Shown here: positions 1 to 64,000 of the stretch, one piece after another
Position numbering within the stretch: the stretch's first letter is position 1
How the letters are laid out: the number at the start of each line of letters is the position of its first letter
Assembly (NCBI GenBank): GCA_000091205.1
Contig: AP006495.2
Direction: 5' to 3' (one strand)
Length of the DNA: 64,000 bases
Origin: Cyanidioschyzon merolae
Taxonomy: Eukaryota
Made by a program: the position numbers and the translations under genes
Notes under the pieces: generated by a model
Told to the model about the DNA's origin: nothing
Database searches by the model: none
Seen by the model: only the letters and a program-made list of their open reading frames with translations

Positions 1-1217
1 AGCCACGAGGACACCGCCCAGCCCAAAGGCACTGCCACGGCAACGCGTTCGAAAACACTGGTGAGGTGACCAAGGTGCGCGTCGACAACGGCATACGTGG
101 AAAGGAGCGCTGTGGCTATCCACCAAAAGCCCGGCGTGAGGAGCACTGGACGCCTGCTATCACCGAGCATAACTATGAGCGCTGGCTCTTTTCACCGAAA
201 TCCAAACTCCTCTGCTGAAAGCTCCGGCGATCCGGGACGGGTGCTGAGCGATAGCTCTCGAACGGAGGTTGTGCCTTGGTATGCCTTGCAAGGGCGTGTC
301 GTAAGCTCCACGTCGGAAAAAAACCAGCCGGTACCCAGTACCCTCGGCTATCGGGCGCTCCAGTGGCCGGGGCAGGGAGCATTCGCATGCGCTCTGCCTC
401 GCGAACGCTATTGAACTATGATTGGTAGCGTTTCGGTTTACACAGTGTTGAGGTTCTGACGTTTAGAGTACGGCTTCGAAATAAGTGGCGAAGATGGTGT
501 TTATGAAGAAGGGATACTATGCGTGGAGAAACAGCCCTCTTTTGCAGCCACGGTACAACTACTTGGGGGCGTTTCCGGGTATTGGCGCGGCTTCTGTGAT
601 CTTCCTCGGTTACCTTGGCTTTGAAAAGCTTTGGGGGAGCGTGGACAGCACGTTTCTGCGGTATAAAGAGCGGGCTGCAGCCGCGTACCGGGAGGGTTAT
701 GCCCAAGGGATCCGAGAGACCGTCAAGACGCAGCTGGGGAACGATTCCTAATCGAGGCGGTCACGCTAGCGCAAGTCGTGTGCATTTTCAGCGAACGCGT
801 AGGTGCCCGTCGGAACCCGACTTGCTTTGTTCCGGGCTGGCTGAGGCACTGTTTACCATGTTCGGTGGTTGGACGTTTGGAAGCAGTCGCGCGCCGCGAA
901 CGCGTTATTCAACGAACGCACCTGTGGACACCTGGACGGCATCCAGCGCTGCGCTACTTATGTGTCACGAGGCCGGCCACCGAGGATCACCCACCGTTTA
1001 ACCGAGTCTAGCGTGTTTATGCGGCAATGTACGTATATGTGCCTCGTATGTCTCAGAGGGATTCTCTTGGCAGCGCCCGGAAGCGACTTCCAGGCGCCTA
1101 GGTGATCTCTTTCATTCGTGCGTGTTACTTCGAGAACAGCGGGACTGCCGGGTGTCTCACCAGGAGAGCCACATTCTAGGTGGCGTTGTCAAGCATGGGG
1201 CCATGAATGACCATCCG

Positions 1218-2246
1218 CTAGCTTGTTTCGACGTAAACATGGCTTAGGCTGTGGAAACGCGCCAGTTCCTTGGGATCTATAATGTACTGTTCTAACGAAA
1301 TCCACGAGGCCCGCTCCGAGACGTTCATCATTTGGTACCAGGTGTCGCCTCGCCACGAGACGATCATATTTTCCTCCAGTGAAAGCTGAACGGGTTCCAG
1401 CGACGTGTTCGGGGGCGATGCCGGCGATCCCCCGTCAGACCGCAACCCTCTCAAAAGCAAAAGGCATCCGCGACTCGATTCATTCACTGACGGAGGAGTC
1501 GCGTTAGCGTGCTTCACTGGCAGGTTGAGCAAAAGCAGACTCGTCTCATGACTCACGTAAACCAACTGATCGCTCGCAGCTCTGCTGTTATGCGATCCAA
1601 CACTCGCTTCATCGATAGCGTTTAGCACGAATGATCCCGCTCGAGTCGCACTGTCGTTCACCGCGTGGAGATGACGCACCCGAAACATATTCGCGGCAGC
1701 AAGGCGCATGCTCGCACGCGTATCGAGCAAGTTGAACGCGTCAAGAGCACAACGAACACACCGAGCAACGCGCTTCGAGGCGTCTGGATCGACTCGCGAG
1801 GGAACTCCTGGCAATAATAGAGCTGCAGCAAAGTCCAGGACATCCTCATCGGACTTGGTCGAGTCATGCGCAATGCGCGTTAAGTGATCCCGCCTCAGTA
1901 TGGCGCTGAAAGAGCCCTCCTCGTTCAGGCACTCCCGAACCGCAGCGAAACGATCTTCAGAGAGCGCGTGCTTCCGAACCCTGTAGAGCTCCTGATCCGA
2001 TGTACAAGTCACTCGAACATTGTTGCTCGAAAAGGGCGTAACGGTGATTCTATAGGCGACGTAAAATAAAGCGCAAACAATTGCAAAGCGGAAAACCAGC
2101 AAGCTGGGCGACACTCGCGGTCCTCTTCGGACTTCGCCGGGCGCCAAGCCGGCCCCTGTCGACACTGAGGCGACGTCAGAGGTGACACCTTCCGCAGCGT
2201 TCGCCGCGGAACGCCGCGGCCGCAGGATCCCGGTTGTTTCAGCCAT
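1218..2246 (-). CDS. hypothetical type II membrane protein (single N-terminal signal-anchor helix, multiple N-glycosylation sequons)
   Basis: Intact 342-aa ORF. Hydrophobic segment LLVFRFAIVCALFYVAY near the N-terminus. No recognisable catalytic motif. Confidence 0.4.
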   Translation of the reverse strand: MAETTGILRPRRSAANAAEGVTSDVASVSTGAGLAPGEVRRGPRVSPSLLVFRFAIVCALFYVAYRITVTPFSSNNVRVTCTSDQELYRVRKHALSEDRFAAVRECLNEEGSFSAILRRDHLTRIAHDSTKSDEDVLDFAAALLLPGVPSRVDPDASKRVARCVRCALDAFNLLDTRASMRLAAANMFRVRHLHAVNDSATRAGSFVLNAIDEASVGSHNSRAASDQLVYVSHETSLLLLNLPVKHANATPPSVNESSRGCLLLLRGLRSDGGSPASPPNTSLEPVQLSLEENMIVSWRGDTWYQMMNVSERASWISLEQYIIDPKELARFHSLSHVYVETS

Positions 2247-2663
2247 GAGGCACCAAGCAGTTCAAAACACACTGAGACTTGATCAAGTCTTCAGCACATG
2301 AAAGAGGCACTGACTCCTAGAAGGAAACAGGCATGCAAAAAGGTTCTGCAATGCGGAGGGTGCAGCGGCGCGCACCCGTTGCGCTATGCCGCATGACGCG
2401 CCCGCTGGTAATCATCATCGTGACGATAATGATGATGCACAGCGCCGCCAGGGCCTCACGTGCAGCGATCGCAGGCAGATATAGGTAGCTTTGTACTACG
2501 TGAACATCTGTGCACAAACGCCCGCCGTTCGCGCTGGACGCGCTCTGCTGTTTTGGCGAGCGCGTGCTCGTTGAGGCAACGCAGGTGCGCTGTTCCCGTT
2601 GACGCATTCCGGACGCTGGTGTGCGGCCGCATCCCAATTTTCGTTGAACTGCTTCCATGACCC

Positions 2664-3710
2664 GTGCAAGGGGTAACTAGACACAGTGTTCTCGGAGTGC
2701 AAGCGCGGAATCGTGCTGGAATGGCGAACATAAACGGGAACGCAGGGCTTGCTTGGCGTGGCACGGACAAGGGACCTGCTGAGAGGTCTGCGCTGAACGT
2801 CGGCGCAAGCACTGGTCTACCTGCGTGGTTGCTGCTCCCGGAACACGTTTGGTTCCGGATTTTCTGGTGGGCATCCGCAGAAGGCAATGACTTAGCGTGG
2901 CTGAGCCAGACTGCCGCCTTGGTTTGCACTCAATGGAACTATCTCGTGCGAAAAGTTGTATATCCCCGGCTGGTACGCCTGAACCTGACGAGCATCGAAC
3001 ACCAATGGAAACGCTGCCGATTGCGTTTGCGAGCGTCAGAAGAAAATGCTGAGGTTATTCAGGAAACGGATAAGCACATAGCCGGTTTCCTTGAGCGCCT
3101 CTTCAGAGACTGTAGTTGTGCCCGCTGTCTCGTTGCGACGGACTGCTACCGGCTCGTGCGCGACAGCGTGGTGCAGCATATTCACGTGTATCCACCACGT
3201 TTAGTGGAGCTGCATTTCTCCAATTGTGCGCTACTCTCGGACGTAGGCGTTGGTTTCATGCTGCAACGCATAGCGGCGCACCAGGCTGGGGAACAAACCT
3301 GGATTCACACGCTGACGTTCTTCGCCGAGAAGCTCACGAGCCGCGCGGCAGCCGAGATTGCACGTCGTTGCCCTTTTCTGCAGCATCTGGAGTTGCAGTA
3401 TGCTCGTCTGGACGACGAAAGTCTGCGCGAACTCGGAAAGCTCAGATTTCTGCGACAGCTCAAGGTGCGCGGCTCCGAGGCAGTCACTGACGCGGGGATC
3501 ACGTACTTGGCGCATCTGGAGTTCCTTGACATTGCGCTCTGTCCACAGATAACCGACCGAGCACTCTTCACTCTCGCTCATAGTGTACATTTGCGCAGAC
3601 TCTTACTCGCGCATCAGCGGTACAACGTATGGTGTACTGGAAAGTGGACGGAAAGTGGGCTCAGTGCGCTCCGCGAGGCCGGCGTTGATCTTCACTTTAT
3701 CGATGTATAA
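2664..3710 (+). CDS. F-box / leucine-rich-repeat protein (FBXL-like)
   Basis: F-box-like LPEHVWFRIFWW...LVCTQWNYLV followed by LRR units (LRELGKLRFLRQLKVRGSEAVTDAGITYLAHLEFLDIALCPQITD). The real start may be the internal Met near 2721. Confidence 0.55.
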   Translation: MQGVTRHSVLGVQARNRAGMANINGNAGLAWRGTDKGPAERSALNVGASTGLPAWLLLPEHVWFRIFWWASAEGNDLAWLSQTAALVCTQWNYLVRKVVYPRLVRLNLTSIEHQWKRCRLRLRASEENAEVIQETDKHIAGFLERLFRDCSCARCLVATDCYRLVRDSVVQHIHVYPPRLVELHFSNCALLSDVGVGFMLQRIAAHQAGEQTWIHTLTFFAEKLTSRAAAEIARRCPFLQHLELQYARLDDESLRELGKLRFLRQLKVRGSEAVTDAGITYLAHLEFLDIALCPQITDRALFTLAHSVHLRRLLLAHQRYNVWCTGKWTESGLSALREAGVDLHFIDV

Positions 3711-4093
3711 TGAGGCCTCCAGTCCGCAGTGATGCACGTGCGTGATACGACGTCGTTATGGTAAGCGATAGAATGACTGGGTCTAAACATCATGGAAGCA
3801 TATTTTTCGACCCGATGCGACGCTTGGGCAGCTGCATGCAACGTTCGCACAAGCGTCATCCGCAAGGACCCCATCCGGGACGCAATGTACGATTCCCAGA
3901 CGCTCGCCCAGGATCGTAGGGTACTGCGCAGATAACAACGATCACGCGCTGGTACGTAAGTGTTGCGTCGTGCACGACCGACGGGCTGCTTTGTGAATGG
4001 TACGCATCGCAGTGTGAGCGTCTATTCGCGGAAAGGCGTTTCAGCGCAGCATCGAGCTGCAGCCGCTTCTCTGAGCAAGCAAGCATGCGACAT

Positions 4094-4441
4094 CCATGAC
4101 GATGCAGGCTATGGCATGTGTCCCATGTATGGTGGGTCTTATAGTCGGCGTCCACAAAAAGATAGCCGATTCCCTGCCGATGATACATCCGCTGTGTAGG
4201 AGGGTGTCTCCATGACGATGCAGGCTATGGCATGTGTCCCATGTATGGTGGGTCTTGTAGTCGGCGTCCACAAAAAGATAGCCGATTCCCTGCCGATGAT
4301 ACATCCGCTGTGTAGGAGGGTGTCTCCATGACGATGCAGGCTATGGCATGTGTCCCATGTATGGTGGGTCTTGTAGTCGGCGTCCACAAAAAGATAGCCG
4401 ATTCCCTGCCGATGATACATCCGCTGTGTAGGAGGGTGTCG
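4094..4441. repeat. 116-bp tandem repeat x3 (minisatellite)
   Basis: Unit ccatgacgatgcaggctatggcatgtgtcccatgtatggtgggtcttgtagtcggcgtccacaaaaagatagccgattccctgccgatgatacatccgctgtgtaggagggtgtct starts at 4094, 4210 and 4326 with 1-2 mismatches. It generates the overlapping ORF artefacts 4041-4476. Confidence 0.9.
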
Positions 4442-4501
4442 GTGTTCCGTGCGCATTGCGAGCGCGACGCTGTCACGACATATCTTCCGGGAGGCGTCTC
4501 T

Positions 4502-5683
4502 TCAGGAAGCGGTCTCGCTCATGCTTCCCTGGAGTGCGCCTTCTACGAGGTATTCCGCAATGGCCATCGACGATGTCGCTGCTGGCGATGGGGCGTTTCG
4601 CACGTGCACAACATTCCGATGGCGCTCGAAATGAAAATCATTTAGAAGCGTGCCATCACGGGTTAGCGCTTGTGCTCGAACACCGTAGAATGAGCGTTCA
4701 AGGTCGTGTGGACCAAGGTCTGGCACCATGCCACGCAGCGCTCGCCAGAGCGCGAGCGGCGCGTTTTCTTGCCACCATTGGCTCAGGCCGAATCGCCAGT
4801 GCTGCTGTACGAGCCGCCAAAAGCCCGGGTACTGAATTGGTGGCCATCCAGCCAGGGTTGCTGTTGGCCCAACCCATACGCGACGCCCATCAACGGAAGG
4901 CGTGAAGTGAACGCCCGCAAACGGGTAACGCTTGTCTGGGACCGGGTAGATGTTGCATCGGCTGAGCCCCAAGCGCTGGATTGCGTCGGGACGAAGCTCG
5001 AAATACTGGCCCTTTACCGGAAGAATGCGCAGCTGCGTCGTCGGCAGCGTGCTCCCGCCAACACATACAAAAACCCAGTCCCAATGCTGATACCAGGCTC
5101 GCGCGTCTACCGCCCATCGCGGGTGTGTCTCTGCGTCTGGTTCGAGTGCTCTCAGTGGAACCTCAGTGCCCAAGCGTAGGGTAAAGCGGTCACCTAGGCG
5201 TTCAGCGGCATCTGCGACAAGCGCTCGGGCGAGAGCCGGATAGTCAATCACTCCAGTATTCGGCGAATAGAGGCTTCGCACAGCACGAACACTTGGCAAG
5301 GGGACGCCATCGAGGAGCTCCAGCCCCTGAACGCCGTTCGCCACTGCGTTTGTAAAGATTTCGGCCAGTCGTCCAGCCTCAGCTTCGTTCCGCGCGACAA
5401 TGTACTTGCCCGCTCGTCGTACAGGAACTCGTTGCCCTGCGGGCGACTCGCAGAACTCGTAGATGTGACGTGCACCCAGGACGCAGAGACGACCTTTGAA
5501 CGAGCCGGGCGCGTAGCCGATTCCGGCGTGTATAACACCGGAGTTGTGACCGGACTGTTCTCCTGCTATGTGTTGCGACTTTTCAAAAACTTCCAATCGG
5601 GTGACCAAACCAGTGTACCGGGTAGCGAAGTAGTGTGCCGTTGCGACGCCGACGAGTCCGGCGCCTACAACGGCGACTCGCAT
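4502..5683 (-). CDS. L2HGDH: L-2-hydroxyglutarate dehydrogenase-like FAD-dependent oxidoreductase
   Basis: Rossmann start MRVAVVGAGLVGVATAHYF. Motifs GHNSGVIHAGIGYAPGS and C-terminal NAPSPAATSSMAIAEY match the L2HGDH/LhgO family. Confidence 0.75.
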   Translation of the reverse strand: MRVAVVGAGLVGVATAHYFATRYTGLVTRLEVFEKSQHIAGEQSGHNSGVIHAGIGYAPGSFKGRLCVLGARHIYEFCESPAGQRVPVRRAGKYIVARNEAEAGRLAEIFTNAVANGVQGLELLDGVPLPSVRAVRSLYSPNTGVIDYPALARALVADAAERLGDRFTLRLGTEVPLRALEPDAETHPRWAVDARAWYQHWDWVFVCVGGSTLPTTQLRILPVKGQYFELRPDAIQRLGLSRCNIYPVPDKRYPFAGVHFTPSVDGRRVWVGPTATLAGWPPIQYPGFWRLVQQHWRFGLSQWWQENAPLALWRALRGMVPDLGPHDLERSFYGVRAQALTRDGTLLNDFHFERHRNVVHVRNAPSPAATSSMAIAEYLVEGALQGSMSETAS

Positions 5684-5766
5684 CCACCGCGTCTAATGTT
5701 CTTCTCGAGGAAGCTTCGCGGAGGCCAACACGAAGCTTCAAATCGGGTGTCCGTCCACGCAGTCCA

Positions 5767-5782
5767 AAACAAAAGCGAGGTG
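5767..5782 (-). terminator. RNA polymerase III T-run terminator for tRNA-Ala
   Basis: Immediately 3' of the tRNA the minus strand reads CCTCGCTTTTGTTTT. A TATATAAA element lies ~45 bp 5' of the tRNA, at 5912-5920. Confidence 0.5.
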
Positions 5783-5870
5783 TGGACGTGAGGGGAATCG
5801 AACCCCTGGCCTTGACAATGCTAATGTCACGTCGGGTACTGCAGCAGTCATACCACTTGACGACACGCCC
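5783..5870 (-). tRNA. tRNA-Ala(AGC) with a ~16-nt non-canonical intron between D-arm and anticodon arm
   Basis: The reverse complement folds as acceptor GGGCGTG/CACGTCC with a G3:U70 wobble (the Ala identity element), D-arm GTCA-AGTGGTA-TGAC, anticodon arm TGACA-TTAGCAT-TGTCA (anticodon AGC), variable AGGCC, T-arm AGGGG-TTCGATT-CCCCT, discriminator A. The 17 nt TGCTGCAGTACCCGACG lie between the D-stem and anticodon stem, i.e. N26 plus a 16-nt intron. Confidence 0.7.
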
Positions 5871-5899
5871 GGCAGAGACACCCGCCTGCATTAGACTAG

Positions 5900-6850
5900 A
5901 TCGCAAAATTAGTATATAAATGGATCTTCATCGAAATGATCCTGGGTGCGAACGCCGTCCGGGGCTGCGTCTCAACCAGAGACGTGCTGGCGTCCTCGTT
6001 CCATGGAGCGCGAACTAGACCCGAGTCAGATTGAAATGGGGTACTGAACAGGAAGTTCTTTTCCCCGCTTCACCAAATTTTTCGAATTTTACAGATGCTA
6101 AGCTTCGACATTCGACGTCCAGCGATATGGGATTTCAGATTCATGCGTAAGTTTCGGACTCGTGGGCGCGTTTTCGGGGTGCCTTCTTCGACGATTTGAC
6201 GCTGGAATTCTTTATGTCACCGGAATCAGGACGATTCGCGACGCCCTCGAGGAAGCGTTCGTAAAATGAACTATACGACTGCTCAATTCGTGCCTAAAGC
6301 CTCCAAGCTTCCCATTTCTTTACGACTAGCATGCTCCAATTAAGCATTCTTCAGGTTTTCGATCTTTCTGTTCCGAGGCAACTCGTGTGGGCAGGCATTT
6401 CGCGCCGCTGGAGTCATGGCGTGGAAGCGTAGTCGATGTCGACCCTTGACGAGTTGTTCACATGCTTATGCCGAAAGTTTGTCGAAATCTTCACGTCAAA
6501 TAATAGGTTTTGACTGAATGACAAAATCCTCCTCGAATCGTGGCCATGGACGACTCGCGATTCGGCAGCAACCTGATGCATCTCAGGCGTATATGCACGA
6601 TGAGGCTCTAGTCTCGCACGTTTGCGTGCAAAAGGGTCTTGGACCTGGATATGATCCATTGCGGCGATCGATGTTGGTGGGATGCGCGTCACCGCTTCCC
6701 ACGAGGGAATCGTAAACGGATCGAAAATTCTCGACTTGTTCTCCAACCTGGTTTTTCCCGCACACGTTTCATCATGGATAAAATCGCGCTCCACAAATCC
6801 GATACTGAATGGAGCAGCGTGCGCTTGCGCGTGCTGCCTTCAGTGTACTC
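5900..6850 (+). repeat. dispersed composite repeat family, copy A (5'-truncated; abuts tRNA-Ala upstream side)
   Basis: 60-65% nucleotide identity to 20700-21560 and 37085-38520. Shared blocks include ggaatca..gattcgcgacgccctc, ccaagcttcccatttc, ctgtttcc and gtcaccgcttcccacgaggg...aaaattctcgacttgttctccaacc. Weakly conserved peptides appear on both strands. Confidence 0.7.
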
Positions 6851-7798
6851 GCAGAGGCAATCGTCCAGACGATGCCCGTAATCATAGTGGACGGCACCTG
6901 GCGTGGAAGCGGAGAGAGCAATCACAGGGAGCGCTCAGTGTCCGTCAAGGACATGTATCGGGCGATGAAGCATGCGATGACGCACAAGAAGGCGACACCA
7001 GGACGAGATGATGCGTTGAATGTACATGGACATCTAACGTTAGAGAAGGGTCACCGCTGCAGAGGGCGTCCCGAGACTGCAAAAAAAGAATGAGAAAATG
7101 GCAAGCGAAGCGTTGATCGCGACTTTCGCCTGTGCATGAACTGCATGAACGGCAGCGGGAAGCAGCAACAATGAGGCTTGAGCGCTGTCATTAGCATCCT
7201 TCGACTGCTGACAGCAGCGCTGGAGAGACAGGCGGAACCGGCGTATTGCAAACCGGAGATAAGAGATAGAAAAGTTAGCTATTGCTGACAAAGCCCGTAA
7301 ACGCTGTCTTTGATGACCATGGAAAGAGACCCGATCTTGAGCGTGCCTCCACGAGTTCGGCGAGTCATCCCGCACCACTCTATCCTGGCACGGATATCGT
7401 CTGGATCCGAAGCTCGACAGGGTCGAGGCTTCCGCTTGGTCATATATTTAGAGGCAGTTGCTGAAGTCGCAAAATATATCCGTGCGCGTACTCCCGGCGA
7501 GGCTCGAACGCGCAGCGTGTTCACCACGCACTCGCGACATCGAGCTTACTGAGCACCAAGTCTGCTTATAAGACTCGCGCTCTAACCAGCTGGGGTAGTC
7601 GACGGCGGCGTTGCCAGCCGATAGCTACAGGAGTGCGTCGCAAACGGACAAGCGTCGCAGAACAGCAGCCGACGCCAGTACGGAAAAAAGTCCCATAAAT
7701 TGATATATAAAGAGAAGAGTGCGTCATACGGCAGGCTGCCATGACGGTGCGCGTATCGGGCGTGGTGCCCGCAGTGCCTGCGGTTCGCAGCAGCAACC

Positions 7799-8311
7799 AT
7801 GAGCGGGTATCGACCCGCTGCGTTCGATCTCCCTCGAGCGCTCCTACGCGAAGCAAAGAACCAAATTGTATCGGTAGAGACCAAAAATGGAATGGAGTAC
7901 CGGGGGCGCCTGGACAACGTGAGCTCGCGGATGAACCTGGTGCTCAGCGCGGTGACGGTATTGAACGCGACTGGCGAGCGCACCCAAAAAAATCGTGTTC
8001 TCGTCCGTGGTGACAGTATCGTGCTTGTAGTGCTCCCGGAAGCACTAGAAGACGCACCACAGCTGGATGTCCTATTACAGGTAAAGCAGGCCCGGAAGGC
8101 GGCGATGCACGTGAACAACACTGACCGCAAGTCACGTGGAGCGCGTCGTTCCGAGGCAGACGTACACGAGCGTTCAGGTGCCAGCACGCTGCCACTACCC
8201 CAGAGCGAGTCGCAGCCGCAACTCAAGCGAACTCGAGTTTTCTTGAGTGGTAATGCGGAGACCGTTCAGCGAACCAAAGAAGGAGGCGACTCGAACCGGC
8301 GGAACGTGTGA
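7799..8311 (+). CDS. SMD1: small nuclear ribonucleoprotein Sm D1-like
   Basis: Sm fold IVSVETKNGMEYRGRLDNVSSRMNLVLSAVTV...RVLVRGDSIVLVVLPEALEDAPQLDVLL aligns closely with SmD1 ([31 protein letters not shown]...[25 protein letters not shown]). The C-terminal tail lacks GR repeats. Confidence 0.65.
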   Translation: MSGYRPAAFDLPRALLREAKNQIVSVETKNGMEYRGRLDNVSSRMNLVLSAVTVLNATGERTQKNRVLVRGDSIVLVVLPEALEDAPQLDVLLQVKQARKAAMHVNNTDRKSRGARRSEADVHERSGASTLPLPQSESQPQLKRTRVFLSGNAETVQRTKEGGDSNRRNV

Positions 8312-9393
8312 CGCGTACCCGTGGCACCCGATTCACCTGCGGTATGCTGAACCACACCGCTTATCGGCATATGAAACCTGAGAAATACGGTGAACCTGGA
8401 GACCAGCATACTGTACGAGAGAGTCTGGTCTGTCATGCAGGCTGCGCTCGCGTACAGAAATGCACACCGCGGTATGCTCGACAACTCTTGCGAAATGAAC
8501 GACACCACTCAAGGCGCGACTCACTGAACTGCATCAGACGCTGGAATGGCGCTCTGTCGATATACGAGCGGGGCGCCGATGAGCCTGGCAATGGAGGAGG
8601 CCCCAGCGACTAGAGACAGGATCCTGAATCCAGACAGGTCGCCGTATAACTCAGATTCATCACCAGAAACAGACCTTGATGTCTGTGTGCAGAGGGAACA
8701 CGCTACGAGCAATGCGCTCGAGCAGACGCGACGTGAATGGAATCCAGGGGTGCTCGGGGCGTCACTGCTGCATCGCGCCGGTCGTTGCAGGAGCGCGGCA
8801 TATGCGTTCAGTCCGCGCAGCTCAAGGAGCGCTCTGAGCGCTGTTGTTGCTTCATGCAGACCATTGCAATCGGGTTTCTGTTCGCCACTTGTGATTGCTG
8901 GCCGTAGCACTTGGCTACTCGGAGTCGGAGATGGCATCGCTGTACATTTTGTAAGGCACTGCATTGCATCGTCTCGTTGTACGCCTTCCTGTTTATTGCG
9001 ACAATACGTTTATGATTTAGGAACAGCAATCGCTGCTGCTGCTCCAGTTCGCCCGTATTCCCCACATTCGCGAAAGCGCAGCGAACACCATCCAGGGTGC
9101 TCCTTATTCGACATTTGAGCAGCCATATGGTTTGCGTTGCAAACCGCACGATCGTCACTCGGAGCGCTCCACACAAAGCGAGTACCCGGCATGAGCTGCG
9201 TTGCACTCGAGACCAATCACTTGTCACGACGCTTCGCGTGTGCTTCCTCGACATACAGGCATGCTTTCCGCGAGCGACAGATCGCGTCTCAACGGTGACC
9301 TGGGACGTAAAATCACGGCGTCATCATCGACGGACCATCAACCACATGGATGCATGCATGAACATGGGCAGCGACTAGGTTCACCATTCCTAT

Positions 9394-11142
9394 TTAGTCC
9401 GGGGGATACTTTTGAAGAAACTCCTCGTGATGAGCCCGAAGCAGCGCGATGACGGGTTCGAGCTTTTCCTCCGGAGGCAAAATAGTCGTCCGCAGGTAAA
9501 ACCGACACGAACCGTTCGGGACACTGGATGTTGGTTCATTGGAATGCATGCCGAACCCTGCGCCCGGCACCACACAGATACCAGTTCGTTCCAAAAGGCT
9601 GACACAGTAAAACGTATCCAGCGGCATATTGGACTTTTGCGCTGCCTGGAGTGCTTTCGTGCCCACAGTGATGCTCGGAAAGGCGTACATGGCGCCCTCA
9701 CTAGGGTTGCATTGCACACCGCGCATACTCTTAAATGCCTCTACAACGCGATGCGCACGTCGCCGCAAACTTTCATAACGCTCAAGTTTCTCTTTCTGGT
9801 AGAGCTCATATGATGGTTGGCCCGGCTCCGGCGGGCGCACCACACAGTCGATCATGACCTGTCCGCCGAGGTTTGGGCAGAGCATGATACTAGCGAGTTT
9901 CAGGAGTTGTTCACGTGCCTCGTTTGTAACGCCCGGTGATAACAGCATGTAGCCGCCGCGGCGACCACACTCTCCGACAAGCCCTTTGCTGGCGGAGTAG
10001 AGCGACACGAGTTCCAGCGACTCCTGGACCTCCTCCGGCATACTCGAATGCAGCACTCTTCGAAACGACTCGAATTTCCGACCATCCAAGTACACGTTGT
10101 CTGCATAGACCTCATCAGCCAGGAGTAGGAGTCCCTCTCGATACGCAAAATCCATCAGTTCTCGCATGTTCGCCGGATGAAGCAATTGTCCGGTAGGATT
10201 CCCCGGTGAGATGACGACCAGGGCGCGCGCTTCGATGCCACGGGAGCGTGCCTGTCGAACCTGTTCCGTTAGCTCCGTGACTTGAATAGACCAATTCTGC
10301 TCCTGAACGAGATGGTAGTGTAGCGCTTCGATCCCTAGGACTGTGCAAAGCGCCGAGTAAATCGGATACTGTGGCACTGGAATCAGCACACCCGGTCGCA
10401 TGGAACGTGTTTCGCGTCCATGCGATACGCCGTTGGTACCGTCCGCGCTGAGCGCTGCGTCGGAACCGCTCAACAGCGCCATGAGCATGAGGATCGCGCT
10501 CGATGAACCATTTGTCAAAAACACATCCTTCACTCGAGCTGCAAATTCGGAGTCCTCGTGAATGCCGTCCCGCTTGTTCATGAACTCTGCCACATCTTGT
10601 CGAATGATCGGCACTCCCTGGGAGTCCGAGTACGCTCCCGTACCGCCGAGTCCAGCGGAGCGTAGGATTCGTTCCGTCGCTTCGCGCACGTCGGCGGGGA
10701 ACAGTTTTTCACGCTCCTTCTCCGGGAGTGCCGCTGCCAAGTCCGGACAGTCGCACAGTGCCATGACCCGCCGGTGGTAAGTGAATGGCGGGTTCCCAAG
10801 TGCCTGTGGATTTCCGATGTTGCAGTAAATTATTTCCTTAAACGGCAGTGCGGCAGCTTCTGGTCCTCCTTTTTCTAGAGTCTGTTGCAGTCGCGCAGCG
10901 CGAGTGGGCAATTCACCACGCACAGCGTACTGCGCCGCTACCACGCGCTGGTTTATGGTTCGCAAGTCGAGCGCTTTTCGCCGGCGCGTCCCGTCGGCTT
11001 CGTGCGGCATCCCTGCGCTTACACCGTGGCTCCTATTCCTTCGCCCTATACGGAGATAACTGAAATTGAGCAGCCCAAACGTTCTACGCCCTACCCGACC
11101 CGCCAACACGTGTTGCATCCACGGTGAATGTGCCACCAGCAC
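9394..11142 (-). CDS. alanine aminotransferase family (AlaAT / glutamate:glyoxylate aminotransferase-like), PLP-dependent, with ~60-aa N-terminal extension
   Basis: INQRVVAAQYAVRGE, IYCNIGNPQALG, and SASKGLVGECGRRGGYMLL with the catalytic Lys are typical of the AlaAT subfamily of class I aminotransferases. The N-terminus is Arg-rich and may be a targeting peptide. Confidence 0.85.
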   Translation of the reverse strand: MLVAHSPWMQHVLAGRVGRRTFGLLNFSYLRIGRRNRSHGVSAGMPHEADGTRRRKALDLRTINQRVVAAQYAVRGELPTRAARLQQTLEKGGPEAAALPFKEIIYCNIGNPQALGNPPFTYHRRVMALCDCPDLAAALPEKEREKLFPADVREATERILRSAGLGGTGAYSDSQGVPIIRQDVAEFMNKRDGIHEDSEFAARVKDVFLTNGSSSAILMLMALLSGSDAALSADGTNGVSHGRETRSMRPGVLIPVPQYPIYSALCTVLGIEALHYHLVQEQNWSIQVTELTEQVRQARSRGIEARALVVISPGNPTGQLLHPANMRELMDFAYREGLLLLADEVYADNVYLDGRKFESFRRVLHSSMPEEVQESLELVSLYSASKGLVGECGRRGGYMLLSPGVTNEAREQLLKLASIMLCPNLGGQVMIDCVVRPPEPGQPSYELYQKEKLERYESLRRRAHRVVEAFKSMRGVQCNPSEGAMYAFPSITVGTKALQAAQKSNMPLDTFYCVSLLERTGICVVPGAGFGMHSNEPTSSVPNGSCRFYLRTTILPPEEKLEPVIALLRAHHEEFLQKYPPD

Positions 11143-11792
11143 AGAGAGACACGTTCGCCTCTGCGTCTTTTCGAGGCGACCACTCTACCGTATCACCACT
11201 GTAACAAGCTGCTGCGCCCCGGGTGCTTGGTCCGTGCGTCCCCAGACGAAACCGTATTCGCTTCGAGCAAATCACGGGCGTTTCGCGTCGTCGATCAAAA
11301 ACACCACCAGTCATCACGTAAGTGTCGCTGATGCGACGACGCTCGAGCGCTGCGGAGATTGCGCCGGCGCCGGCGCCTCGCCCGCTTTTAGGGATAGCAT
11401 CAACATGCTCGAGCCGGCGTCCTCTGGCGAAGCGGCAACGCCGCTTTCTTTCCGAGTTGCGACTTCAGCGGCGCTAGAGGCGCTACTGCAGCGGACGTTC
11501 ACGACGTGCACTCGGCGCACAGTCGAACGAGAAACATAAACGGTACCCCCGAGGGAAACTATCGGTCGTGGAACTCTGAGGAAGAGCGTACAAGGATGGA
11601 AACTTCACTGCGCGCTGAGAACAAGCGTGCAATCGGGGATCGTTGGTCTGTGTAACTGCTATGTCAAGCAGAAGAAATCGTCGACACGGAGCAGCGTTCA
11701 GCAGCACACGCGAGCGGATGCATGAAGCGTGGCTCTTTGCCATGCTGGCGATGATGGCAGATGTATCAGCAAATCGCAGTGCACGCACATCC

Positions 11793-12215
11793 GAATACAA
11801 TCATGCATAAACGTGTGAATTCTAGTATACATTCTCGTAAGAATACAATCATGCATAAACATGTGAATTCTAGGATACATTCTCGTACGAATACGATCAT
11901 GCATAAACGTGTGAATTCTAGTATACATTCTCGTAAGAATACGATCATCCATAAACGTGTGAATTCTAGTATACATTCTCGTACGAATACAATCATGCAT
12001 AAACGTGTGAATTCTAGTATACATTCTTGTACGAATACAATCATGCATAAACGTGTGAATTCTAGTATACATTCTCGTACGAATACGATCATGCATAAAC
12101 ATGTGAATTCGAGCATACATTCTCGTAAGAATATAATCATCCATAAACGTGTGAATTCGAGCATACATTCTCGTAAGAATATAATCATCCATAAACGTGT
12201 GAATTCGAGCATTCG
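11793..12215. repeat. 48-bp tandem repeat x~8.8 (AT-richer minisatellite) in divergent promoter region
   Basis: Unit gaatacaatcatgcataaacgtgtgaattctagtatacattctcgtaa begins at 11793, 11841, 11889 and so on. Each unit carries GAATTC and CATGCATAAAC. The array lies between the 5' ends of the aminotransferase (-) and the PLGG1-like gene (+). Confidence 0.9.
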
Positions 12216-12295
12216 TGCACGCAGGCTCCATCCGATGCGCACACAGAATGGTATCCGTAGATGTTTCTACGACGTGCCTGTAGCTGGACGTAAGT

Positions 12296-14143
12296 GTGCG
12301 CTGTTTTACGCTCCGTGGCCATCGTTGCACTATGACATTGGGAACGGGCTTTGTGTGTCCTAGTGTCCACGGTGCGGAGCGGGTGTCGGTCCAGTATGGA
12401 CGGGGTTTGCTGGTCGGGACAACTTGCCGGCTGTGGCAAGGGCACTGGCGTGGGATCGGTCAAAGAGCTCGTTTCAATTCAAACAAACTTTCGGACTTAA
12501 GGGACTTGGGACGTTTTCGGAGACGTTTTTTCGATGAATTTGGGACACCGCAACGAAGAACACTCGTAGCGAGCGCGACAGACAAGTCACCAGTGGTGCG
12601 TGTCGGTTGGGTGTACTCTCGCGGTGGGCAGACTCCACGTGCCTGGCTTGGTGTTCTTGCACTTTTTCTTGGAGATCGTGGCTTTCGCTGGTTATTCAGC
12701 GTACTGAGGATTCGCTTCCCAAGTTCTTTAGCGGGAATGTTGTTTCTGTTTCTGCTGTTACTTTTGACGGAGAACAGAGCGTGGCCAACTGGTTTGCCGC
12801 CATCGCCGAACCAAGTCGCAGCAGCGTCTGTCGAACCCGAACGCCTCTCCATTGCAGACAACATCGTCCTCCTAGTCTCGCCTGGGCTCGGACTGGTCAC
12901 CCGATGGTTGGCGATCTTCTTCGTGCCTAACTTGATCATGCTGCCTCATGCTGATGCGCCACATGGGTCCGCGCTACTTCGGCTTGTGCTCGCACTATGC
13001 GTCGGTCTTATCTTTAGTCTGGTAAGCTCCCTCATCTTTGTATCGATACTTGCGTGGGTGTCAGATCAGAGGCGCGGAGCCACGAAGAATCGACGACCCA
13101 CACACGACCAGCCCTTGGTAGAGAAAGTGCAGGACGGGAACACGAGACCGGAACGATCCTCCAAACTTTCTCGTCCAGAATCTCCTGGTCTGCGTACGGG
13201 GAATCCTGCCTCAAGCGGACCACGCTTTGCTTTAATCGGCTTGTGGGGTCTCGTCTGGATCGTCTCAGCTGTATGCTGGATTACGGGAGCGGGTGCGAGC
13301 GCCGACTTTCGAGCGCTTGCGCTTTGGTTGCATCAGCTTTCTTCGACGGTTGTCGGGTTCAGCTTGGGTCAACGCTTGCCGTCAAGATTTCAAAAAGTTC
13401 TACACCCGCTGGTGAGCTGCGTCGTTTTTACATACTTTTCGCTGTGGATGCTTGCGTGCGGTACCGGAAGCGCATGGAGCGAGCTCTTGCTTCTGTACAT
13501 GCGTCGACCCGGGAAGAAATGGCCACCGGCGGTGACCGGCAATCTCAGCGCGATTGCACGAAGCACTGTTTTTGCGCTAGGTGGCCCAGGGAATCTGCTC
13601 TTGAGCTTCCTGGGGCCTGCCGTGCTCTCATTCGCCTTCCAAATGTACCAGAGGCGGACGATCATTCGAGCGAACGGAATCCAAGTGATAGGCGGCTGCC
13701 TGATGGCGGCCTTTTTCGGGATGCTGGGCTCTGCAGCGCTTGCTCGTCTATTCTGTTTGCCGGCATCGTTGCGCTTGGTCTTTGCCCCGCGTTCGATTAC
13801 AGCACCGTTAGCGATAGGCATCGCAGACATTCTGGAGACAGATGCCACATTGACGGCCACCGTTGTAGTCATTACAGGCCTTCTTGGCGCTAATTTTGGG
13901 AGGCTCTGTCTCGATATTTTACGTCCCGTGTTACCGAGTGCTTCATCACCAGTCGCTCGTGGGCTTGCAATGGGCGCGTCTGCCCATGGCCTCGGAACGG
14001 CTGCCATTAGCGAGGAGCCGGATGCTTTTCCGTTTTCGGCCATTGCAATGGCCTTGGTCGGTACGCTTAGCGCGTTGATGGTGACGCTACCACCTTTTAG
14101 AGCGCTTCTGAGCATGGTTGCGGGCACGACTCTAGGCCGCTAG
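12296..14143 (+). CDS. PLGG1: LrgA/LrgB-family membrane protein, plastidal glycolate/glycerate translocator (PLGG1)-like
   Basis: C-terminal LrgB-like region PASLRLVFAPRSITAPLAIGIADILETDATLTATVVVITGLLGANFG...ARGLAMGASAHGLGTAAISEEPDAFPFSAIAMALVGTLSAL, preceded by an LrgA-like hydrophobic region. The start codon is uncertain; the first ~100 codons may be non-coding. Confidence 0.7.
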   Translation: MRCFTLRGHRCTMTLGTGFVCPSVHGAERVSVQYGRGLLVGTTCRLWQGHWRGIGQRARFNSNKLSDLRDLGRFRRRFFDEFGTPQRRTLVASATDKSPVVRVGWVYSRGGQTPRAWLGVLALFLGDRGFRWLFSVLRIRFPSSLAGMLFLFLLLLLTENRAWPTGLPPSPNQVAAASVEPERLSIADNIVLLVSPGLGLVTRWLAIFFVPNLIMLPHADAPHGSALLRLVLALCVGLIFSLVSSLIFVSILAWVSDQRRGATKNRRPTHDQPLVEKVQDGNTRPERSSKLSRPESPGLRTGNPASSGPRFALIGLWGLVWIVSAVCWITGAGASADFRALALWLHQLSSTVVGFSLGQRLPSRFQKVLHPLVSCVVFTYFSLWMLACGTGSAWSELLLLYMRRPGKKWPPAVTGNLSAIARSTVFALGGPGNLLLSFLGPAVLSFAFQMYQRRTIIRANGIQVIGGCLMAAFFGMLGSAALARLFCLPASLRLVFAPRSITAPLAIGIADILETDATLTATVVVITGLLGANFGRLCLDILRPVLPSASSPVARGLAMGASAHGLGTAAISEEPDAFPFSAIAMALVGTLSALMVTLPPFRALLSMVAGTTLGR

Positions 14144-14241
14144 GTAAATCGGAGCGCATGTCTCCTTTTTTCTCCCGTGGATGCGATTTGGGTGCAGGGT
14201 AAGTTACATCTATACGCGTGATAGTTGCGAAGAGGTAATCT

Positions 14242-14838
14242 TCATGTGGCAGGCAGCTCCTCATAGACAACCACCTTTGGCGAGCGGCAAACCAAGCTAG
14301 AATTGCACATGATGCATTCAGTCAAGCTGCCTGGAGCAGAGCACCTCGTGGTGTCAGCCAAACGCACAGGACGGTTGGTGATTGTCCCATCGGCAATCAC
14401 AGCGGTGCATGCTTGACTTGTGCGTTGCTCGTGTGCGCTTGGTCGCTCGCCGACATGCTGCATCCTGCACTCCTCAATGTAATCCGAAAGCGAAAAAGTA
14501 AGGCCTGTGAAAGTCATGTGTTTTTCCACAAAACGTTCCATGAACTGCTCTAGCAGCTGTTCGAACGCGGAAGGTTCAAAAGTCTCGGGTCCGTTGGAGG
14601 CGAGACGAACGCACGCCCTTGTTTCCAACTCCGCAACTGGTCGCCTTCTCATTGCCCCTTTTTCATGCACGGCAAACGCACCAGACGCGGTTTTGGCTCT
14701 GGTGCGGTTCTCAGGGAATCTCCGCAAGTAATAAACCGCAATACCACGGTGCGCGATGGTTGTGGAAACACCTGCACGGCCCGGAGTCCCCAATTCCAGG
14801 AGCCCAGCTTCGCACACACTGCTGACGGATGGGAGCAC
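14242..14838 (-). CDS. hypothetical protein
   Basis: 198-aa ORF tail-to-tail with the PLGG1-like gene. No confident family assignment. Confidence 0.3.
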   Translation of the reverse strand: MLPSVSSVCEAGLLELGTPGRAGVSTTIAHRGIAVYYLRRFPENRTRAKTASGAFAVHEKGAMRRRPVAELETRACVRLASNGPETFEPSAFEQLLEQFMERFVEKHMTFTGLTFSLSDYIEECRMQHVGERPSAHEQRTSQACTAVIADGTITNRPVRLADTTRCSAPGSLTECIMCNSSLVCRSPKVVVYEELPAT

Positions 14839-16651
14839 GTCACCGCGGTCGGTGTTGAGGTTGCACCGCTGTCTCGCTCTGGCGATTTACAGCGGAAAGA
14901 AGCGACCTTGCCACGGATACACTGGGCCGGGCCGCTGCGAGCCGGGCATCTGTCTCTAGCGTAACTACGGGCATTGTCGCCTAGGCGCTACAGGTGAGCA
15001 ATGACCGGCGAAAACAACGATACGACATGCCTGTGTAGTTTTCGCAACCCGAATAACATCATTCGCGAAATGCTCGGGGGAATGTACCTGTTCAAAGAGA
15101 CGAGCGCAACCGTTTCACCTCAATGTGCATGCTCCCTCCGAATCGTTTCGCTGTGCAGGCACCCCATCCTCGCACAGGGACCTGACGCTATCGCATGCAT
15201 AGCCAGAGCATCGCAAGAGCGAACTTGTATGTATGCGGGAAAATCTGGCTTGTGGCCGATGTCCTCTGAACTGATGGTGCGGCATGATGAACCCTTGCCC
15301 GGATGCCGATAACAATTGCGCAATCAGGAATCCATCTGTTCGAGTCATGGATGCTACACCCTCACGCAAGGATTGCACGGATGGCGATACCGCGTGGCAA
15401 TACCGCATGGATAGTGGAATTAGAAGGTGCGTACGTGGCACGATCGCTGCTTTTCCAACCTGTGCAATTCGAAAGGAGCAATCCGTGATCATCGTCACCA
15501 AACAGCATGCAAGAAGAAGTATGGGTTACGGAACTTGGAAATAGAACCTGGGGCATGCTGCATGCTTCGCTGCGCGCCGAAATCAAGCGCCCAGTCAGGT
15601 ACACTGGCCTTTGGGTCAACGTTTCACCAAATAGGAAAAAGTGCAACAAAGCACCCGTGCGTTCCTGCAAGGGATCGCGCAGCACCCGCACTGCAGCGCA
15701 GCGATCCCCCCCGCCGGCGTCATCACCGTCGCTGCGGCATGCGCGCCGCCTCGACGCGGACGCGACGGTGATGCACATGACACATCGAGAGTGGAGCGCT
15801 GCGAAAGTTGCAACACATATCACAACCTCGGGAGCGCTCTTGAACACTGTTACCGCTGCCTTTGAAGTATGTTTGTCACGTCTTTCTTCGGATGCACTAG
15901 CAGTTTACTGGTCGACGGCGGGAAAAGTGCTTGTGCCCAATGCCCGTCGAGCCTGCAAACGCTTCGAATGTCGAAGCACCCGATCCCGAAGGCAACGAAA
16001 AAGCACGTGAAACGGCGGCCGCGAAAGTCCAGCCCAAGTGACAGAAACCGGACGCCTCCAAAGTACGCACTATATGACGTAGTGCCGCCTGAAGAGTATA
16101 CGATAGTTGCGGGTGGAGGGAGCATCCCACCAGAGTTCTTAGCGAAAATCGGTTCACGCAGCAAACGGCGACAAGAGTCTCGAAGCGAGAGGGACAGAAG
16201 CGCTGACGACGCTGATGACGAGACAATGGCGACCGCAACTGAACTGCTTCGTGCGGATGTTGACTAGTTGAAACGCCACGACGTCGAGTGTAGTCGGACG
16301 GTTTCTGCGTATCGAAAGACTTGTCGAGGTCGTAACCAGCTCGGTGTTACACGAAACAAGGCGGTATACATGCAGACTGACCTGTTTACAAGGAAAGCGA
16401 CACTGCAATGGTGAACGTGATGATTCCCTACAAGATGTTGCGTTCAGTCATGGTGCCTTACGGTGTGCGCTGTTCCCGCGCCTGTAGTGCCATGGGGGTA
16501 AACATAGCTTTTGCGCAGAAAGATTCGCGTCATTATGCCAGGAACACCAGCAGTGCTTTCGTTTTGCGAGTAAAACCACGCCGATGAGCCCGTGTCTATG
16601 TAAAACTAGGATACGCACGGTCTACAACGTGTATCACGACGCATAGCGCCG

Positions 16652-18655
16652 GTGCGGATGCCGCTCACGAAACGCTCTGCCAGGAAGTGGAATTACGGGC
16701 ACGTATCTGTAGCGAAAGAGCAGTCTCTGACATTAAACAAGCCAGGTTCTATTCGACATCGTACGTTTGATAAGCTAAGCGAGTTTCATCTGGGATGGTT
16801 ATCGAGGAGCTCACGGCAAACAAAGCAGAATGCCGCCCGACACCAGCCCGACGCCGCTGCGAAGCGAGATCGCGCCTGCGCAGCGGCGGACGTGGTCGCG
16901 TCGCCAAAACACATTGCGCGCCTCTGGCTGGTGGCTTGCAGAGCGCTCGTACCAGGGGAGGCGGGCAGTCACCCAATGGAGGAGTATCGGTTGCCAGACG
17001 TCAGTTTAGTTGTAGAGAGCATTCATTCTAATGAGAAAAAAACGCACGAAGTGGAACTCTATGCAAACTGGAAAGCTAGCACGGAGCCACCGAACGTGGG
17101 GCGCGTGCTGGTCGTGCCGTCAGCACGCTGCCCGTACCGCCTCTTCGATCCGAACATGTACCACACGGCGGTTTGTGCTACTCGTATCACGTTCGCCGAC
17201 GGGGTCAACGGAAAACTGTACTATCGTGGCTACGATGTCGAAGATCTGGTACGCCGAACAGCTGATCCACGCAAGCCTACCGCCACGTTCGAAGAAGTGG
17301 CTTTCCTGCTTATCAACGGCGAACTTCCGGACAGAGACGCGCTCTCGACATGGAAAGAGCTGCTTCTGTCTCACACGTTCCTTCACGAGGATATCCTAGC
17401 ACAGCTTCGAACGTTACGACACGATGCACCGCCCATGGGATGCCTCATCGCAGCGGTGAGCGCCCTGAGCACCTTCCACCCGGAAGCGAATCCCGCCCTC
17501 CGTGGTAGCCAGCTCTATCGCAACGATGAGAAAGCACGGAACAAACAAGTCTACCGCCTTCTGGGGAAAGTAGCAACGATCGCTGCGTGCGTCTGGCGTG
17601 TGCGAATCGGGCGCCAATTCATCCCGCCGCTTTCTGGCGAGCAGGTACGCCCCCGGGAGCGCACGGCCGCTCGAGCTCCAACGGATCGGCAACAAGAGCA
17701 GGAGCCCGGCGATGCCCCCATTGGCTACGTCTCTAACTTTTTAACCATGCTCGACGGATGCCAGCCGAATCCGGTCCTCGTAAATATCGTCGAACGAGCC
17801 TGGATCGTGCTCGCCGACGACGGCCTGAACTGTGCCGCTGGGGTGCTTCGCCACGTGGCGAGCTCTGGCGCGGATCCATACGTATGTGTAGCAACTGCCA
17901 TGGCAGCGATCTACGGACAGCGCATCAGCGGTGTCGGAATGGCGGTGATGCGGATGCTTACGGACATGCACGCGTACCTCAGGAGCACGGGTATGTTGGA
18001 TGAGACCCACGAGAAGCAGCTGTCCTGTCTGAATTCGTATTTGCAGGAGCGTTACATTCTCACAAAGCGACGGCTTCAGGGATTTGGGCACGTGAATTAT
18101 AAGAAATACGATCCTCGAGCGCGGGTATTACGCGAGCTGTGTCTCGAGGCAGAGGCTGCTGTCCAGGAGCCGGAGCCTTTGCTGCAAACAGCGCTTCTTC
18201 TAGAAGAGGTGGTCACGAATAACATCTGGTTCACTTCGCGAGGCGTTTGGCCGAACGTCGATCTATATTTGCCATTGCTTCTTCGTATTCTTGGTCTCCC
18301 GCTTGAATTCTACGCGGTTTTCGTAGCAGTACCACGGACGGCTGGCTGGATCGCTCACTGGCTTGAGCAACTTGACGATGCCGACGTACGCATCTATCGA
18401 CCGCGGCAGCTTTACTCGGGCCCGCCGCTGCGCCCCTACGTACCGATGGAGGATCGAGTCGAGGATGTGCTTTCGTCTTTCGCAGAGGACGGGCAGGATG
18501 CAGGCTCCGACCAAGATGATACCGCGCATGTGCTCCGGGATGGAAACGCACGACGGTATGGAGCAAACCGTCAATGCATGCTCAGAGGCCAGAATGTGCT
18601 CAATCGTATGGTTCGTTCTGTTTCCATCTACCGCAGAAGAAGCTATATTGAATGA
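16652..18655 (+). CDS. citrate synthase (bacterial/peroxisomal type II-like) with N-terminal extension, internal insertion and C-terminal acidic tail
   Basis: LYYRGYDVEDLV, GFGHVNYKKYDPRARVL, and PLEFYAVFVAVPRTAGWIAHWLEQL match GltA-type citrate synthase signatures (GFGHRVYKNYDPRA; ARTVGWIAHW). The first ~110 codons may be a targeting sequence or non-coding. Confidence 0.85.
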   Translation: MRMPLTKRSARKWNYGHVSVAKEQSLTLNKPGSIRHRTFDKLSEFHLGWLSRSSRQTKQNAARHQPDAAAKRDRACAAADVVASPKHIARLWLVACRALVPGEAGSHPMEEYRLPDVSLVVESIHSNEKKTHEVELYANWKASTEPPNVGRVLVVPSARCPYRLFDPNMYHTAVCATRITFADGVNGKLYYRGYDVEDLVRRTADPRKPTATFEEVAFLLINGELPDRDALSTWKELLLSHTFLHEDILAQLRTLRHDAPPMGCLIAAVSALSTFHPEANPALRGSQLYRNDEKARNKQVYRLLGKVATIAACVWRVRIGRQFIPPLSGEQVRPRERTAARAPTDRQQEQEPGDAPIGYVSNFLTMLDGCQPNPVLVNIVERAWIVLADDGLNCAAGVLRHVASSGADPYVCVATAMAAIYGQRISGVGMAVMRMLTDMHAYLRSTGMLDETHEKQLSCLNSYLQERYILTKRRLQGFGHVNYKKYDPRARVLRELCLEAEAAVQEPEPLLQTALLLEEVVTNNIWFTSRGVWPNVDLYLPLLLRILGLPLEFYAVFVAVPRTAGWIAHWLEQLDDADVRIYRPRQLYSGPPLRPYVPMEDRVEDVLSSFAEDGQDAGSDQDDTAHVLRDGNARRYGANRQCMLRGQNVLNRMVRSVSIYRRRSYIE

Positions 18656-19450
18656 ACAATTAGCTAGGCGCACGCACGGATGGTTCACAGCGAGCATGCA
18701 ACCCTGTATGGTTGTGGGCCTGATCGCAGCTCGACTGCCGTAGACGTGGAAATCGGTGCTCGGGGGAACGCCTCGGATTGAGTCCCGGCGAACTTGGCTG
18801 CTCCTGGGCAGCGTCAAGGCCTCGAGTTCCGACACCTGTTGCGTATCGATGTGCAGAGCTGCGCGTACGGAGCGCGAGACTCTTCATAAAAGCGCTCGAC
18901 GCATGCGAGTAGGGGCATGTGCGATCGTGCTTGCAGGCGTTGGAAGTATGCATGAAAGCTCCCTGGGAAGCGGATTAGTGAGACTGTCCACCGCATCGGG
19001 GAATGCAGATCTTCGAACCGAATCCAGATTTGCGTCTTCTGTGCTATGATGAAAGCTGGAGGTAGTGTTTCAGAGGCATTGCGTTTTGCCGAGGTACACG
19101 CGGGCTTCCATCTGCACCCTGCTGCCGTGCTGGTGGGAACTGAGGTACCGCACTCGGAAGTCGATGCAGCATCGTCTGGGGCTGGTGTGAATATGCGGCC
19201 TGGGTGCCAGTGCATCAACCTTCTGATGCATAACATGGTTGGCAGCGGAGGTTGCACCGGATTCATTGCTGGACACTGGCGTTTGACATACGCATGTTCG
19301 GGAATTTGGCGCAGGCGCGCATCGATGCAGGTATCAGTCCAATGTACTTGATATACGCATGTTCGGGTATTTGGCACGAGCGTGCACCGATCCGGGTACC
19401 GTTCCGATACGCGTTAACCGAATGCGGCGTTGGGGCGAGCCAAGCGCCTG

Positions 19451-19765
19451 CACTGGAGATGCCTATCAGTTGGCGATGCGGTCGCAAAAGAGCGACGCAG
19501 CTTAAACAATGTGCACTGGAGATGCCTATCAGTAGGCGATGCGGTCGCAAAAGAGCGACGCAGCTTAAACAATGTGCACTGGAGATGCCTATCAGTTGGC
19601 GATGCGGTCGCAAAAGAGCGACGCAGCTTAAACAATGTGCACTGGAGATGCCTATCAGTTGGCGATGCGGTCGCAAAAGAGCGACGCAGCTTAAACAATG
19701 TGCACTGGAGATGCCTATCAGTAGGCGATGCGGTCGCAAAAGAGTGACGCAGCTTAAACAATGTG
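19451..19765. repeat. 63-bp tandem repeat x5
   Basis: Unit cactggagatgcctatcagttggcgatgcggtcgcaaaagagcgacgcagcttaaacaatgtg starts at 19451, 19514, 19577, 19640 and 19703. Copies 2 and 5 carry a T-to-A variant. It produces repeat-derived ORFs on both strands. Confidence 0.9.
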
Positions 19766-20699
19766 CATTGGGGACAGCTGCTGATGCGAATTCGTTCTGG
19801 AGCTCGCGATGCCGAGTGCTCATGGGTACAGAATCTCGGGTCTTGTCCTATGACTGCTCATCGCCGTACAAATGCTTCTGATCCCGGATCATTTACCATG
19901 CGCATGACGATCGTCAAGGCCGGTAGTTTGAGTGCTCCAAAGCTCCGCGGAGCACATGGACATCTTCCCCAGAGCGCTAACGCATGTGGCACGCGGCCTG
20001 AGTCTGTTCGTGTTGTTGACATCGATCACAGCTGTTTTGCTCGGAGCATGCTCGTTCACGCTAGGTTTGCGAATGCATCGAGTCGGGAAAGGCGACGACT
20101 GGTGCAAATTGCTTGGCGTGCTCCCTGCTTGCCGGATTCTAGCCTACGTCAACGGATGAGCGCGCACGACCCTGAGCCGCTCAGTGAGTATGAAAAGCGA
20201 ATGGCATCCTTTCTAGGTCATTTTCTCGTTCCAAAGGTATATATGGATGCATGCAGAACTTGGGCCAGTTCGTCTCGTGAAATGTACCATCGACTTGGCG
20301 CTCCTGTTCTGAGCCGGTCGCCCGATGCGATCACGAAAGCATTTGCGTTTTGGCCCTGCAAATGATGGTGCACTCGTTCGATAGGCAGCGGTCTGAAGCA
20401 AGTGCCTGTCCGTGCGCACAGGCTGACACAGACCCGGTTCATATACGTAAGCCGTCCCGAGCGCCCAACCCGGTCTCACAACGGCGGAGGCGTGTAGCGT
20501 CGAGCAGTCACTGCGGTTTAAAAGCTGTGCGTTCAAGTCAGAGGCGTCTTCGAGCACCAGGGCAGAGGGCGCGCTGGAGAGGCACTTAGCAGTTGTGATC
20601 GATGTATCGTGAGCGTATGACAAGGAAGCCAAAGCCTTCCTGCGGAAAACCCAAGAAGGATATTTTCCTATGATCACCAGCACTCATACAGTGGAGACA

Positions 20700-21560
20700 A
20701 CTCGCTCCAAAATACTTTTCAGAGGTGTTACACCAGTGACAGACTAGAGCTGAACATTGGACTGCTCGATCTGTTCCTGTCTTTGTATGTTTCCGAATTT
20801 TCTATTGACCTACGGCCATGAGATTCGAGGCGCAGCAATAAGAGCTCACGGATCCGTAGGATGATTTTGGATTTTGGGACGTGCTTTCGGAGCGGCTCCG
20901 ATGACTCTGCTGCTGGAATTAGAAGCTTCAACGGAATCAAAATGATTCGCCACGCCCTCAAAGAAGAGTTCTAAAAATACTCGATACCATCATTCTTTTC
21001 AAATGTAAAAGCTTCCAAGCTTCTCCTTTCCTTACGTGTGGTATGCTCAAATCACGCATACTTCAAGCTGGCGATCTTTCTGTTTCATGCAAACACGTTG
21101 GCGCAGCAGTTGCGCAAATGTATCGACGATAAATGAATCGATACATCATCCCTTGACGAATTCTCCACGAGGTCACGCCAAAAATCCTCCGAACTTGCCA
21201 CGCCATATCTATCAGAAGATATACTTCCGCAGGCCTCCGTCTCATCTGTTTGCATGGAAAAGGGCACTGAACACAGACTTCAGTCATCGCGGCGATCGGT
21301 TTCAGCGGGGACTGCGTCACCGCTTCGTACGAAGGTCGCGGGGTCGGATCGCAAACTCTCGACAGCTTCTCCAGCCTTGATCTAGCCTCTGGTATTTCTC
21401 TCAATATGAAGAACACCACGTTCCAGGAAGCCTCTATTCGACAGAGCAACTTGCTGTTCCATATGCAGCAGACAGGTTACTCGCCGAGCGGGATTCCCCA
21501 CATGAGGTACTTGATCGCAGGGTACGGCACCGGGAACGGAAACGGAGGATGGCATCGAGT
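20700..21560 (+). repeat. dispersed composite repeat family, copy B
   Basis: Aligns with 5900-6850 and 37600-38520. Shared blocks include ctggaatt..gaatca..gattcgccacgccctc, aagcttccaagcttc, gcgatctttctgtttc, ctgtttgcatggaaaag, gtcaccgcttcgtacgaagg and ggcaccgggaacgg. Confidence 0.7.
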
Positions 21561-22143
21561 TGCACCATCTGTACCCATAAAGTGCCTGTACCGCGCGATG
21601 GAGCGAGCCTTTGCGTGCCGAAGAGCGGCGCTCGGAGGAAGTGTTTTGGCAGACGTAGAGGAACCCCTGACCACATTCATGAATCACCGATGAGAACGTC
21701 GCACTCAATGGTGTGTACAGTCAAGATGAACATGGCAAGCGAAGTGTAGATCACAACCGACCTCTTTGAAAAAAAATCCGTTGACAACGGGATGAAGCCG
21801 CGAAATCGACTCTGTAACGATGATATCAACATCTCTCAGCTGCTGTTATAGGAGCTGTATGTCAAGTAGAAACAGGTGTATTGAGGGCCGGAGATCAGAG
21901 AGAGGCAGAGAAAGCAGTCGCAGAAAAATCCGCCAAAGTCTGGTGTTGATATCAGTGCAAAAAACCCGTTCTTGAGTTTATACGCACGAGCTAAGCACGA
22001 GGACCAGTTTCCCTGTATGCGGACATGGATCTGTAAAAGCGCGCGCCTATACGCACACCTGTTCGAAAACATAGGATTTGTAAACGACTAGCAGTCGATG
22101 ACACAAGCAAGCCTTGAAGCTTCTGCTACAGTCGCAATAAACC

Positions 22144-24396
22144 ATGATGATGATTGCGAAGAGATATACGGCGAGCGTTTCGCCCCGCAGAAACATCCGT
22201 CCGACGCGTACAGCGCATTCAGCACACCGCACCGCGAAATTCGCCGCGCCAAGCCAAACCTTTGGCACGCGCGCGGAGCCACGCACGGCAGGAGATCTTG
22301 CAACGTCGAAACCGGTAGGACACGTGTCCAGCACCGTGGCGCCTGCGATGCGATCAGCCCATGCATGCCTCGTCTGGCAGGTGCCGCCGCGCTGCACCCC
22401 CAACGGATCACATGACGCGCGAGCACGTGCATCCATGCTGCACGAACGACGCAATGCATGCGTGCGCGCATGCATGCATTTCCACACACTCGAGATCAGC
22501 GCAATGCGATACGTCGATTGCTCTTCGACAGCGGCATCCGACTGTAGTTCTGGCTTCCGTACGTTCCTTCTGAGCGTCTTGCCTGACTACCTGTCCCACA
22601 GGGCGATGACCTCCTGGCTTTCTCTAGGGCGCTGGCGAGCGTCGACGGTGTCCTTCGTGAGCTCGGAGAGTCCGCCAAAGAGCCTGTCGTCGCACTGTCA
22701 AGATGTGACGAGGTATGCGGACGCTGAGCTCGTAGTGCATCAGCGTGTCGCGGATTCACCTGCCGTCGTGTGCGCACCGGACGGCAAGACTGACGGTGCA
22801 GACAGGGACTTGCTGACGTCCACAAAGACGCAGCGAGCGTTGTCTAGAACTAAGCTCAAGAGGGGCTGGGGAAAGCTGGCATCAGAGCAGGGTGACGCGC
22901 GTTCTCCGGACTCGTGTTTCCGGGATGTTGCGCGTACGCCGGACCTGCGCTGCACGGACGAGTCGATAACGTCGTTGCTGACACCGAGCCTGTGTACCTC
23001 AGAAGCTGACACGAGCGTTGCTGGTGGGCACGACTCCAGCCCCACTGACCGGACGGAGCAGACAGAGGATATCCGTGGCCTTCTGGAACGCTACTTGCAA
23101 GCCGAAGAACGCTACGGTTACACGTGGACGTTGCCGACGAACGAATGCTTCCGTTGGTGGTCTGCCGCCAGATGCAACGGGCGCCTTGCCAACGCCGAGG
23201 TTGACTCTGGAGAGAGACGTGCCGCCTTCACTCGGATTGCATGGCAGTTGCGGCTGCGACAAGTCGAAGCCATCTACCGGCTTGCACCATGTATGGATAC
23301 AGCGCTGGCGGCAGTTATGTTTTTCGATAGAGGAATGGTGCGGTTTGTTCAAATCTACACAGATGCGGAGCTGTATGGCGATAACGACGCACCAGGTATG
23401 CGTCTTTTGCGTGTGGGGATGCCCTTGGTAGCGCTGACGTCGCTCTGGATTGCGACCAAAATTCATGAACGCGAAGCAGGAAATGTTCAAGCATGGCTTC
23501 GCGAGTGGCCGGTTGACGAACATATGGGATCACCAGGGGTTCTGGGCGCAGATGCCGAGGCATCGATCTCAATGCCATTGATCAAAGCGGTCGAGTTGGT
23601 GCTTCTGGAAGCGCTTGGCTGGGACTTGGTACCCGTCAGCCCGCTGCACTTTGCGATGACTTTCGCGGTGCTCGGCTCGCAGCGGTGCACCGGCGTGTGG
23701 GCGCTAACGAGCAAGCTCTGTTCTCTGAGCATGCTTGAACAATCTATCGCTGGCCGTTATCCGCCTAGCGCGATTGGGCTCAGCTGCTTGCTTTCGGCGC
23801 TGCGGCTTCGAAGGCATCCAATGGCGGTGCAGCGAAACGATGCACGCTACCCGAGCGGGAATCTGGTAGCGGAATGGGCGCGGGGCGTTCTGGAATTCAC
23901 AACGCCGAACGTTGACTTGTTTTCCTCGATGGTTCAGGAGCTGGAAGCTATGCTGCACGAAGTCGTGTATCCAATACCCTCAGCAGGGTTCTCCCGCTCG
24001 CTATCACCATGTTCACTGGAGAACGGTAAGAGGGATTTACGGAGACGCAAAAGGCGCGCTGGTCAGGATCTGGAGCGCAAGTGTCGGAGACTCGCCAAGG
24101 ACCAGTCTAGCCCCTTGACGTCCTTTCATGCCCAAGATACGTGCCTATTCCAGCCACATGGTGCCGAGCAAGAATCTCCAGAGCTGTACAGCAGCTCCAT
24201 GGAGACAGTTTCGGAGGCCGCGTCGCCTCGGAATGTCACGAGGATGTCTCCCGATGCGGGGCGTCCTTGTGCACCCCGCGGGCACGCCAGTGCCTACCAG
24301 GTAGCCATGCAACGCGCGATCTTGGCGGAATCTGGGTGCTGCCTCGAGACATGTACACAGCAGGCGCCGTCTTCACGCCGGCTGCGCTTGCACTAG
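22144..24396 (+). CDS. cyclin-domain protein
   Basis: Cyclin-box-like segment MRLLRVGMPLVALTSLWIATKIHEREAG...LIKAVELVLLEALGWDLVPVSPLHFAMTF. Long low-complexity N- and C-terminal regions. Start codon uncertain. Confidence 0.55.
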   Translation: MMMIAKRYTASVSPRRNIRPTRTAHSAHRTAKFAAPSQTFGTRAEPRTAGDLATSKPVGHVSSTVAPAMRSAHACLVWQVPPRCTPNGSHDARARASMLHERRNACVRACMHFHTLEISAMRYVDCSSTAASDCSSGFRTFLLSVLPDYLSHRAMTSWLSLGRWRASTVSFVSSESPPKSLSSHCQDVTRYADAELVVHQRVADSPAVVCAPDGKTDGADRDLLTSTKTQRALSRTKLKRGWGKLASEQGDARSPDSCFRDVARTPDLRCTDESITSLLTPSLCTSEADTSVAGGHDSSPTDRTEQTEDIRGLLERYLQAEERYGYTWTLPTNECFRWWSAARCNGRLANAEVDSGERRAAFTRIAWQLRLRQVEAIYRLAPCMDTALAAVMFFDRGMVRFVQIYTDAELYGDNDAPGMRLLRVGMPLVALTSLWIATKIHEREAGNVQAWLREWPVDEHMGSPGVLGADAEASISMPLIKAVELVLLEALGWDLVPVSPLHFAMTFAVLGSQRCTGVWALTSKLCSLSMLEQSIAGRYPPSAIGLSCLLSALRLRRHPMAVQRNDARYPSGNLVAEWARGVLEFTTPNVDLFSSMVQELEAMLHEVVYPIPSAGFSRSLSPCSLENGKRDLRRRKRRAGQDLERKCRRLAKDQSSPLTSFHAQDTCLFQPHGAEQESPELYSSSMETVSEAASPRNVTRMSPDAGRPCAPRGHASAYQVAMQRAILAESGCCLETCTQQAPSSRRLRLH

Positions 24397-24754
24397 CTTT
24401 GGCTTGTCACACAAAGGTGGCCACTAAACCTCGCCAAGCCTGAAAGACTTGTGAATTCTGGAATGCACAAAAACCGTGACGCTTTCTGATTCGCGTTTTA
24501 CGCCGGGGTGCGCTTCGCTACAGCTACGCAGGAACTCGTTTTCATTTTTCAGAACCGCAGCACATTCACAGCAACGTCACCAAATCAAGTTTCGTGCTTC
24601 GGTTGGAAAGGAAACCTACAACGGGCTGCCGCTTTGTGGTTTCCTTGTGTAGATTCTATTGTTCTGTTCGATTGCAGCGAATCGGGGTAATCAGGCCGGG
24701 CAACGCGTACGGCTGCTGCTCCCGTTGAGCCGGTCGAGCGCGGTTTGTATTCCC

Positions 24755-25466
24755 TTAGCCCCATTGCATTCGATAGCTCCGATATGCCTGCTCGAAGACC
24801 ATCGAATCGTTTGCAAGGGTTTGTAGCACCGCCAGAACAAACTCCCGGTGTGCACCTGGTCGACCGCCAGCGGCAGCAAAGATGGTATTCACGTATGTTT
24901 GGTGGTTCTCGGACTGCGCATCTGCGACAAGGGGAACGGGCGCTCCTGCACTTGAGGGCATGCATCCATGACCTGGGCTAAAAACTCCTGCATTTGTACG
25001 CTTCCCACCTGATGTGACTGGCTGTTGTGATGCGCCCAGCGTCGGTGCGACAGGGAACGCTCCAGGGTTCCAGTGTTCCGGCCAACGATGCTGTGCTTCT
25101 GAAACACCGCCCTTGGAGAGCTCGTAGGCAGCATGCAGAGCCTGGCTGGGTTCTGTCCCATCGTTGCGAGATGGGGCGCCCAACTCGCTCCTTAGATCGC
25201 CCGTCGAAACAGCGTGCCCAGCTTGAGGCGCACCGCTCAGTCTCGCTTCGCTCGGTGACCACGCTGTAATCGGGCTCGTCCAGCCAGAATTCCACCCGAT
25301 TTCTGGATTCCGTGCTGTCGTCATGGCGGAGCTGGGCACCGGAGGCAGTGGTGCCGCTGCGTTGAGCGCAGACGGGAACGCGCTCATACCGAGCTGTGGA
25401 TGCGGTAGAGGCCCGAATCCCGGCTGCGCTGGAGTGGAGCCCTGTCTTCCAGCGCTGATCATCGCG

Positions 25467-25502
<36 letters not shown>

Positions 25503-26110
25503 ATCCATACAATATCCTGCAGCAAGTTGGCGCATGCTTGAACTTCCGCTACACCGCCGTGGAACCAGAGTGCCCGTGCGAATGCATCGGACGCAGCTGC
25601 ACTACCGTCTGTCGTGCGATACATCAGGAACTCATCCTGAACCTCGATATCCATTCCTGCGACCACGGGTTCAACGAGATCCTCAGGGTTTTTTCGATTA
25701 TGAATAACCAAGGCATAACGCGGCTCCCGGTATCGCACCAAAAAGAGCGCACCTTCTCGATTCACACGTTGCCACCTCGAAAGCTGTACATCCAGGTCGA
25801 ACTCTACCACGTGACGTGCCGAGAACAGGATGCTTTCAATATTCGGATCCACAGATTGTCTAAGCGCCACGAGGCTCGCCTCCGTCGTTATGGCTTGTTC
25901 AGCAACACTCGTTAAGGAAGGAAGCGTCGACGGCGAGGGCAGCGGTGGCCGCGGTGGCGCTGTCACCGCTGCCCCCGTCACTCCAGCAAGTCCGTGCGCG
26001 CCGCTCCGCTCCCTGGCCGACGGCTTCTTTCGGTGCTTTACCATGACACCTGTCGCGTTTTCGGTGAACGAGAGCCCCCTCACAACCTTGAATCCTTCCT
26101 GCGCTTTCAA
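24755..26110 (-). CDS. DCP1: mRNA-decapping enzyme subunit Dcp1 (EVH1 domain) with polyglutamine tract
   Basis: ALRQSVDPNIESILFSARHVVEF...GALFLVRYREPRYALVIHNRKNPEDLVEPVV...FLMYRTTDG...LWFHG matches the Dcp1 EVH1 domain (ALKQHDPYI...GTLFVYRR...NLVEPV...FLLYR...IWFYD). Internal Q13 tract. Confidence 0.75.
25468..25498. repeat. (CTG)10 trinucleotide microsatellite (encodes polyQ in Dcp1 on minus strand)
   Basis: tgctgctgctgctgctgctgctgctgctgg. Confidence 0.9.
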
Positions 26111-26819
26111 GCTATCCCCCAGAGACGCTCGGGATCAAAAGCCTCGCCACCAGTGCACGCACTCAGCGTAACGTACTCGCTGCCACCATGGATCGCACAG
26201 GTAACCCTAGGCTAGCAAGCGCTCACTGGCACATCTGCGACGATCGATGGACGCGCGCTCGGCAGCCTCGCTGCGCGCAATCGCCAGAGCGGCGATCGAT
26301 GGGGCACGCATTTCGCGTCGCAGCACGATGTCTGTGTGCGCGTTTTCCGAGGCGCGTCTGGCGGGTGCAATGGCGCACGCTCGCCGCCGCCCTGCCTGGC
26401 ACTCGATCTGGTGATCGCGCTCGATACGCCGCACTGACTAGGGGACGGCGTGCATGCACGCATGCCGAGACAGTCAGGCGCATCCGCGGCATGCATCCGC
26501 GCGGATCCAGGAGCGAGCGCGTGCCGCTGGCGATCGCGGTGCGTGTGGTCGGTTGACTGCGGAATGGACCCGCCAGCGTCGCGGCATCCTACTCTTTTCG
26601 ATGACAGAACGTTCAGATAGACCATGGATCCCAGAATTCGGAATGAGTGTTAAGATTCATGTAATTGTCCGCCATGATGCACCGTACTTCCAAGTTTCAT
26701 TACACATACTTTCTCTCGGATATGCTGGTCGCTTCGTATGTTCTATCGTGCGCCGAGTGCGTGCCGTCAGCGCCCGCCGTGGCACTTATACCACTGAAGC
26801 AGGTGCTGCACGGGGCCAG

Positions 26820-27170
26820 AGCGGCTCTGGCATACCAATGAGGGCGTCGGCTCGAGGCGTGGTTCATTCGACACGGAATCGGAGTACATAATCATTCTGG
26901 AAGCCTGCGACAGCGCGAACCGATCTACTAAGAGTCCACTGCAACCGGAGCGACGCCCAGACGCAGTAAAGCTGCGTCTAGTCCCAGAATGAACTGCGTT
27001 GCGGACGAGCTGCGCGGGTCTCGCCACAGTACCTGCCGCTGGAGGAAGCATGAAGCACGAGTCTTTCAGACTCGTCCGGCTCGCGGGACCTTCCGCCTAA
27101 AAGGTAAACTTTCGAAGATATGGAAACTTTTTCCCTTATTTTAACATTCATCGTACGTTATGTAGGGAAC
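26820..27170 (+). repeat. dispersed repeat, 5' module of composite family (copy without clear 3' module)
   Basis: ~65% identity to 37085-37440. Shared blocks include cagagcgg...ggc(a/g)tcgg(c/t)tcgagg..cggttca..cgg, gacgcccagacgca, ctagtc.cag.atg.actgcgtt.cgg.cgagctg and cgtcc.gg.cg.gggaccttccgc.taaaaggtaaactttc. Confidence 0.65.
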
Positions 27171-27504
27171 ATCGATACGCACTCACAGAAGACTAGCCCG
27201 CAGCATCCCAGGCTCAGGAAGGTCCGGCGGCTTGCACGAAGCGCTGGTTGGTGCGTGGCGACCTTGGCGATCCGCGTTGGGCGACAACGCAGCGCGCATG
27301 TGTTGTAAACGAGGCGAGCGGGACGTCCTTGGATGCGTTACGGGAACGTCGTCATCAGCCTGATCTGTTACGCAATGTGGTAGCGTGGCATATTGTTTTC
27401 GAACGAAGCCAGAGTGACCGCATCGTTCACATTCGACGCATGCATTCGCAGATAGCTGGGGCCCTGGTGTGTCAACCGCCTCACTACGGCATTTGCAGCA
27501 GCTT

Positions 27505-27518
27505 GCAGGCAGGCAGGT

Positions 27519-27553
<35 letters not shown>
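27505..27553. repeat. (GCAG)~12 tetranucleotide microsatellite
   Basis: gcaggcaggtaggcaggcaggcaggcaggcaggcaggcaggcaggtg. Confidence 0.9.
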
Positions 27554-30099
27554 TGAGCGTTGGATCGCTGCACGTGGCGCAGCAACACGTTCAGGCATTC
27601 TCGGAAGCGAGGTTTCAAAATTCTTTTCCTTCCAGCAGGCCGTGTTACATACACTGCGTCGAGCTTCAGTTTTGTTATCGCACGAATCTTTTATCGAAAG
27701 AGTCCGGAAGAATATGGACGGATGTGAGCCCCGTATCCGGAACACCCGTGAACTGTAGATTGACGTGCAGCTTCAAGTATCGGACAGCTAGAAGGGCGTT
27801 CGGCGAGCGAGAAGCCTTGCGAGCGCGCATGGCGCCGTTCATCTCATTTTTTGGAAGAGTCTGCAGGTTGATGTGTGTCACAAGGGAGGCCCTTACCATG
27901 GTATCAGCCTGATCTTTCCCCTCCGGCAGCTTTTCTTTCCCTGTAACCCATCGTCCTCTATTCAGGAGCATCTTTCTCTTCTTTGCAAGGTGCGCTCTTT
28001 CCTTCCTCATTTACTTGGCGCTGTGGCTTGGATACGTTTTCCAGACTCCATATCTGTTTTCTTCCGGGGAATTCAGACGCACAGGATGGAGAATACGACT
28101 GAAATTCGCCGATTCTGTTTATGCGTCAAAGATTTGTCAAATACATGTTCATCACCGTGTCCGTGGTGAGCGCACCAAGTAACTGGAGCGCACCTGTCTG
28201 CAACCGCCCGCGCACGAGCAAAGAAGCAAGAAACCTGTTCGGCACTGGAGAAGTGAAAGAAAGATGTGGCGAAAAACGATGCCACGGATGCAAACGACTC
28301 GTCCATTGATCGTTGAGCGTCGAACTAGGGTTTTACAACAGATAAGAGGCATTGGACTGGATTGAACCAGGTAGAACAGGCTGGCTCGAATAGCAGCTGA
28401 GCGCCAATCGCAGCTGGTTACTCGTTGCCCGCTTTTGACTGATGGAAACCCACGTCATCTAAGAGCGGAATAGCAGAGTGTGGAAAGCACGTACCACGAA
28501 GCATGCGTCGACGACGGATGAGGTATTCAAAGATGCCTCACAGTTGGCGATTTGGAAGCGGTCACATGATTGAATCCCCGTTGGCGTTCATGTTGTCATG
28601 ATGCTCGCTTTTCTCTCGTTTACGAACAGCGGTTTGCCGCTCTTTGAGCATTCACATGCAGTTCTACCATTTCTTCCGATTAGAGTCTGATCGTGTTAGA
28701 GGAACACCCGCCCATAGTTTAAAACGCTCTCGTGCTCATGGGAAATCGGTCTCATGTTGTTCAACGAGCGACGGTCTCCCACAGAGCCGAGGTTTTTTTC
28801 TACGTCTATTTCGAGTCTGCATGTAAGCGTTCATGTGAAAGGTACAGAAACTTTGTGTTTAATCGCTTTTTGGTGACATTTTTAGGGAATGTAAGAAGCG
28901 GAATGGACCGAGGAACAAACAGTGGCATAGATCGAGTTTGATTGCTTCAGTTTCCCGTGTACGACGTAAAGTGCAACGACTGTGGCATAGGCGGTTCATC
29001 CATCCGCCGACCATAGAATAACTGACTTTGACGAAAGAGACAGTATTTTCACAAGTTAGCCGCGACAGGGTAGAGTACATCAAATACCCACCTGGAGTCT
29101 ACAGGATATATCCATGTATTGAACAAGTGCGAGAAAAACGAACAAGACAAAAACGGCTTGCAGGTAGAGATGTTCTCAAATTCACTGTTTTAAATAGAAG
29201 AACTTGCGCTCCACCATATCAGAATAAAATGAAGCGGGTCTTCTGATACGGACGTATAGACTAGAGATTGGGTCGTTGCCCGATTTCATCGAAACCAGTC
29301 TTTGTGGACTTGTTTCGCAACTGTCTCATATTGCTCTCTTATTCCAAGCTTTGAATAGGGCTGGCTCCTTTGTTCCTCCAGCTCGATTCGTACTTAGAAT
29401 CAGGAGCTTCTTCTCGACCATCTTCTCAGCGAGTACGCTGTCAGCTGCATGCGCGAGCGCACATTGTACCATTTGATAGCGGACTTGTGCATCATGATGT
29501 TTTCCGTGATGAAACAAGTACGAGAATGAGTTTCCAGGTTGGATATTAATTGAAGATATTTCGATCCATTTACACTTGCTTCGGGCAAATCGTTGGTACA
29601 CGTTCCGCTGCAAGCGATTGCTGCGGTAACTCTAGACCGAGTGCAAGACCCTCGTCAATGCAAACAGGAGAGTCGGGAGCCTCTCCGAGCGGTATCCCGA
29701 AATGAGGTATCATGCTGGTACAAAATACCATTTCGTCAATGGTCAAATAGATATGAATCTTTGTCTTTCGAACGAAATCGGTGGTTTGCAGAGAGTCCTA
29801 CAGAGCACTTCCGGCATGATCTTGTGAGCAACTCGTCAAAGATTGACGTCGAGCGTTTACCTCTTCAGTCCTATGGCGCGAATCGCTGCGACTACGAGTT
29901 GTCTTGGAAATGGTGGACAGAAAATTTGGCGCATGCGCGATATGAGCATACAACAGGTATAAAACGGAGAAGAATCGCGGCTTTTTCATAAGAGTAAGAT
30001 ACCAATATCGATTGGGTTACGAACTTTTGCATACGTACGTCGCGAATCATCCTGACCCCAGTGACGGAACGAATGCCACGTGCAGTGTCGATAGAGCAG

Positions 30100-30325
30100 C
30101 CCCCCCCCCCAAAACGACAGGGAAACATCCGAAAACGACATATGAATCCGTACGCCCTCCTAGCCGAAAATGGGTTATCGAGGCTGTACATCCGAAAAAA
30201 AATGTCCGGAAAAAAAAAAAAAAACCTGGAACGGAGCGATCAGCCCAAAAATCCATAGGAATCTGAAACGACTGGACAATAGTTTCGCCAACTGCCTCGC
30301 CCCGAGTCCGCGACATACGCAGAAG

Positions 30326-30356
<31 letters not shown>

Positions 30357-30360
30357 ACAC
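30100..30360. repeat. low-complexity cluster: poly(C)11, poly(A)15, (CA)~17
   Basis: cccccccccc at 30100-30110, a15 at 30220-30234, and cacacacacacacacacacacagacacacac at 30326-30360, all upstream of the probable start codon at 30407. Confidence 0.9.
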
Positions 30361-30406
30361 TCTTGGGGGTTTTGGGAGCGTTGAGGCCCCCAACGTGCCC
30401 TCTTGG

Positions 30407-33400
30407 ATGACGACTATGGAAAATGGCACCGCGAGTGCCACGGACCTGCGCAGTGTCGTCGAACAAGCCGCACGCGAAGATGCCCCAGTCACTACAGTCG
30501 TTGTTGCACTGGAAACTTTAGCGTACTGGTGCCATGGCCGAGGAAAACCGCTGCAATCACGTGTCGTTGATGCAGCGGATCGGGAGCTTTTTCTCACCTC
30601 CGGTGCGCTCACAGAGCTCCTGGAACTGGTTCTCTCGCGTTGCCCTCTGGCTGCCTTCGGAACGCGTGAGCGAGCGGCACTCAGTGTTGCATCCATGTTC
30701 CGCTTTGGGCCCGCTGGACAGGTAGTGCTCGCTGTGGACAGAGCGTTGCGACGGGTGCAGCGACTTGCGAGCGACCCTGTGGTGCGCGAACAGCGAGCAA
30801 AGTGGATTGCTTTCGAGTTATTCGAAAAGCATTTCGTGCGTGTTCCAGGGTGTCTCCTTGGGGCACTAGCTGGCGTGCGCTATCGTGCCACGGAACCACG
30901 TTGCCTTACCGTGGACCGTGAGGCAGACCCCGATACCGTTCTTCGGTCTCTGCTAGCCATGCCGGACATCGTCACGAACGTCCTTCAATGCGCACTCCCT
31001 GAGACGTGTACGCTACATCCACAGCGCTATCCGCACTGTCTCGCTTGGACGGTTACCGAATGGTTATTGACACTTTGTTCATCGCAGTACGCTTCGATGG
31101 GAGTAGAGAAGCAGCAGCTAATTTGGTTGACAAATGAAGCACTGGCTTCAAATGTTGTCGCAGAGGTTAGCGGCTCGCTCTCAGCGCTGGACCTGCACGA
31201 AGACGACACGACGTATGGAAGCGCAGTGATGCTGTCGATGCCGTCGCCACAAGACGCCTACGCTTTCGGTTCCAGTGCATTGGAGACGCTTATGGACATG
31301 GCGGGAAGACTCGGGAGGCATCTCTGTCGTCGAAGATGCATCACAGCCTGGTGTCAGGTTGCGATCCGAGCGTTGATCGCACTAGAGCGCCAGCTCAGTG
31401 CCTCACAGGCCGACTACTGGAAACGTTGTTGCATGGAGAGCTTCACTGCGTTGCCAGATCGCTATATTGCACCACTCATGGAGCAATTTGCCATTCTGGG
31501 ATGCAAGGGTCCAGATCAACATCAAGTGGCGGCGATTGCATATCTGGAGTATTTGTGTAGAACTCGAGATACTGCGGTGGCCTTTGTATCGAAAACACTT
31601 CCGTCATCGATGCCCAAGGCTACATCCATGCTATCACCTCTGGCGGCGCCCGGGGACCAGAGAATTCTCCTTTTCCTGTTACGCAGTTGCAGAGATGTGG
31701 TCGAGACGTCACACTGGAGAACAGCATTGACGCTCGCGCTCAAGCGTTGGATGCAAACCGCGCGGACGGCCGCGTTGTGGGCGGAGGATCTCCATATAAC
31801 TCGAATGCTTCTGTTCCTGGCGCAAGCGAGTTGTTCTGGTGACCCGGAGCATTCATGCTCCCGAACTGAATCGTGCGAATCATATGGAGTGGATTGGTTT
31901 GTGCTCTTGGGCGAAGGAGTCAAAGAACATCTCGCGGGAGCGCTGCCAGAGACGCATTTCCATGGAATGATCGTTGGCGAGACAGTATCGAGAATATGGG
32001 ACCCGCCCGGCAAGAGCATGCAGTTTGACATTGCCGCCTACGAGGCTTGGAAAGCTAGCGACCCTGAGCTGCTGCAACCTTGGATCGAAGCGACCAAGGA
32101 GCCACTGCTCGCGCAGCACCAGCAGCACCAGCATCCAGTTGACGGGGGAGTTGCGACTGGGACGCCACCCTCCGAAGGCACCTCGTTGTGCGCACCTTCG
32201 ACACACGCTGTGGCCACAGTGGGAGTCAGGTCACCAGCTGTCGCCGACGAGAACGATAACGACGACCTGAAACCGTATCCAATGCCGGCTGATGAACTCG
32301 CGATTGATCCTCATTCGGAGCCGCGGGAAGACGGTACTGGATCATGCGCTCAGGAGACACTTGGGCTACCGCAAACATTCGAGACGCTTTATCGAGCGCT
32401 GGCCGCGGAGGTGCGGCACGAACCTTTCGGTGCCGAGGCAGCACTCCGGGGGCCTAGCTCCACAACACCCCAGGATTCAACGCCCACGTCGACGAGCATA
32501 CCCACGCAGCGTGTGCTGTGTCAACTCGAACAACTTATCGAACGCGACGTTGCAGGTCTTGAATATTGGGCGATGCCTATGCTTCAGCTGCTGCACCGAC
32601 TGGGCACCGGCTCCTCGTCCACATCGATCGCACGCGACTGCGCTGCACTTTGCAGAACAATCGCAGTCCATGCATTCTCTTCCATTGCAGTACCTGTAGC
32701 AAAACTCGTCTTCAGTCAGAATATGACGCTGACAGAGCGAAGCGAGTGGCTCGAGATCCTCGCGAACAGCGTCGAAACCCTTCTGAACACCCAATACACC
32801 GCACGAAAGCCAACACAGCGAGGCGCAGCGGAAGCAACCTCGCCGACACCCGAAGGCCATCAAGACCACCAGATATGCAGCCGCGTCAGGCGCGTTTCGG
32901 TGCGCTCGCTGCATCAAACAAAAGCACGGCAAAGCGAGTCTTTCGCGATGTCTCAGCGTGCGGTATTCACTGCAGCTGCAGGCGCTTGCGACGCGTCTGG
33001 GCAAACGTCACTTCACACCCAGCCGGCACTCCACTTCCATGCCATGGTGCAGGCGTTCTTTGAATTACTCGCTGGGGCGGACACCGAGGAGCCCTGGCTC
33101 GATCTCTGGCGACGGGATCAAATGCTTCTGGCGCAACTGGTACAGACATGTGCTCTGGTACTGCACTGTGCGCAAGGGCCGGGCTCTCTTTGTATAGGTG
33201 CGGTGACTCGTCTCGCCAGCATGGGACAAGCGCTAGCGCAACTGGCATACACAGCGCGAACTTGCTCGGATGCTGCAGTGCATCGGGCGTGTGTACTCGC
33301 ATTCAACGCTGTTTACGAGATTCTTTTGCGAATTCGTGAAGCGTACGGTATTCAAAGTTTCCGGCAATTGGAGCACTGGTGGAGATCGAACCAAAGCAGC

Positions 33401-33538
33401 TCCAATGTATCGCTAGAGCATATCGCGCAACTCCTTGAACGCTGGTCCAGTGATGCGCAGGACAGCGCAACACGAGAGCTCGCTCAAGCACTCCTACCCT
33501 GTTTCCATGATGACGGACGGGCGCAACGAATCGCGTGA
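30407..33538 (+). CDS. large alpha-helical repeat protein, possible TEL2 (TELO2) homologue
   Basis: The uninterrupted frame runs from 30170, but the 5' part crosses the homopolymer/CA tracts, so the start is proposed at ATG 30407 (MTTMENG). The acidic motif DENDNDDLKPYPMPADEL resembles the TEL2 DSDDDLVPYDMS CK2-site region. The rest is predicted helical ARM/HEAT-like. Confidence 0.55.
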   Translation: MTTMENGTASATDLRSVVEQAAREDAPVTTVVVALETLAYWCHGRGKPLQSRVVDAADRELFLTSGALTELLELVLSRCPLAAFGTRERAALSVASMFRFGPAGQVVLAVDRALRRVQRLASDPVVREQRAKWIAFELFEKHFVRVPGCLLGALAGVRYRATEPRCLTVDREADPDTVLRSLLAMPDIVTNVLQCALPETCTLHPQRYPHCLAWTVTEWLLTLCSSQYASMGVEKQQLIWLTNEALASNVVAEVSGSLSALDLHEDDTTYGSAVMLSMPSPQDAYAFGSSALETLMDMAGRLGRHLCRRRCITAWCQVAIRALIALERQLSASQADYWKRCCMESFTALPDRYIAPLMEQFAILGCKGPDQHQVAAIAYLEYLCRTRDTAVAFVSKTLPSSMPKATSMLSPLAAPGDQRILLFLLRSCRDVVETSHWRTALTLALKRWMQTARTAALWAEDLHITRMLLFLAQASCSGDPEHSCSRTESCESYGVDWFVLLGEGVKEHLAGALPETHFHGMIVGETVSRIWDPPGKSMQFDIAAYEAWKASDPELLQPWIEATKEPLLAQHQQHQHPVDGGVATGTPPSEGTSLCAPSTHAVATVGVRSPAVADENDNDDLKPYPMPADELAIDPHSEPREDGTGSCAQETLGLPQTFETLYRALAAEVRHEPFGAEAALRGPSSTTPQDSTPTSTSIPTQRVLCQLEQLIERDVAGLEYWAMPMLQLLHRLGTGSSSTSIARDCAALCRTIAVHAFSSIAVPVAKLVFSQNMTLTERSEWLEILANSVETLLNTQYTARKPTQRGAAEATSPTPEGHQDHQICSRVRRVSVRSLHQTKARQSESFAMSQRAVFTAAAGACDASGQTSLHTQPALHFHAMVQAFFELLAGADTEEPWLDLWRRDQMLLAQLVQTCALVLHCAQGPGSLCIGAVTRLASMGQALAQLAYTARTCSDAAVHRACVLAFNAVYEILLRIREAYGIQSFRQLEHWWRSNQSSSNVSLEHIAQLLERWSSDAQDSATRELAQALLPCFHDDGRAQRIA

Positions 33539-33584
33539 CAAAGTTTTTTTCGGATACGACAACATGCCCGACTGCGACAACAAC

Positions 33585-33956
33585 ATCTGGCCTTTGCATG
33601 CTAGTCGCCAGCTCACCGTGAATGCAAACCCGACCCCGATGCTCCATACATATGCAATCTGTTCCGAAAAGAAGACCATCTGGCCTTTGCGTGCTAGTCG
33701 CCAGCTCACCGTGAATGCAAACCCGACCCCAATGCTCCGTACATATGCAATCTGTTCCGAAAAGAAGACCATCTGGCCTTTGCGTGCTAGTCGCCAGCTC
33801 ACCGTGAATGCAAACCCGACCCCAATGCTCCTTACATATGCAATCTGTTCCGAAAAGAAGACCATCTGGCCTTTGCGTGCTAGTCGCCAGCTCACCGTGA
33901 ATGCAAACCCGACCCCAATGCTCCTTACATATGCAATCTGTTCCGAAAAGAGTACC
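33585..33956. repeat. 93-bp tandem repeat x4
   Basis: Unit atctggcctttgcgtgctagtcgccagctcaccgtgaatgcaaacccgaccccaatgctcc.tacatatgcaatctgttccgaaaagaagacc starts at 33585, 33678, 33771 and 33864. It begins ~45 bp after the stop codon at 33538. Confidence 0.9.
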
Positions 33957-34780
33957 GTGCACGGATTGGATCTTCCGGTGCTTCCGACGCTGTCTCTGTT
34001 TGTTTGTTTGTTTTCTGTATGTGACAGGCTTGGAGTTGCTCCGGCACCAGGCAGCGCCGAGCAGGGCACTGTTCCACGCCCTCGCGTCGAATGCAGCATA
34101 TCACCGTAAATCGTCGATAAGCATTGGTAGCGTCAATGCCCGAGGACGTGTCCACGACATCGCGTTGTACCAAAGCGTATCCCCGGAATGGCGTGGTGAA
34201 CAATACGGATCGCCTGCTTCGCTGACGATGTTTTTATTGTGCGGTGCGCGAGACGCGGAACGCGAAAAGACGCCTAGACGCGTAACACCTCGCTGAAAGG
34301 CAAAGCGCGAGCATCTCGTCACCAAGTCGTCACGAATACTTTCAACTCCGGAAACCAATGCAATCGTACTGAACGCCAACGTAATCTGCATTTTTATGGA
34401 CACTGTGAGACCCGACTCGATGCGGATTGCAACAAGCATAAAAGCACTTGTTACGATCCATAACGATGATGATGATTCCTATGATGCACCCCAGTGCCCG
34501 GGAGTTTCACCTGCAGTGGCGGATTCGATGTCGGCGTGCGGAGGTGGTGCTTCCAGAGAGCATCCGCTCAGCTCAAAAGTGGCTCAGAGACGGCGACGCA
34601 GACGGCGTTGTCAGTGCAAACGCACTGTTGCGGACGTCGCGCTGGTTTGGTCTACAGGCAAGTTGCAGCGGCAGCTGCAGCTGTACTGGCTGCAGGCGTC
34701 GATCCCCATTGCCTAGAGACCTGCTCGGTTTCCAGTCGCTCGGTCCAGTTCGCAAACGGTTCAAGCAAGATGCACAGCAC

Positions 34781-36655
34781 TCAGAAATACTCCGCAAATT
34801 CATTGCGCAAGCGCTCAGCGCTCTGTGACTTGCGCAGTTTTGCTAGCGCCGCAAACGATATCTGACGCACACGCTCTTTCGAAACGTTCAAAATCGCTGC
34901 TACCTGTTGCAGCGTTTTCGGTTCATCGTCGTCCAGTCCAAATCGCAATCTCAGGACAAACACCTCTCGATCATTCAACACAGATCGCAGCAAGCGTAAA
35001 ACTGCATCCTTCATGAAAGAGTCCACGAGATCCTCTTCGTCCCGAGGGTCTGCAATGGACTCAAGAAAGCTGCCGCTGTCGGGATCAGGGTCCTCAGTCG
35101 TATCCATACCGCGATCAAAGGAGAGCACCTGGCGGTTCACTTGTTCGAAGACAAAGCGCACCTTGTCGGGCGCCATGCCCGCGCGCTCTGCGAGTTCATC
35201 CTCGGTGGGTTCCCGACCCAGCTCTGCAGTGAGCAATCGCCGCAGCTTGCGTAGGCGCTGGTACGCATCGGTGACACGCGACGGTAGCCGAATAATCCTC
35301 GACGCTTCATCAAGCGTTCTAAAAATGGACGCACGGATCCACCACGAGGCGAATGTGCTAAAGCGGTACCCGCGGGATCCATCGAAACGCTCGGCTGCTC
35401 GAATGAGTCCTATCGAGCCTTCCTGCATCAGATCGCTCATGGTGACACCAATCGCCTCTGCACGCCGGCTGAATCGATTGACAATTGCATTCACCAGACG
35501 CAAGTTGCTGGTTACGAGACGATTCCGGGCCTGGTGTCCGCGAGCAAGCGCCTCCTGCAGCTCCGCAGCAGACTTCATGTTCAGCGCCCGTGCCCACTCC
35601 TGAGATGTCGGTGGTCGATGGAGCATCTTCTCTAGATCTTGTCGTTTCTCTTCGATTCTATTCAAGTGCTGCACTTCGCGCGCGAGCGCTACTTCCTCCT
35701 CATGCTCGATAAGTTGATAGCGACGAATTTCATCCAAATAATCGAAAAGCGAGTCGCGGTTCTGGCGTTCACCAGCGCTACTGCTGCTGCTGCTGCTGGT
35801 GTTCACGCTATCATCCGTGGCAAGCGACGGCTCTGCCATTGCATCCAAGGTCAACGAGCGCTCCCCTAGCTGCATTGCTTCGTCGTCGTCGTCCTCGTCG
35901 TTGTCGTCGTCTGTTTCGACAGGTCCATCGTACTTAGAGCTGCGACCTCGTTCCCGAAGCACGTCATCACTTTGGCCTTCGCGCTGCGCAGCCGCTGCTC
36001 GTTCTCGCTGCTCTCGTTCCATCTGCTGCACTTCAAGTCGCTTACGTTGTTCTTCTCGCAAACGCTCTTTCGCCAACTCGGTGAGCGCTTCCAGCTTCTC
36101 TTTACGTGGTTTGCGCCCACCCTTCTTCGCCGAATTGTCTTCGGTTTCCTTTCGTGCTGGTAGAGACGCCTCAGCGGAGGCTTGCTCCAGCGACCGCTTG
36201 CGTGGCTGGTCCGGCTCCGCATACGTCTTAACAGACTTTGACGCGGAGCTGTCTTTCTCAGACTTGCTCCTGGAGCGCGGCGCCCGTGCACGTTTCGACC
36301 TGCGGCCGCTGGGGCCCTCGGTCCGGGCCGAGGGCCGCTCGGCTTCACTGGGGCTCTGCATTCGCGGCTTGCTTGTCGGTATGCCGTCGAGCGCTATACT
36401 GCGCACTGCTGGCACCCGTCGCTGTACAGATAGGTCCACGAGTTGTGACGGTTGAATCCCTCGTCGCCTGAACCAGGACCGAGTACGCCCGGTGAAGAGC
36501 GCCACGGTGAAACCCACCCGCATAGAAGTTCTCCCCGATCCAGAGCGCTGGATCATAACCGCATCAGTGTCAATGTGCCGATACCTTCCCCTAGATTCTG
36601 AAACTGTAAGTGTTTCAGGTCTCAGAACAGCGGCGCGTGCACTATTCTTCCGCAA
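34781..36655 (-). CDS. RNA polymerase sigma-70 family factor (nuclear-encoded plastid sigma factor) with long charged N-terminal extension
   Basis: Region 2: SDLMQEGSIGLIRAAERFDGSRGYRFSTFASWWIRASIFRTL. Region 3/4: VFVLRLRFGLDDDEPKTLQQVAAILNVSKERVRQISFAALAKLR. The N-terminus is Arg/Ser-rich and transit-peptide-like, followed by an acidic/Lys-rich low-complexity region. Confidence 0.85.
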   Translation of the reverse strand: MRKNSARAAVLRPETLTVSESRGRYRHIDTDAVMIQRSGSGRTSMRVGFTVALFTGRTRSWFRRRGIQPSQLVDLSVQRRVPAVRSIALDGIPTSKPRMQSPSEAERPSARTEGPSGRRSKRARAPRSRSKSEKDSSASKSVKTYAEPDQPRKRSLEQASAEASLPARKETEDNSAKKGGRKPRKEKLEALTELAKERLREEQRKRLEVQQMEREQRERAAAAQREGQSDDVLRERGRSSKYDGPVETDDDNDEDDDDEAMQLGERSLTLDAMAEPSLATDDSVNTSSSSSSSAGERQNRDSLFDYLDEIRRYQLIEHEEEVALAREVQHLNRIEEKRQDLEKMLHRPPTSQEWARALNMKSAAELQEALARGHQARNRLVTSNLRLVNAIVNRFSRRAEAIGVTMSDLMQEGSIGLIRAAERFDGSRGYRFSTFASWWIRASIFRTLDEASRIIRLPSRVTDAYQRLRKLRRLLTAELGREPTEDELAERAGMAPDKVRFVFEQVNRQVLSFDRGMDTTEDPDPDSGSFLESIADPRDEEDLVDSFMKDAVLRLLRSVLNDREVFVLRLRFGLDDDEPKTLQQVAAILNVSKERVRQISFAALAKLRKSQSAERLRNEFAEYF

Positions 36656-37084
36656 TAAAACGCTAAAGAAACATGCAAATGAAGAATGAGCGTTAAAAGG
36701 AGGCTCTTTGAGATCAACGGCTTCATCAGGGCGATGCGGATGTGAACGGGACAGATTGCGCGCCGCAAACGCGTGGCGGGCGTACGATGCAGGAGGAGGC
36801 GATGCGCGCTGTGGTAGCGCCTTCGACGAACGATGAGCGCTCGGGTAATTGGATGGGTACCCCGTTATTTGAGAGGACGTTTGCGTGGATCAGGGATCCG
36901 AGGTCCCCGGAGGGATAGTGGCACTCGGGTAGGCTTCGATCACGCTGTACCCGAGATTCAAGTTCCGTGACCTATACTTTTCTCGAACGTACTGGTTATT
37001 TCGCACGTTCTATCGTTTGCCAAGTGCCTGCCTTGCTGCACCCGCTCTAGCACCTGTTCCGCTGGTGTGGTTGCGTCACGGAGA

Positions 37085-38520
37085 CAGAGCGGACATCGCA
37101 TAGCGTTGGGGGCATCGGTTCGAGGTACGGTTCACTGGTCCCAGATTCGGGACGCACTGGCTTTATGGGAGCGTGGGAACTGCCCAGGCAGACGCACGGC
37201 CTGCGAGAGCGCAAGGCGACCTGCTGGGAGACCACTGCAAGCAAAACGACGCCCAGACGCATCGCAACCGCTCCTAGTCTCAGGATGGACTGCGTTCCGG
37301 GCGAGCTGCTGAGGTCTCGCCTCTGCACCCGGCAGTACAACGGTGCACAGAGTGCAAGCCCGGTAGACTCGTCCTGGTCGTGGGGCCTTCCGCTTAGAAG
37401 GCAAACTTTCACAACAAACGAGAGAACTTCCACCTTTCAACGCGTAACGTGAATCTGGAAAGAAACTGTTGCCGAGTTGGTCGTTCGTTGTTCGTTTCTG
37501 GGCTTTATCGTTGCTGCGGTTTGACGCGCAACCGGCATGGGATAGCTGCGATGGTGCAGTTGCAGGTGCGGTGCACTCGCCCGACACCCTAGGCAAGTGA
37601 ACGCGTAGCATTGTGAGGATCTCTCCGTCCAAGCCTTGAGATTTGTTTTCGAATATTTGTTAGATGTATATTACTGACATTATGAGTGCGGTGAGAAGAG
37701 CTTATGGATTCATGCGTAGTTTAAGGACTCTGGATCGTGGTTTCGGAGTGGATGTCTCAGCTCGGTGCCGTTGGAATGCTTCCTAGAACCGGAATCAACA
37801 TGATTCATGACGGAAACGAAAAAGGGCCCCTACATAATCGATATGAGTATCCATTTCATATAGACAAGGCTTGGCGCTTCTCCTTTTGCTCGTGTGTAGC
37901 ATGCTCAAGTTACGCTGGCTTCGCACTTCCCATTTTTCTATGTCAGAGCGACTCGTGGGCGTAGCGATTCGCGCTCTTGGGCTAATATGGAACAAAACCA
38001 GAAGGCTTCGGTGGACGGCTCGTTCCAAAGCTCATGCCGATCGTCTACTCAGCTCGCGACGTCAAATAATCGATTTCCCTCGGAAAAACATATCCTTATC
38101 TCTTGGTGGCCATTGTTAGAATCGAATTCGTTACCAGCGTGATAATTTTCGCGGGATGTGCGCCTAGAGGTTCCGGCCTCTTCTGTTTGTATGGAAAAGC
38201 GTCTCGGGTTTGGTCGACAGTTATCTGAGCGCTCGCGTCCGGGAGAGAGCGCTTCACCACTTTGCACGAATGGGGCAAAGACGACTCGAAAGTTCTCGAC
38301 TTTTCCCGGACTGTAGTTTTCTTCAGGTACTTTTTTTGATTATGGACAACATCGCGTTCAAGAAAATTTCCCACCAAATAGGGCAACCTGCGCTTGCAGC
38401 GGATGGCGTACTCTTCAGGCGAATCGCTCAGAAGAAGCCCATCATCATAGGAACGGCACCGGGCACGGAATCGGAGCGCAGCATCGAGGTGAGGCTTCTA
38501 CACCTGTCAAGCGTGAGCAC
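37085..38520 (+). repeat. dispersed composite repeat family, copy C (most complete: 5' module 37085-37440, 3' module ~37640-38520)
   Basis: The 5' module matches 26820-27170. The 3' module matches 5900-6850 and 20700-21560, with blocks ctgtttgtatggaaaag, cttcaccactttgcacgaatgg, aaagttctcgacttttcccgg and ggcaccgggcacggaatcggag. Confidence 0.7.
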
Positions 38521-39446
38521 CGAGCAATGAAGCGAGCGTTCACGCGTCAAAGGCCGACTCTCGGAGAACGAGGAGGTGCAATGGACACGTGAGAACACCC
38601 GATCGAAGTTACGTGTCGCCGCCACGAATGGTGTACCGAGGCTTTATACCAGGTGGATGATGATTGCAAGGGAAACGTTGATCACGGCTTCTGTCCGTGC
38701 ATGAAATGCGTGACCAATAGCACGAGGTAGCGAACTCGGGACTTGAACGCTTCGACTGCTGCCAACGGTACCCTAGAGAACGTATACACCAGTGTACTGA
38801 ATGTCTTGATAAGGGAAAGAAAGAGGAAACAGTCACAAATAAAGCCCGCAAACCCCGGAGTTCATGACAGTGCAAAGAGTCCCAAACATTGTCCTGTGTG
38901 TGTGAGTGTGCCCGAGCTCGAGGGCTCTTTTCGTTTTATTCTCGCTTGGATGCAATTCGCATTGCTGTCACAACGGTGGCGCATGCGTGACGCCTACGTG
39001 TCCATAGCAATGCGTGCTGGTGCATGGACCCGTGCCACGCACGCACTCGATCTGTGCGTGCACATGCGGCGCACTGAAGCGCAAGACTTGCTGAGCGATC
39101 ATTCGCGCTGCCCGATGCACTGCACTGCACTGCACTTCACTACATGATGCATTCGCGTTTGGCGCGGGACCAGCATCGACTGGTGCTTCACATGACGCAC
39201 GTGTCCATTCAACAGCGTAGACGCGTTGCTGCTGTTACGACTGCTTCTGCAGAGCCGTCGGGGTTATGGATCGCTCGCTGGCGGCGTCGCCGGAAGCAGC
39301 GCGCTGTGATCGCCGGGCGATACACGGCGCCAGCCGCGTGCGTACGATGGACGCGCGTTCCCGCTCATGCGGTTCCTGCGCAGGCCATGCAGCTGTACGT
39401 ATAGCACCTCTTCTCCCAAAGTACCTGGAGTTCGGCGTCAACCTTC

Positions 39447-40991
39447 ATGGATGCAACTGCTCATATAGGCAGTGCGTTTGATCTCCGGGGGAATATCGGC
39501 GAAGAAAGCCCTCTCTCAGTGGAGAACGAGGCACCACCAAACGCTTTTCAGGGCACGCGGGGCTCGGACACGGAAAATGATAGCCGACTCTCGCTCGGTG
39601 CGCTTTCGTCCTATGCGCCGTTGCTTGTGGAAGTTGCTTGCCAGCTAAGCAAGTTACGAGATCGACTAAACGACTTGGAGCATCAATCGAGAAAATCGAG
39701 CTGTGTCCAAGACCAGCTGGGTGCACTTGCCAATCAGGTAGCCGTATTAGAGGAGCGCTTGCGCCAGCACGTGCTGGCTCGCGAGCACTGGTGCGCTGCT
39801 GAATCCGTTCCCGAACGGAAATCCCTCCTCGAAAGCGAGGATGCATCGGACGCTGTGGACAAACTCGCCGAGGAGTTCAGAGACCAATTTTTAGACATCA
39901 GAGCGTTCGAGCTCCGCCTCACTCAAGCGGTCAACGCGCGCTTTCTGGAACTCTATCGCTGGACGGAGTCCCAATTGACCCGTCTCGAGGAAAGACTTGC
40001 CAGCATCGACGTGGACGGCTCTCTGAAGCGCGAGATGGCCACGCATGCAGAGCAAATAGGTCAAAAACTGGAACACCTTGAATCGGGCATGCGTTCGTGC
40101 ATTTCACGCGAGGAGTGGTCACGTGAGCGTGACGCCCTTGAAAAGCACCTTCGCCATGATCTCGGCGAGTGCGCGAATCGCAACGCGTCGTCGAAACCGT
40201 CGGCACCCACAGAGCAGGGCACAACCTCAACCTCAGTTGCGCTGGATGCGATGCGTAGTGTCATGCACCTCCAGAGCACCGTCGAGGGGAATGCTCGCGC
40301 TGTCGAGGACGCCCTCACAGCAGTACGCACGAGCTGCCAAGCGCTCAACCAACGTCTGCAAAGAATAGAACACCAGTTAACAACGGATGAATTCGTCGGC
40401 GGCGCTGGCATGCGACAGGTCGCGCCACCACCAGACTGGAACCAGATCCAGCAAACCGTCCGAAAACTCGAAAGCCAGCTGCAGAAACTATCTTCCCGGT
40501 TACCGGATCCCGAAGAAATACACACCGCCGTAACACAGACCAAGGAACTAACTGGCCGGAACGATCAACTCGAACGAAGAGTAGAGCGCTTGCACGTCCA
40601 AATGGAAAGCGAGCGGAACCAGCGCAGCGAGCTGGAGCACAAGGTAACCCGCCTGGAGGACTTTACCAGCACTTTACAATCACTACCCGCCGAGTTGACG
40701 AGTCTCACCAAGTCCATGACCCAAGGCGATGAAGTTCTACAAGAGTGGGTGCGCGGCCAGCTCCAACGACTCGATGCGCGACTCCATGAACACGAATCTT
40801 CACTACACGAGCTTCGTGCGGAGACGGCGCACCTCTACGAACAGTATGCGGAAGTAGCAGCTCTGATCCTGTTGATGACTCCAGCCGACAACCGGGCCAC
40901 AGTGGAGCGACGAATTCGACAACTATTGCCGGGCCTTGGAGCGCTGAAATTGCCCGCATCACGCGCTGGCACCTCCGAGGACACCCGCTGA
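39447..40991 (+). CDS. coiled-coil protein of unknown function
   Basis: 514-aa ORF dominated by heptad-like segments rich in Leu, Glu, Arg and Gln. No enzymatic motifs. Confidence 0.5.
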   Translation: MDATAHIGSAFDLRGNIGEESPLSVENEAPPNAFQGTRGSDTENDSRLSLGALSSYAPLLVEVACQLSKLRDRLNDLEHQSRKSSCVQDQLGALANQVAVLEERLRQHVLAREHWCAAESVPERKSLLESEDASDAVDKLAEEFRDQFLDIRAFELRLTQAVNARFLELYRWTESQLTRLEERLASIDVDGSLKREMATHAEQIGQKLEHLESGMRSCISREEWSRERDALEKHLRHDLGECANRNASSKPSAPTEQGTTSTSVALDAMRSVMHLQSTVEGNARAVEDALTAVRTSCQALNQRLQRIEHQLTTDEFVGGAGMRQVAPPPDWNQIQQTVRKLESQLQKLSSRLPDPEEIHTAVTQTKELTGRNDQLERRVERLHVQMESERNQRSELEHKVTRLEDFTSTLQSLPAELTSLTKSMTQGDEVLQEWVRGQLQRLDARLHEHESSLHELRAETAHLYEQYAEVAALILLMTPADNRATVERRIRQLLPGLGALKLPASRAGTSEDTR

Positions 40992-41356
40992 ATGCACGCG
41001 AACAAACCTGCGCGCAACGATAAACCTAGCGCCTGCAGCTCAAACGAAACGTCCCGCCATCGACAGCAATTGCAGCACGCAGCGCAGGTTTACGGACGCG
41101 AGCATGCACGGCACTAGAAGCGATTCGGCATCCGTGCCGCCCCGTGCCTACCCTACATGCGCGTCGGCGACAGGGTGAACGCGCGAGCACGTGCCGTACC
41201 CCAGCCGTTAGCAACGAATCAGCGCCGGCGCCGCGCTCATTCGCGCGCATCGTCGGGCGCAGCACCTGCATGCGTGCGCGCACGTGCATCGCATGGAGCT
41301 GCGGCCACGTACAACGTGCCACGTGTCCATGCATCGTGCACGTAGCCGGGCGCTAC

Positions 41357-41420
41357 GTGCTGCTGCTGCTGCGGCGGCGGCAGCGGCGGCAGCGGCGGCA
41401 GCGGCAGCGGCAGCGGCAGC
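41357..41420. repeat. (GCN)~20 trinucleotide repeat (GCT/GCG/GCA)
   Basis: gctgctgctgctgcggcggcggcagcggcggcagcggcggcagcggcagcggcagcggcagcg. It sits between the 3' ends of convergent genes and yields poly-Ala artefact ORFs. Confidence 0.9.
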
Positions 41421-41670
41421 GGGCACCCCGGGATCATCAGGTGCCGGCGGCAGCGTACCGCAGACCCGTGGGCATCGACGGCACATCCGACGCGCCACGC
41501 CTCTAGGTGGCATCGAGCGTTCGCGACTGCCGCCGCCGCCACGCAGTGTCCTGGTGCCGGTGTGCACGCACCGACGGCGGCTGCCAGGAGCGTCTGCCGC
41601 GTCGTCTGCGACGTGCCGGTTGCGGTTGCCGGCTCGTTGACGGTAGGCGCGCCGCTGGCGCCAGCCCGAG

Positions 41671-44600
41671 TCAGGGCGCGGCACGCTGTAGCGCATCCGC
41701 GCGCAGCACCAGGCCGTACACGTACGGGCCGCGCACTCCGCCGTGTGCGTGTCGATCCCACTCGCCGGTGACCTCCAGGTTCAGTATTTTGCTGAAAAAT
41801 TGTTTGATTCGGTAAATTCTGAGCGGCTCCCGATGAGCGGCACCTTGACCAGCCCGTGGTGGTGCACTGTATCGATTGAAGTGGTCTTTGAGATTCCGTA
41901 AACGTACGAAATCCGTGCTCTTGGGGTTTCGGCGCACATTCTCTGTGATATCGTAGTGCTGGAGAAGGAAACCCGCGAATCGGGCGTACGCGTTATCGCT
42001 CCGGTGGATGCGCTCCAGCAGTTCGAGTCGTTCGCTCCGGGTCTGGGGCGGCTCGACGTCTCCCAGACCCTCAAGGGTGATCGGTGCTGTGCGGTCGCTC
42101 GAGGCCGACGAAGAGCGCACGTCGAGACTTTCGCCACTGGCGCCTTGCTCGAGCCAGCGGCTTCCAGCGGGGGCACGCGTTGCGTCATGGTGCAAGGCGC
42201 TGGATCCGGGAGCAGGAGCCTCATTCGGGGCGGATCCATCGCGCGTTCGCTGCTGGGCCGGTGCTTGCGGTGCGGCTGCAGCACCGGACGCTCTTCGCTT
42301 GGTTTTCGCTGCAGATGATACGCTGCCCGCTGTATCATGTTCTAAGCGCTGCGTAACTCGCGCGGCAGCCACCGCGGGGAACCTCTCTGGCATCGTCAAG
42401 TCAGGGTTGGTGCAAACGCCTTCGTCAGCTAGTGCACGTTTCCGTCCAGCTCTGTCCTCTAGATACCGCGCAGCTTCGCCATTATCGTACCGAGTCGAGG
42501 TCGATGCCGGCATCGCGCCGGGTCGCCGGTGCACGCTCGCATCCTCAGCTGCCGACAACGACGGACGCTCATTGATAAGCGCCCACGAGGCAGGTGCGGA
42601 AACGCTGGTTTCGGGTCCCAGCGAATGACCCGGTGCTGGGCGAGGCATGGCGCCCGGTTCTCCGGACTCGAACGCAAAAACAGACCCGGGCAGGTTGGCG
42701 TTCAGCATCGATCGAGTACCCATCGGCTGCGACTGTGACCCCGGTAACGTGGCGGTGCCTCGTGAACTGCCTCGACCGTGGCCCGCCCCACCAGTATGGT
42801 GCAGCAACAGCGGCGATGCGCTCGTGGTACCTGGATCAACCGCCGCGTTGGGCGTGCGCATCATCTGGCCGGGTGACAGGGCTGCCGCCGCTCCACCAGC
42901 CGTCACAAGCGATCGGCTTCCCGACGTCGACACATGCACCGCGGACGACGGATGACTGGCGTTTGGCGCTACAATGCCGCTCAGGCTACTGAGATGCTCC
43001 GTCGGAGGCGCGCGCATAAAGTCAGGATTTGTTCCCGGGACTCGTCCAGTGGGCTCCATGATCGAGCCGCGTGCAAGTGGCGTGGTTGCACCAGCAGACA
43101 AGAGTGCATGAAACGAATCGACGCGGTGCAGTTTCTCGGTGTAGGAATCTTCATCCACGCTACTTGGAGCTCCCACGACGACCTCGGGTATGCTGCGGTC
43201 GGAGCCGCCGCCGCCGCCGCCGCCGCCACCACCAACGCCGCTGCTGCCCATGCCCATGCCGCTCGAAACAAGCGCCATTTGTTGGTTCCCAAATGTGCCC
43301 GCACTCACACCGTACATCAAAGAGGAGCCTCCGTTTCCGCCACCTGGTCCCTGAGCGTAACCGTTACTGCCGCCAAGACCCGGGGAAGGCCCCGCCAGCT
43401 GCGCGCCATTCGCCCCGCTCGCACTGCCGCCCAGATCAAAAACGTTGTGCAGCGGATCGTCTTGGCTCATGGACCAGACCCGTGGGAGCAGTCCAACATG
43501 ATCGCCTCCGATCGAATCACCAGCTATTTCCTGATCATCGATGCTGGCGTCGCTATCTCGCATGGGACGCTCAGGCTGCCTTCCGCTAGGTAGTTCGTGA
43601 CCAAGATCGCTCAGCCCGAAGAGGTCTTCCTGTTTAGAATCCAACACGTTGTAGACCTCATCAATGGGCCAATCGCTCATGAGTTCCTGAGTCCCCTTCA
43701 GCGATAGCGTATTCGGGACCCGCACACCGTAGCCGCGCTTGTTCAGCACAACTTGGCGAAGGTATCGAAGCGCGTCCCGGGCTCGGCGACGTGCTACCCG
43801 ATTCTCGACAACCGGTCGCGGATAGGTGACACCCAGTTCAACCCTAGCCTGATGCAGAATCGTCGGAGGGCATTTCCACACCGCATGGATGTAGCTACTG
43901 GGGATCTGTTGCAACTCTGGACACCAGGTACGCACGTACTCACCCTCGGGGTCTACGCGCATGCCCATCACGACTGGGTTCACGAGGCAATTCAAGGGGA
44001 AAACGTCGTAGTTGCAGCCCGTCACCCACTGCCAGCAGATCGCGTTGCTCGCCAGATCGCCATCGATGAATAGTTTGAAGAGGCAACGAGCCCCGATCTG
44101 CCACGGCAGGAGAAGGTACTTGGTAAAAAAAGAAGCTACAAGAAACCGCAGATTCGAATGCAACCAGCCGGTGTGGTGCAGTTCCCGCATTGCCGCATCA
44201 ACGAGTGGGTAGCCCGTGCGTCCCGAGAGCCACACCTCGAGGAGACGGCCCACATCTTCCTTGGTGCATGGAAAATGATCAAATTCTGGCACCAGTGGTC
44301 TATCCAGGATCGATGGTCGGTAAAATAGCATATGATAAGCGTACTCGCGGAGGCAGAGGTTTCTCAGGAGCGTTCGAGCAGCCCGAATTATTGCATCTGA
44401 TGGCTCAGACTGCAGTACAGACGCCCGAACAGCGTGGTAGAGGCGCCGCGGTGACAATTCTCCGAACCGTAGGTACGGCGAAAGCCGTGATGTCCCGTTT
44501 CGGAGACGCTGTCGTCTTCGAGCGTCCCCATACGTCGGAAAGACACTCGTCAAGAAGTCTTGCAGGCGCTCTGCTACACAATCCACGCCGGGGCGCCAGT

Positions 44601-45348
44601 ACTCCTCAAGGCTGCCTAAGTTGTGTATCTGGTTCCACCAAATTCCCATTTCAGTGTCGGTATCCTCGCCGCCGGGCGACTGCAGCACATCCGACGGTTG
44701 CATCGTGGACTCGGGCACAGCGAACAGAGGCCCCTGATCTCCCGACTGGGAGGCAATGAGCGGCTCTATTCGCTTAGGTGCAGGCAACGGCTCTGGGGGT
44801 GGTGGCATAGCCATCCACGCTGACATGAACTCGTGGAAGGTGTCGAGCGGACGGTCCCCAAAGCTCGCGGGCCTGCTCTCTGTTGCACAAACCTCCCACG
44901 GCTCGACCAGGAGCTCCGCCTTGAAGGACTCAACAGCCAGGCGGTGGTGCTTCGACCATCGCCGCCGCACTTCCTCATCTCTGCGTAACACAACAGGGTC
45001 GTAGACCCGATTCCAGTACACAGCCTCGGCACCGCAGCGTTTCACGACCTCCAGAAGCGTCGTCTCGACGCCGCCGCCGCCGCCGCTTTCCGACTTCGCA
45101 CGCCTCAGAATTAACCCGGTTTCGCAACCTAGCTCCCGAAGTCGTCGGTCAAGTGCAACAATGGAACGACTCAACCACCAACGTGCCGGTCGGCCGAGAC
45201 ACCACATACCGTCCTCTTCGGGTGCCCAGATGAACACCGGCACCACCGGGCCTCCGCGCTGCACGGCAGCAAGCAACGCTGGCATGTCCTCAACACGGAG
45301 GTCGTGGCCGCGGTACCACACAACCGAAGGTCGTCTCGACGACGACAT
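41671..45348 (-). CDS. cryptochrome/photolyase family protein, plant-CRY / class III CPD-photolyase-like, with ~650-aa low-complexity C-terminal extension
   Basis: N-terminal VVWYRGHDLRVEDMPALLAA...PVFIWAPEEDG...GRPARWWL is like plant CRY1 (IVWFRRDLRVEDNPALAAA...VWAPEEEG...GRVSRWWL). FAD-binding region GRTGYPLVDAAMRELHHTGWLHSNLRFLVASFFTKYLLLPW...DPEGEYVRTWCPEL...IHAVW. The C-terminal half is rich in Gly, Ser, Ala and Pro. Confidence 0.85.
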   Translation of the reverse strand: MSSSRRPSVVWYRGHDLRVEDMPALLAAVQRGGPVVPVFIWAPEEDGMWCLGRPARWWLSRSIVALDRRLRELGCETGLILRRAKSESGGGGGVETTLLEVVKRCGAEAVYWNRVYDPVVLRRDEEVRRRWSKHHRLAVESFKAELLVEPWEVCATESRPASFGDRPLDTFHEFMSAWMAMPPPPEPLPAPKRIEPLIASQSGDQGPLFAVPESTMQPSDVLQSPGGEDTDTEMGIWWNQIHNLGSLEEYWRPGVDCVAERLQDFLTSVFPTYGDARRRQRLRNGTSRLSPYLRFGELSPRRLYHAVRASVLQSEPSDAIIRAARTLLRNLCLREYAYHMLFYRPSILDRPLVPEFDHFPCTKEDVGRLLEVWLSGRTGYPLVDAAMRELHHTGWLHSNLRFLVASFFTKYLLLPWQIGARCLFKLFIDGDLASNAICWQWVTGCNYDVFPLNCLVNPVVMGMRVDPEGEYVRTWCPELQQIPSSYIHAVWKCPPTILHQARVELGVTYPRPVVENRVARRRARDALRYLRQVVLNKRGYGVRVPNTLSLKGTQELMSDWPIDEVYNVLDSKQEDLFGLSDLGHELPSGRQPERPMRDSDASIDDQEIAGDSIGGDHVGLLPRVWSMSQDDPLHNVFDLGGSASGANGAQLAGPSPGLGGSNGYAQGPGGGNGGSSLMYGVSAGTFGNQQMALVSSGMGMGSSGVGGGGGGGGGGSDRSIPEVVVGAPSSVDEDSYTEKLHRVDSFHALLSAGATTPLARGSIMEPTGRVPGTNPDFMRAPPTEHLSSLSGIVAPNASHPSSAVHVSTSGSRSLVTAGGAAAALSPGQMMRTPNAAVDPGTTSASPLLLHHTGGAGHGRGSSRGTATLPGSQSQPMGTRSMLNANLPGSVFAFESGEPGAMPRPAPGHSLGPETSVSAPASWALINERPSLSAAEDASVHRRPGAMPASTSTRYDNGEAARYLEDRAGRKRALADEGVCTNPDLTMPERFPAVAAARVTQRLEHDTAGSVSSAAKTKRRASGAAAAPQAPAQQRTRDGSAPNEAPAPGSSALHHDATRAPAGSRWLEQGASGESLDVRSSSASSDRTAPITLEGLGDVEPPQTRSERLELLERIHRSDNAYARFAGFLLQHYDITENVRRNPKSTDFVRLRNLKDHFNRYSAPPRAGQGAAHREPLRIYRIKQFFSKILNLEVTGEWDRHAHGGVRGPYVYGLVLRADALQRAAP

Positions 45349-48014
45349 GCAATACTAGAGGCAAAATTTAGCGCCTTGCGCCGCCTCCACGGCGACGCGT
45401 GCAACAAGTTACCCCCTGTGGTGGTCCAGTGAAAGCACGAATAACCTGGAGGCGTTTTCGTGTTTGGGTACAATCATCCGCGCGGCGACCGTGTGCGCCT
45501 CATGATCGACGCCGTCGTCGGCGCCATCGCCGGTGCCGCGCCCCCAGGCGATGATGCGCGTGCGCGCCTGGCCCTGCAGTGGCGCGGGAGGCGTTCTGTC
45601 GAGGCCGCTGCCCCGATGCCCTCCGACTGAGCGGCAGCGCGAGCGCAGGCGCAGCGCGAATCGTACGCGACGTCGATGCTGGATATGCGTGGATGAGCGC
45701 TCCAGTTGTTCGGATGTGTACATCGTAAAGTTCGGGTCTTTTCTAGACATCTTCAACAACGGCAGTGTTTCAGGGATTTTACGACCACCGATTTCTTTCA
45801 TTCTCTTTTATTTCTGGATTTACAGGAATTGCACGTTCCTGTTTATCCTGCTTCTTTGCGCATCGTTGCAGGATGGTGATGGCAGCACGCACGACCCGAT
45901 TGGGCGGCTTCCGGGTGTTGTTCACGCATTCCATGGAACGGACGGTGGATGCGCTGTACTCGCCGCCTGCCGTGTTCATCTTCTTTGTGTGCAGCCTCGG
46001 TACGCATTTTACTTCTGTGATACTTTGCTGCGGTCAGGTGTAACCGTATACCTATTGCAAAATCGGATTCGAGGACCGCCCTGCGGTGCGTAAACGACTG
46101 TTTCATTGCTCGGCGCATGCTTCTGGTGGATACAGTAGCTGTGCTCGATACCCATCACCGCTTCCGTGCCAGGTGCCGTACCCGCAGGATCACGGGCTGC
46201 TTCTGGGCGATTACCTCCGCGAGCAGTTTATCAGCTGCACACGCAAGCGCGTGCTATTTCATTGGATAGGGGATTTTTGGAAAGTGATTTGTCGTAGGGT
46301 GAAACGAGTGCCAGAAGGGGAGTCCGGGCTGAAGAACAAGTCGAGCGACTTATCCGTTTAGGCTCCATTCGAGCCAACTGATGACGTATTCGTCATGGGA
46401 ACAGGTCGCCGCGTTGACTCATGTCGGAGTCCAAGACCCTCTTCTGTCTAAACGGAAGAGACGGGAGTGCATGGAGTTTATGCTTTGGGAGGCGTTGAAC
46501 TGGCGCAGAATGCCGCTTGCCTTCCAATGACGTTGTGAGGAGGATTTGCCTTTCGAACGGAATAGATTGTCTAACATAAAAAATGCAGTGAAGCTTCAAC
46601 ATGGGCTTGTGAACAAGTTGTCGGGAGACGACGTCGAGCCCTATTCCTCGTCAAATCAGCGGCGCGAATTCCTGCGCCCACGAGTTGCCGTGAAACACGA
46701 CAATCGAACACTTGGACAGTGCACGATAGCTGCATAAAACAGGTATAGAATCGAGAAGCGTAGAGACTTGTATGTATGAGTTGGGACATGATTTCGGCTA
46801 TTTTTCATGCATGTATTCGATTGCGTCGTAAGAGTCACTCCAGAAACTCGAACGAGAATCCCAAAACTGCATATGCATCCATAAGCCCTTGTTGTTGAAC
46901 CTTACGCATTCAGGCTGCACATCAAAAAAAATTTCGAGCGCAATCGAACCGCATGAACAGAGCGAGCAGTTCAGTTTTCAGTTTTCATCTGACTCGGATG
47001 TAGGAGGCTCGTTCACCGCAACCCCCGAAACTGTGGCCGAGTGCCTTCTAGGCGCTGTTTTTCGGTGATCATGGTCAAGTGCAGAAGCCGTTCGTCAGCA
47101 ACTGCGGCGAGCCGAAGCGCGCGTTGTCTCTAGATCGCCCGGGCGATATTCCCATGGCCGAAAAACTCGACACGAAAAGGCAGGCGGGTGCAGCGCCTGC
47201 CCCAGCAGGACAGCGTCACGCAAAACAACAACCGCAGGAGTTTGGTACTCGAGAATCGAACATATGGCGATGTATTCCAGTCTGGAGCATTTGGAAAGGA
47301 CACCCTTCGGTGACGCTTCGCTGCAGGCAATCGAGGTGCCGCTGCCTTGAACGACACCTACTCAGGCCTTTTCATATGAATATGAGGATCTGATGCCAGT
47401 GTGGTGCGACTCAGGCGATCCACGGTCTCCGAGGCGACCGCGTGACATCGCAAACAGCAGCAGCAGCAGCAGCAGACAGCTTGTATTGCACGCTCACCCT
47501 TCTGGTACAAAGTGGAAGTATTGGAACCACAGTCCGCTTTTGTGGATTACCCAAAGACAATTGGCTCAATGCCTATAAGCTTACGCTCTACAGCACAGCA
47601 GCAGTAGCAGCAGTAACATGTCAGAGACTGGTCGTTGCATGGGTATAGCAGTACTCGGGCGCAGCGCGCGCATGTCGAGGTCATGAACAGGAGTTGGCGC
47701 ACGAAACACCACGATGCATTCTTATACAGTTTTGTCACAAAAGATCTATTAACGCGGTGCCGCCGTACGTTGCGATCGCTACGCAGGCGCCGTCGCGGGC
47801 AACACGTCGCCGCGCTCGCTGTCCACAGCAGCAGCGCACCGACGGCGTAGCGCGTCGACGACGAGTCCGATGCATCGGATGCGGTGTACGCGCCGCCTCT
47901 ACCCCCGATGCTACCTTCTAGCAACGGGTAGAGGCCGCGAAACGCTTGTAGCGACCTGTCGTCCGCTACAGCCTGAAGCGTAACACCTGAGCTCTGAGAA
48001 ACACGAGGAGGCTT

Positions 48015-48959
48015 GTGTGCGGTATTCTGAGGTGGCGAGGATCAGCGTTTGAGTGTGTTGGAAAGTGTTTGCGGACGATGACGAGCAACGCCTCTGTAAC
48101 AGGGCCACACCCGGAGAACGGGACGGTGCAACCCGGCGCGGTTCCTGTTCAAGACGCCATGCTGACCGTAACCAACGAGCACGAGTTTGCAGATTCTTCC
48201 GGGAACGTTGCTGTTGGGGAGCAGGCGGCCAGTCTTATGTCAGGGCAAGTGTCGGACACTGCACCGGCATCGCCGCGACGACCCGTACGGACTTCGAAGC
48301 TGGACCCGAACGCACCCCCGGCAGGCCCCGGGTCCGAAGGTGGTGCGCTACCCTCGCGCCGCGTCTACGTTGGCAACCTCGCCTGGAGTGTTTCTTGGCA
48401 AGCTCTGAAAGATCATATGCGCAAGGCTGGCGAGGTGGTTTTCGCGGAAGTGTTCACGGAACGGGACGGTCGCTCGCGCGGTTGCGGGGTGGTGGAGTAC
48501 GCCACGGAGGCCGATTCCGCGAACGCCATTGCCACGCTGAACGACACCGAGCTTCAGGGGAGGCTGATATTTGTGCGCGAGGATCGCGAACCGAACCAGC
48601 CTCTGCGGCGAAACAAGACGTCAGCGTCAGGGTTTCACGGGGCGAACGCCACTACCGGAAATCGCCACCACGAAGCTCGGGGACGTAACCAACCGCCGTC
48701 TTTTCCATCGGATAAGGGTCGCAAGATCATCGTCTGGAACTTGCCATATTCTTATACCTGGCAGGACCTAAAGGACGAATTTCGAGCCTGTGGGAACATT
48801 ATCCGCGCGGACATCTTAATAGACCAGGAAGGGCGCAGTCGCGGCGCCGGCACGATTGTCTTCGAATCAGAGGAGGACGCACAGCGAGCGATCCAGATGA
48901 TGGACCGTGCTGAACTGGCCGGAAGAATCGTGGATGTACGCCTCGACAAGTATGCATAA
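48015..48959 (+). CDS. RNA-binding protein with two RRM domains
   Basis: RRM1 RVYVGNLAWSVSWQALKDHMRKAGEVVFAEVFTERDGRSRGCGVVEYATEADSANAIATLNDTELQGRLIFVRED. RRM2 KIIVWNLPYSYTWQDLKDEFRACGNIIRADILIDQEGRSRGAGTIVFESEEDAQRAIQMMDRAELAGRIVDVRLD. The start may be the Met at ~48078. Confidence 0.75.
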   Translation: MCGILRWRGSAFECVGKCLRTMTSNASVTGPHPENGTVQPGAVPVQDAMLTVTNEHEFADSSGNVAVGEQAASLMSGQVSDTAPASPRRPVRTSKLDPNAPPAGPGSEGGALPSRRVYVGNLAWSVSWQALKDHMRKAGEVVFAEVFTERDGRSRGCGVVEYATEADSANAIATLNDTELQGRLIFVREDREPNQPLRRNKTSASGFHGANATTGNRHHEARGRNQPPSFPSDKGRKIIVWNLPYSYTWQDLKDEFRACGNIIRADILIDQEGRSRGAGTIVFESEEDAQRAIQMMDRAELAGRIVDVRLDKYA

Positions 48960-49457
48960 GGACAGTTCCTTGGTTTGGGGAGACAGAGACCGACACACCA
49001 TTTTGCGAAGCACCGCAGTAGCTGGAGCGCATTCCTGGAATCGTATTTGACTTGGGCCGCCATCGTGATTGCACTGCACACACCACGCATTCGAGACCCA
49101 GTACCCGATTTTGCCGTGCCAGTCCCATTGGGGAGCTTTTCTTCGAGCTCCCCGCCTGCTAAATCCTTCCAGCTACTCTCATGACACGTCGTTCGAGAGA
49201 GGGCTCGCGCGCAAACGAAATCTTTAGCAGCATCTTGCAATCGGGGACCACCAAGGCATATCTACGGATGCGCTGCTCGGCCAAGTTGCAGTACAAGTTT
49301 GCATGTACACTAGCACTTGATTCAGGCCGAACTTCGACGTACGGGGCACTGTCGCCAACAACCTCATGAATAATTGCGCCGAGTCGTTTTCGAACCGAAT
49401 CTGGAATTGAACGCTCTGACTATGAGGCCTTGGTGCGGGGCGTGCATTTGCGCTGCA

Positions 49458-50308
49458 TCAGCCGCATACGGATGCGTCTTCGACGGCGCAGTCCAGGACC
49501 CGAACTCCTGGTTTGTGTGCTTCGTGGTACATGTAATCATCACGGTTTGTTGAGTAGGGGAAGAGGGGCAGGATTGCCTCGTCATGAATTTCGTTCGTGA
49601 AGTCGGCGAAGCCTACGTAGAACGCAAGCGACCCGGCAATGATCGCGCGTGTTGCTGCCGGGTACTTGACACCACTCGCAAACGTTGTAATGGCCAGCAT
49701 GAGGTATATTAGACCGACGAAAAAGACGGTAAGACTCAAAGCGTACTTCGTTCTCAGTGCCTGGGCACAGAGCATTGGGAAACGACGCAGTAAATTACGC
49801 AGTAAATGAAGGTACCTGCTCTATCGGTTGCGGGGGAGCGACTCGGATTGAGCAGCTCCACCAGAAGCTGTATGTCACGAGCGCCCCAGAATACGCTGTA
49901 GATCGAAAACGCGGTTGCGCAGAACAGGTTATCATATCGGAAACACCACATACCGGCAATGAACTGATCAAGATCGCCAGTGATGAGCGCAACCGCGAAC
50001 AGGTTCTTCGCGGTGGTCCCGTGTAAGTCCACGTCCACGAGAAGCGTCGCGATACCGAACGACCGGAGACCACGTGGCGCCGGATTCGCCGCAGCACTCA
50101 CGTGCTCGACCACGGAAGAGTGCTGCTTGAGCGCGTCAACCAACGGGGACTCGCGAGCCGCTGCGTCACTGTTTGCCGATGAAAAACCTCCGCTTCGTTG
50201 CGCAGCGGCATATGCAGCGAACTTTACGCCCTGATCCAGGCTAGGGACTTCCGTACTGGACCGAAGGGCGTGCGAGAGGGATTCACCAAGTGATTGAAGC
50301 GCAGCCAC
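49458..50308 (-). pseudogene. GPR1/FUN34/YaaH (acetate transporter, AceTr) family paralog disrupted by a frameshift
   Basis: ORFs 50308-49754 and 49775-49458 together align with the downstream paralog: NPAPRGLRSFGIATLL signature, then DRAGTFIY..., then in another frame LCAQALRTKYALSLTVFF.... The junction region is 50 nt where the paralog has 51 nt, a 1-nt deficit. A 12-bp direct duplication tttactgcgta/atttactgcgtc sits at the junction. Confidence 0.55.
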
Positions 50309-50654
50309 TTGCTACTCGAGCTGCTGAGCCTCTGAACGCAGGTTTTCATTTTCCGTTGCCAGTTTATTCCAATAACTCGCCCGTGCACTACGAAGGACCT
50401 ATTACAGGTTCGCGCCACGCGTAAACTACAATACAAAAACTATGGTACGCAGATTATGTTTCCCGAAAGATACATGCATGCCGTATCTGCAGTCGATCGC
50501 ACGGTCGGTGTTGAACGAGATCAATGTGTCCCGGGTACACGACGAAAAGCGTCCTGCTGCTCTTGGCGTGCAGCAGGACGTCCGGGCGTCGAAATGGTAT
50601 CCCATCCGGAACCGAACGCGCCCTCAACTTGGACGCATCGAAATCGTTTTCCCC

Positions 50655-50872
50655 AGTGAACTGCGACTTCGCGTGTCCGCTGCGGAGGCGGAACGTGGGT
50701 TCAGTCCAATACCTTCCATTTCTGTTCTTCTAGGGAGAAAAGTGGCATCTTGGACTTACATCCAGTGAACTGCGACTTCGCGTGTCCGCTGCGGAGGCGG
50801 AACGAGGGTTCGGTCCAATACCTTCCATTTCTGTTCTTCTAGGGAGAAAAGTGGCATCTTGGACTTACATCC
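50655..50872. repeat. 109-bp tandem duplication x2
   Basis: Copies at 50655-50763 and 50764-50872 are near-identical: agtgaactgcgacttcgcgtgtccgctgcggaggcggaacg.gggttc.gtccaataccttccatttctgttcttctagggagaaaagtggcatcttggacttacatcc. Confidence 0.9.
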
Positions 50873-50946
50873 CAGCGCGATTTGCGTTCGTGCACCCCTG
50901 CGATGGTGTATACGGACCCAGGTGCGCAGCGAAATGCTGGCCCTAA

Positions 50947-51867
50947 TCAAACAGGCGGGATATCGACGGCGCTCTTATGAGCATGCGGCCGAGGTACGTA
51001 CCGCTTGCCTTCTTCGTAGTCGCGAGCGTGTCGCGGATGTGGAAACAAAGGAATCAGCGGTTTCTCATATATTTCGTTGGTAAAGTCTGCTAGACCCACG
51101 TAGAAAGCGAGCGATCCGGCGATGATCGCACAAGTCGCTGCAACGTACTTGACGCCCTCCACGTATGCAGTAATTGCTAGGAAAATGTACACGAGGGCGA
51201 CAAAGAATACCGTCGCGCTCAAGGCGTAATTCATTCGCAGTGCTTGAACTAATAGAATCAAGGTCAGGATGCAAAATATCACATAAAAAATACAGGTTCC
51301 CGCGCGATCAGCGGACGGGAAAAGTCCCGGATGGAGCAGCTCCACTAACAGCTGCACGCCACGCGCACCCCAGTATGATCCGAACAGGGAAAAAGCCGTT
51401 GCGCCGAACGTATTGTTCCGCCGGAAACACCACATACCCGCGAGAATTTGTGCCAAACCCCCAATAATGAGCGCCACAGAAAAAGTGTTTTTAGCAGTCG
51501 CACCGTACAGATCAGCACCGGCTAGCAGCGTCGTCACTCCAAAGGCAAACAGACCAAGTGGCGTCGGGTTCGCCACCATACTAGCCAGGGAGATCACCTG
51601 GGACTGTTGCTGTAGCGCGTCCAAGATCTGCATACTGTCTCGATGATGAATTTGCTCCTCTAGAGAAAGGCTCATATTTCGATCGTTTTGCGAATCGAAA
51701 CGCGCAGCCAGGCACTTGTGAGCAGCGCAAGCCTCGAACTCGCGTGCCGCGGCAGCCGCACCCGCCGCTACCTTTTGTTGGAGCGCGGTCACGCGCTCTT
51801 CCAAGAGGCTGATCCTCTCAAGCAAGGAAAGATTTCCCAAGTCCGCGTCGGTCATCAGGAAACGCAA
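50947..51867 (-). CDS. GPR1/FUN34/YaaH family acetate/monocarboxylate transporter (AceTr)
   Basis: Family signature NPTPLGLFAFGVTTLL. Six hydrophobic segments. The N-terminal coiled-coil region LSLLERISLLEERVTALQQK is typical of eukaryotic Ady2/Gpr1-like members. Confidence 0.8.
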   Translation of the reverse strand: MRFLMTDADLGNLSLLERISLLEERVTALQQKVAAGAAAAAREFEACAAHKCLAARFDSQNDRNMSLSLEEQIHHRDSMQILDALQQQSQVISLASMVANPTPLGLFAFGVTTLLAGADLYGATAKNTFSVALIIGGLAQILAGMWCFRRNNTFGATAFSLFGSYWGARGVQLLVELLHPGLFPSADRAGTCIFYVIFCILTLILLVQALRMNYALSATVFFVALVYIFLAITAYVEGVKYVAATCAIIAGSLAFYVGLADFTNEIYEKPLIPLFPHPRHARDYEEGKRYVPRPHAHKSAVDIPPV

Positions 51868-52984
51868 CCCTGTCTCTGGTAGGTACTACCTGTCTGCGGG
51901 TAAGTCGGGACGCAGGCTGCCGCCTGGGAAACGCTCGGGGAATGCTCTGCCCCAATGCCTCAGGGCATTGCTGGCGCGTCGCGCGATCGCGCCGCTTCTC
52001 TTCGGGTGCTGCTGCATCCTTGAATCTGATTAGGGGATATCCACGTTCGCCACTGTTACTGGCGATTGGGAGGGCGTTTATCAATCCTAATAGAACACTG
52101 AAACTCAAAAAGCCACCAGCATACTCTTCTCTTCGATTATGAATCAGTCGGTTGATCCTCTGGATGCCGAGACCTCCACGAGGCCGCGTGCTTGCGCCCC
52201 AGGACGCGGGCCAGTTGCCCAGTGCAACGCACGTCGCAACCTGTCGGCTGCCGGTTGTGCTCCCGCACCAGAATTCTGTTCGAAAATATCGCCCTGCCAA
52301 AAGAATCAATCAAGGCTTGACCAACGATATTGGTCGGTGCGCGGTCAATCACGTATTGATCCCCGTCGGAGAAGGCTGTATCCCAGACAACGACTCGCCG
52401 ACCTCGTGCCGCTCGCCCCGGTGCCGACGCTTTCCTAAATGCACGTGGCGCTCGCACTGACATCAAGTCTCGAGTCGCGGAAGCGCGTCCACGAATCGTG
52501 CGCCCATGGAAACACGGATCCTGCAAAAGTCGCTCCATCGGCGTTTTCAAACAAAAAAATCCAAATATGGATGCCACAGCATCTCCTCCATCGCCCAGAA
52601 CACGCAAAGCGTACCACAATGTCCCATGCAGTATGAACCTTGTCACCACTCGGTGCGTCGTCATCGTCAGCGCTTACACCAAATTTGGCGGTATGTGCAG
52701 CGTCGGCGCTTGTTTCTCGTTCAGCGTTCAGTGGCGTGCGACAGGCGCCGCCGATCGCGCATCCGCGAAACATGCGCTGCTCGATCCGCTGGGCCCGCGT
52801 CTATGCGAACACGATATCATGTCGAACGAGAAACCTACAAAGGCCCGTACAGCGTGCATTACACCGGAAAGTCATCGACGATTACCGGTATTCGCAGTTG
52901 GCATTGTTCTTCTCTCCATCGCAGAGACGAGCATATCTCGGTTCGTCAGAGAAGTTACCGACTGTGCCTTGATCATTTATTCGA

Positions 52985-53662
52985 GTGGACAGCATGCAGA
53001 AATCTAGTTTTATATGGGCGTTGATTTTCGGTGTGTTCGCACTATGGCTCCAAGTGCCTAGTGTCCAGGCTTGGTCGTACACCATGACACCGTTGTACGA
53101 GTTCACGCCTACGTGCACGCCGACGCCAATGTGTACGCCCACACCCACTTGTACGCCGACGCCGACCTGCACACCCGTCTTCGAGCCAAAGCACTATCAC
53201 GAGTACGTGCTCTGTGGCGACTATACCCAGACTGGAGACATTGAAAAATGTGAAAAATACGGATGTCGCTGGATTCCGACCAATTACTGCGGACTGGAAA
53301 ACGAATGGGCCCAGTACAAAGGCGTCTGCGTGGTGATCCCGAACAAGGCCCCCGAATGCCAGAATATTCCATACTTCAAGCGCATCAACTGCGGATACGA
53401 TGGAATCACGCCGCATGAGTGCGCCGAGCGCGGTTGCTGCTGGGAAGGCGGCCCGAATCGTTACAACTGGTGCTACTACCCTCGCAAGTGCCGCGATGTC
53501 TGCGTCGAGGAGGTCACAGCCGAGGGAGAAGTCTGTGTGGAATGGACCAAGCCCAAAGGTTACGGCAAGCAGGAAGAGAAACCGGTCTGCATCAAGTGGA
53601 AGCCCAAGACCAAGTGCCTCAAATACGTCAAAGAATGCAGTGACGAGTGCTACAAACCCTAG
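52985..53662 (+). CDS. secreted cysteine-rich protein with a trefoil (P-type) domain and Thr/Pro-rich linker
   Basis: N-terminal signal peptide MDSMQKSSFIWALIFGVFALWLQVPSVQA. Mucin-like PTCTPTPMCTPTPTCTPTPTCTP. RINCGYDGITPHECAERGCCWEGGPNRYNWCYYP fits the trefoil pattern [KRH]-x2-C-x-[FYPSTV]-x3-[ST]-x3-C-x4-C-C-[FYWH]. Lys/Cys-rich C-terminus. Confidence 0.65.
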   Translation: MDSMQKSSFIWALIFGVFALWLQVPSVQAWSYTMTPLYEFTPTCTPTPMCTPTPTCTPTPTCTPVFEPKHYHEYVLCGDYTQTGDIEKCEKYGCRWIPTNYCGLENEWAQYKGVCVVIPNKAPECQNIPYFKRINCGYDGITPHECAERGCCWEGGPNRYNWCYYPRKCRDVCVEEVTAEGEVCVEWTKPKGYGKQEEKPVCIKWKPKTKCLKYVKECSDECYKP

Positions 53663-54122
53663 ACAGGACCGAATGGGATGACGACCAGCACCAAGGCCTC
53701 GTGGCTTCCACGACCAAAGTGTATCCAACGGAATTCAATCAGTCAGTCAATCAATCTTACATCATGGATCGATTCGGAACGATGCAAGGAACGATCGCAC
53801 GACGACGACGTCGCCGCCTAGCGCAGCGATGCCTGCACGCATCGCGTCAGTATCGATCACCGGGTGAAGCGGGTGCGTGCGTGCGCGCGCGCCTAACGTC
53901 CGCCAGGAATGGACACGCGGCGTGCGTGCGTGCGTGCATGCGTGCGTGCGTGCACGGATCACCTGGAACAGATGCGTGCTCGTGCAAAGAGAAAAAAGAC
54001 AAGGAATGCCTGATATAAAGGAAGCGTGAATGACTGCTCTCTTATGAACCAGTTGCTTCTTGTGACTGCGTCCCAATACCTTAGCAACCCAAGCGCTTGA
54101 GACACTGCACCCACTTCAAATA

Positions 54123-55634
54123 ATGTCAGAGCGTCCGCGAGTACTGGTAATTGGTGCGGGCGCTGCCGGTTGTGCAGCTGCTTGGAGCCTGGCTCGCTCC
54201 GGCGACGCAGTGGCTGTTGAAGTCTGGGAGAAGGCTGCTGTGGCGGGAGGTGTCGCATCAACGCAGCGATGGAAAGGGTACTGGTTCAACGATGGTGTCC
54301 AGGGCGGTGCACCGTGCTACGCAAACACGTTTCGCTTGCACGCTGCGGCGGGCTTCGAACCGCGTCCGGTTCACATGACGATCAACTTCGGGAAAGGTCC
54401 AACCTGGTGGAATAATTACGGCGAGAAGCTGGAAACTGATCTCGTGCGCCAGTTGCGCCCGGAAATTCGACGTTTCGGGCAGCTACTGGAACGAGTGAAC
54501 CGCCTTCCCTGGTTGTATATCTGGGTTCCAATAGCGAGATTGCTGCGCTGGCACGGTTTCTCGAAATCGTTCATCAATTTAATGGTTCTTCCGCTGACTG
54601 CGCTTTTCTTCGGGACCGGGAATCAGACTCCAAAAGTGTCAGCGGTGATTGTTGCCCGCGTTTTTCTCGACCCGCACATGCGACTCTTTGCCTACGATCC
54701 GGATCGATTGCTCTCGACACAGCCGCTCATGTTTGCCTTCGATGCCCTGGAAAGCATCTACACTGCAATGCTGAAGCATCCTGGCATCGAGCGCGTGTGC
54801 TACGAACGCGAGGCGTGCCGTCTTGAGGCGCTGCCAGATGGCGTCTGGGTGACCGACCACAACCAACGACGTGAGCGCTTTTCGCAGGTCATTCTGGCGA
54901 CCGATGCGCAGACTGCCTTGAAGTTACTGGGATCGGGAGCTACCTTCATGGAACGTAACGTGCTCGGACGGGTCCGCTATTTCCATGACGTCACCGTCAC
55001 GCATACCGACGAGGCATACATGGACCGATACTACCAAATGGACCCCGATCGGCGCACAGATATGTACTTTGTAAGAACAGACCCAGTGGATCCGTCCTGC
55101 ATTGATATGAGTTTTCTGCTCTCCGCATACCAGGAGCAATTGCGGGATGCGCACGGCGAGCCGCTGCCGCTCTTTCAGACGATATTTCTGAACAAAGAGG
55201 AGCGGCATCGCTGGACCATGGATGAAATTCGCCGCGATCAGATCGTACTTGTGCGCTGGTGGAAGCAAATGTCGCATGAATGGAGGCATTTCGTGCAAGT
55301 TGTTCCGTTTGTGCGGTTCATTCAAGGTGGGCGTCACGGAAACCTCTGGTACGCCGGCTCCTGGACCCTGATGAATATTCACGAGGTGGCGATCTGCTCC
55401 GGGCTAGCAGCCGCAGAAGCTTGCGGCTGGGCGCTGTCGAAGCAGACGGGTAAATCCCCGATCGGTGCGTATCCGTTCGAACGCGACGCCGATGCAAGCC
55501 GCTTCTACACCATGTATGCGAAGACCGCCTACGGAAGTCGATTCCGAGAGCGGTTGCGAAATGCGCGCAGGGCATCCGCGGCAACCGTGGAACCACTGCA
55601 GCCTTCGGCGCCAGGCACCCCCATGGAGTCGTAG
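54123..55634 (+). CDS. FAD/NAD(P)-binding oxidoreductase, amine-oxidase-like (COG2907-type flavoprotein)
   Basis: Dinucleotide-binding start RVLVIGAGAAGCAAAWSLARSGDAVAVEVWEKAAVAGGVAST. Overall amine-oxidase/flavin-containing fold features. No further specificity can be read from the sequence. Confidence 0.65.
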   Translation: MSERPRVLVIGAGAAGCAAAWSLARSGDAVAVEVWEKAAVAGGVASTQRWKGYWFNDGVQGGAPCYANTFRLHAAAGFEPRPVHMTINFGKGPTWWNNYGEKLETDLVRQLRPEIRRFGQLLERVNRLPWLYIWVPIARLLRWHGFSKSFINLMVLPLTALFFGTGNQTPKVSAVIVARVFLDPHMRLFAYDPDRLLSTQPLMFAFDALESIYTAMLKHPGIERVCYEREACRLEALPDGVWVTDHNQRRERFSQVILATDAQTALKLLGSGATFMERNVLGRVRYFHDVTVTHTDEAYMDRYYQMDPDRRTDMYFVRTDPVDPSCIDMSFLLSAYQEQLRDAHGEPLPLFQTIFLNKEERHRWTMDEIRRDQIVLVRWWKQMSHEWRHFVQVVPFVRFIQGGRHGNLWYAGSWTLMNIHEVAICSGLAAAEACGWALSKQTGKSPIGAYPFERDADASRFYTMYAKTAYGSRFRERLRNARRASAATVEPLQPSAPGTPMES

Positions 55635-56961
55635 CGGGTACATAGCGTGCAGCACACGCTCGGCTGATGACGATGGTTGCCACCCGCTGCCTGATCGACG
55701 AGGCGCGGCAGTTCGGTGACGCAAGTTGCCGATGCGTGGCCCCGGCTTGCCCGAACTGGACACCAAGTCTATATCAGTCGAACATGGAGTCGGCGCTGGT
55801 CAGTTCCCGGATGACGAAATACGAGACGCACGCTGCTTGTGTGTGGAATGCGTCGGCCTATGCGTTGCACTACCCGAAAGTGGCCTAGACGCCTCACGTC
55901 CGACAATGTTCATGGAGGTGCGCGTAGCAACCCTGGATGCTGCGCGATGCAACCCTATGATTCAGGTTACCGTGTTTGATCCAGCAGCCGTCGAGTTCAG
56001 AACACTGGTCGCACACTATTCGGTGAGACGGCTTTCACGTCCGGCACCAAACACGCCCGCTTCCGTACACTGGCCTGGGCGTGACCTCGGCATGTGCGTC
56101 GCGCAGATAACCAGCGTCCTGGGTTCGTGTTACCGTTCGCTGCGCCTTCGTCGTGCCAAAGTGTCTGCAGCGATATCACCGAAGCGTCTTGGATACGTGC
56201 AGTGCGATTGGCGTGCAACGCTCGTACACCCAGGGAATGCCGCTTCGAGCTTCGCGGCTCGCGGGCGACGTGTAGACAGCATGAGCGAGCGCCCTGGTAG
56301 CGCGTTCGGAGCGCGCCACGCACGAACCCCAGACGCTCGCTGACGCCGGCGCTCTGACTCAGCGTCCACCCATTTGTGTGCAGTCTGAAAGTGCTTCTTG
56401 GACCAGCGATCAATCGACAGGCTTTTTACGGGGGCCTCCGCACCGACCCGATGACAAGGGCAACAACGACCAGCAGCGCAATCGCATTTACATTCGTCCA
56501 CTCGATGGGCGAGTTTTTTACTTAAGAATAAAGGCGGACCCCGTGTGATTCGAAGAGAATCCACATCCATACGCGCCTGGACACCACTGTTATCGTGGTG
56601 CAGCATAGGACCCTCATACCGATATTTCGAGCGTTCAACATGCATACCGGGACAAGGAATCGAAGAAATGTGGTCCCTTTGATCAAGTGATCGATCGAGC
56701 GGATGACGCAGTCGCTCGGTGCGTTTGCAGCGTCGCCTGGGAGGTTCGTCGGACGGCGAGAAGCCCGCAGCGGACCCCACACGTCACCTCCGCGTAACCC
56801 CGAGTTGCTTCAAGTCAACAGCGGATATCGCCAGCGGCGCACCGTGTGCATCGTGAGCCTTATCACGAACGTTCGCAATTTCACGATCACTACCGTTCCA
56901 GGGCGAAATGCGATCAAGTCGCTTTATATAACGTAATGCCTCGTAAGCGTAGAGCTTATGC

Positions 56962-59901
56962 TTAGCACACACCTTGCCAGGTTGTCACATCGCCGCTTAC
57001 GCTGAGCGTTGGCTTCCGCACGACAACGCGTTCACCAGCATGCAAATAGAACACGAAACGCTCTAGCGGAACGTGCGCACAGCGAGACAAGTTGGACGGC
57101 GGCGGGAGTGCATCCAGCGCCTGCAACGTCAGCCTCAGTTGCAGCGACGTCGATCCATTGGCAAGTCGCTGTCCCATTGCTGCGATTCGCCAGAAACAAT
57201 AATCGCCTCGTTGGTAACCGTAAGAAAGACCGTCATCCAAATAGAGCATGCCACGGGCTTGGAATCCAGCATCCAAGGCAACGTGCAGAGTCAGCGGATC
57301 CCCGAGCATCAGGCTGCTTGAGCGACGCTGTCGCTCCCAGCGCGGTATGATCGAGCCACCGCGTTGGAACACATACATCGATGAGAGTGCTGGTTTTGGA
57401 TAAACTAGGGTATCTTGCCCCCGATGGACAAGATGCTCGCCAGAGAAAAGTCGTCGTGTGCGCGGCAGTACTGGATACCAGCAGAGCGAAGCTGGTCCCG
57501 GCAGTGTGATGCGATGCGTTGACGGGGCTGCTTCCAGTACTGGAGCAACCAGCAAGGCGTCGCCCAAGAGCCAGCTAGACTGAACTCCCGCCAGCGACGA
57601 TTCATCAGGAAACACGTAAAAAAGCGGCCGAATGACAGGTAGCGTGCGTTCGGCCGCGAAGAGCACGTACCAGTACGGTAGCAATGCGTAGCGCTCTTGA
57701 ATCGCCTCTCGAATGAGGCTCGTATACGGTTCACCGAATAACCACGGCTCCCGTCGCTTGGTGTCCAAGTGCGCGTGACCACGGAAAAACGGCTGATAGG
57801 CGGCTGCTTGATACCAACGCGTCAGCAGGTCGGCTTGCGGGTTCCCGAAAAAGCCCCCAACATCCGCCCCGACAAACGCGATGCCCGCCACGCTGATCGA
57901 GAGCAGCATCGGCACCGAGGCTGCCAGGTGTGACCACTGGGCAGCGTTGTCGCCTGTCCAGACTGCCCCGAATCGCTGGCTTCCCGTGAAAAAACTGCGG
58001 GAAAGAACGAAGGGTCTCAGGTTCCCTTGCCGGCCGCGATAAAGGCCCTCAAAGGTCGCTCGGTGCACCATGTGTCCGTAGATGTTGTGGATATCGGAAT
58101 GTTCTAAAGCGCCCAGCCGATGGCGGACGTTTTTCGGAAAGGTGCCTTCGGGTCCATTGAACACTGAAGGCTCGTTCATATCAACCCAAATGTGGAGGTG
58201 CTCTGTCATGCCATGGTAGAACGACGGAACGAAACACGAGCTCCAGCCGGTCTGTACGCGCGGATCCATAAAGTCTGGGTAGTGACTCTTTCCTGGCCAG
58301 CACCAGCCCTCGTAGATAGAGACGCCGTCACCAGAGCGAACGTACCAGTCCTCCTTCAGGGCTCGTTCGTGCAGCGAGTAATTCGGTTCCGCCTTGATAT
58401 GCGGATCCACGATGGTGACCAGCTTCCGTTTGGCCTTCTCGAAAAGCGTTTGCTGCAGGCGAGCGGGGTCAGGAAATTTCGCTCCGTCCCAGGTGAAGTA
58501 CTTCTTGTTGTCTGTGTGCTCGATATCCAGCCACAGCACATCGTACGGAATGTCATTCGCATCAAACTGACCATCCACATGGAGGGCGTCCGCCTCATCA
58601 CGATAATTCCAGCGCGACTGGTGATAGCCCAGTGCAAACACTGGAGGCAGTGGTGCATGTCCCGTCAGTAGGGCCAGCTGTTGCGAGACCTCCACCGGAG
58701 ACGGGCCCGCAAACACGAACATCTCCGGGATACCTCGTTCAGAAATGAAGTGCGCATGTGGCATCGCGGTTCCGCGCTCCTGGTCTAACAACGGACACAA
58801 GTCTACGTAGGTTTCGCTTGCCGGCATCCAGAGCGCTCCAACGGTATGCGCGGATCCATTGAGAGCCAGGATGAAGGGTATCGATCCGTAGAGACCCAGC
58901 TCGCTATTCAGTTCGTATTCGAAGACGTCCAGGTTGTAGAGACGAAGAGGCTCTCTCGTACAGGTCGTGGGTAAGCGCAGATCCAGCGCATGTTCCGGAA
59001 GGCCGTACAACCCAATAGCACGAGGAAAGGCAACATCTGCCGCAACGGAACCAGCTGCTGTGGTATTTGCGTCCAGCGGGATCCAAGCGAGGAGCTCCGC
59101 TGCGTTCCAAACCAGTGAAGGACGGGTAGTGGTGGCAGTGGAATTCTGCAGCAAGGCACACCAGTCCGCAACGTTGTTGAAGAGCGCTATCCGACATGGT
59201 TCGTGTTGGACCCGCAGTACGTTATAGACGGGTTCTGTTGAGGCGTGGCTTGTACTTGCAGTAACGATAACGGTTTCCGTGTCCGACGAAAGCCATGCTG
59301 CGGACGACACGTACGGACAGGAGGTTGCTGTACTCGCAGCGAGTCGCTCCAACTGCAACCACGGTTCCCGATACATCATAACGTCTTCGACTGGTGAGTA
59401 GCGTTCATACTTTGAGACGGATGCGTGCTGCTTCCTTCGTCGCAGGAGCCCAAGCTGAATCGTGTCGCTGGGTGGAGGCTCACGTACTCGAATCGAGAAG
59501 ATCGAGTGCGTAACAGCTCCTACTTCGAGTTGGAGCTGAGACAACGTCCCCGAATCATTTGCTTCCCGCTGCAACAGCTCAAAAATGAGAACCGATGATG
59601 ATGTTTTCTGCAAGCGAAACGGCTCCGGCTCTCTGAGTCGGCATCGAGTACCTGGAGCCGTAGCGTTTGCCGCTAGTTCCTGTTGCGAGGTCTGTTGCTC
59701 TCGACGCTGTCTGTGGTAGGCACAGAAACTTTGCGTCGAACAGCGGGCGTATTTGCCTCGTTCTGCAGCCTGAACGCCTGCCAGTTCCCAGATCAGAAAG
59801 CATAAAACGAAGATGAAGCCAACGGTGCTCCACAGGGGATACTGCGACCCTGCTCGGAACCTAGCGCGCTGCATGACTTGTTCCAGCGCATGTACGGACA
59901 C
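56962..59901 (-). CDS. glucosidase II alpha subunit / neutral alpha-glucosidase (glycoside hydrolase family 31)
   Basis: GH31 catalytic-region signatures WVDMNEPS and GIAFVGADVGGFFGNPQADLLTRWYQAAAYQPFFRGHAHLDTKRREPWLF. N-terminal hydrophobic signal/anchor. The length and domain order fit ER glucosidase II alpha. Confidence 0.85.
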   Translation of the reverse strand: MSVHALEQVMQRARFRAGSQYPLWSTVGFIFVLCFLIWELAGVQAAERGKYARCSTQSFCAYHRQRREQQTSQQELAANATAPGTRCRLREPEPFRLQKTSSSVLIFELLQREANDSGTLSQLQLEVGAVTHSIFSIRVREPPPSDTIQLGLLRRRKQHASVSKYERYSPVEDVMMYREPWLQLERLAASTATSCPYVSSAAWLSSDTETVIVTASTSHASTEPVYNVLRVQHEPCRIALFNNVADWCALLQNSTATTTRPSLVWNAAELLAWIPLDANTTAAGSVAADVAFPRAIGLYGLPEHALDLRLPTTCTREPLRLYNLDVFEYELNSELGLYGSIPFILALNGSAHTVGALWMPASETYVDLCPLLDQERGTAMPHAHFISERGIPEMFVFAGPSPVEVSQQLALLTGHAPLPPVFALGYHQSRWNYRDEADALHVDGQFDANDIPYDVLWLDIEHTDNKKYFTWDGAKFPDPARLQQTLFEKAKRKLVTIVDPHIKAEPNYSLHERALKEDWYVRSGDGVSIYEGWCWPGKSHYPDFMDPRVQTGWSSCFVPSFYHGMTEHLHIWVDMNEPSVFNGPEGTFPKNVRHRLGALEHSDIHNIYGHMVHRATFEGLYRGRQGNLRPFVLSRSFFTGSQRFGAVWTGDNAAQWSHLAASVPMLLSISVAGIAFVGADVGGFFGNPQADLLTRWYQAAAYQPFFRGHAHLDTKRREPWLFGEPYTSLIREAIQERYALLPYWYVLFAAERTLPVIRPLFYVFPDESSLAGVQSSWLLGDALLVAPVLEAAPSTHRITLPGPASLCWYPVLPRTRRLFSGEHLVHRGQDTLVYPKPALSSMYVFQRGGSIIPRWERQRRSSSLMLGDPLTLHVALDAGFQARGMLYLDDGLSYGYQRGDYCFWRIAAMGQRLANGSTSLQLRLTLQALDALPPPSNLSRCAHVPLERFVFYLHAGERVVVRKPTLSVSGDVTTWQGVC

Positions 59902-62900
59902 AACGACAGTTACCGACTGGACCTCAAACGCCGTCGCCTACACAGAACAGACCGCGTGCAACTGAGCGACCCCTAAACCTATCGCCTGCCTAGGCACGCT
60001 GCGTCTACTAAGAAACGACGCTGAGGACGATTTGGCTGGAGCCGCGGCGACGACACTGCGCAGCAGTGCCTTTTGAACGATCCATAGACGAGTGTGGATC
60101 GCTGGGGAACTGGGTACTCCTCGATCCTTGGATACCTAGAACGCTGCATCGTAAGCTGGCTGTCTAGTTGTTTGGTTCGTTAACTCTAAAGAGCTCCCAG
60201 TGATGTTTGCTATGTCATACCGATGCGTTTGAACAGCATCACTGGGAGTGCACCGGCGATGCTGGCATCTAGGCGAGAGACGATTATGCTGCTCCCGATA
60301 TGTTGACATTGGCACGACCCAACGCGCTGTTCCAAGCGCTGGAGCACTACGCTGTGTCTTGAATCTGAATATTTTCGCGGCTAATGTGAGGCTTCTGTTT
60401 CACCAGTCGGTTGCGTTTGTTCATCCGGTGAAGGCTTGCTTGCGTTGAACGTTCCGTCGACGTCGAAGGCATCAATGATCCATGCGTAGCGAAGCTGGTT
60501 ATGTCCAACGCGCCGCCCTGAGGCATGAACCATCATGTGTGCACTTTTCGCTTCATACGAATGCTGTTGTGGTTGCGGATGGATAGGGGATCTGCTGGGC
60601 AAACACTCGAGCATCGATGCAGTGTCTGAATAGCTCCGTTATACACAGTGCACCGGTGTCTAGACCACGTGCGTCAGCATGCTGTTTATGATTTTCTGTG
60701 TTCCTCTGGCAGGTGTTTAACAGAAAGCATGTGTCCTGTTGCTTGGAGAGAGACAGAGGTGGCAGAATGACGTTATGTTGTCATTGACGCTTTGCGAAAA
60801 AACAACCTTACTTGTACGAGAGAATTACTCCGCAGTCAGCGGATGGATGATGCACGCTTCTCGCATACCTTATGCTGAAAGCGCATCAAACGCGGAATCT
60901 GTCGAGCTGTATCATCAGGACGTTCTGCTCGTAGATCCATTCCACGGTGTGCATTGCATTCGATATACTGTCATAGAAGGTACAGGATGTGAAGTTTCCG
61001 TACCATTGATACGAAAGATAATGACGCGAGGCGGATGAGCGAGAAAGAAGCTCGCCCTCGTAGGAGACCAGTGCTCGTCTGCAACACACACGATGGATGT
61101 CGAACGGAGACGGGAACGCTTATGATAGGAGCGGTGGGTTTTCGTTTCACACGATGAGAATTCATGGTCGACAAATGGTAGAGTTATATGTTGCCCGTCA
61201 TAATGGGGCGAATCGGTGTTCGTAACGAAGAGACAAGCGAGCGTGACGGCGGGATTAACACGAGCGACGATGCGATTGTGGTATCACCTGTAAACCGCCT
61301 ATCCGACAGGATCACCCATGAGCTGATCCTCCGTGGAAACACTTTGTGGCCTCTCGTTCGTAAATTCATCTGTGCTGTTGTGAGACAACGTCAGTATCCG
61401 TCCCTCGTACTGGGTCAAGGAGCACGCAGCTGGGCACGGTGCTGGACTGCTCGTGGTGCCTGCCTATTCTCGTTGATTCGATCCCGTCGAAGACGTCGTC
61501 TACGTTGGCAAACGCTGTGAGGCGCTGACGGAGCAATAGACGAGTTTTTTGTATCTGTGGCATCGTTCTTGAGCGAGTCGTTCACTAGCTTCACGAACCC
61601 TGAATTGCGCAGTTGCTTCTTCATGTGAGCGGAGGAAGGAGCGGAAACGCGCGCGACTGTTGGCGGTCGTGCTCGCGACGCAGACGAGGACGAAAACATA
61701 CGAAAGAAAGCGTATATACATGTATAGAAGAGGAGTGTCTGCGTACTGCATTCCATCCAGTGCGTCTGCATGTCGGGGAAAGCGACCGGATACGGGGCAC
61801 AGCGCCAGCATTCATGTCACTCCAACCACAGAAAGGCTAACGAGCAGAAACCCATCTGACAGAGAAGGACAAGACGCTTTCGAGAAAAGGACGTCAAGGG
61901 ACAGGAAGGCGAAGCTGCTGGAGCGGAACCATACGTCTGAGACGGTGGCTAGGCCTCGCTCCAAAAGAAAAACCCAACAAGCGAGAGCATTTCCTCGAAC
62001 GTGCGGTGCAGGCGCCATTGGGGATCACGTAGCCTCTGATTCGAAGAAGACTCCGCCCCGCTTGCCTTGCCTTGATGGACCCTGGCGAGGAACGGCTCAC
62101 AGGGGTTCCGGATCCAGGACTGCCTGCTGTCCACGACACTCCGGAAGGTTTCCATCAACTCTTCGTGTGACAACAAAACTGATCCGTCGGGCAGATGACG
62201 CCGCACGACCTGCTTGTAGAGTAAGAAGCTTACACGCCCGCTTCTTAGAGAACGTTGAGGCGTCTCCGCACCACTCCGGCGATCGGAACATCAACAGCAC
62301 AGGTTTCCAGAAAAGACGAAACCAAACCCCAAACGCAAATGCAGGTGCATATCAAGTGCTTCGTGAGGCAGCGCCCTGCAAGCCTTGTCTCCGGTGTGTC
62401 CGATGTACCAGGTGTGCGGTAACCTGCACGGCCCCGTCGAGTGGTGCTCATTGAAGGGGTGCTCTGCCTCAGATCGGATACGGGAACGTGGAAGTCTCGT
62501 GCGAACGATTTTGAACAGGAGTTGGCGAGCGTGCGCTGCATCCGGCAACAATGTCGGTTGCACGGAGGCAAGAACCGTCCATTCGTGACTTTTGCCCATG
62601 AGACGGAAGGGCGAATGACGGACAACTCGCGTCACTTAGTGCTGGGCTGCAGTTCTAGACGTCGTGCAGCGCGCAGAGGCTGCAGTCGTGCTCCATCGAC
62701 GGGAGCGTTTCCCGTGGGCTAGCGTGGATGCTCTACGATTCCCATGGATGCGTTCACGACAATACACGCGCATCATGAGCAAAGGTACGCTCTGAGACAC
62801 ATCGAGAAGGAGCGTGTGAAACAGATACGGATGCGCGAGATGCGCTACGGGCAGCGGACCGAACCTTCGATGACGAGACAATGGAGAGCGAGAAGCGTGC

Positions 62901-64000
62901 CTGGTGTGACACCACCAGCAACATTGCGGACACGCACTTGCTGCACTACGACATGAATATCTCGATGAGCACAGCGAAAAAATGTGTTTCCAAGGCGCCC
63001 TGCAGCTTTATGTCGTGCGAGAGTTATATTTTTTGAAAGAATCGTCTTGTACTCATTGTAGGCAGTGTACTGCAACGCCGGAACCTTGTGCTGAAAACCG
63101 AATCAGAGGCCAGGAGAGAGAGCGCCTTGGCGTTCCGCCTCGTGCACTGCACTAGCATGGGCTGCTTCAAAAACCATACATTTCAGTCGATCGTAAAAAC
63201 GTTCGGCGATCATAGAATGCAGATGAACACACACCCGCAGCCGCCTCCCAGCCTTTTGTGACCGGCTGACTGCTATCGGTTCCAGTTTCTCCCTGCACTC
63301 TTCGAGCCTGAGAGGCTGCTACACCAAGTTAAATCGCGTCAGCTTCTTGAGACTTGTTTTCAGCACCACATATCTTCTGATATTAATGGCAGCATTGAAG
63401 TCGTTGTTTACGAAATCCAATCGTTTCATGCCTCTGAATAAACGCACCAATGCAAGGAGTGCAAGAACTCGTGCGCTCGTTGCCACTAGAGTCTCGCGAT
63501 TGTACCGTCAGAAAAGCACCTTTTCTCGCCTATCTGCTTTCCTGTCGTTCTTCGTCAGTTGCTCTTCTTCGCTTGATGGTCGACGAGATCAGGATTGTAT
63601 TCGTTTTGTATCCGGTACCCGGCACTGACAGCCGGCCAGAATCCGAGTCTTCCATTTCCATACTTTTCACTTGGATTTTGTAGTTCTGCAGTTGGACGCA
63701 CTCGGAGCGCATCTGCTATAACCTGCGAAAAAGCATTTCGTGATACGCACCTGACGGCGGAATACCATTGCGGTGAAAGACAAGAAGGTAGACACGTCGG
63801 TTGTTCATCGCCACATCGCCCGATGATACGCAGCGTCTGCGCATCGCATCGTCCTATTTTGTCCATTTACGTATACGATTGTTCCTAGTCGCCATGTAGA
63901 CACGTTGTCCACATGCATCCCATCTTATACAACAACTTCCACGTGCCCTGGATCCCTAGTGTCTCTCGATCCCGGCGAGCGTACGCCTCCGCGGGCGCAT

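What the first reader, a model, noticed from the sequence alone, without database searches (positions are those of the whole stretch)
4094..4441. 116-bp x3 minisatellite at a convergent gene junction, and a recurring pattern of tandem repeats between convergent 3' ends
Three of the convergent gene pairs in the window have a tandem repeat sitting exactly in the short space between their stop codons. The 116-bp x3 array lies between the F-box gene (stop 3710) and the L2HGDH-like gene (stop 4502). The 93-bp x4 array lies between the TEL2-like gene (stop 33538) and the sigma factor gene (stop 34781). The (GCN)~20 repeat lies between the coiled-coil gene (stop 40991) and the cryptochrome gene (stop 41671). 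Such placement would suit terminator, insulator or replication/recombination-pause elements. It could also just reflect tolerance of repeats where no promoter is present.
Basis: seen in the sequence. Interest (0 to 1): 0.5.

Follow-up and report, generated by a model that had tools for sequence, protein, structure and literature searches.

The report
Ordinary copy-number-variable minisatellite in red alga

Summary
The window is Cyanidioschyzon merolae 10D chromosome 13. The array is confirmed at 4093-4440: 116 bp x 3.0, one mismatch in 348 bp. It lies between the stops of an F-box-like/LRR gene (3710) and an L2HGDH-type gene (4502).

It is one of five mutually unrelated minisatellites in the window. 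Two lie in convergent spacers, one in a divergent (promoter) spacer and two in same-direction spacers. Five of eight convergent spacers have none.

All five arrays, and the GCN microsatellite, differ in copy number among roughly 99%-identical environmental contigs. For the 116-mer I found 1, 2 and 3 copies in seven variant-repeat haplotypes.

The syntenic junctions in the sister genus Cyanidiococcus carry no repeat, and the spacer cannot be aligned. The units share no motif, fold no better than shuffles, have no G-runs and have no dispersed copies. The 116-mer contains no UAAA poly(A) signal.

Best reading: a neutral or near-neutral VNTR inside the predicted L2HGDH 3'UTR. One post hoc lead remains: three of five arrays start 45-75 nt after a stop codon (P about 0.002). 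This needs a genome-wide test.

The parts
4093..4440 (.). 116-bp x 3.0 minisatellite (units 4093-4208, 4209-4324, 4325-4440). The array is exactly three units long, with no microhomology at its edges.
   Evidence: TRF. Unit listing. Copy numbers 1, 2 and 3 and seven variant-repeat haplotypes in environmental contigs.
4441..4501 (-). 61-nt segment between the L2HGDH stop codon and the array. It has no UAAA, so the mRNA is predicted to run into the array.
   Evidence: UAAA as the poly(A) signal is taken from PMC8831791.
4502..5683 (-). L-2-hydroxyglutarate dehydrogenase/oxidase-type FAD oxidoreductase (BAM80947.1). This is the gene whose 3' flank carries the array.
   Evidence: Pfam DAO, 2.6e-44. 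Exact match to the C. merolae 10D protein.
2721..3710 (+). LRR protein with a sub-threshold F-box-like match. It is the convergent partner. Its likely poly(A) signal TAAA is at 3784-3787, 309 bp before the array.
3696..3699 (-). First UAAA on the L2HGDH sense strand downstream of its stop, about 805 nt away and inside the last codons of the LRR gene.
33584..33951 (.). 93-bp x 4.0 minisatellite, starting 45 nt after the TEL2-like (CMM071C) stop and ending before the first TAAA on that strand (34107). Three environmental contigs carry 2 copies.
41247..41422 (.). GC-rich trinucleotide/hexanucleotide microsatellite between the coiled-coil and cryptochrome stops. It is 18 or 24 bp shorter in environmental contigs.
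11793..12206 (.). AT-rich 48-bp x 8.6 minisatellite in the DIVERGENT spacer between the aminotransferase and LrgB-like genes. One 38.9-kb contig has 13.75 copies, and another has about 1.75.
19449..19771 (.). 63-bp x 5.1 minisatellite in the 3.5-kb same-direction spacer after citrate synthase. Each unit carries a TAAA on the + strand. Environmental contigs have 2 or 1 copies.
50653..50872 (.). 109-bp x 2.0 repeat starting 74 nt after the GPR1/FUN34 stop, upstream of a frameshifted paralog. Three contigs have 1 copy and seven have 2.

Best explanation
The 116-bp x 3 array is a young, locus-specific minisatellite (VNTR) in the 3' flank of the L2HGDH-type gene of Cyanidioschyzon merolae, most likely inside that gene's 3'UTR. 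A 116-bp piece of ordinary spacer was duplicated in tandem. The array has since gained and lost units, by replication slippage or unequal or out-of-register homologous recombination (this mechanism is inferred). It persists because extra length between a stop codon and the poly(A) site costs little. It is one of about one minisatellite per 13 kb in this window. These arrays are unrelated to each other and occur in every type of spacer. Its only predictable effect is to lengthen the L2HGDH 3'UTR by 116 nt per copy. Shown here: the array, its copy-number and variant-repeat polymorphism, its restriction to one locus, and the absence of any repeat at the orthologous junction in the sister genus. 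Inferred: the duplication mechanism, neutrality, and transcription of the array as 3'UTR.
For: Identity of the window: five window proteins match C. merolae 10D exactly, on a contig of 866,983 bp, which is chromosome 13. Array: TRF, 99% matches. Polymorphism: contigs that are about 99% identical in the flanks carry 1, 2, at least 2.5, or 3 units. The unit-level haplotypes are {consensus}, {76G}, {10A,25G,76G}, {consensus,76G}, {68T,consensus}, {consensus,consensus,68T} in 10D, and {consensus,76G,27A+68T}. The last has three distinguishable units, so it is safely assembled. The {68T,consensus} order cannot be a collapsed form of the 10D order. The other four minisatellites and the GCN tract are also polymorphic. 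The 2-copy allele of the 93-mer has a junction that does not exist in 10D, so it is not an assembly collapse. Locus-specific: no other copy in the window, and a metagenome-wide exact scan hits only this locus. Not conserved: the syntenic Cyanidiococcus yangmingshanensis locus and a related lineage have spacers of similar size (764-791 bp) with no tandem repeat and no alignable sequence. The sigma/TEL2 and coiled-coil/cryptochrome junctions in the sister lineage also lack repeats. No functional signature: no k-mer of 7 or more is shared among units, folding z-scores run from -1.2 to +2.3, there are no terminal inverted repeats, and there are no Rfam hits. 3'UTR placement: there is no UAAA between the stop and the array, in the unit, or anywhere in the spacer on the L2HGDH strand. 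UAAA precedes 93% of primary cleavage sites in this species (PMC8831791). Tandem-repeat density in the window is 14 TRF rows with score 50 or more in 64 kb. That equals the genome average of 3,335 Ensembl TRF features in 16.5 Mb (PMC11050394).
Against: Neutrality is not demonstrated; no expression or 3'-end data were available. Three of five minisatellites begin 45-75 nt after a stop codon, which uniform placement rarely gives (P=0.0016, post hoc threshold). Placement may therefore not be random within 3' regions. Single-copy 'alleles' from short-read metagenome assemblies could in part be collapsed arrays. Several contigs break at the arrays. Absence of UAAA over 791 nt is expected by chance 18% of the time, so the 3'UTR assignment is a prediction.
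Confidence: 0.75

Rival explanations
1. Regulatory VNTR: the arrays are tolerated because they sit in 3'UTRs, but copy number measurably tunes mRNA 3'UTR length, stability or poly(A)-site choice. This would give heritable expression variation, as unstable promoter repeats do in yeast.
For: Arrays A116, D93 and E109 all lie between a stop codon and the first UAAA on that strand, so each copy should lengthen the 3'UTR by 93-116 nt. Each unit of the 63-mer carries a UAAA. Alternative polyadenylation is frequent in this species (63% of genes, PMC8831791). Copy number varies in nature. There is a stop-proximal excess, P=0.0016 post hoc.
Against: No expression data. The units lack conserved motifs or structure. 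There are no arrays at the orthologous sites in the sister genus. The sample is only five arrays.
Confidence: 0.15
2. One reading: the arrays are dedicated terminator, insulator or replication/recombination-pause elements placed between convergent 3' ends to prevent transcriptional collision.
For: Three convergent pairs do have a repeat between their stops. In yeast, AT-rich repeats in the 3'UTRs of convergent and same-direction spacers coincide with polyadenylation elements and are conserved (PMC4393290), so the idea has a precedent.
Against: Five of eight convergent spacers lack one, and there is no enrichment (P=0.30; Fisher test P=1.0). The same kind of array occurs in divergent and same-direction spacers. 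Copy number falls to one in wild alleles. Repeats are absent from all three orthologous junctions in the sister lineage. There is no UAAA in the 116-mer on either strand. The sense strand is C-rich rather than G-rich and has no G-runs of 4 or more, so it carries no R-loop or G4 signature. It forms no stable hairpins.
Confidence: 0.07
3. The repeat is something else in disguise: a transposon- or MITE-derived satellite, a hidden protein-coding or small-RNA gene array, or an assembly artefact.
For: Metagenome gene callers place a 122-aa ORF over the single-copy unit.
Against: No dispersed copies exist in the window or in the scanned metagenome collection. There are no terminal inverted repeats. 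116 is not a multiple of 3, and both strands of the unit contain stop codons, so no frame stays open through the array (read directly from the sequence). There are no Rfam or tRNA hits here. The 10D sequence is a finished genome (PMC1955436), and an independent 10.6-kb environmental contig also has three units.
Confidence: 0.03

Closest known systems
Classical minisatellites / VNTRs with internal variant repeats (human MS32 or CEB1 type; yeast intergenic minisatellites)
   Same: Head-to-tail units of tens to about 100 bp, very high identity between copies, locus-specific, copy number polymorphic within the species, and alleles distinguishable by the order of variant units.
   Different: The arrays are short (2-14 units). 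There is no GC-rich, G-skewed core motif and no motif shared between loci. They sit in the compact spacers of a 16.5-Mb algal genome. Meiotic hotspot behaviour is unknown.
Yeast AT-rich tandem repeats in the 3'UTRs of convergent and same-direction spacers, which coincide with polyadenylation efficiency elements (PMC4393290)
   Same: Tandem repeats located in 3' regions, often between convergent genes, and variable in length.
   Different: The yeast repeats are (TA)n-type microsatellites that contain the poly(A) signal and are conserved across Saccharomyces species. Here the units are 93-116 bp with about 52% GC, lack UAAA, and are absent from the sister genus.
Unstable promoter tandem repeats that confer transcriptional evolvability in yeast (Vinces et al. 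2009, cited from my own knowledge)
   Same: The 48-bp AT-rich array at 11793-12206 lies in a divergent promoter spacer and ranges from about 1.75 to 13.75 copies.
   Different: This applies to that array, not to the 116-mer. No effect on expression has been tested.
R-loop / G-rich pause-type Pol II termination elements and replication fork barriers at convergent genes
   Same: Only the position between two 3' ends.
   Different: No G-skew on the sense strand, no G-runs, no structure, no conservation, and variable presence.

Membership tests
Minisatellite / VNTR | Tandem head-to-tail repeats with a unit of roughly 10-100+ bp | tested here: met
   TRF period 116, 3.0 copies, 99% matches.
Minisatellite / VNTR | Copy number polymorphic among individuals of the species | tested here: met
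   1, 2 and 3 units in contigs with about 99% identical flanks. Caveat: short-read assemblies may collapse identical units. However, the 3-unit L055 allele and the reordered L004 allele cannot be artefacts of collapse.
Minisatellite / VNTR | Single locus, not a dispersed element | tested here: met
   No other copy in the window. The exact-match scan of the metagenome collection returns only this locus.
Minisatellite / VNTR | Non-coding | tested here: met
   The unit length is not a multiple of 3, both strands contain stop codons, and there is no Pfam or Rfam signal.
Termination / pause / insulator element between convergent genes | Present at most convergent junctions and enriched there | tested here: not met
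   2 of 8 convergent spacers have a minisatellite (3 of 8 with the GCN tract). P=0.30 per available base. This covers one window only.
Termination / pause / insulator element between convergent genes | Conserved at orthologous junctions | tested here: not met
   There is no tandem repeat at the L2HGDH/LRR, TEL2/sigma or coiled-coil/cryptochrome junctions in Cyanidiococcus-lineage loci L025, L026, L050 and L051.
Termination / pause / insulator element between convergent genes | Sequence signature: G-skew or G-runs on the non-template strand, or stable hairpins | tested here: not met
   GC skew on the sense strand is -0.12 (A116), -0.25 (D93) and -0.04 (E109). The longest G-run is 3. Folding z-scores are not below -1.3.
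Termination / pause / insulator element between convergent genes | Transcripts or replication forks actually stop there | not testable with these tools
   This needs 3'-end sequencing, NET-seq or fork-pausing maps.
Poly(A)-signal repeat (yeast efficiency-element type) | The repeat contains the species' poly(A) signal (UAAA in C. merolae) | tested here: not met
   There is no TAAA on either strand of the 116-mer. The 63-mer at 19449-19771 does carry one per unit.
Transposon-derived satellite / MITE | Terminal inverted repeats and dispersed copies | tested here: not met

The most novel reading that the evidence does not exclude
Minisatellites in C. merolae are not scattered at random through permissive spacer. 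They arise or survive preferentially in the first ~50-100 nt after stop codons, upstream of the first UAAA. That would imply either a duplication mechanism coupled to 3'-end formation or termination, or selection on variable 3'UTR length. In this window 3 of 5 arrays start 45, 61 and 74 nt after a stop codon (permutation P=0.0016, threshold chosen post hoc).
Probability: 0.12. Interest if true: 0.5.

Novelty: new member of a known kind. Interest (0 to 1): 0.2.

Why it matters
The finding matters little on its own: it is a typical VNTR in non-coding DNA. Two modest points are worth keeping. First, C. merolae is described as having an unusually simple, repeat-poor genome, yet every minisatellite in this window is copy-number variable among otherwise roughly 99%-identical wild genomes. 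These loci would therefore make cheap, high-resolution strain-typing markers. They are also places where short-read assemblies of this model alga break or collapse. Second, the stop-proximal placement, if it holds genome-wide, would be a testable lead on how tandem duplications arise near 3' ends. C. merolae allows precise copy-number editing by homologous recombination, so it is a good organism for that test.

Tried and rejected
- **Shared origin of the arrays:** blastn of each unit against the window, and a k-mer comparison. The arrays are unrelated and share no 7-mer.
- **RNA or DNA structure:** eight unit/strand folds, none better than shuffles.
- **ncRNA or tRNA in the spacer:** Rfam and ARAGORN find only tRNA-Tyr at 5782-5870.
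- **Transposon origin:** no inverted repeats and no dispersed copies.
- **Conservation:** the spacer was blasted against the syntenic Cyanidiococcus spacers. Nothing aligned.
- **Literature:** searches for minisatellites or tandem repeats in C. merolae and for repeats at convergent genes. No paper analyses their placement in this species. The genome papers do not discuss them.
- **Failed look-ups:** the exact 10D TEL2 and citrate synthase proteins are not in the contig index. The 10D chromosome could therefore not be fetched, and no genome-wide census was possible.
- **Telomerase-RNA template:** Nozaki 2007 mentions a candidate on chromosome 13. There is no match in the window.
- **Coding potential:** a codon-usage scan found no extra genes hidden in the spacers that carry arrays.

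Full report
**Where the window comes from.** Five long ORFs translate to proteins that match Cyanidioschyzon merolae strain 10D entries exactly. These include the L2HGDH-type oxidoreductase BAM80947.1, the TEL2-like CMM071C and a cryptochrome. All lie on a contig of 866,983 bp, which is chromosome 13 (chromosome length in PMC11050394). Further exact matches fix the Sm-D3, LrgB-like, citrate synthase, RRM and GPR1/FUN34 genes. From the ORFs, the Pfam hits, a codon-usage scan and the consecutive protein accession numbers I built a map of 19 protein genes plus one frameshifted GPR1/FUN34 paralog and one tRNA. The genes alternate strands often. This gives 8 convergent, 7 divergent and 4 same-direction spacers, 28.2 kb in all.

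**The observation.** TRF reports a 116-bp unit repeated exactly 3.0 times at 4093-4440, with 99% matches. The copies differ at one base. The array lies in the 791-bp spacer between the stop of an LRR protein with a weak F-box-like match (3710) and the stop of the L2HGDH-type gene (4502, minus strand). It starts 61 nt from the L2HGDH stop and 382 nt from the other stop.

The window holds five minisatellites, not two. The other three are 48 bp x 8.6 at 11793-12206, 63 bp x 5.1 at 19449-19771 and 109 bp x 2.0 at 50653-50872.
- The 48-mer is AT-rich and sits in a divergent (promoter) spacer.
- The 63-mer sits in a 3.5-kb same-direction spacer.
- The 109-mer sits between GPR1/FUN34 and its frameshifted tandem paralog.

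Five of the eight convergent spacers contain no minisatellite.

Convergent spacers hold 21.6% of possible insertion points. Finding two or more of five arrays there has P=0.30. Adding the GCN tract gives 0.12, and ignoring the pseudogene gives 0.11. Doing both gives 0.04, but only if equally strong microsatellites in other spacers are left out. Counted per spacer, a Fisher test gives P=1.0. The window's tandem-repeat density is 14 TRF rows of score 50 or more in 64 kb. That equals the genome average implied by the 3,335 Ensembl TRF features. So this window shows no detectable preference for convergent junctions, although 64 kb cannot exclude a modest genome-wide bias.

**The arrays are young and variable.** Environmental contigs carrying the same genes are about 99% identical to 10D, both in the proteins and in the spacers.

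At the 116-mer locus they carry one, two, at least 2.5, or three units. At unit level I found seven haplotypes. One is a three-unit allele in which every unit is distinguishable (L055). Another is a two-unit allele whose variant order is the reverse of 10D (L004). Neither can be produced by collapsing the 10D arrangement.

The 93-mer has two units in three independent assemblies. Their junction does not exist in 10D, so that allele is real. The 48-mer ranges from about 1.75 to 13.75 units, the 63-mer from 1 to 5.1 and the 109-mer from 1 to 2. The GCN tract differs by 18 or 24 bp.

One caveat applies. Several contigs break at the arrays, and single-copy versions from short-read assemblies may in part be collapsed.

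**The arrays are not conserved.** The L2HGDH neighbourhood is syntenic in Cyanidiococcus yangmingshanensis (75% protein identity) and in a related lineage. The convergent spacer there is of similar length (764-791 bp). It contains no tandem repeat and cannot be aligned with the C. merolae spacer. In the sister lineage's sigma/TEL2 region, the sigma/TEL2 and coiled-coil/cryptochrome junctions also lack repeats. The only minisatellite there (74 bp x 1.9) lies upstream of the sigma gene, in a divergent spacer.

**No functional signature.**
- The five units are unrelated and share no k-mer of 7 or more.
- None folds better than shuffled controls; z-scores run from -1.2 to +2.3.
- There are no terminal inverted repeats and no Rfam hit.
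- A metagenome-wide exact scan finds the 116-mer only at this locus.
- On the sense strand of the adjacent gene the arrays are slightly C-rich and have no G-runs longer than three. This argues against R-loop or G-quadruplex pausing.

**Likely relation to transcripts.** In C. merolae, UAAA precedes 93% of primary cleavage sites, on average 17 nt upstream (PMC8831791). The LRR gene has a TAAA 74 nt after its stop, well before the array. The L2HGDH strand has none in the 61 nt before the array, none in the unit and none in the whole spacer. Its first is at 3699-3696, inside the end of the LRR gene. The 93-mer and the 109-mer likewise lie between a stop codon and the first UAAA on that strand. I therefore predict that these arrays are transcribed as 3'UTR and that each copy lengthens the UTR. 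This is an inference: a 791-nt stretch without UAAA occurs by chance 18% of the time.

**Best explanation.** The array is a locus-specific, recently expanded VNTR in the L2HGDH 3' flank. It is kept because extra length there is tolerated, and it changes copy number by slippage or unequal recombination. That mechanism is inferred from what is generally known about minisatellites. The terminator/insulator/pause reading is not supported.

**A residual lead.** Three of the five arrays begin 45, 61 and 74 nt after a stop codon. Random placement over the same spacers gives three or more within 75 nt in only 0.16% of trials. I chose the threshold after seeing the data, and the sample is five, so this is a hypothesis for a genome-wide test and not a result.

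**Comparison with known systems.** The array meets every tested criterion for a minisatellite/VNTR. The nearest precedent for repeats between convergent genes is the AT-rich (TA)n tracts in yeast 3'UTRs, which coincide with polyadenylation elements and are conserved across species (PMC4393290). The arrays here differ in unit size, base composition, lack of the poly(A) signal and lack of conservation. I found no paper that discusses the placement of minisatellites in C. merolae.

**Verdict.** Interest is low (0.2). The practical value lies in strain typing and as a warning for assembly, plus one cheap genome-wide test of the stop-proximal pattern.

Noticed in passing
window 27900-30150: Gene-free block of about 2.2 kb with GC 0.42-0.52 (the window average is about 0.56), in the 4.1-kb divergent spacer between DCP1 and TEL2-like CMM071C. 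C. merolae centromeres are described as 2-3 kb regions of about 48% GC with no other pattern (Kanesaki 2015, as cited in bioRxiv 10.1101/096016). This could be the chromosome 13 centromere.
   Followed up: partly
window 49458-50308 (-): A tandem paralog of the GPR1/FUN34 gene (50947-51855) split into two ORFs by a frameshift. Both ORFs hit PF01184. It is absent from the consecutive 10D protein accession numbers, and the same split appears in environmental contigs. It is probably a pseudogene.
   Followed up: partly
window 52994-53662 (+): Secreted cysteine-rich protein with a Trefoil (P-type) domain (Pfam 1.1e-12). Trefoil-like genes are reported as an oddity of Cyanidiophyceae, expressed in diploid cells (PMC13353863).
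   Followed up: partly
window 4502-5683 (-): Outside the Cyanidiophyceae, the closest relatives of the L2HGDH-type protein are bacterial (Thermomicrobium and other Chloroflexota, 40-46% identity). This suggests a possible horizontal gene transfer.
   Followed up: no
window 5782-5870 (-): An 89-nt tRNA-Tyr(GTA) gene, long enough to contain an intron, lies 99 bp upstream of the L2HGDH start codon.
   Followed up: no
window 30326-30360: A (CA)17.5 microsatellite lies inside the annotated N-terminus of the 1122-aa TEL2-like protein. Most environmental gene calls for this protein are 1040 aa, so the annotated start may be too far upstream and the repeat may be in the 5'UTR.
   Followed up: no
window 11793-12206; L028 9222-9881: The AT-rich (33% GC) 48-bp array in the aminotransferase/LrgB divergent promoter spacer has 8.6 copies in 10D, 13.75 in a 38.9-kb environmental contig and about 1.75 in another. 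Many short-read contigs end inside it.
   Followed up: partly
window 19449-19771: Every 63-bp unit carries a TAAA on the + strand. The array therefore supplies five evenly spaced candidate poly(A) signals 850-1100 nt downstream of citrate synthase.
   Followed up: no
window 41671-45348 (-): The cryptochrome has a low-complexity C-terminal extension of about 700 aa. Environmental versions range from 1185 to 1225 aa, so coding repeats in it also vary in length.
   Followed up: no
L050 5184-5325: The Cyanidiococcus-lineage contig has its own 74-bp x 1.9 minisatellite about 290 bp upstream of the sigma-factor start, in a divergent spacer. It has no counterpart in C. merolae.
   Followed up: partly

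What the first reader, a model, noticed from the sequence alone, without database searches (positions are those of the whole stretch)
5783..5870. tRNA-Ala(AGC) interrupted by an intron at a non-canonical position (D-arm/anticodon-arm junction)
The gene folds into a textbook tRNA-Ala, with the G3:U70 identity pair, the anticodon loop TTAGCAT (identical to animal and plant tRNA-Ala-AGC), the T-loop TTCGATT and a downstream T-run. This works only if ~16 nt (GCTGCAGTACCCGAC[G]) between position 25/26 and the anticodon stem are removed. Canonical eukaryotic tRNA introns lie at 37/38. Introns at ectopic positions, presumably processed through bulge-helix-bulge motifs, are a hallmark of a few algal nuclear genomes and of archaea. 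This is both a lineage clue and an unusual RNA-processing substrate.
Basis: partly seen in the sequence, partly recalled or inferred. Interest (0 to 1): 0.6.

Follow-up and report, generated by a model that had tools for sequence, protein, structure and literature searches.

The report
Red-alga alanine tRNA with D-stem intron

Summary
Window 5783-5870 (minus strand) is a tRNA gene (Rfam RF00005, 48.3 bits). It gives a perfect tRNA-Ala(AGC) cloverleaf with G3:U70 only after 16 nt are removed. The window is Cyanidioschyzon merolae 10D nuclear chromosome 13, shown by exact protein matches. Soma et al. 2013 (PMC3728597) reported 42 introns in 27 of this organism's 43 nuclear tRNA genes, five of them in the D-stem. 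They are processed through bulge-helix-bulge (BHB) motifs. The only register with a BHB-like motif puts the intron at window 5848-5833, between tRNA positions 23 and 24 in the D-stem. It is not at the D-arm/anticodon-arm junction. That register has a 4-bp helix GGUA/UACC, 3-nt bulges UGA and CGA, and a 3-bp inner helix. Syntenic orthologues in Cyanidiococcus yangmingshanensis, an unnamed relative and Cyanidium caldarium carry introns of 18, 16 and 58 nt at the same site. They keep the same central helix, and all three inner-helix pairs covary. Splicing of this particular gene was not observed here. Verdict: already known, low interest. Conservation of the intron site across Cyanidiales is a small addition.

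The parts
5783..5870 (-). Whole tRNA-Ala(AGC) gene, 88 nt, from G1 (5870) to discriminator A73 (5783). No CCA is encoded; the next bases are CAC.
   Evidence: Rfam RF00005 at 48.3 bits. ARAGORN calls the spliced product tRNA-Ala(agc).
5849..5870 (-). 5' exon, 22 nt (tRNA positions 1-23, no position 17): acceptor 5' strand, D-stem 5' strand GUCA, D-loop AGUGGUA, and U22 G23.
   Evidence: It is identical in Cyanidiococcus and in L142.
5833..5848 (-). Intron, 16 nt, ACUGCUGCAGUACCCG, between tRNA positions 23 and 24. A direct repeat GAC (5849-5847 and 5833-5831) means that four excision registers give the same mature sequence. The BHB geometry selects this one.
   Evidence: Register scan: only a=22, b=38 gives H = 4 bp and h' = 3 bp. 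Orthologues carry 18-, 16- and 58-nt introns at the same site.
5783..5832 (-). 3' exon, 50 nt (tRNA positions 24-73): A24 C25 G26, anticodon arm, variable loop AGGCC, T-arm, acceptor 3' strand, discriminator A.
5851..5854 (-). Central BHB helix H, exon strand GGUA (D-loop G18 G19 U20 A21).
   Evidence: Pairs with UACC at 5838-5835. Pair probability is about 0.86 in the ensemble. Invariant in 4 lineages.
5835..5838 (-). Central BHB helix H, intron strand UACC.
   Evidence: This is the only part of the intron that is invariant across the four lineages.
5848..5850 (-). 5' splice-site bulge U G|A. Predicted cleavage is between 5849 and 5848.
   Evidence: It is a 3-nt bulge between H and h'. The rule that the cut falls 2 nt after the H strand follows from the BHB description in PMC4090602.
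5839..5847 (-). Inner helix h' with its loop: CUG-CUG-CAG (3 bp closing a 3-nt loop).
   Evidence: All three pairs covary among orthologues: CUG/CAG, CGC/GCG, CGC/GCG, UCG/CGA, and 12 of 12 cells are Watson-Crick. Probability is low (0.06) in the single-sequence ensemble.
5832..5834 (-). 3' splice-site trinucleotide C G|A. Predicted cleavage is between 5833 and 5832. It is not closed by an adjacent outer helix, which makes the motif relaxed.
   Evidence: The outer helix h has 0 bp in C. merolae and 1 bp in Cyanidium.
5820..5822 (-). Anticodon AGC, within the loop UUAGCAU.
5913..5920 (-). Upstream TATA-like element TTTATATA, at -50 to -43 from the mature 5' end. It is the probable Pol III promoter.
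   Evidence: Invariant in 12 C. merolae-type variants while the spacer downstream of it is polymorphic. Conserved as TTTATATA..AATTT in Cyanidiococcus and L142 within otherwise unalignable DNA. Soma 2013 reports TATA-like elements upstream of most C. merolae tRNA genes.
5766..5774 (-). T-run TTTTGTTTT, starting 9 nt after the discriminator. It is the probable Pol III terminator.
   Evidence: A T-run is present in all orthologues.

Best explanation
This is the nuclear tRNA-Ala(AGC) gene of Cyanidioschyzon merolae 10D. It carries one 16-nt protein-spliced (endonuclease-type) intron in the 3' strand of the D-stem, between tRNA positions 23 and 24.

Proposed mechanism, with shown and inferred steps marked:

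1. Transcription (inferred). The gene is transcribed from an upstream TATA-like element and terminates at the T-run.
2. Pre-tRNA fold (shown by sequence and covariation). The D-loop bases G18 G19 U20 A21 pair with intron UACC to form the 4-bp central helix. This helix is flanked by a 3-nt bulge UG|A, which is closed by a 3-bp intron hairpin. On the other strand lies the trinucleotide CG|A. Together these form a relaxed bulge-helix-bulge motif of the HBh' type.
3. Cleavage (inferred from Soma et al. 2013 for other genes of the same genome). [quoted passage not shown]
4. Ligation (inferred). A tRNA ligase joins G23 to A24. This restores the D-stem GUCA/UGAC and frees G18 and G19 for the tertiary fold.
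5. Later maturation (inferred from general eukaryotic tRNA biology). CCA is added, and A34 is presumably deaminated to inosine.
For: - **Organism.** Seven ORFs of the window are exact matches to C. merolae 10D proteins CMM060C-CMM07xC on an 866,983-bp contig.
- **tRNA identity.** Rfam tRNA scores 48.3 bits with a 17-nt D-region insertion. The 16-nt excision gives an ARAGORN tRNA-Ala(agc) with G3:U70 and all stems perfect.
- **Register.** Of the registers that restore the cloverleaf, only a=22, b=38 has H = 4 bp and h' = 3 bp. Shuffled introns reach this in about 0.2% of trials. H has pair probability about 0.86.
- **Comparative evidence.** Syntenic orthologues upstream of the same L-2-hydroxyglutarate oxidase-type gene carry introns of 18, 16 and 58 nt at the same site. 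They are Cyanidiococcus yangmingshanensis L141:9819-9908, an unnamed relative L142:9821-9908, and Cyanidium caldarium L144:9736-9865. H (GGUA/UACC) is invariant and the bulges are UGA, UGU or UGA and CGA, CGA or UGA. All three h' pairs covary, while loop length and sequence drift.
- **Pair counts.** 100% of cells are paired and 1 of 500 shuffles reaches the observed covariation score. The slid controls give 27-53% paired.
- **Exon conservation.** The exons are 100% identical between Cyanidioschyzon and Cyanidiococcus although the neighbouring protein is only 75% identical. Cyanidium shows a compensatory A-U to G-C change in the T-stem.
- **Literature.** 42 introns in 27 of 43 C. merolae nuclear tRNA genes, 5 of them in the D-stem. 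Motif types are hBHBh', hBH, HBh' and no-H. RT-PCR proved splicing for Asn, Phe, Ile and Gly genes. The same paper reports upstream TATA-like elements and T-stretches (PMC3728597).
- **BHB geometry.** Taken from PMC4090602.
Against: - No RNA data for this gene were available, so excision and the exact cut sites are inferred.
- The motif is not a strict hBHBh'. No outer helix closes the 3' bulge.
- Single-sequence thermodynamics prefer a different local fold. In that fold 9-12 pair with 38-41, U21 pairs with G32, and h' has probability only 0.06.
- Because of the GAC direct repeat, cleavage one nucleotide earlier (22/23) would give the same mature tRNA.
- I could not read the figures of Soma 2013, so I could not confirm that Ala(AGC) is listed there at this position.
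- The covariation rests on only four lineages and few independent events.
Confidence: 0.9

Rival explanations
1. The intron lies where the first reader put it, at the D-arm/anticodon-arm junction. Removing window 5845-5830 (GCUGCAGUACCCGACG) would leave U at position 26.
For: The product is still called tRNA-Ala(agc) by ARAGORN and has a complete cloverleaf (row 25/41).
Against: This register has no BHB: only 2 of 4 H pairs and 0 bp of h'. In Cyanidiococcus the bases after GGUA are UGUC, so the upstream copy cannot supply A24 and C25 of the D-stem there, yet the exons are otherwise identical. With the 23/24 register the two closest relatives (Cyanidiococcus and L142) give a mature tRNA identical to C. 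merolae.
Confidence: 0.04
2. Same intron and same mature tRNA, but cleavage is one nucleotide upstream on both sides (tRNA 22/23; intron 5849-5834, GACUGCUGCAGUACCC).
For: The product is identical because of the GAC repeat. This register also remains possible in Cyanidiococcus, where G is present on both sides. The cuts would be symmetric, each 1 nt after an H strand.
Against: The canonical BHB places each cut after the second bulge nucleotide. At the 37/38 site the first two anticodon bases lie in H (PMC4090602). When this register is scored by that rule it gives only 2 of 4 H pairs.
Confidence: 0.08
3. It is a class II-like tRNA with a long variable arm, as ARAGORN calls it: tRNA-Tyr(GTA), with the inserted segment as the anticodon arm and the UUAGCAU hairpin as the variable arm.
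For: ARAGORN output for the unspliced gene in the window and in C. merolae-type contigs.
Against: - The proposed anticodon stem has two G-U pairs and a C-A mismatch, and position 33 is A rather than U.
- The acceptor carries the alanine determinant G3:U70.
- In orthologues with identical exons, ARAGORN's call changes to Gly(ACC) (L142, L143) or disappears (Cyanidiococcus, Cyanidium). The segment also varies from 16 to 58 nt.
- The so-called variable arm is a perfect 5-bp, 7-nt anticodon arm.
Confidence: 0.01
4. The 16 nt are not removed. The locus would then be a decaying pseudogene, or a tRNA with an enlarged D-arm.
For: No expression data for this gene were examined here.
Against: - The exons are 100% conserved across genera whose neighbouring protein is 75% identical and whose intergenic DNA is unalignable.
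- A compensatory change occurs in the T-stem of Cyanidium.
- There were no polymorphisms in the 88 nt among 12 natural variants, while the upstream spacer varies.
- The insert length varies from 16 to 58 nt but keeps the splice-motif helices.
- C. merolae has only 43 tRNA genes and needs this anticodon (PMC3728597).
Confidence: 0.02

Closest known systems
Ectopic (non-37/38) BHB-flanked introns of C. merolae nuclear tRNA genes (Soma et al. 2013, Sci Rep 3:2321, PMC3728597)
   Same: - Same genome.
- A short intron (the published range is 11-69 bp) in the D-stem, where five are reported.
- A relaxed BHB motif of the HBh' type, which is among the published types.
- An upstream TATA-like element and a downstream T-stretch.
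   Different: Nothing substantive differs. I could not read the paper's figures to confirm that Ala(AGC) is listed at 23/24. Splicing was shown experimentally there for the Asn, Phe, Ile and Gly genes, not for this one.
Archaeal non-canonical tRNA introns (Crenarchaeota, Nanoarchaeota) with hBHBh' or relaxed motifs
   Same: - The intron lies outside 37/38.
- The geometry is the same: a 4-bp helix with 3-nt bulges, and cuts 2 nt after each helix strand.
- Recognition presumably depends on the motif rather than on the mature tRNA body.
   Different: - This is a eukaryotic nuclear gene with eukaryote-type Sen2, Sen34 and Sen54 subunits.
- CCA is not encoded.
- No sequence similarity to archaeal disrupted tRNAs has been reported (PMC3728597 Discussion).
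Canonical eukaryotic tRNA introns at 37/38 (yeast and human TSEN substrates)
   Same: Protein-catalysed endonuclease and ligase splicing. The central helix is formed between exon loop bases and the intron.
   Different: The position is the D-stem rather than the anticodon loop. The Sen54 ruler mechanism, which measures from the mature domain, cannot apply because the D-arm itself is remodelled in the precursor.
Non-canonical tRNA introns of the Guillardia theta nucleomorph (Kawach et al. 2005) and of Chondrus crispus (cited in PMC13578239)
   Same: Red-algal lineage, with introns in the D and T arms.
   Different: [quoted passage not shown] This one can.

Membership tests
tRNA-Ala | G3:U70 wobble pair in the acceptor stem (the major AlaRS determinant) and discriminator A73. 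| tested here: met
   G3 (5868) pairs with U70 (5786), and A73 is at 5783. The pair is conserved in all four lineages.
tRNA-Ala | An alanine anticodon in a 7-nt loop with U33 and a purine at 37. | tested here: met
   The loop is UUAGCAU with anticodon AGC.
BHB-spliced ectopic tRNA intron of C. merolae (Soma 2013) | [quoted passage not shown] | tested here: met
   Exact matches of 7 ORFs to C. merolae 10D proteins on an 866,983-bp contig.
BHB-spliced ectopic tRNA intron of C. merolae (Soma 2013) | The cloverleaf is restored only by removing an insert at a position other than 37/38. | tested here: met
   The 16-nt excision gives a perfect 72-nt tRNA-Ala(agc). The unspliced gene needs a 17-nt insertion in the Rfam alignment.
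BHB-spliced ectopic tRNA intron of C. merolae (Soma 2013) | A central 4-bp helix H with a splice site 2 nt 3' of each strand, and at least one 3-nt bulge closed by a flanking helix (hBH or HBh'). | tested here: met
   H is GGUA/UACC, the 5' bulge is UGA, and h' is 3 bp. The register is unique. The motif is conserved with covariation in four lineages.
Strict archaeal-type hBHBh' motif | An outer helix h of at least 2 bp directly closing the 3' bulge. | tested here: not met
   h has 0 bp in C. merolae, Cyanidiococcus and L142, and 1 bp in Cyanidium. The motif is therefore the relaxed HBh' type.
BHB-spliced ectopic tRNA intron of C. merolae (Soma 2013) | Excision in vivo by the Sen2/Sen34 endonuclease, followed by exon ligation. 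| not testable with these tools
   No RNA data or enzyme assay was available. RT-PCR evidence exists for other genes of the genome (PMC3728597).
BHB-spliced ectopic tRNA intron of C. merolae (Soma 2013) | An upstream TATA-like element and a downstream T-stretch, rather than reliance on A and B boxes. | tested here: met
   TTTATATA at 5920-5913 is conserved in relatives. TTTTGTTTT lies at 5774-5766. Function was not tested.
Canonical eukaryotic tRNA intron | The intron lies between positions 37 and 38. | tested here: not met
   The anticodon loop UUAGCAU is uninterrupted. The insert lies between the D-loop and the anticodon stem.
Class II tRNA-Tyr(GUA) (ARAGORN's call) | A stable 5-bp anticodon stem, U33, and an identity that is consistent among orthologues. 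| tested here: not met
   The stem has 2 G-U pairs and a C-A mismatch, and position 33 is A. The call changes to Gly(ACC) or to nothing in orthologues with identical exons.

The most novel reading that the evidence does not exclude
The D-stem 23/24 intron of this alanine tRNA gene is ancient. It would predate the split of Cyanidioschyzon, Cyanidiococcus and Cyanidium. For that whole time it has stayed at exactly the same site, with its splice motif preserved by compensatory changes, while its length drifted from 16 to 58 nt and the anticodon changed (AGC to GGC, with C33, in Cyanidium).

This would mean that ectopic tRNA introns in Cyanidiales are stably inherited and selectively constrained, not recent C. 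merolae-specific insertions. I found no paper in the held library that reports this comparison. The search was limited, and the observation covers a single locus.
Probability: 0.75. Interest if true: 0.35.

Novelty: already known. Interest (0 to 1): 0.18.

Why it matters
For the scan, this feature correctly flags the window as C. merolae-type nuclear DNA. It also shows that standard tRNA finders mislabel such genes: ARAGORN gave Tyr, Gly or nothing, and Rfam missed the 58-nt-intron orthologue.

Biologically it is one more instance of a published phenomenon. A eukaryotic tRNA-splicing endonuclease must recognise a BHB-like motif on its own, because the D-arm that the yeast enzyme uses as a ruler is itself disrupted.

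The modest new point is evolutionary. The same intron site and motif are kept in three genera of Cyanidiales. This gives a small natural mutagenesis series (h' sequence, loop length of 3-45 nt, bulge variants) for anyone testing substrate rules of the algal endonuclease.

Tried and rejected
- **ARAGORN on the raw gene.** It gives tRNA-Tyr(GTA). I rejected this call because the anticodon stem is weak, position 33 is A, the acceptor has G3:U70, and the call is unstable among orthologues.
- **Rfam's own alignment.** It puts the insertion inside the D-loop and uses CGAC as the D-stem 3' strand, which creates an A13-C22 mismatch. This register has no BHB (0 of 4 H pairs), so I treat it as an alignment convenience.
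- **Single-sequence MFE folds.** They prefer an extended hairpin (9-12/38-41, U21-G32) over the h' hairpin. On the four-lineage alignment that structure loses pairs (9-41 and 24-29 break), while HBh' is 100% paired.
- **Automatic MAFFT/RNAalifold alignment of the four pre-tRNAs.** It misplaces the gaps of the 58-nt and 18-nt introns. I therefore counted pairs on a gapless alignment in which the two longer loops were trimmed to 3 nt, and I say so wherever I cite it.
- **Close C. merolae-type metagenome contigs (98.5-100% identical).** They carry no variation in the gene, so they give no covariation power.
- **Rfam in E-value mode over the window.** The only extra result was a sub-threshold tmRNA hit on the same locus (31.2 bits, gathering score 47). 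This is a clan artefact of the tRNA-Ala-like shape. No permuted or further tRNA signal appeared.
- **Literature.** I could not find text naming Ala(AGC) in the held papers. Figures and supplements of Soma 2013 are not held.

Full report
**1. What is in the sequence**

On the minus strand, window 5870-5783 reads GGGCGUG UC GUCA AGUGGUA UGAC UGCUGCAGUACCCGACG UGACA UUAGCAU UGUCA AGGCC AGGGG UUCGAUU CCCCU CACGUCC A. Rfam's tRNA model matches it end to end at 48.3 bits, against a gathering score of 29 (E = 2.9e-07). It is the only Rfam family hit in the 64 kb, and the alignment needs a 17-nt insertion in the D region.

ARAGORN also finds exactly one gene here, but labels it tRNA-Tyr(GTA). It does so by using the inserted segment as an anticodon arm and the real anticodon hairpin as a long variable arm. 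That arm has two G-U pairs and a C-A mismatch, and position 33 is A.

- G3:U70
- anticodon loop UUAGCAU
- T-loop UUCGAUU
- a downstream T-run, TTTTGTTTT, at 5774-5766

**2. Where the window comes from**

Seven ATG-initiated ORFs of the window are exact full-length matches to Cyanidioschyzon merolae strain 10D proteins. They include CMM060C, CMM069C, CMM071C and a probable cryptochrome, all on a contig of 866,983 bp. The GC content of 51-62% and the long uninterrupted ORFs fit this genome. The window is therefore nuclear chromosome 13 of the red alga in which non-canonical nuclear tRNA introns were first described.

**3. What is already published**

Soma et al. 2013 (PMC3728597) report the following for the 43 nuclear tRNA genes of C. 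merolae:

- 42 introns in 27 genes.
- 17 introns at 37/38, 5 in the D-stem, 14 in the D-loop, and others in the variable and T arms.
- Intron lengths of 11-69 bp.
- Motifs classed as hBHBh', hBH, HBh' or 'no H'.
- Splicing shown by RT-PCR for the Asn, Phe, Ile and Gly genes.
- An upstream TATA-like element and a T-stretch near most genes.
- Sen2, Sen34 and Sen54 homologues, but no Sen15.

The held text does not name Ala(AGC), and the figures and supplements are not held. I therefore cannot cite the exact published entry for this gene. Later reviews repeat the picture (PMC3978253, PMC4090602, PMC13578239).

**4. Exact intron position**

I number the gene from G1 = 5870. The triplet GAC occurs at 22-24 and again at 38-40. 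Excising 22-37, 23-38, 24-39 or 25-40 therefore gives the same 72-nt product, which ARAGORN calls tRNA-Ala(agc) with every stem perfect.

In a BHB motif the cuts lie after the second nucleotide of each 3-nt bulge, that is, 2 nt 3' of each strand of the 4-bp helix. This follows from the description of the canonical site, where the first two anticodon bases lie in the helix (PMC4090602).

Scoring every candidate register by that rule gives one answer. Only a=22, b=38 has all four H pairs (G17 G18 U19 A20 with U33 A34 C35 C36) together with a 3-bp inner helix h' (C24 U25 G26 with C30 A31 G32, loop CUG). All other registers score at most 2 of 4 H pairs and at most 1 bp of h'.

In tRNA numbering the D-loop has no position 17, so this intron lies between G23 and A24, inside the D-stem 3' strand. 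In window coordinates it is 5848-5833. No outer helix closes the 3' trinucleotide C37 G38|A39, so the motif is the relaxed HBh' type, one of the published classes.

Shuffled introns of the same composition reach H = 4 bp plus h' of at least 3 bp in about 0.2% of trials.

**5. Thermodynamics**

In the partition function the H helix has probability about 0.86. The h' hairpin has only 0.06, because U21-G32 and a helix between 9-12 and 38-41 compete with it. The HBh' structure evaluates at -25.4 kcal/mol, against -31.3 kcal/mol for the MFE. Energy alone therefore supports the central helix but not the full motif.

**6. Related sequences**

*Close variants.* Twelve metagenome contigs of C. merolae-type strains are 98.5-100% identical over 261 nt. 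They show no change in the 88-nt gene or in the TATA-like element. About eight sites vary in the 20-nt spacer between them. This fits constraint on the gene but gives no covariation.

*More distant orthologues.* I searched with the neighbouring gene (window 4502-5683, a DAO-family protein annotated as L-2-hydroxyglutarate oxidase or dehydrogenase). This found orthologues at three distances:

| Source | Protein identity to C. merolae |
|---|---|
| Cyanidiococcus yangmingshanensis | 75% |
| Unnamed hot-spring lineage (77% identical to Cyanidiococcus) | 73% |
| Cyanidium caldarium | 56% |

Gene order (LrgB, aminotransferase, LSM, DAO, LRR) is conserved.

Each of these loci carries a tRNA about 92-135 nt upstream of the DAO gene, on the same strand:

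- L141:9819-9908 (Cyanidiococcus) and L142:9821-9908 / L143:5080-5167 (unnamed lineage), found by Rfam at 48-51 bits.
- L144:9736-9865 (Cyanidium), found by hand. Both Rfam at gathering threshold and ARAGORN miss it.

The exons of the first two are identical to C. merolae. Cyanidium differs at nine exon positions, including a compensatory A-U to G-C change in the T-stem.

All have an intron at the same site, with these parts:

| Lineage | Intron length (nt) | H | 5' bulge | h' | Loop (nt) | 3' bulge |
|---|---|---|---|---|---|---|
| C. merolae | 16 | GGUA/UACC | UGA | CUG/CAG | 3 | CGA |
| Cyanidiococcus | 18 | GGUA/UACC | UGU | CGC/GCG | 5 | CGA |
| L142 | 16 | GGUA/UACC | UGA | CGC/GCG | 3 | UGA |
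| Cyanidium | 58 | GGUA/UACC | UGA | UCG/CGA | 45 | CGA |

In Cyanidium, too, only the a=22 register gives H = 4 bp.

I counted pairs on a gapless alignment in which the two longer loops were trimmed to 3 nt. The HBh' structure is paired in 100% of cells. All three h' pairs change on both sides, and 1 of 500 shuffles reaches the observed covariation score. The slid controls fall to 27-53% paired. The single-sequence MFE structure does worse: pairs 9-41 and 24-29 break.

Cyanidiococcus has UGUC, not UGAC, after GGUA. ARAGORN's identity call changes from Tyr to Gly(ACC) to nothing across these orthologues, so reading the insert as an anticodon arm is an artefact.

**7. Comparison set**

I ran one metagenome scan with the pattern AGTGGTA-N(10-40)-TTAGCAT-N(12-14)-GGTTCGATTCC. 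The first spacing was 10 nt in 117 matches, 11 nt in 3, and 26 nt only in two C. merolae-type contigs. The mature product is the same length (72 nt) as the ordinary eukaryotic Ala(AGC) genes the scan returned.

**8. Mechanism**

Shown here:

- the gene and its identity elements;
- the unique BHB-compatible register;
- conservation and covariation of the motif;
- a conserved TATA-like element at -50 to -43 (5920-5913) and the T-run.

Inferred from Soma 2013 and general tRNA biology:

- Pol III transcription from the upstream element;
- cleavage by the Sen2/Sen34 endonuclease at G23|A and G|A24;
- ligation, CCA addition and A34-to-I editing.

Pairing of G18 and G19 with the intron means the D-arm and the elbow cannot form before splicing. 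This agrees with the published argument that motif-only recognition, not the Sen54 ruler, must act on D-arm introns.

**9. Verdict**

The phenomenon is already known for this genome, so interest is low.

The one small addition is that the intron site and motif are conserved in Cyanidiococcus and Cyanidium. This points to an old, stably inherited intron. I found no paper in the held library that makes this comparison.

Noticed in passing
L144:9736-9865 (+), Cyanidium caldarium GCA_026184775.1: The syntenic orthologue has a 58-nt intron at the same D-stem site. After splicing it reads as tRNA-Ala(GGC), with C instead of the near-universal U at position 33 (loop UCGGCAU). A G34 alanine tRNA is unusual for a eukaryotic nucleus. 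Both Rfam (gathering threshold) and ARAGORN miss the gene entirely.
   Followed up: partly
L005:1-690 and L017:1-88 (JGI metagenome contigs): In two contigs that carry the C. merolae DAO gene, AT-rich unrelated DNA replaces the 5' part of the tRNA. The breaks fall inside the anticodon loop (L005) and at the T-loop GGTTCGATTCC (L017). These are most likely assembly chimeras joined through conserved tRNA sequence, not real rearrangements.
   Followed up: partly
window 5871-5912 (-), spacer between the TATA-like element and the tRNA: Among 12 near-identical natural C. merolae-type variants, almost all polymorphism in a 261-nt stretch falls within about 20 nt of this spacer. The TATA-like element and the 88-nt gene are invariant.
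   Followed up: partly
window 5683-5783 (-), and L141, L142, L144: The tRNA gene ends only 92-135 nt upstream of the start codon of the DAO-family (L-2-hydroxyglutarate oxidase/dehydrogenase) gene, on the same strand. This tight linkage is kept in all four Cyanidiales lineages. The Pol III terminator therefore sits in the promoter or 5' region of a Pol II gene.
   Followed up: no
window 5780-5870 (-): In E-value mode Rfam reports the locus as tmRNA (31.2 bits, gathering score 47, full model span). This is a clan artefact of the tRNA-Ala-like shape plus the insertion, not a tmRNA.
   Followed up: yes
L142:9821-9909, L143:5080-5168, L141: ARAGORN labels the orthologue in the unnamed relative as tRNA-Gly(ACC) and finds nothing in Cyanidiococcus, although the exons are identical to C. 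merolae. Automated tRNA annotation of Cyanidiales genomes with bacterial-type finders will therefore be wrong for such genes.
   Followed up: yes
window 28001-32000 and 40001-44000: GC content dips to 0.51 at 28-32 kb and rises to 0.62 at 40-44 kb, against a background of about 0.56. The high-GC stretch overlaps the cryptochrome/photolyase-like ORF at 41671-45348.
   Followed up: no

What the first reader, a model, noticed from the sequence alone, without database searches (positions are those of the whole stretch)
11143..12295. Bidirectional promoter between an AlaAT/GGAT-like aminotransferase and a PLGG1-like transporter contains a 48-bp x ~9 tandem array
The two genes are divergently transcribed with 5' ends ~1.15 kb apart. 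Nearly 40% of that shared upstream region is a near-perfect 48-bp array, AT-richer than its surroundings. Every unit carries CATGCATAAAC and GAATTC, so the array could present ~9 evenly spaced copies of a cis-element. Both gene products sit on the glycolate/glyoxylate/glycerate axis. PLGG1 is the plastid glycolate/glycerate translocator of photorespiration, and AlaAT-family enzymes include glutamate:glyoxylate aminotransferase. Co-regulation from a shared repeat-containing promoter is therefore a coherent hypothesis.
Basis: partly seen in the sequence, partly recalled or inferred. Interest (0 to 1): 0.6.

Follow-up and report, generated by a model that had tools for sequence, protein, structure and literature searches.

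The report
Strain-variable minisatellite upstream of algal PLGG1-like gene
[quoted passage not shown] It is a young, species-specific minisatellite that ranges from about 2 to 15 copies between strains, so it is very unlikely to be a conserved control element shared by the two genes.

Summary
The array is real: window 11793-12209, 48 bp x 8.7 units, 33% GC against 56% for the window. It lies between an alanine-aminotransferase gene (minus strand, ATG 11118) and an LrgB/PLGG1-like gene (plus strand, ATG 12332). Both proteins are identical to Cyanidioschyzon merolae 10D chromosome-13 entries, and the aminotransferase is most likely the published GGT candidate CMM066C. One detail is wrong: CATGCATAAAC occurs in 6 of 9 units, not all.

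The divergent gene pair is syntenic in three other cyanidialean lineages. None of them has the array or any unit-like sequence. Without the array the C. merolae spacer is 796 bp, against 626-787 bp in the relatives.

Conspecific metagenome contigs (98-99.4% identical flanks) carry complete alleles of 1.7, 7.7, 11.7, 13.7 and 14.7 units, each with a different internal variant order. The unit occurs nowhere else.

I read it as a hypervariable promoter-proximal minisatellite (VNTR). At most it is a quantitative modifier of the PLGG1-like promoter, 126 bp from that gene's ATG. It is not a conserved shared cis-element. Co-regulation of the two genes remains plausible but untested. No expression, transcription-start (TSS) or chromatin data could be retrieved.

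The parts
11793..12209 (.). 48-bp minisatellite: 8 full units plus a 33-bp partial unit (variant map ABCDEFGHI). GC 0.33. Consensus GAATACGATCATGCATAAACGTGTGAATTCTAGTATACATTCTCGTAC.
   Evidence: TRF, repeat families, unit listing, allele maps, composition.
9394..11118 (-). Alanine aminotransferase family gene, 574 aa. Identical to C. merolae 10D BAM80949.1 and most likely the published GGT candidate CMM066C. The C-terminus ...KYPPD has no PTS1-like tripeptide. The N-terminus has an Arg-rich extension of about 40 aa.
   Evidence: Pfam Aminotran_1_2, E 1.7e-37; homologues named alanine transaminase; exact identity; PMC4867895 Table S2.
12332..14143 (+). LrgB / PLGG1-like membrane protein, 603 aa. 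Identical to C. merolae 10D BAM80950.1. LrgB domain at residues 351-597 of the maximal ORF translated from the GTG at 12296 (615 aa), i.e. about 339-585 of this 603-aa protein. There is a weak LrgA-like match in the N-terminal half.
   Evidence: Pfam LrgB, E 8e-37; weak LrgA, E 0.0017, below cut-off; homologues; identity.
11119..11792 (.). Non-repetitive part of the spacer on the AlaAT side (674 bp, GC 0.58). It shows 1.3-1.5% SNPs against conspecific contigs, compared with 0.2-0.5% in the coding sequences.
12210..12331 (+). 122 bp between the array and the LrgB ATG. This is the probable core promoter and short 5' UTR of the LrgB gene (inference). It holds three upstream ATGs at 12235, 12248 and 12261.
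   Evidence: Sequence. The ORF 11761-12363 runs through the array and overlaps the LrgB ATG out of frame.
11779..11787 (+). GTGCACGCA, left copy of a 9-bp direct repeat that brackets the array.
   Evidence: Sequence, motif positions.
12215..12223 (+). GTGCACGCA, right copy of the 9-bp direct repeat. Conspecific alleles have GTACACGCA here.
   Evidence: Sequence.

Best explanation
The array is a young, Cyanidioschyzon merolae-specific, AT-rich minisatellite (VNTR). It arose inside an otherwise ordinary spacer of about 800 bp between two divergently transcribed genes.

It expands, contracts and reshuffles its unit variants, presumably by replication slippage and unequal or gene-conversion-type recombination (mechanism inferred). 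Natural strains therefore carry roughly 2 to 15 units.

It is not a conserved regulatory module and is not needed for whatever coordination exists between the aminotransferase and the PLGG1-like transporter, since sister lineages keep the same gene pair without it.

The array ends only about 125 bp upstream of the PLGG1-like start codon, so any effect it has should fall on that gene. It inserts 80-700 bp of nucleosome-disfavouring AT-rich DNA between the transporter's core promoter and the rest of the spacer. Copy number may therefore shift transporter transcription quantitatively (inferred, untested), as variable promoter repeats do in yeast.

Shown: the structure, its lineage restriction, its polymorphism, its uniqueness to this locus, and its non-coding character. 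Inferred: the mutational mechanism, the transcription start (TSS) position and any expression effect.
For: - The array and its asymmetric position are established.
- The same gene order (LRR, DAO, LSM, AlaAT head-to-head with LrgB, DUF5323, citrate synthase) is found in Cyanidiococcus yangmingshanensis (L005) and an unnamed relative (L006). The AlaAT/LrgB pair is also present in a more distant lineage (L007).
- TRF finds no array in those spacers, and blastn finds no unit-like sequence.
- The spacer minus the array is 796 bp, against 645, 787 and 626 bp in the relatives.
- Conspecific contigs have flanks 98-99.4% identical to the window. They carry complete arrays of 1.7 (L002), 7.7 (L001), 11.7 (L015), 13.7 (L008 = L025) and 14.7 (L010) units, against 8.7 here. 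Their variant maps differ, and further distinct partial 5' ends exist.
- Independent assemblies reproduce long identical sub-maps. L008 and L010 share an 11-unit suffix; L016 and L019 share the prefix WcXK. This argues that the maps are real.
- At least 12 contigs terminate at the array edge, as short-read assemblies do on true repeats.
- The unit core is found only at this locus in the metagenome scan and only in the array within the window.
- Unit 8- to 10-mers outside the array are at chance level.
- Variable positions show no codon periodicity (5/4/3). The repeat ORFs have no credible Pfam match. There is no stable single-strand fold (z = 0.3) and no Rfam hit.
- The window has four other intergenic minisatellites, and one (63 bp) also differs in copy number from conspecific contigs (5 versus 2). 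Minisatellite turnover therefore looks like a general property of this genome.
Against: - The array is a compositional outlier. It is by far the most AT-rich 400 bp in 64 kb, whereas the other four minisatellites are 52-53% GC and lie at gene 3' ends.
- No conspecific contig lacks it completely (minimum 1.7 units).
- The core AAAC(G/A)TGTGAATTC is nearly invariant across the 29 unit variants seen. The last, partial unit is always the ATG-less CATCC variant. These features could reflect constraint rather than homogenisation.
- The shortest allele (L002) may be a de Bruijn-graph collapse, since it equals L001 with internal units removed.
- No expression, TSS or chromatin data were available, so a regulatory effect is neither shown nor excluded.
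Confidence: 0.7

Rival explanations
1. The array is a homotypic cluster of about 9 evenly spaced binding sites for a transcription factor (via CATGCATAAAC, GAATTC or the ACGTGT core). It acts as a shared enhancer that co-regulates the aminotransferase and the PLGG1-like transporter in photorespiration.
For: - The two genes are divergent neighbours with a plausible common pathway, and the pairing is kept in three related lineages.
- For about 20 pathway genes among 4775, only about 0.08 adjacent pairs (0.02 divergent) are expected by chance. This estimate is post hoc.
- The core AAAC(G/A)TGTGAATTC is present in every unit of this allele.
- Synthetic arrays of 12 tandem binding sites do drive transcription in C. 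merolae (PMC12770821).
Against: - The array and its motifs are absent from all orthologous spacers that keep the gene pair.
- Copy number runs from about 2 to 15 among conspecifics.
- CATGCATAAAC is missing from 3 of 9 units, and ACGTGT is replaced by ACATGT in 2 of 9.
- The motif does not recur elsewhere in the window or at other loci in the metagenome scan.
- The array is 674 bp from the AlaAT ATG but 125 bp from the LrgB ATG.
- The whole neighbourhood is syntenic, so conservation of the pair is not specific evidence for a shared promoter.
Confidence: 0.08
2. A selected 'tuning knob'. The array is a functional, variable promoter repeat of the PLGG1-like gene only. Unit number sets nucleosome occupancy or promoter spacing, and hence transporter expression. 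Different hot-spring populations have been selected for different lengths.
For: - The position is promoter-proximal and the AT-richness is extreme and unique in the window.
- The array persists in every conspecific contig, with a wide range of allele lengths.
- There is precedent: variation of promoter tandem repeats alters expression in yeast (Vinces et al. 2009, as cited in PMC4617956).
Against: - There are no expression or chromatin data.
- The same polymorphism is expected for a neutral minisatellite, and another minisatellite in the window also varies.
- Relatives manage without the array.
- The TSS is unknown, and none has been mapped for any endogenous C. merolae promoter (PMC12770821).
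Confidence: 0.18
3. The array is transcribed or translated. It might encode a repetitive peptide (three reading frames are open through it) or lie inside a long 5' UTR or non-coding RNA.
For: - ORFs of 200, 210 and 158 aa run through it.
- Prokaryotic gene callers called ORFs there on metagenome contigs (L001 1234-1788; L025 1648-2421).
Against: - The period is 48 = 16 codons, so any stop-free frame stays open by construction.
- Variable sites show no third-position bias.
- No Pfam family passes its threshold with a matched stretch, there is no Rfam hit and no fold.
- As a 5' UTR, this allele would place 6 in-array ATGs plus 3 more upstream of, and out of frame with or terminated before, the LrgB start.
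Confidence: 0.03
4. Assembly artefact: the array, or its copy number, is not real.
For: Short-read assemblies break or may collapse at this array. The L002 allele could be a collapse.
Against: - The window proteins match the finished 10D chromosome 13.
- The array is recovered independently in many assemblies, with concordant flanks and shared sub-maps.
Confidence: 0.01

Closest known systems
Variable tandem repeats in promoters (yeast; Vinces et al. 2009 Science 324:1213, cited in PMC4617956)
   Same: A tandem repeat in the proximal upstream region of a gene. It is AT-rich and unstable in copy number between strains, so it is a candidate quantitative modifier of expression through nucleosome exclusion or spacing.
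   Different: The yeast cases are mostly short-unit repeats, and their expression effects have been shown by experiment. Here the unit is 48 bp and no expression, nucleosome or TSS data exist. The organism is a red alga in which no endogenous promoter has been dissected (PMC12770821).
Classical hypervariable minisatellites / VNTRs with variant-repeat (MVR) maps, including promoter VNTRs such as the human INS and MAOA upstream repeats (own knowledge)
   Same: The unit is tens of bp long. Alleles differ both in number and in the interspersion order of unit variants. The edge units are more stable than the interior. The array is single-locus and non-coding.
   Different: Human minisatellites are typically GC-rich with a shared core and are often subtelomeric. 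This one is 33% GC, shares no core with the other four minisatellites in the window, and lies in a gene-dense internal region of a 16.5-Mb genome.
Bidirectional promoters of divergent gene pairs
   Same: Two head-to-head genes are separated by about 0.8-1.2 kb. The arrangement is conserved among related lineages, and the genes have plausibly linked functions.
   Different: The usual definition rests on the distance between transcription starts (less than 1 kb) and on co-expression. Neither is known here. The conserved feature is the gene pair, not the repeat, and the whole neighbourhood is syntenic.
Homotypic clusters of transcription-factor binding sites / synthetic multimerised enhancers (e.g. 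12x ZFHD1 sites used in C. merolae, PMC12770821)
   Same: Evenly spaced copies of one sequence lie upstream of a core promoter.
   Different: No factor is known to bind the unit. The motif is not conserved across units, strains or species, and it is not found in other promoters.

Membership tests
Minisatellite / VNTR | Head-to-tail tandem units of about 10-100 bp | tested here: met
   48-bp period, 8.6-8.7 units, 93% matches, no indels.
Minisatellite / VNTR | Copy-number polymorphism among individuals of one species | tested here: met
   Complete alleles of 1.7, 7.7, 8.7, 11.7, 13.7 and 14.7 units sit on flanks 98-99.4% identical to the window. Caveat: these are short-read metagenome assemblies, and the 1.7-unit allele may be a collapse.
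Minisatellite / VNTR | Alleles differ in the internal order of unit variants | tested here: met
   29 unit variants, including two partial end units. The maps are ABCDEFGHI, JKLKKMHI, WKXYRYZaaUbV, NONKPQRSTKSUFV and WKWFKPQRSTKSUFV.
Minisatellite / VNTR | Non-coding, single locus | tested here: met
   No codon periodicity, no credible Pfam match and no Rfam hit. The unit is found only at this locus.
Bidirectional promoter | Divergent genes with transcription starts less than about 1 kb apart | tested here: inconclusive
   The genes are divergent. The start codons are 1213 bp apart in this allele and 796 bp apart without the array. Transcription starts are unknown, and none has been mapped for any C. 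merolae promoter (PMC12770821).
Bidirectional promoter | Co-expression of the two genes | not testable with these tools
   No expression table with these genes could be retrieved.
Bidirectional promoter | Arrangement conserved in related genomes | tested here: met
   AlaAT head-to-head with LrgB in L005, L006 and L007. It is not seen at two more distant LrgB loci. General synteny explains much of this.
Repeated cis-regulatory element (homotypic site cluster) | The putative site is present in every unit | tested here: not met
   CATGCATAAAC is in 6 of 9 units and ACGTGT in 7 of 9. Only GAATTC and TGTGAATTC are in 9 of 9.
Repeated cis-regulatory element (homotypic site cluster) | Conserved in orthologous promoters | tested here: not met
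   No array and no unit-like sequence or motifs in the spacers of L005, L006 or L007.
Repeated cis-regulatory element (homotypic site cluster) | Motif shared with other co-regulated promoters | tested here: inconclusive
   No extra copies in this 64-kb window and none at other loci in the metagenome scan with a strict 30-mer. The promoters of the other photorespiratory genes were not available.
Repeated cis-regulatory element (homotypic site cluster) | Bound by a transcription factor | not testable with these tools
   This needs EMSA, DAP-seq or ChIP.
PLGG1 (plastid glycolate/glycerate translocator, LrgA-LrgB fusion) | LrgB domain | tested here: met
   Pfam PF04172, E 8e-37, above the cut-off.
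PLGG1 (plastid glycolate/glycerate translocator, LrgA-LrgB fusion) | N-terminal LrgA-like half fused to LrgB | tested here: inconclusive
   Pfam LrgA, E 0.0017, 18.7 bits, below the 28-bit cut-off. JGI names cluster members as LrgB/LrgA.
PLGG1 (plastid glycolate/glycerate translocator, LrgA-LrgB fusion) | Plastid envelope location and glycolate/glycerate transport | not testable with these tools
   There is an Arg-rich N-terminal extension of about 100 aa. The literature states that PLGG1 is encoded in C. merolae but gives no gene ID (PMC4867895).
Glutamate:glyoxylate aminotransferase (GGAT/GGT) | Member of the AlaAT subgroup of class I aminotransferases | tested here: met
   Pfam Aminotran_1_2. 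The best named homologues are alanine / glutamate-pyruvate transaminases at 41-47% identity.
Glutamate:glyoxylate aminotransferase (GGAT/GGT) | Reciprocal best hit of plant GGT1 | not tested
   Taken from the literature: CMM066C is the best bidirectional hit of AT1G23310 at 38% identity (PMC4867895 Table S2). Equating CMM066C with the window gene rests on annotation and chromosome.
Glutamate:glyoxylate aminotransferase (GGAT/GGT) | Peroxisomal targeting signal (C-terminal PTS1) | tested here: not met
   The C-terminus is ...EEFLQKYPPD. By eye there is no SKL-like tripeptide and no PTS2-like nonapeptide in the N-terminus.
Glutamate:glyoxylate aminotransferase (GGAT/GGT) | Glyoxylate-dependent activity | not testable with these tools
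   This needs an enzyme assay.

The most novel reading that the evidence does not exclude
Array length is an adaptive, rapidly mutating 'rheostat' for the plastid glycolate/glycerate transporter. In this reading the AT-rich 48-bp units set nucleosome occupancy or the spacing of the PLGG1-like core promoter. Natural hot-spring populations of C. merolae, with 2 to 15 units, would then differ heritably in photorespiratory transport capacity. This would be the first functional promoter VNTR described in a red alga, in an organism where each allele can be rebuilt by homologous recombination.
Probability: 0.12. Interest if true: 0.55.

Novelty: new member of a known kind. Interest (0 to 1): 0.25.

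Why it matters
Mainly it corrects an attractive but unsupported reading. The repeat is not a conserved control element linking two photorespiratory genes.

What remains useful:
- It is a single-locus, highly polymorphic marker for typing C. merolae strains and hot-spring populations. It also explains why short-read assemblies break at this locus.
- It is a ready-made natural allelic series (about 2-15 units) immediately upstream of the only PLGG1-type transporter gene reported for this alga. The organism has efficient homologous recombination and no characterised endogenous promoter.
- The AlaAT/LrgB head-to-head pair, conserved in several cyanidialean lineages, remains a reasonable candidate for co-regulation and can be tested independently of the repeat.

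Tried and rejected
- Conserved footprints: MAFFT was not useful. k-mer sharing and blastn between the C. merolae spacer and the three orthologous spacers gave only chance-level matches. The best was one 13-mer, ATTCGCTTCGAGC, shared with L006.
- Progenitor of the unit in relatives: none found. L006 has an unrelated AT-rich patch (GC 0.30 over 60 bp) about 80-140 bp before its called LrgB start, but with no sequence similarity.
- Dispersed family or transposon origin: rejected. The unit is unique to this locus.
- Shared minisatellite core with the four other arrays in the window: none.
- Coding, RNA or hairpin readings: rejected.
- Heat-shock-element, PTS2 and TATA readings of the unit were checked by eye only. 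GAATTC lacks the 2-nt spacer of nGAAnnTTCn. TATAAT occurs only in the last two units of this allele and is absent from the last unit of other alleles.
- Expression evidence:
  - No paper in the library mentions CMM064C-CMM068C in its text.
  - Rademacher et al. 2017 is not held.
  - The supplements of PMC10154280 do not list these genes.
- Published description of C. merolae minisatellites: none found in Nozaki 2007, Sato 2020 or the 2024 repeat survey.
- NCBIfam: uninformative. The models are prokaryotic and all matches were below cut-off.
- Deeper conservation of the gene pair: two more distant LrgB loci lack an AlaAT neighbour. Galdieria could not be examined.
Full report
**1. What is in the sequence**

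Tandem Repeats Finder reports one array at 11793-12206. It has period 48, 8.6 copies, 93% matches, no indels and score 688. An independent repeat search gives the same 48-bp register. Read in register, there are eight full units and one 33-bp partial unit, ending at 12209.

A 26-mer from the unit matches nine times with up to 3 mismatches, all in the array, against zero expected from shuffles.

The array has 33% GC. The left spacer has 58%, the right spacer 55% and the window 56%. It is the most AT-rich 400 bp of the whole window: 0.328 against a mean of 0.559 (sd 0.045), with the next lowest at 0.417.

CATGCATAAAC is present in six of nine units, and three carry CATCCATAAAC. GAATTC is in all nine. 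All eight full units of this allele differ from each other. A 9-bp direct repeat, GTGCACGCA, brackets the array at 11779 and 12215.

**2. The neighbours and the organism**

The minus-strand ORF 9394-11142 is a class I/II aminotransferase (Pfam E 1.7e-37). The plus-strand ORF 12296-14143 is an LrgB-family protein (E 8e-37). Those ORF limits are mechanical GTG starts. The first ATGs, which are also the starts chosen by gene callers on related contigs, are 11118 and 12332.

The coding sequences are therefore 1213 bp apart, and the array is 34% of that spacer. It is placed asymmetrically, 674 bp from the aminotransferase ATG and 125 bp from the LrgB ATG.

The translated proteins are identical over their full length to Cyanidioschyzon merolae 10D BAM80949.1 ('alanine aminotransferase') and BAM80950.1 ('hypothetical protein, conserved'). 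These have consecutive accessions and lie on an 866,983-bp contig. That is the published length of chromosome 13 (PMC1955436).

Rademacher et al. 2016 list CMM066C, a chromosome-13 ID, as the best bidirectional hit of Arabidopsis GGT1 at 38% identity (PMC4867895 Table S2). They also state that PLGG1 is the only known photorespiratory transporter encoded in C. merolae.

Three caveats apply:
- The aminotransferase ends in ...KYPPD with no PTS1 and has an Arg-rich N-terminal extension. A peroxisomal GGAT role is therefore not evident from the sequence.
- Its closest named homologues are ordinary alanine transaminases at 41-47% identity.
- The LrgA-like half of the transporter is only weakly detectable (E 0.0017, below cut-off).

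**3. Comparison with other lineages**

The orthologous locus was fetched from Cyanidiococcus yangmingshanensis (L005; LrgB 57% and AlaAT 76% identical), from an unnamed metagenomic relative (L006; 65% and 76%), and from a more distant one (L007; 39% and 66%).

L005 and L006 have the same gene order over about 20 kb: LRR, DAO, LSM, AlaAT head-to-head with LrgB, DUF5323, citrate synthase. L007 has rearrangements on both sides but still has AlaAT head-to-head with LrgB.

None of the three has a tandem repeat comparable to the array in the spacer. L007 has only an (ACG)9 microsatellite there. blastn finds no unit-like sequence anywhere in those loci.

Their spacers are 645, 787 and 626 bp. The C. 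merolae spacer without the array is 796 bp. The array is therefore an insertion or expansion specific to the C. merolae lineage, inside an otherwise typical spacer.

The spacers are not alignable between species. The motifs CATGCA, ACGTGT, GAATTC and CATAAAC do not cluster in the relatives. Two more distant LrgB loci have no AlaAT neighbour.

**4. Variation within the species**

Exact-protein look-ups and one metagenome scan with the unit core returned many contigs whose flanks are 98-99.4% identical to the window.

Five contigs span the array completely:

| Source | Units | Variant map |
|---|---|---|
| L002 | 1.7 | MI |
| L001 | 7.7 | JKLKKMHI |
| window (10D) | 8.7 | ABCDEFGHI |
| L015 | 11.7 | WKXYRYZaaUbV |
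| L008 = L025 | 13.7 | NONKPQRSTKSUFV |
| L010 | 14.7 | WKWFKPQRSTKSUFV |

Writing each distinct 48-mer as a letter gives these different variant maps. Several further distinct 5' ends run off their contigs (L019 WcXKWJKK.., L023 WKK.., L017 JK.., L027 KB..).

L015 encodes an aminotransferase identical to that of 10D, yet carries three more units than the window.

Independent assemblies agree on long stretches. L008 and L010 share an 11-unit suffix, and L016 and L019 share WcXK. This argues against assembly noise. The 1.7-unit allele equals L001 with internal units removed and may be a graph collapse.

At least a dozen contigs end exactly at the array edge.

The metagenome scan found the unit only at this locus.

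SNP density against three conspecific contigs is 1.3-2.6% in the non-repeat spacer and 0.2-0.5% in the two coding regions, as expected for non-coding DNA.

This is the behaviour of a hypervariable minisatellite.

**5. Other readings tested**

- *Coding.* Three of six frames are open through the array, and gene callers called ORFs there. But 48 is 16 codons, so open frames persist by construction. The 12 variable positions among 21 variants fall 5/4/3 over codon positions, and no Pfam family gives a credible match.
- *RNA or DNA structure.* There is no Rfam hit, no inverted repeats, and a fold z-score of 0.3.
- *General cis-motif.* 8- to 10-mers of the unit occur outside the array at chance frequency (87 versus 69, 22 versus 16.5, 5 versus 4). 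The 14-mer core occurs only in the array.
- *Genome habit.* The window has four other minisatellites (116 x 3, 63 x 5, 93 x 4, 109 x 2), all intergenic with unrelated units. The 63-bp one has only 2 copies in three conspecific contigs. Those four are 52-53% GC and lie at gene 3' ends, so the 48-bp array is unusual in both composition and position.

**6. Where the promoter probably is (inference)**

Each CATGCA unit carries an ATG in the frame of ORF 11761-12363. That ORF overlaps the LrgB ATG out of frame. Three more ATGs lie at 12235, 12248 and 12261. A transcript starting in or before the array would carry many upstream ATGs.

The LrgB transcription start is therefore most likely within about 70 bp of the start codon, which places the array at roughly -60 to -540.

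The last, partial unit is the ATG-less CATCC variant in every allele. This could reflect either a stable edge unit or constraint.

No endogenous C. merolae promoter has a mapped TSS or TATA box (PMC12770821), so this cannot be checked against known architecture.

**7. Interpretation**

The best-supported account is a young, lineage-specific, AT-rich VNTR that changes length by slippage or unequal exchange. It is dispensable for the conserved head-to-head gene pair. At most it is a quantitative modifier of the adjacent PLGG1-like promoter, by analogy with variable promoter repeats in yeast (Vinces et al. 2009, cited in PMC4617956).

- absence from the orthologous spacers;
- copy number from about 2 to 15 within the species;
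- loss of the motif in a third of the units;
- lack of the motif elsewhere;
- asymmetric placement next to one gene.

Co-regulation of the two genes themselves stays open. About 0.08 adjacent pairs (0.02 divergent) are expected by chance among roughly 20 pathway genes in 4775 (post hoc), and the pair survives rearrangement in L007. However, the whole neighbourhood is syntenic, and no expression data could be obtained.

**8. Novelty and score**

The sequence belongs to a published, finished genome. I found no description of this array, or of C. merolae intergenic minisatellites in general, in the papers checked.

It is a new member of a known kind (promoter-proximal VNTR). Its main interest is practical: a strain marker and a natural allelic series upstream of PLGG1 in a genetically tractable alga. 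Interest 0.25.

Noticed in passing
window 4093-4440, 19449-19771, 33584-33951, 50653-50872: Four more intergenic minisatellites (116 bp x 3, 63 bp x 5.1, 93 bp x 4, 109 bp x 2). All are 52-53% GC, all lie just downstream of gene 3' ends, and none shares a core with any other. The 63-bp array has only 2 copies in conspecific contigs L001, L002 and L008. Minisatellites are frequent (about 1 per 13 kb) in a genome described as unusually repeat-poor.
   Followed up: partly
L026 1-2019 (JGI 3300050366, Ga0506594_000791): In this conspecific contig the match to the window stops 164 bp upstream of the AlaAT ATG (window 11282). It is replaced by a gene for an M1 peptidase / leukotriene-A4-hydrolase-like protein (647 aa, Pfam E 1e-48) reading towards AlaAT. 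This is either a real rearrangement that separates AlaAT from the array and the LrgB gene, or an assembly chimera.
   Followed up: partly
window 5783-5870 (-): The Rfam tRNA match spans 88 nt for a 71-position model, so this is probably an intron-containing tRNA gene. It lies between the DAO-like gene and the LSM gene.
   Followed up: no
window 26111-30169, especially 28800-29900: A gap of about 4 kb has no ORF of 220 aa or more. It contains the second most AT-rich stretch of the window (GC 0.42-0.45 over 400-bp windows). Its nature is unknown.
   Followed up: no
L001 1234-1788; L025 1648-2421: Prokaryotic gene callers annotated 184-aa and 257-aa 'proteins' that are simply open frames through the 48-bp array (48 = 16 codons). 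Such spurious repeat proteins are therefore present in public metagenome protein sets.
   Followed up: yes
L007 6320-6347: The orthologous AlaAT-LrgB spacer of the most distant relative contains an (ACG)9 microsatellite and is 64% GC. It has no similarity to the C. merolae array.
   Followed up: no
window 12177-12209 and the last unit of L001, L002, L008, L010, L015: The terminal partial unit is always the CATCC (ATG-less) variant, in every allele. Interior units are mostly CATGC.
   Followed up: partly
L006 9213-10000: The closest other species has an unrelated AT-rich patch (60 bp at 30% GC) about 80-140 bp upstream of its called LrgB start. An AT-rich tract near this promoter may therefore predate the array. 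The L006 start codon is uncertain, since the called protein is 100 aa shorter.
   Followed up: no

What the first reader, a model, noticed from the sequence alone, without database searches (positions are those of the whole stretch)
37085..38520. Composite ~1.4-kb dispersed repeat family present in at least 3-4 diverged same-orientation copies, all intergenic
Nucleotide alignment by eye finds a 5' module (~350 bp; copies at 26820-27170 and 37085-37440, with a probable truncated remnant at ~5925-6160). It also finds a 3' module (~800 bp; copies at ~6160-6850, 20840-21560 and 37640-38520). Identity is about 60-65%, and all copies are on the same strand. The 3' module retains weakly conserved peptides on both strands. 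Examples on the plus strand are R..HRF.R..R.R.E.SRL and IMD.IA; on the minus strand, KSR.F.P...PS.EAVT...P..IAAM. No copy has an intact long ORF. This could be a decayed transposable element (SINE/LINE fragment or MITE-like), a multi-copy non-coding RNA locus, or a decaying gene family. A dispersed repeat is notable in an otherwise compact, gene-dense genome.
Basis: seen in the sequence. Interest (0 to 1): 0.65.

Follow-up and report, generated by a model that had tools for sequence, protein, structure and literature searches.

The report
Decayed Tc1-type/Fanzor transposon relics, red alga

Summary
The window is Cyanidioschyzon merolae 10D nuclear DNA, on an 866,983-bp chromosome.

**The "3' module" (R1)**
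- It is a 1.07-1.39 kb element present in five copies, not three, and two of them are on the minus strand.
- A consensus of 16 copies (5 from the window, 11 from metagenome contigs with R1 copies) restores an ORF that starts at ATG. It aligns with intact Tc1/IS630-type DDE_3 transposases (44% identity, E=3e-62).
- That ORF is fused to the C-terminal part of a Fanzor1/TnpB-like nuclease: the RuvC-II region, a zinc ribbon and the RuvC-III motif NRDLNAAINIL. It scores above threshold for Pfam PF07282.
- The consensus ends carry 28-nt terminal inverted repeats (24/28 complementary) with TA at both ends.
- Intact ~3.6-kb relatives (transposase plus a ~710-770-aa Fanzor1-like gene) occur in metagenome contigs.
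- R1 is therefore an internally deleted, non-autonomous derivative, now decaying neutrally.

**The "5' module" (R2)**
- It matches the published 5' 635 bp of the Fanzor1 element CMe-1A, which is also the separate element TE-N2_CMe, at 73-78% identity.
- It lies next to R1 only once.

**Rejected readings**
- No evidence supports a structured RNA, a cellular gene family, or a SINE/LINE.

This is ordinary biology and of low interest. The side note is that transposon relics make up about 19% of this window.

The parts
37582..38955 (+). R1 copy C (the finding's '3' module'): decayed non-autonomous Tc1-type/Fanzor1 deletion derivative, 1374 bp
   Evidence: nhmmer family profile. Termini placed against the multi-copy alignment and the terminal repeats of intact relatives. 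Transposase HMM hit at 37664-38098, 36.6 bits. Fanzor C-terminal HMM hit at 38455-38880, 96 bits.
6015..7399 (+). R1 copy A, 1385 bp
   Evidence: Transposase remnants at 6095-6247 and 6295-6762. Fanzor C-terminal remnant at 6878-7297, 122 bits.
20728..22035 (+). R1 copy B, 1308 bp, with an ~80-bp internal deletion relative to the other copies
   Evidence: Transposase remnants at 20911-21120 and 21205-21432. Fanzor C-terminal remnants at 21514-21950, spread over three frames.
29209..30278 (-). R1 copy D, 1070 bp. It has both termini but has lost most of the Fanzor C-terminal segment.
   Evidence: Transposase remnants at 29475-29702 (27.4 bits) and 29857-29994. No Fanzor C-terminal hit. A 3' terminus resembling the terminal repeat lies at 29209-29231.
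45668..47004 (-). R1 copy E, 1337 bp.
   Evidence: Transposase remnant at 46625-46813. Fanzor C-terminal remnants at 45773-46136.
36870..37511 (+). R2 copy b (the finding's '5' module'): a copy of the 5' 635-bp module of CMe-1A / TE-N2_CMe
   Evidence: 73.2% identical to published CMe-1A consensus positions 4-636; nhmmer E=8e-95. It ends 70 bp before the 5' terminal repeat of R1 copy C.
26599..27156 (+). R2 copy a: CMe-1A 5' module / TE-N2_CMe
   Evidence: 77.6% identical to CMe-1A consensus positions 1-581; nhmmer E=2e-108. 63% identical to copy b.
11406..11666 (-). R2 copy c: truncated CMe-1A 5' module.
   Evidence: CMe-1A consensus positions 4-257, 65% identity, nhmmer E=1.5e-20. Also found by tile nhmmer and by the R2 profile.
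15505..15624 (-). R2 fragment (CMe-1A consensus positions 9-124). A second small fragment lies at 15270-15335(-).
   Evidence: R2 profile E=5e-9 and 6e-6. CMe-1A consensus E=1.4e-5 and 5e-6.

Best explanation
The finding covers two unrelated, dead families of class II (cut-and-paste) mobile DNA in the C. merolae nuclear genome.

**R1, the "3' module".** R1 descends from a roughly 3.6-kb Tc1/IS630/mariner-type transposon. That parent encoded a ~320-aa DDE_3 transposase followed, on the same strand, by a ~710-770-aa Fanzor1 gene, a TnpB-like RuvC nuclease. An internal deletion joined the transposase just after its second catalytic Asp (motif MDNIAFHKS) to the last ~170 residues of Fanzor1. Both 28-nt terminal inverted repeats were kept. 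The resulting ~1.4-kb derivative could not encode either protein. It must have been moved in trans by a full-length relative's transposase, which binds the inverted repeats and inserts at TA. It spread into intergenic DNA, lost its source of transposase, and has since decayed without constraint to about 73% identity with its consensus.

**R2, the "5' module".** R2 is the already published 5' module of the Fanzor1 element CMe-1A, which also exists as the separate 635-bp element TE-N2_CMe. It sits beside R1 at one locus only, by neighbouring insertion.

**Shown here:**
- homology to a transposase and to Fanzor;
- the inverted repeats;
- the two-gene structure of intact relatives;
- neutral divergence;
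- R2's identity with CMe-1A.

**Inferred:**
- the deletion event;
- mobilisation in trans;
- TA target duplication.
For: **Organism**
- Exact protein matches to C. merolae 10D.

**R1 is a real family**
- Five window copies.
- At least 11 further distinct copies in metagenome contigs; where such contigs overlap the window they are ~99% identical to it.

**Transposase ancestry**
- The 5-copy consensus hits Pfam DDE_3 at E=8.9e-7, 29.3 bits, above the 28.6 cut-off, preceded by HTH_Tnp_Tc3_2.
- The 16-copy consensus has an ORF starting at ATG. After one frameshift correction in an A-run, it aligns with intact transposase P0047 over query residues 1-236 (P0047 1-233): 44% identity, E=3e-62. It also hits DDE_3 at E=7e-10.
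- The consensus protein finds the intact DDE_3 protein P0046 at E=3e-29 in 5.8 billion sequences. P0046's relatives are 300-340-aa proteins, some labelled "Tc1-like transposase".
- An HMM built from those intact proteins hits all five window copies, on the R1 strand and in collinear order.

**Fanzor ancestry**
- Consensus nt ~800-1310 encodes ...QRALACAAD...PVIVGYGTGRGNGGGH...VDILEHLTTVKCHRCEG...CMKC...RNRDLNAAINIL.
- It hits PF07282 (Cas12f1-like TNB) at E=5e-6, 27.0 bits, above the 26.3 cut-off.
- An HMM of homologous fragments hits copies A, B, C and E at 59-122 bits.

**Two-gene parent**
- In four contigs the transposase gene is followed ~170 bp downstream, on the same strand, by a 706-769-aa ORF.
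- That ORF's C-terminus matches the R1 tail at 104-162 bits.
- It has a RuvC-I motif, GLDPGRVN.
- It aligns with the published C. merolae Fanzor1 CMe-1 over 293 columns, hhalign E=1.4e-4.
- In two of the four contigs (L076, L077) the two-gene unit is flanked by 27-30-nt inverted repeats; in L077, whose flanks were read, TA adjoins both arms.

**R1 termini**
- The R1 consensus ends are CTACACCCGTGTCAGATTAAAATGGAAC and its inverted partner: 24/28 complementary, with 0 of 1000 shuffles reaching that score.
- Similarity among copies stops exactly at these ends.

**Neutral decay**
- No preferred frame or strand and no codon periodicity.
- Individual copies give no Pfam hit.
- Divergence between strains is 1.00% in repeats, against 0.69% at third codon positions, 0.73% in other intergenic DNA and 0.25% at first and second codon positions. 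The repeats also carry 1-bp indels.

**R2**
- 73-78% identity to the published CMe-1A consensus, E=1e-95 to 1e-108.
Against: - The third catalytic residue of the transposase and the RuvC-I region of Fanzor are absent from R1. Both assignments therefore rest on partial domains.
- No inverted repeat can be detected within any single copy. It appears only at consensus level.
- TA duplication cannot be proved at this level of decay. The conserved C-TA...TA-G could be part of the repeat rather than the target.
- The Pfam TNB hit is only just above threshold. The hhalign link to CMe-1 has 53% probability, and no solved structure is hit by sequence.
- The organism carrying the intact relatives is unknown. 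No full-length parent was seen in C. merolae itself.
- Four of the five copies lie upstream of, and co-oriented with, the next gene. This is unexplained and may be chance.
Confidence: 0.88

Rival explanations
1. One composite ~1.4-2.1 kb element, with the 5' and 3' modules as a single mobile unit.
For: The two modules are 70 bp apart and co-oriented at 36870-38955. The 5' module is the 5' part of another Fanzor1 element (CMe-1A), so a shared leader is conceivable.
Against: - Four of the five R1 copies have no R2 beside them.
- R2 occurs without an R1 copy directly beside it at 26599-27156 and 11406-11666.
- Similarity among R1 copies starts abruptly at their own 5' inverted repeat (37582 in copy C), downstream of where R2 ends.
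- None of the extra R1 copies aligned across their flanks shows a shared upstream module.
Confidence: 0.03
2. A family of non-coding RNA genes, or cis-regulatory or promoter modules retained because they serve the downstream genes.
For: - Four of the five R1 copies end 60-490 bp upstream of a co-oriented gene start.
- Nozaki et al. report that the other C. merolae interspersed repeat is transcribed.
- The 3' end of a Fanzor element normally encodes its guide RNA (established knowledge), so an RNA remnant is plausible.
Against: - No Rfam family matches.
- Between-strain divergence in the repeats (1.00%) is not lower than at third codon positions (0.69%) or in other intergenic DNA (0.73%), and the repeats tolerate 1-7 bp indels.
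- Copies are only 49-64% alike, and the consensus restores protein ORFs.
- With five copies, the orientation bias is not significant.
Confidence: 0.05
3. Pseudogenes of a dispersed cellular gene family, made by segmental or retro-duplication rather than by transposition.
For: Weak peptide conservation was seen by eye, and the consensus has ORFs of 250-415 codons on both strands.
Against: - The restored ORFs are a DDE_3 transposase and a Fanzor/TnpB nuclease fragment.
- The unit has terminal inverted repeats and sharp boundaries.
- The flanks are unrelated between copies.
- There is no poly-A tail.
- All frames score alike among copies.
Confidence: 0.02

Closest known systems
Mariner/Tc1-type transposons carrying Fanzor1 (for example PUl-1 of Pythium ultimum: 3620 bp, 24-nt inverted repeats, TA duplication; Bao & Jurka 2013, PMC3627910)
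   Same: The order of a Tc1/IS630-type transposase followed by a Fanzor1 gene is the same. So are the ~3.6-kb size of the intact metagenome relatives, the short terminal inverted repeats and the TA at the ends.
   Different: R1 itself is a 1.07-1.39 kb deletion derivative that keeps only the N-terminal ~237 aa of the transposase and the C-terminal ~170 aa of Fanzor1. It is decayed and sits in a red alga. For C. merolae, that paper lists no family classified as Mariner/Tc1.
CMe-1A / TE-N2_CMe of C. merolae (Bao & Jurka 2013). Probably the "novel interspersed repetitive element" with a WSV486-like truncated ORF: 253 copies, average 3.2 kb (Nozaki et al. 2007, PMC1955436).
   Same: R2 (the 5' module) is this family: 73-78% identity to consensus positions 1-641. 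Its age is similar, since CMe-1A copies are ~80% identical to their consensus and R1 copies ~73%. Both R1 and CMe-1A carry Fanzor1-type sequence.
   Different: R1 shows no DNA similarity to the 3169-bp CMe-1A consensus. Its Fanzor remnant is only distantly related to CMe-1, and the link goes through intact relatives (hhalign E=1.4e-4). R1 has inverted repeats and a transposase remnant, whereas CMe-1A is described as lacking inverted repeats and as unclassified. Equating WSV486 with the WSSV Fanzor1 is my inference from the two papers and was not tested.
The eight "class II elements" of C. merolae, with transposases closest to those of bacterial transposons (Nozaki et al. 2007)
   Same: DDE_3/IS630-like transposase remnants would give exactly such weak BLASTX hits to bacterial transposases.
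   Different: Only eight such elements are reported for the whole genome. This 64-kb window alone holds seven DDE_3 relics: five R1 and two R3. Whether any of the eight are R1 or R3 copies could not be checked.
MITEs
   Same: Non-autonomous, with terminal inverted repeats, intergenic, multi-copy, and presumably mobilised in trans.
   Different: R1 is longer (1.3-1.4 kb) and keeps large recognisable pieces of both parental ORFs. The P-MITE survey reports no MITEs in C. merolae (abstract seen).

Membership tests
IS630/Tc1/mariner superfamily (class II DNA transposon) | DDE/D transposase catalytic domain (Pfam DDE_3) | tested here: met
   The consensus hits DDE_3 at E=8.9e-7 and 7e-10, both above the gathering score. 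It shares 44% identity with intact transposase P0047, E=3e-62. All five copies are hit collinearly by a family HMM. The motifs DE(T/M) (first Asp) and MDNIAFHKS (second Asp) are present.
IS630/Tc1/mariner superfamily (class II DNA transposon) | Complete catalytic triad with characteristic spacing (DD34E in the intact relatives) | tested here: not met
   Intact relatives have D, then 34 residues, then E in NPIE (counted by eye). In R1 the region after the second Asp is replaced by Fanzor-derived sequence, so R1 cannot encode an active enzyme. It is a non-autonomous derivative.
IS630/Tc1/mariner superfamily (class II DNA transposon) | N-terminal paired helix-turn-helix DNA-binding region | tested here: inconclusive
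   HTH_Tnp_Tc3_2 at E=4e-4 to 1e-3 and HTH_33 at E=4.5e-4, all below the gathering scores. However, the consensus aligns with intact transposases from residue 1.
IS630/Tc1/mariner superfamily (class II DNA transposon) | Terminal inverted repeats | tested here: met
   The consensus termini are 24/28 complementary, and 0 of 1000 shuffles reach that score. They resemble the 27-30-nt repeats of the intact relatives. No repeat is detectable within single decayed copies.
IS630/Tc1/mariner superfamily (class II DNA transposon) | TA target-site duplication | tested here: inconclusive
   TA is present at both consensus ends (CTA...TAG) and at both ends of the intact element in L077. No empty site was available, and decay prevents a per-copy test.
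Fanzor1 / TnpB-like RuvC nucleases | C-terminal RuvC-II Glu, zinc ribbon (CxxC...CxxC) and RuvC-III motif (RD.NAA.NI) | tested here: met
   The consensus reads VDILEHLTTVKCHRCEG...CMKC...RNRDLNAAINIL and hits PF07282 at 27.0 bits, above the 26.3 cut-off. Remnants are present in copies A, B, C and E.
Fanzor1 / TnpB-like RuvC nucleases | RuvC-I Asp and the N-terminal two thirds of the protein | tested here: not met
   Absent from R1, having been deleted. Present in the 706-769-aa ORFs of the intact relatives (GLDPGRVN).
Fanzor1 / TnpB-like RuvC nucleases | Homology to a published Fanzor1 | tested here: inconclusive
   hhalign of the intact relatives against CMe-1 gives 293 collinear columns, 30% identity, E=1.4e-4, probability 53%. 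phmmer is negative, and there is no sequence hit in the PDB.
Fanzor1 / TnpB-like RuvC nucleases | Guide (omega) RNA encoded at the 3' end | not tested
   No RNA data are available. Copies that decay independently after insertion are not expected to show covariation.
CMe-1A / TE-N2_CMe (Repbase families of C. merolae) | DNA similarity to the published consensus | tested here: met
   This row applies to R2 only. R2 matches at 26599-27156 (77.6%), 36870-37511 (73.2%) and 11406-11666 (65%), with E down to 2e-108. R1 has no hit at E<1e-3, so R1 is not a member.
SINE/LINE retroelements | Poly-A or simple-repeat tail, reverse transcriptase or pol III promoter, 5' truncation pattern | tested here: not met
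   The aligned 3' ends have no A-tail. No reverse-transcriptase domain was found. The copies are full length with both termini.
Structured non-coding RNA family | Match to a known RNA family, or conservation above neutral | tested here: not met
   Rfam finds only tRNA-Tyr. Between-strain divergence is at least as high as at neutral sites.

The most novel reading that the evidence does not exclude
R1 may record a second Fanzor1 lineage in Cyanidiophyceae that has not been described. Unlike the unclassified CMe-1A, it is carried by a bona fide Tc1/mariner-type transposon with inverted repeats, TA ends and a DDE_3 transposase.

Its deletion derivatives may number in the hundreds in C. merolae. 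The rough estimate is one copy per ~37 kb of unselected flanking DNA. If so, the published figure of 0.7% transposons, with only eight class II elements, would understate mobile-element relics by an order of magnitude.

Intact two-gene copies survive in metagenome contigs retrieved by homology searches from the R1 consensus. Their environment and host organism are unknown. They could supply RNA-guided nucleases from the hosts of those contigs.
Probability: 0.35. Interest if true: 0.45.

Novelty: new member of a known kind. Interest (0 to 1): 0.25.

Why it matters
For genome annotation, about 19% of this window is transposon relic: R1 6.5 kb, R2 1.6 kb, R3 3.3 kb and CMe-1A fragments 0.9 kb. 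This is in a genome widely cited as having 0.7% transposons. A library built from reconstructed consensus sequences would change the accepted repeat content of a model "minimal" eukaryote. It would also matter for designing homology arms and choosing neutral integration sites.

For mobile-element biology, the result gives a Tc1/mariner context for a Fanzor1 lineage in red algae. It also points to intact two-gene elements in metagenomes.

Otherwise the finding is ordinary decayed mobile DNA with no sign of present function.

Tried and rejected
- **Rfam scan of the whole window.** Only tRNA-Tyr was found.
- **Protein-coding selection among copies.** Six-frame BLASTP sums were equal on both strands (3156 vs 3056 bits). 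None of 60 mismatch-periodicity tests stood out. A real paralogous gene pair used as a positive control showed a clear dominant frame.
- **Pfam on individual copies.** Frame translations of the individual copies that were scanned gave no hits; only consensus sequences did.
- **Inverted repeats within single copies.** None scored above shuffled controls. They appeared only once intact relatives supplied a template and the multi-copy termini were aligned.
- **Pfam on the plus frames of R3.** Negative, because R3's transposase lies on the other strand.
- **PDB sequence searches.** Searches with the R1 consensus, the Fanzor tail and the 769-aa relative gave nothing meaningful.
- **Taxonomic origin of the contigs with intact elements.** Exact look-ups returned no names.
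- **Exact look-up of small ORFs inside the repeats.** None is in the protein collection.
- **Literature.** The dispersed-repeat paper of Rudenko & Korotkov (PMC11050394) gives no family-level information usable here.
Full report
**Where the window comes from.** The large ORFs encode a plastid sigma factor, citrate synthase, DCP1, an LrgB-type transporter, a cryptochrome/photolyase and similar proteins. Three of them are exact matches to proteins of Cyanidioschyzon merolae strain 10D on an 866,983-bp chromosome: BAM80951, BAM80953 and BAM80955. The accessions are near-consecutive, so no protein gene is annotated in the intergenic stretches that hold the repeats. The only RNA gene found is an intron-containing tRNA-Tyr at 5782-5870(-).

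- R1, the "3' module", has five copies of about 1.1-1.4 kb.
- R2, the "5' module", lies at about 26.6-27.15 kb and 36.87-37.5 kb, with a third, inverted, truncated copy at 11.4-11.7 kb.
- A third family, R3, lies at 27553-29191 and 60642-62294.

R1 and R2 are adjacent only at 36.87-38.96 kb. The proposed 5'-module remnant at 5925-6160 is not found by an R2 profile or by the published consensus.

**Not under selection as protein or RNA.**
- Six-frame BLASTP between copies scores the same on both strands and in all frames: 3156 versus 3056 bits. A genuine paralogous gene pair in the same window shows one dominant frame.
- Mismatches show no three-base periodicity.
- Five metagenome contigs are ~99% identical to the window, so they come from other strains of the same species. 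Against them, the repeats differ at 1.00% of sites. The figures are 0.69% at third codon positions, 0.73% in other intergenic DNA and 0.25% at first and second codon positions. The repeats also carry 1-7-bp indels.
- Rfam finds nothing.

The copies are therefore drifting freely. This test cannot tell whether the ancestor was coding. Consensus reconstruction answers that.

**What R1 was: the transposase half.** A majority consensus of the five copies already hits Pfam DDE_3 above its gathering score (E=8.9e-7), preceded by HTH_Tnp_Tc3_2. That is the domain order of IS630/Tc1/mariner transposases. The individual copies that were scanned give no Pfam hit. The consensus protein finds one protein among 5.8 billion: P0046, a DDE_3 protein, at E=3e-29. 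Its relatives are 300-340-aa proteins, some named "Tc1-like transposase DDE domain-containing". An HMM of these intact proteins, run against the six-frame translation of the window, hits all five R1 copies on the R1 strand in collinear order. It also shows that R3 is a second relic family of the same superfamily, on the opposite strand to the one I first assumed.

**More copies and a better consensus.** A 24-nt degenerate motif conserved in four of the window copies was scanned through the metagenome collection.
- Of 69 loci, 44 carry R1.
- These cluster into the five window loci plus at least 11 further distinct copies.
- A 16-copy consensus (1358 nt) has mean pairwise identity of 57%, and each copy is 63-77% identical to it.
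- The consensus has a 415-codon frame open from an ATG at nt 65.
- Correcting one frameshift in an A-run, the first 236 residues (MYSLDIRSAAIRAY...VSRQLV...GLTRKKTRRRP...VAIDETAF...GYAPRGSRL...IMDNIAFHKSS) align with intact transposase P0047 over its residues 1-233. Identity is 44% and E=3e-62; DDE_3 scores E=7e-10.

**What R1 was: the Fanzor half.** Immediately after the second-Asp motif the consensus changes character. It reads ...MEQRALACAADSVLAEG..KKPVIVGYGTGRGNGGGHRGEPSVPVK...VDILEHLTTVKCHRCEG...RNFRLCMKC...RNRDLNAAINIL. This is the RuvC-II / zinc-ribbon / RuvC-III end of a TnpB- or Fanzor-type nuclease. It hits Pfam PF07282 (Cas12f1-like TNB) above threshold. Homologous ORF fragments exist in metagenomes, and an HMM of them hits copies A, B, C and E at 59-122 bits. 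Copy D has lost this segment but keeps the 3' terminus.

**The intact parent type.** Four metagenome contigs carry close relatives of the transposase. In each, the gene is followed about 170 bp downstream, on the same strand, by a 706-769-aa ORF.
- Its C-terminus matches the R1 tail.
- It contains a RuvC-I motif, GLDPGRVN.
- It aligns collinearly over 293 columns with the published C. merolae Fanzor1 protein CMe-1 (hhalign E=1.4e-4, probability 53%).
- In two of the four contigs (L076, L077) the two-gene unit, about 3.6 kb, is flanked by imperfect 27-30-nt inverted repeats, and in L077 TA adjoins both arms.

With these repeats as a template, the R1 termini become visible. Similarity among copies begins at CTACACCCGTGTCAGATTAAAATGGAAC and ends at GTTCCATTTTATTCTGGCATGGATGTAG. 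The two ends are 24/28 complementary, and no shuffle out of 1000 reaches that score. The resulting limits are:

| Copy | Coordinates | Strand |
|---|---|---|
| A | 6015-7399 | + |
| B | 20728-22035 | + |
| C | 37582-38955 | + |
| D | 29209-30278 | - |
| E | 45668-47004 | - |

**What R2 is.** Nozaki et al. 2007 described 253 copies of a 3.2-kb interspersed element with a truncated ORF weakly similar to WSSV WSV486. Bao & Jurka 2013 described a Fanzor1 family in C. merolae, CMe-1A: 3169 bp, about 150 copies, about 80% identical to its consensus, no inverted repeats, unclassified. Its 5' 635 bp is also a separate element, TE-N2_CMe, with about 70 copies. They also list a Fanzor1 in the WSSV genome. 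I took the CMe-1A consensus from their supplement and compared it with the window.
- R2 copy a is 77.6% identical to positions 1-581.
- R2 copy b is 73.2% identical to positions 4-636.
- R2 copy c matches positions 4-257.
- R1 has no similarity to CMe-1A.

So the "5' module" is a known family and the "3' module" is a different one. That the WSV486-like repeat and CMe-1A are the same thing is my inference, from the matching size, the matching copy number and the WSSV Fanzor1.

**Mechanism.** Two steps are established knowledge for the superfamily. The transposase binds the terminal inverted repeats, excises the element and inserts it at TA. Internally deleted copies that keep both ends are mobilised in trans. 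Shown here are the homology, the termini, the deletion-fusion structure and the neutral decay. Inferred are the single deletion event that created the R1 progenitor, its spread in trans, and its extinction when the autonomous source was lost.

**Abundance.** The metagenome loci hold about 147 kb of non-redundant DNA outside the window and outside the copies that were selected by the motif. That DNA contains four further R1 copies, about one per 37 kb. This is a rough figure, biased by clustering. It suggests on the order of a hundred to a thousand copies genome-wide.

**Verdict.** The repeat is real, but it is ordinary decayed class II mobile DNA. One module is already published. The other is a non-autonomous Tc1-type/Fanzor1 derivative, and I could not check whether it is catalogued in Repbase. 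Interest is low. The modest points of value are the Tc1/mariner context for a Fanzor1 lineage in red algae and the indication that transposon relics in this "minimal" genome are under-reported.

Noticed in passing
window 27553-29191 (element on - strand) and 60642-62294 (+): R3 is a second decayed Tc1/IS630-type (DDE_3) family. The two copies are about 58% alike. Transposase HMM hits lie at 28241-29044 (48 bits) and 60826-61515 (60 bits). R3 shows no DNA similarity to R1.
   Followed up: partly
window 62516-62905(+), 63232-63494(-), 63562-63785(-): These are fragments of the published Fanzor1 element CMe-1A. They cover Fanzor aa 525-654, consensus positions 2824-3089 (aa 643-728) and consensus positions 786-1003. 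The last two look like one internally deleted copy. The first lies just downstream of R3 copy Y on the same strand.
   Followed up: partly
L076:3881-7640, L077:2073-5687, L078, L079 (metagenome contigs): These are apparently intact ~3.6-kb two-gene elements. Each has a 316-326-aa DDE_3 transposase plus a 706-769-aa Fanzor1-like ORF with RuvC-I, RuvC-II and RuvC-III motifs. Two of them (L076, L077) are flanked by 27-30-nt inverted repeats; TA at both ends was read in L077 only. The host organism is unknown and the contigs have 46-56% GC.
   Followed up: partly
R1 termini, e.g. window 6015-6017, 47002-47004; loci L046, L057, L060: Most copies show C-TA at the 5' end and TA-G at the 3' end. This could mean a CTAG target preference, or that the repeat simply extends one base further. 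No empty sites were available to decide.
   Followed up: no
window 5782-5870 (-): A tRNA-Tyr(GTA) gene with an intron lies 145 bp from the 5' end of R1 copy A.
   Followed up: no
window 4093-4440, 11792-12221, 19449-19774, 33579-33956, 50653-50872: These are tandem repeats with units of roughly 116, 48, 63, 93 and 110 bp. The 48-bp array upstream of or within the LrgB-like ORF differs in copy number from the metagenome strain. Tandem arrays differ between strains at 2.8% of sites, the highest of any class.
   Followed up: partly
window 49474-50342 and 50957-51827: A tandem pair of paralogous coding regions on the minus strand, about 65% identical in DNA and 56% in protein. They show a clear single-frame signal and served as the positive control for the coding test.
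   Followed up: partly
window 7399-7799, 22035-22144, 38955-39447, 45348-45668: Four of the five R1 copies end 110-490 bp upstream of the start of a co-oriented gene (an LSM-domain protein, a cyclin-like protein, a 514-aa protein, and the cryptochrome/photolyase). The sample is too small to distinguish insertion preference from chance.
   Followed up: no
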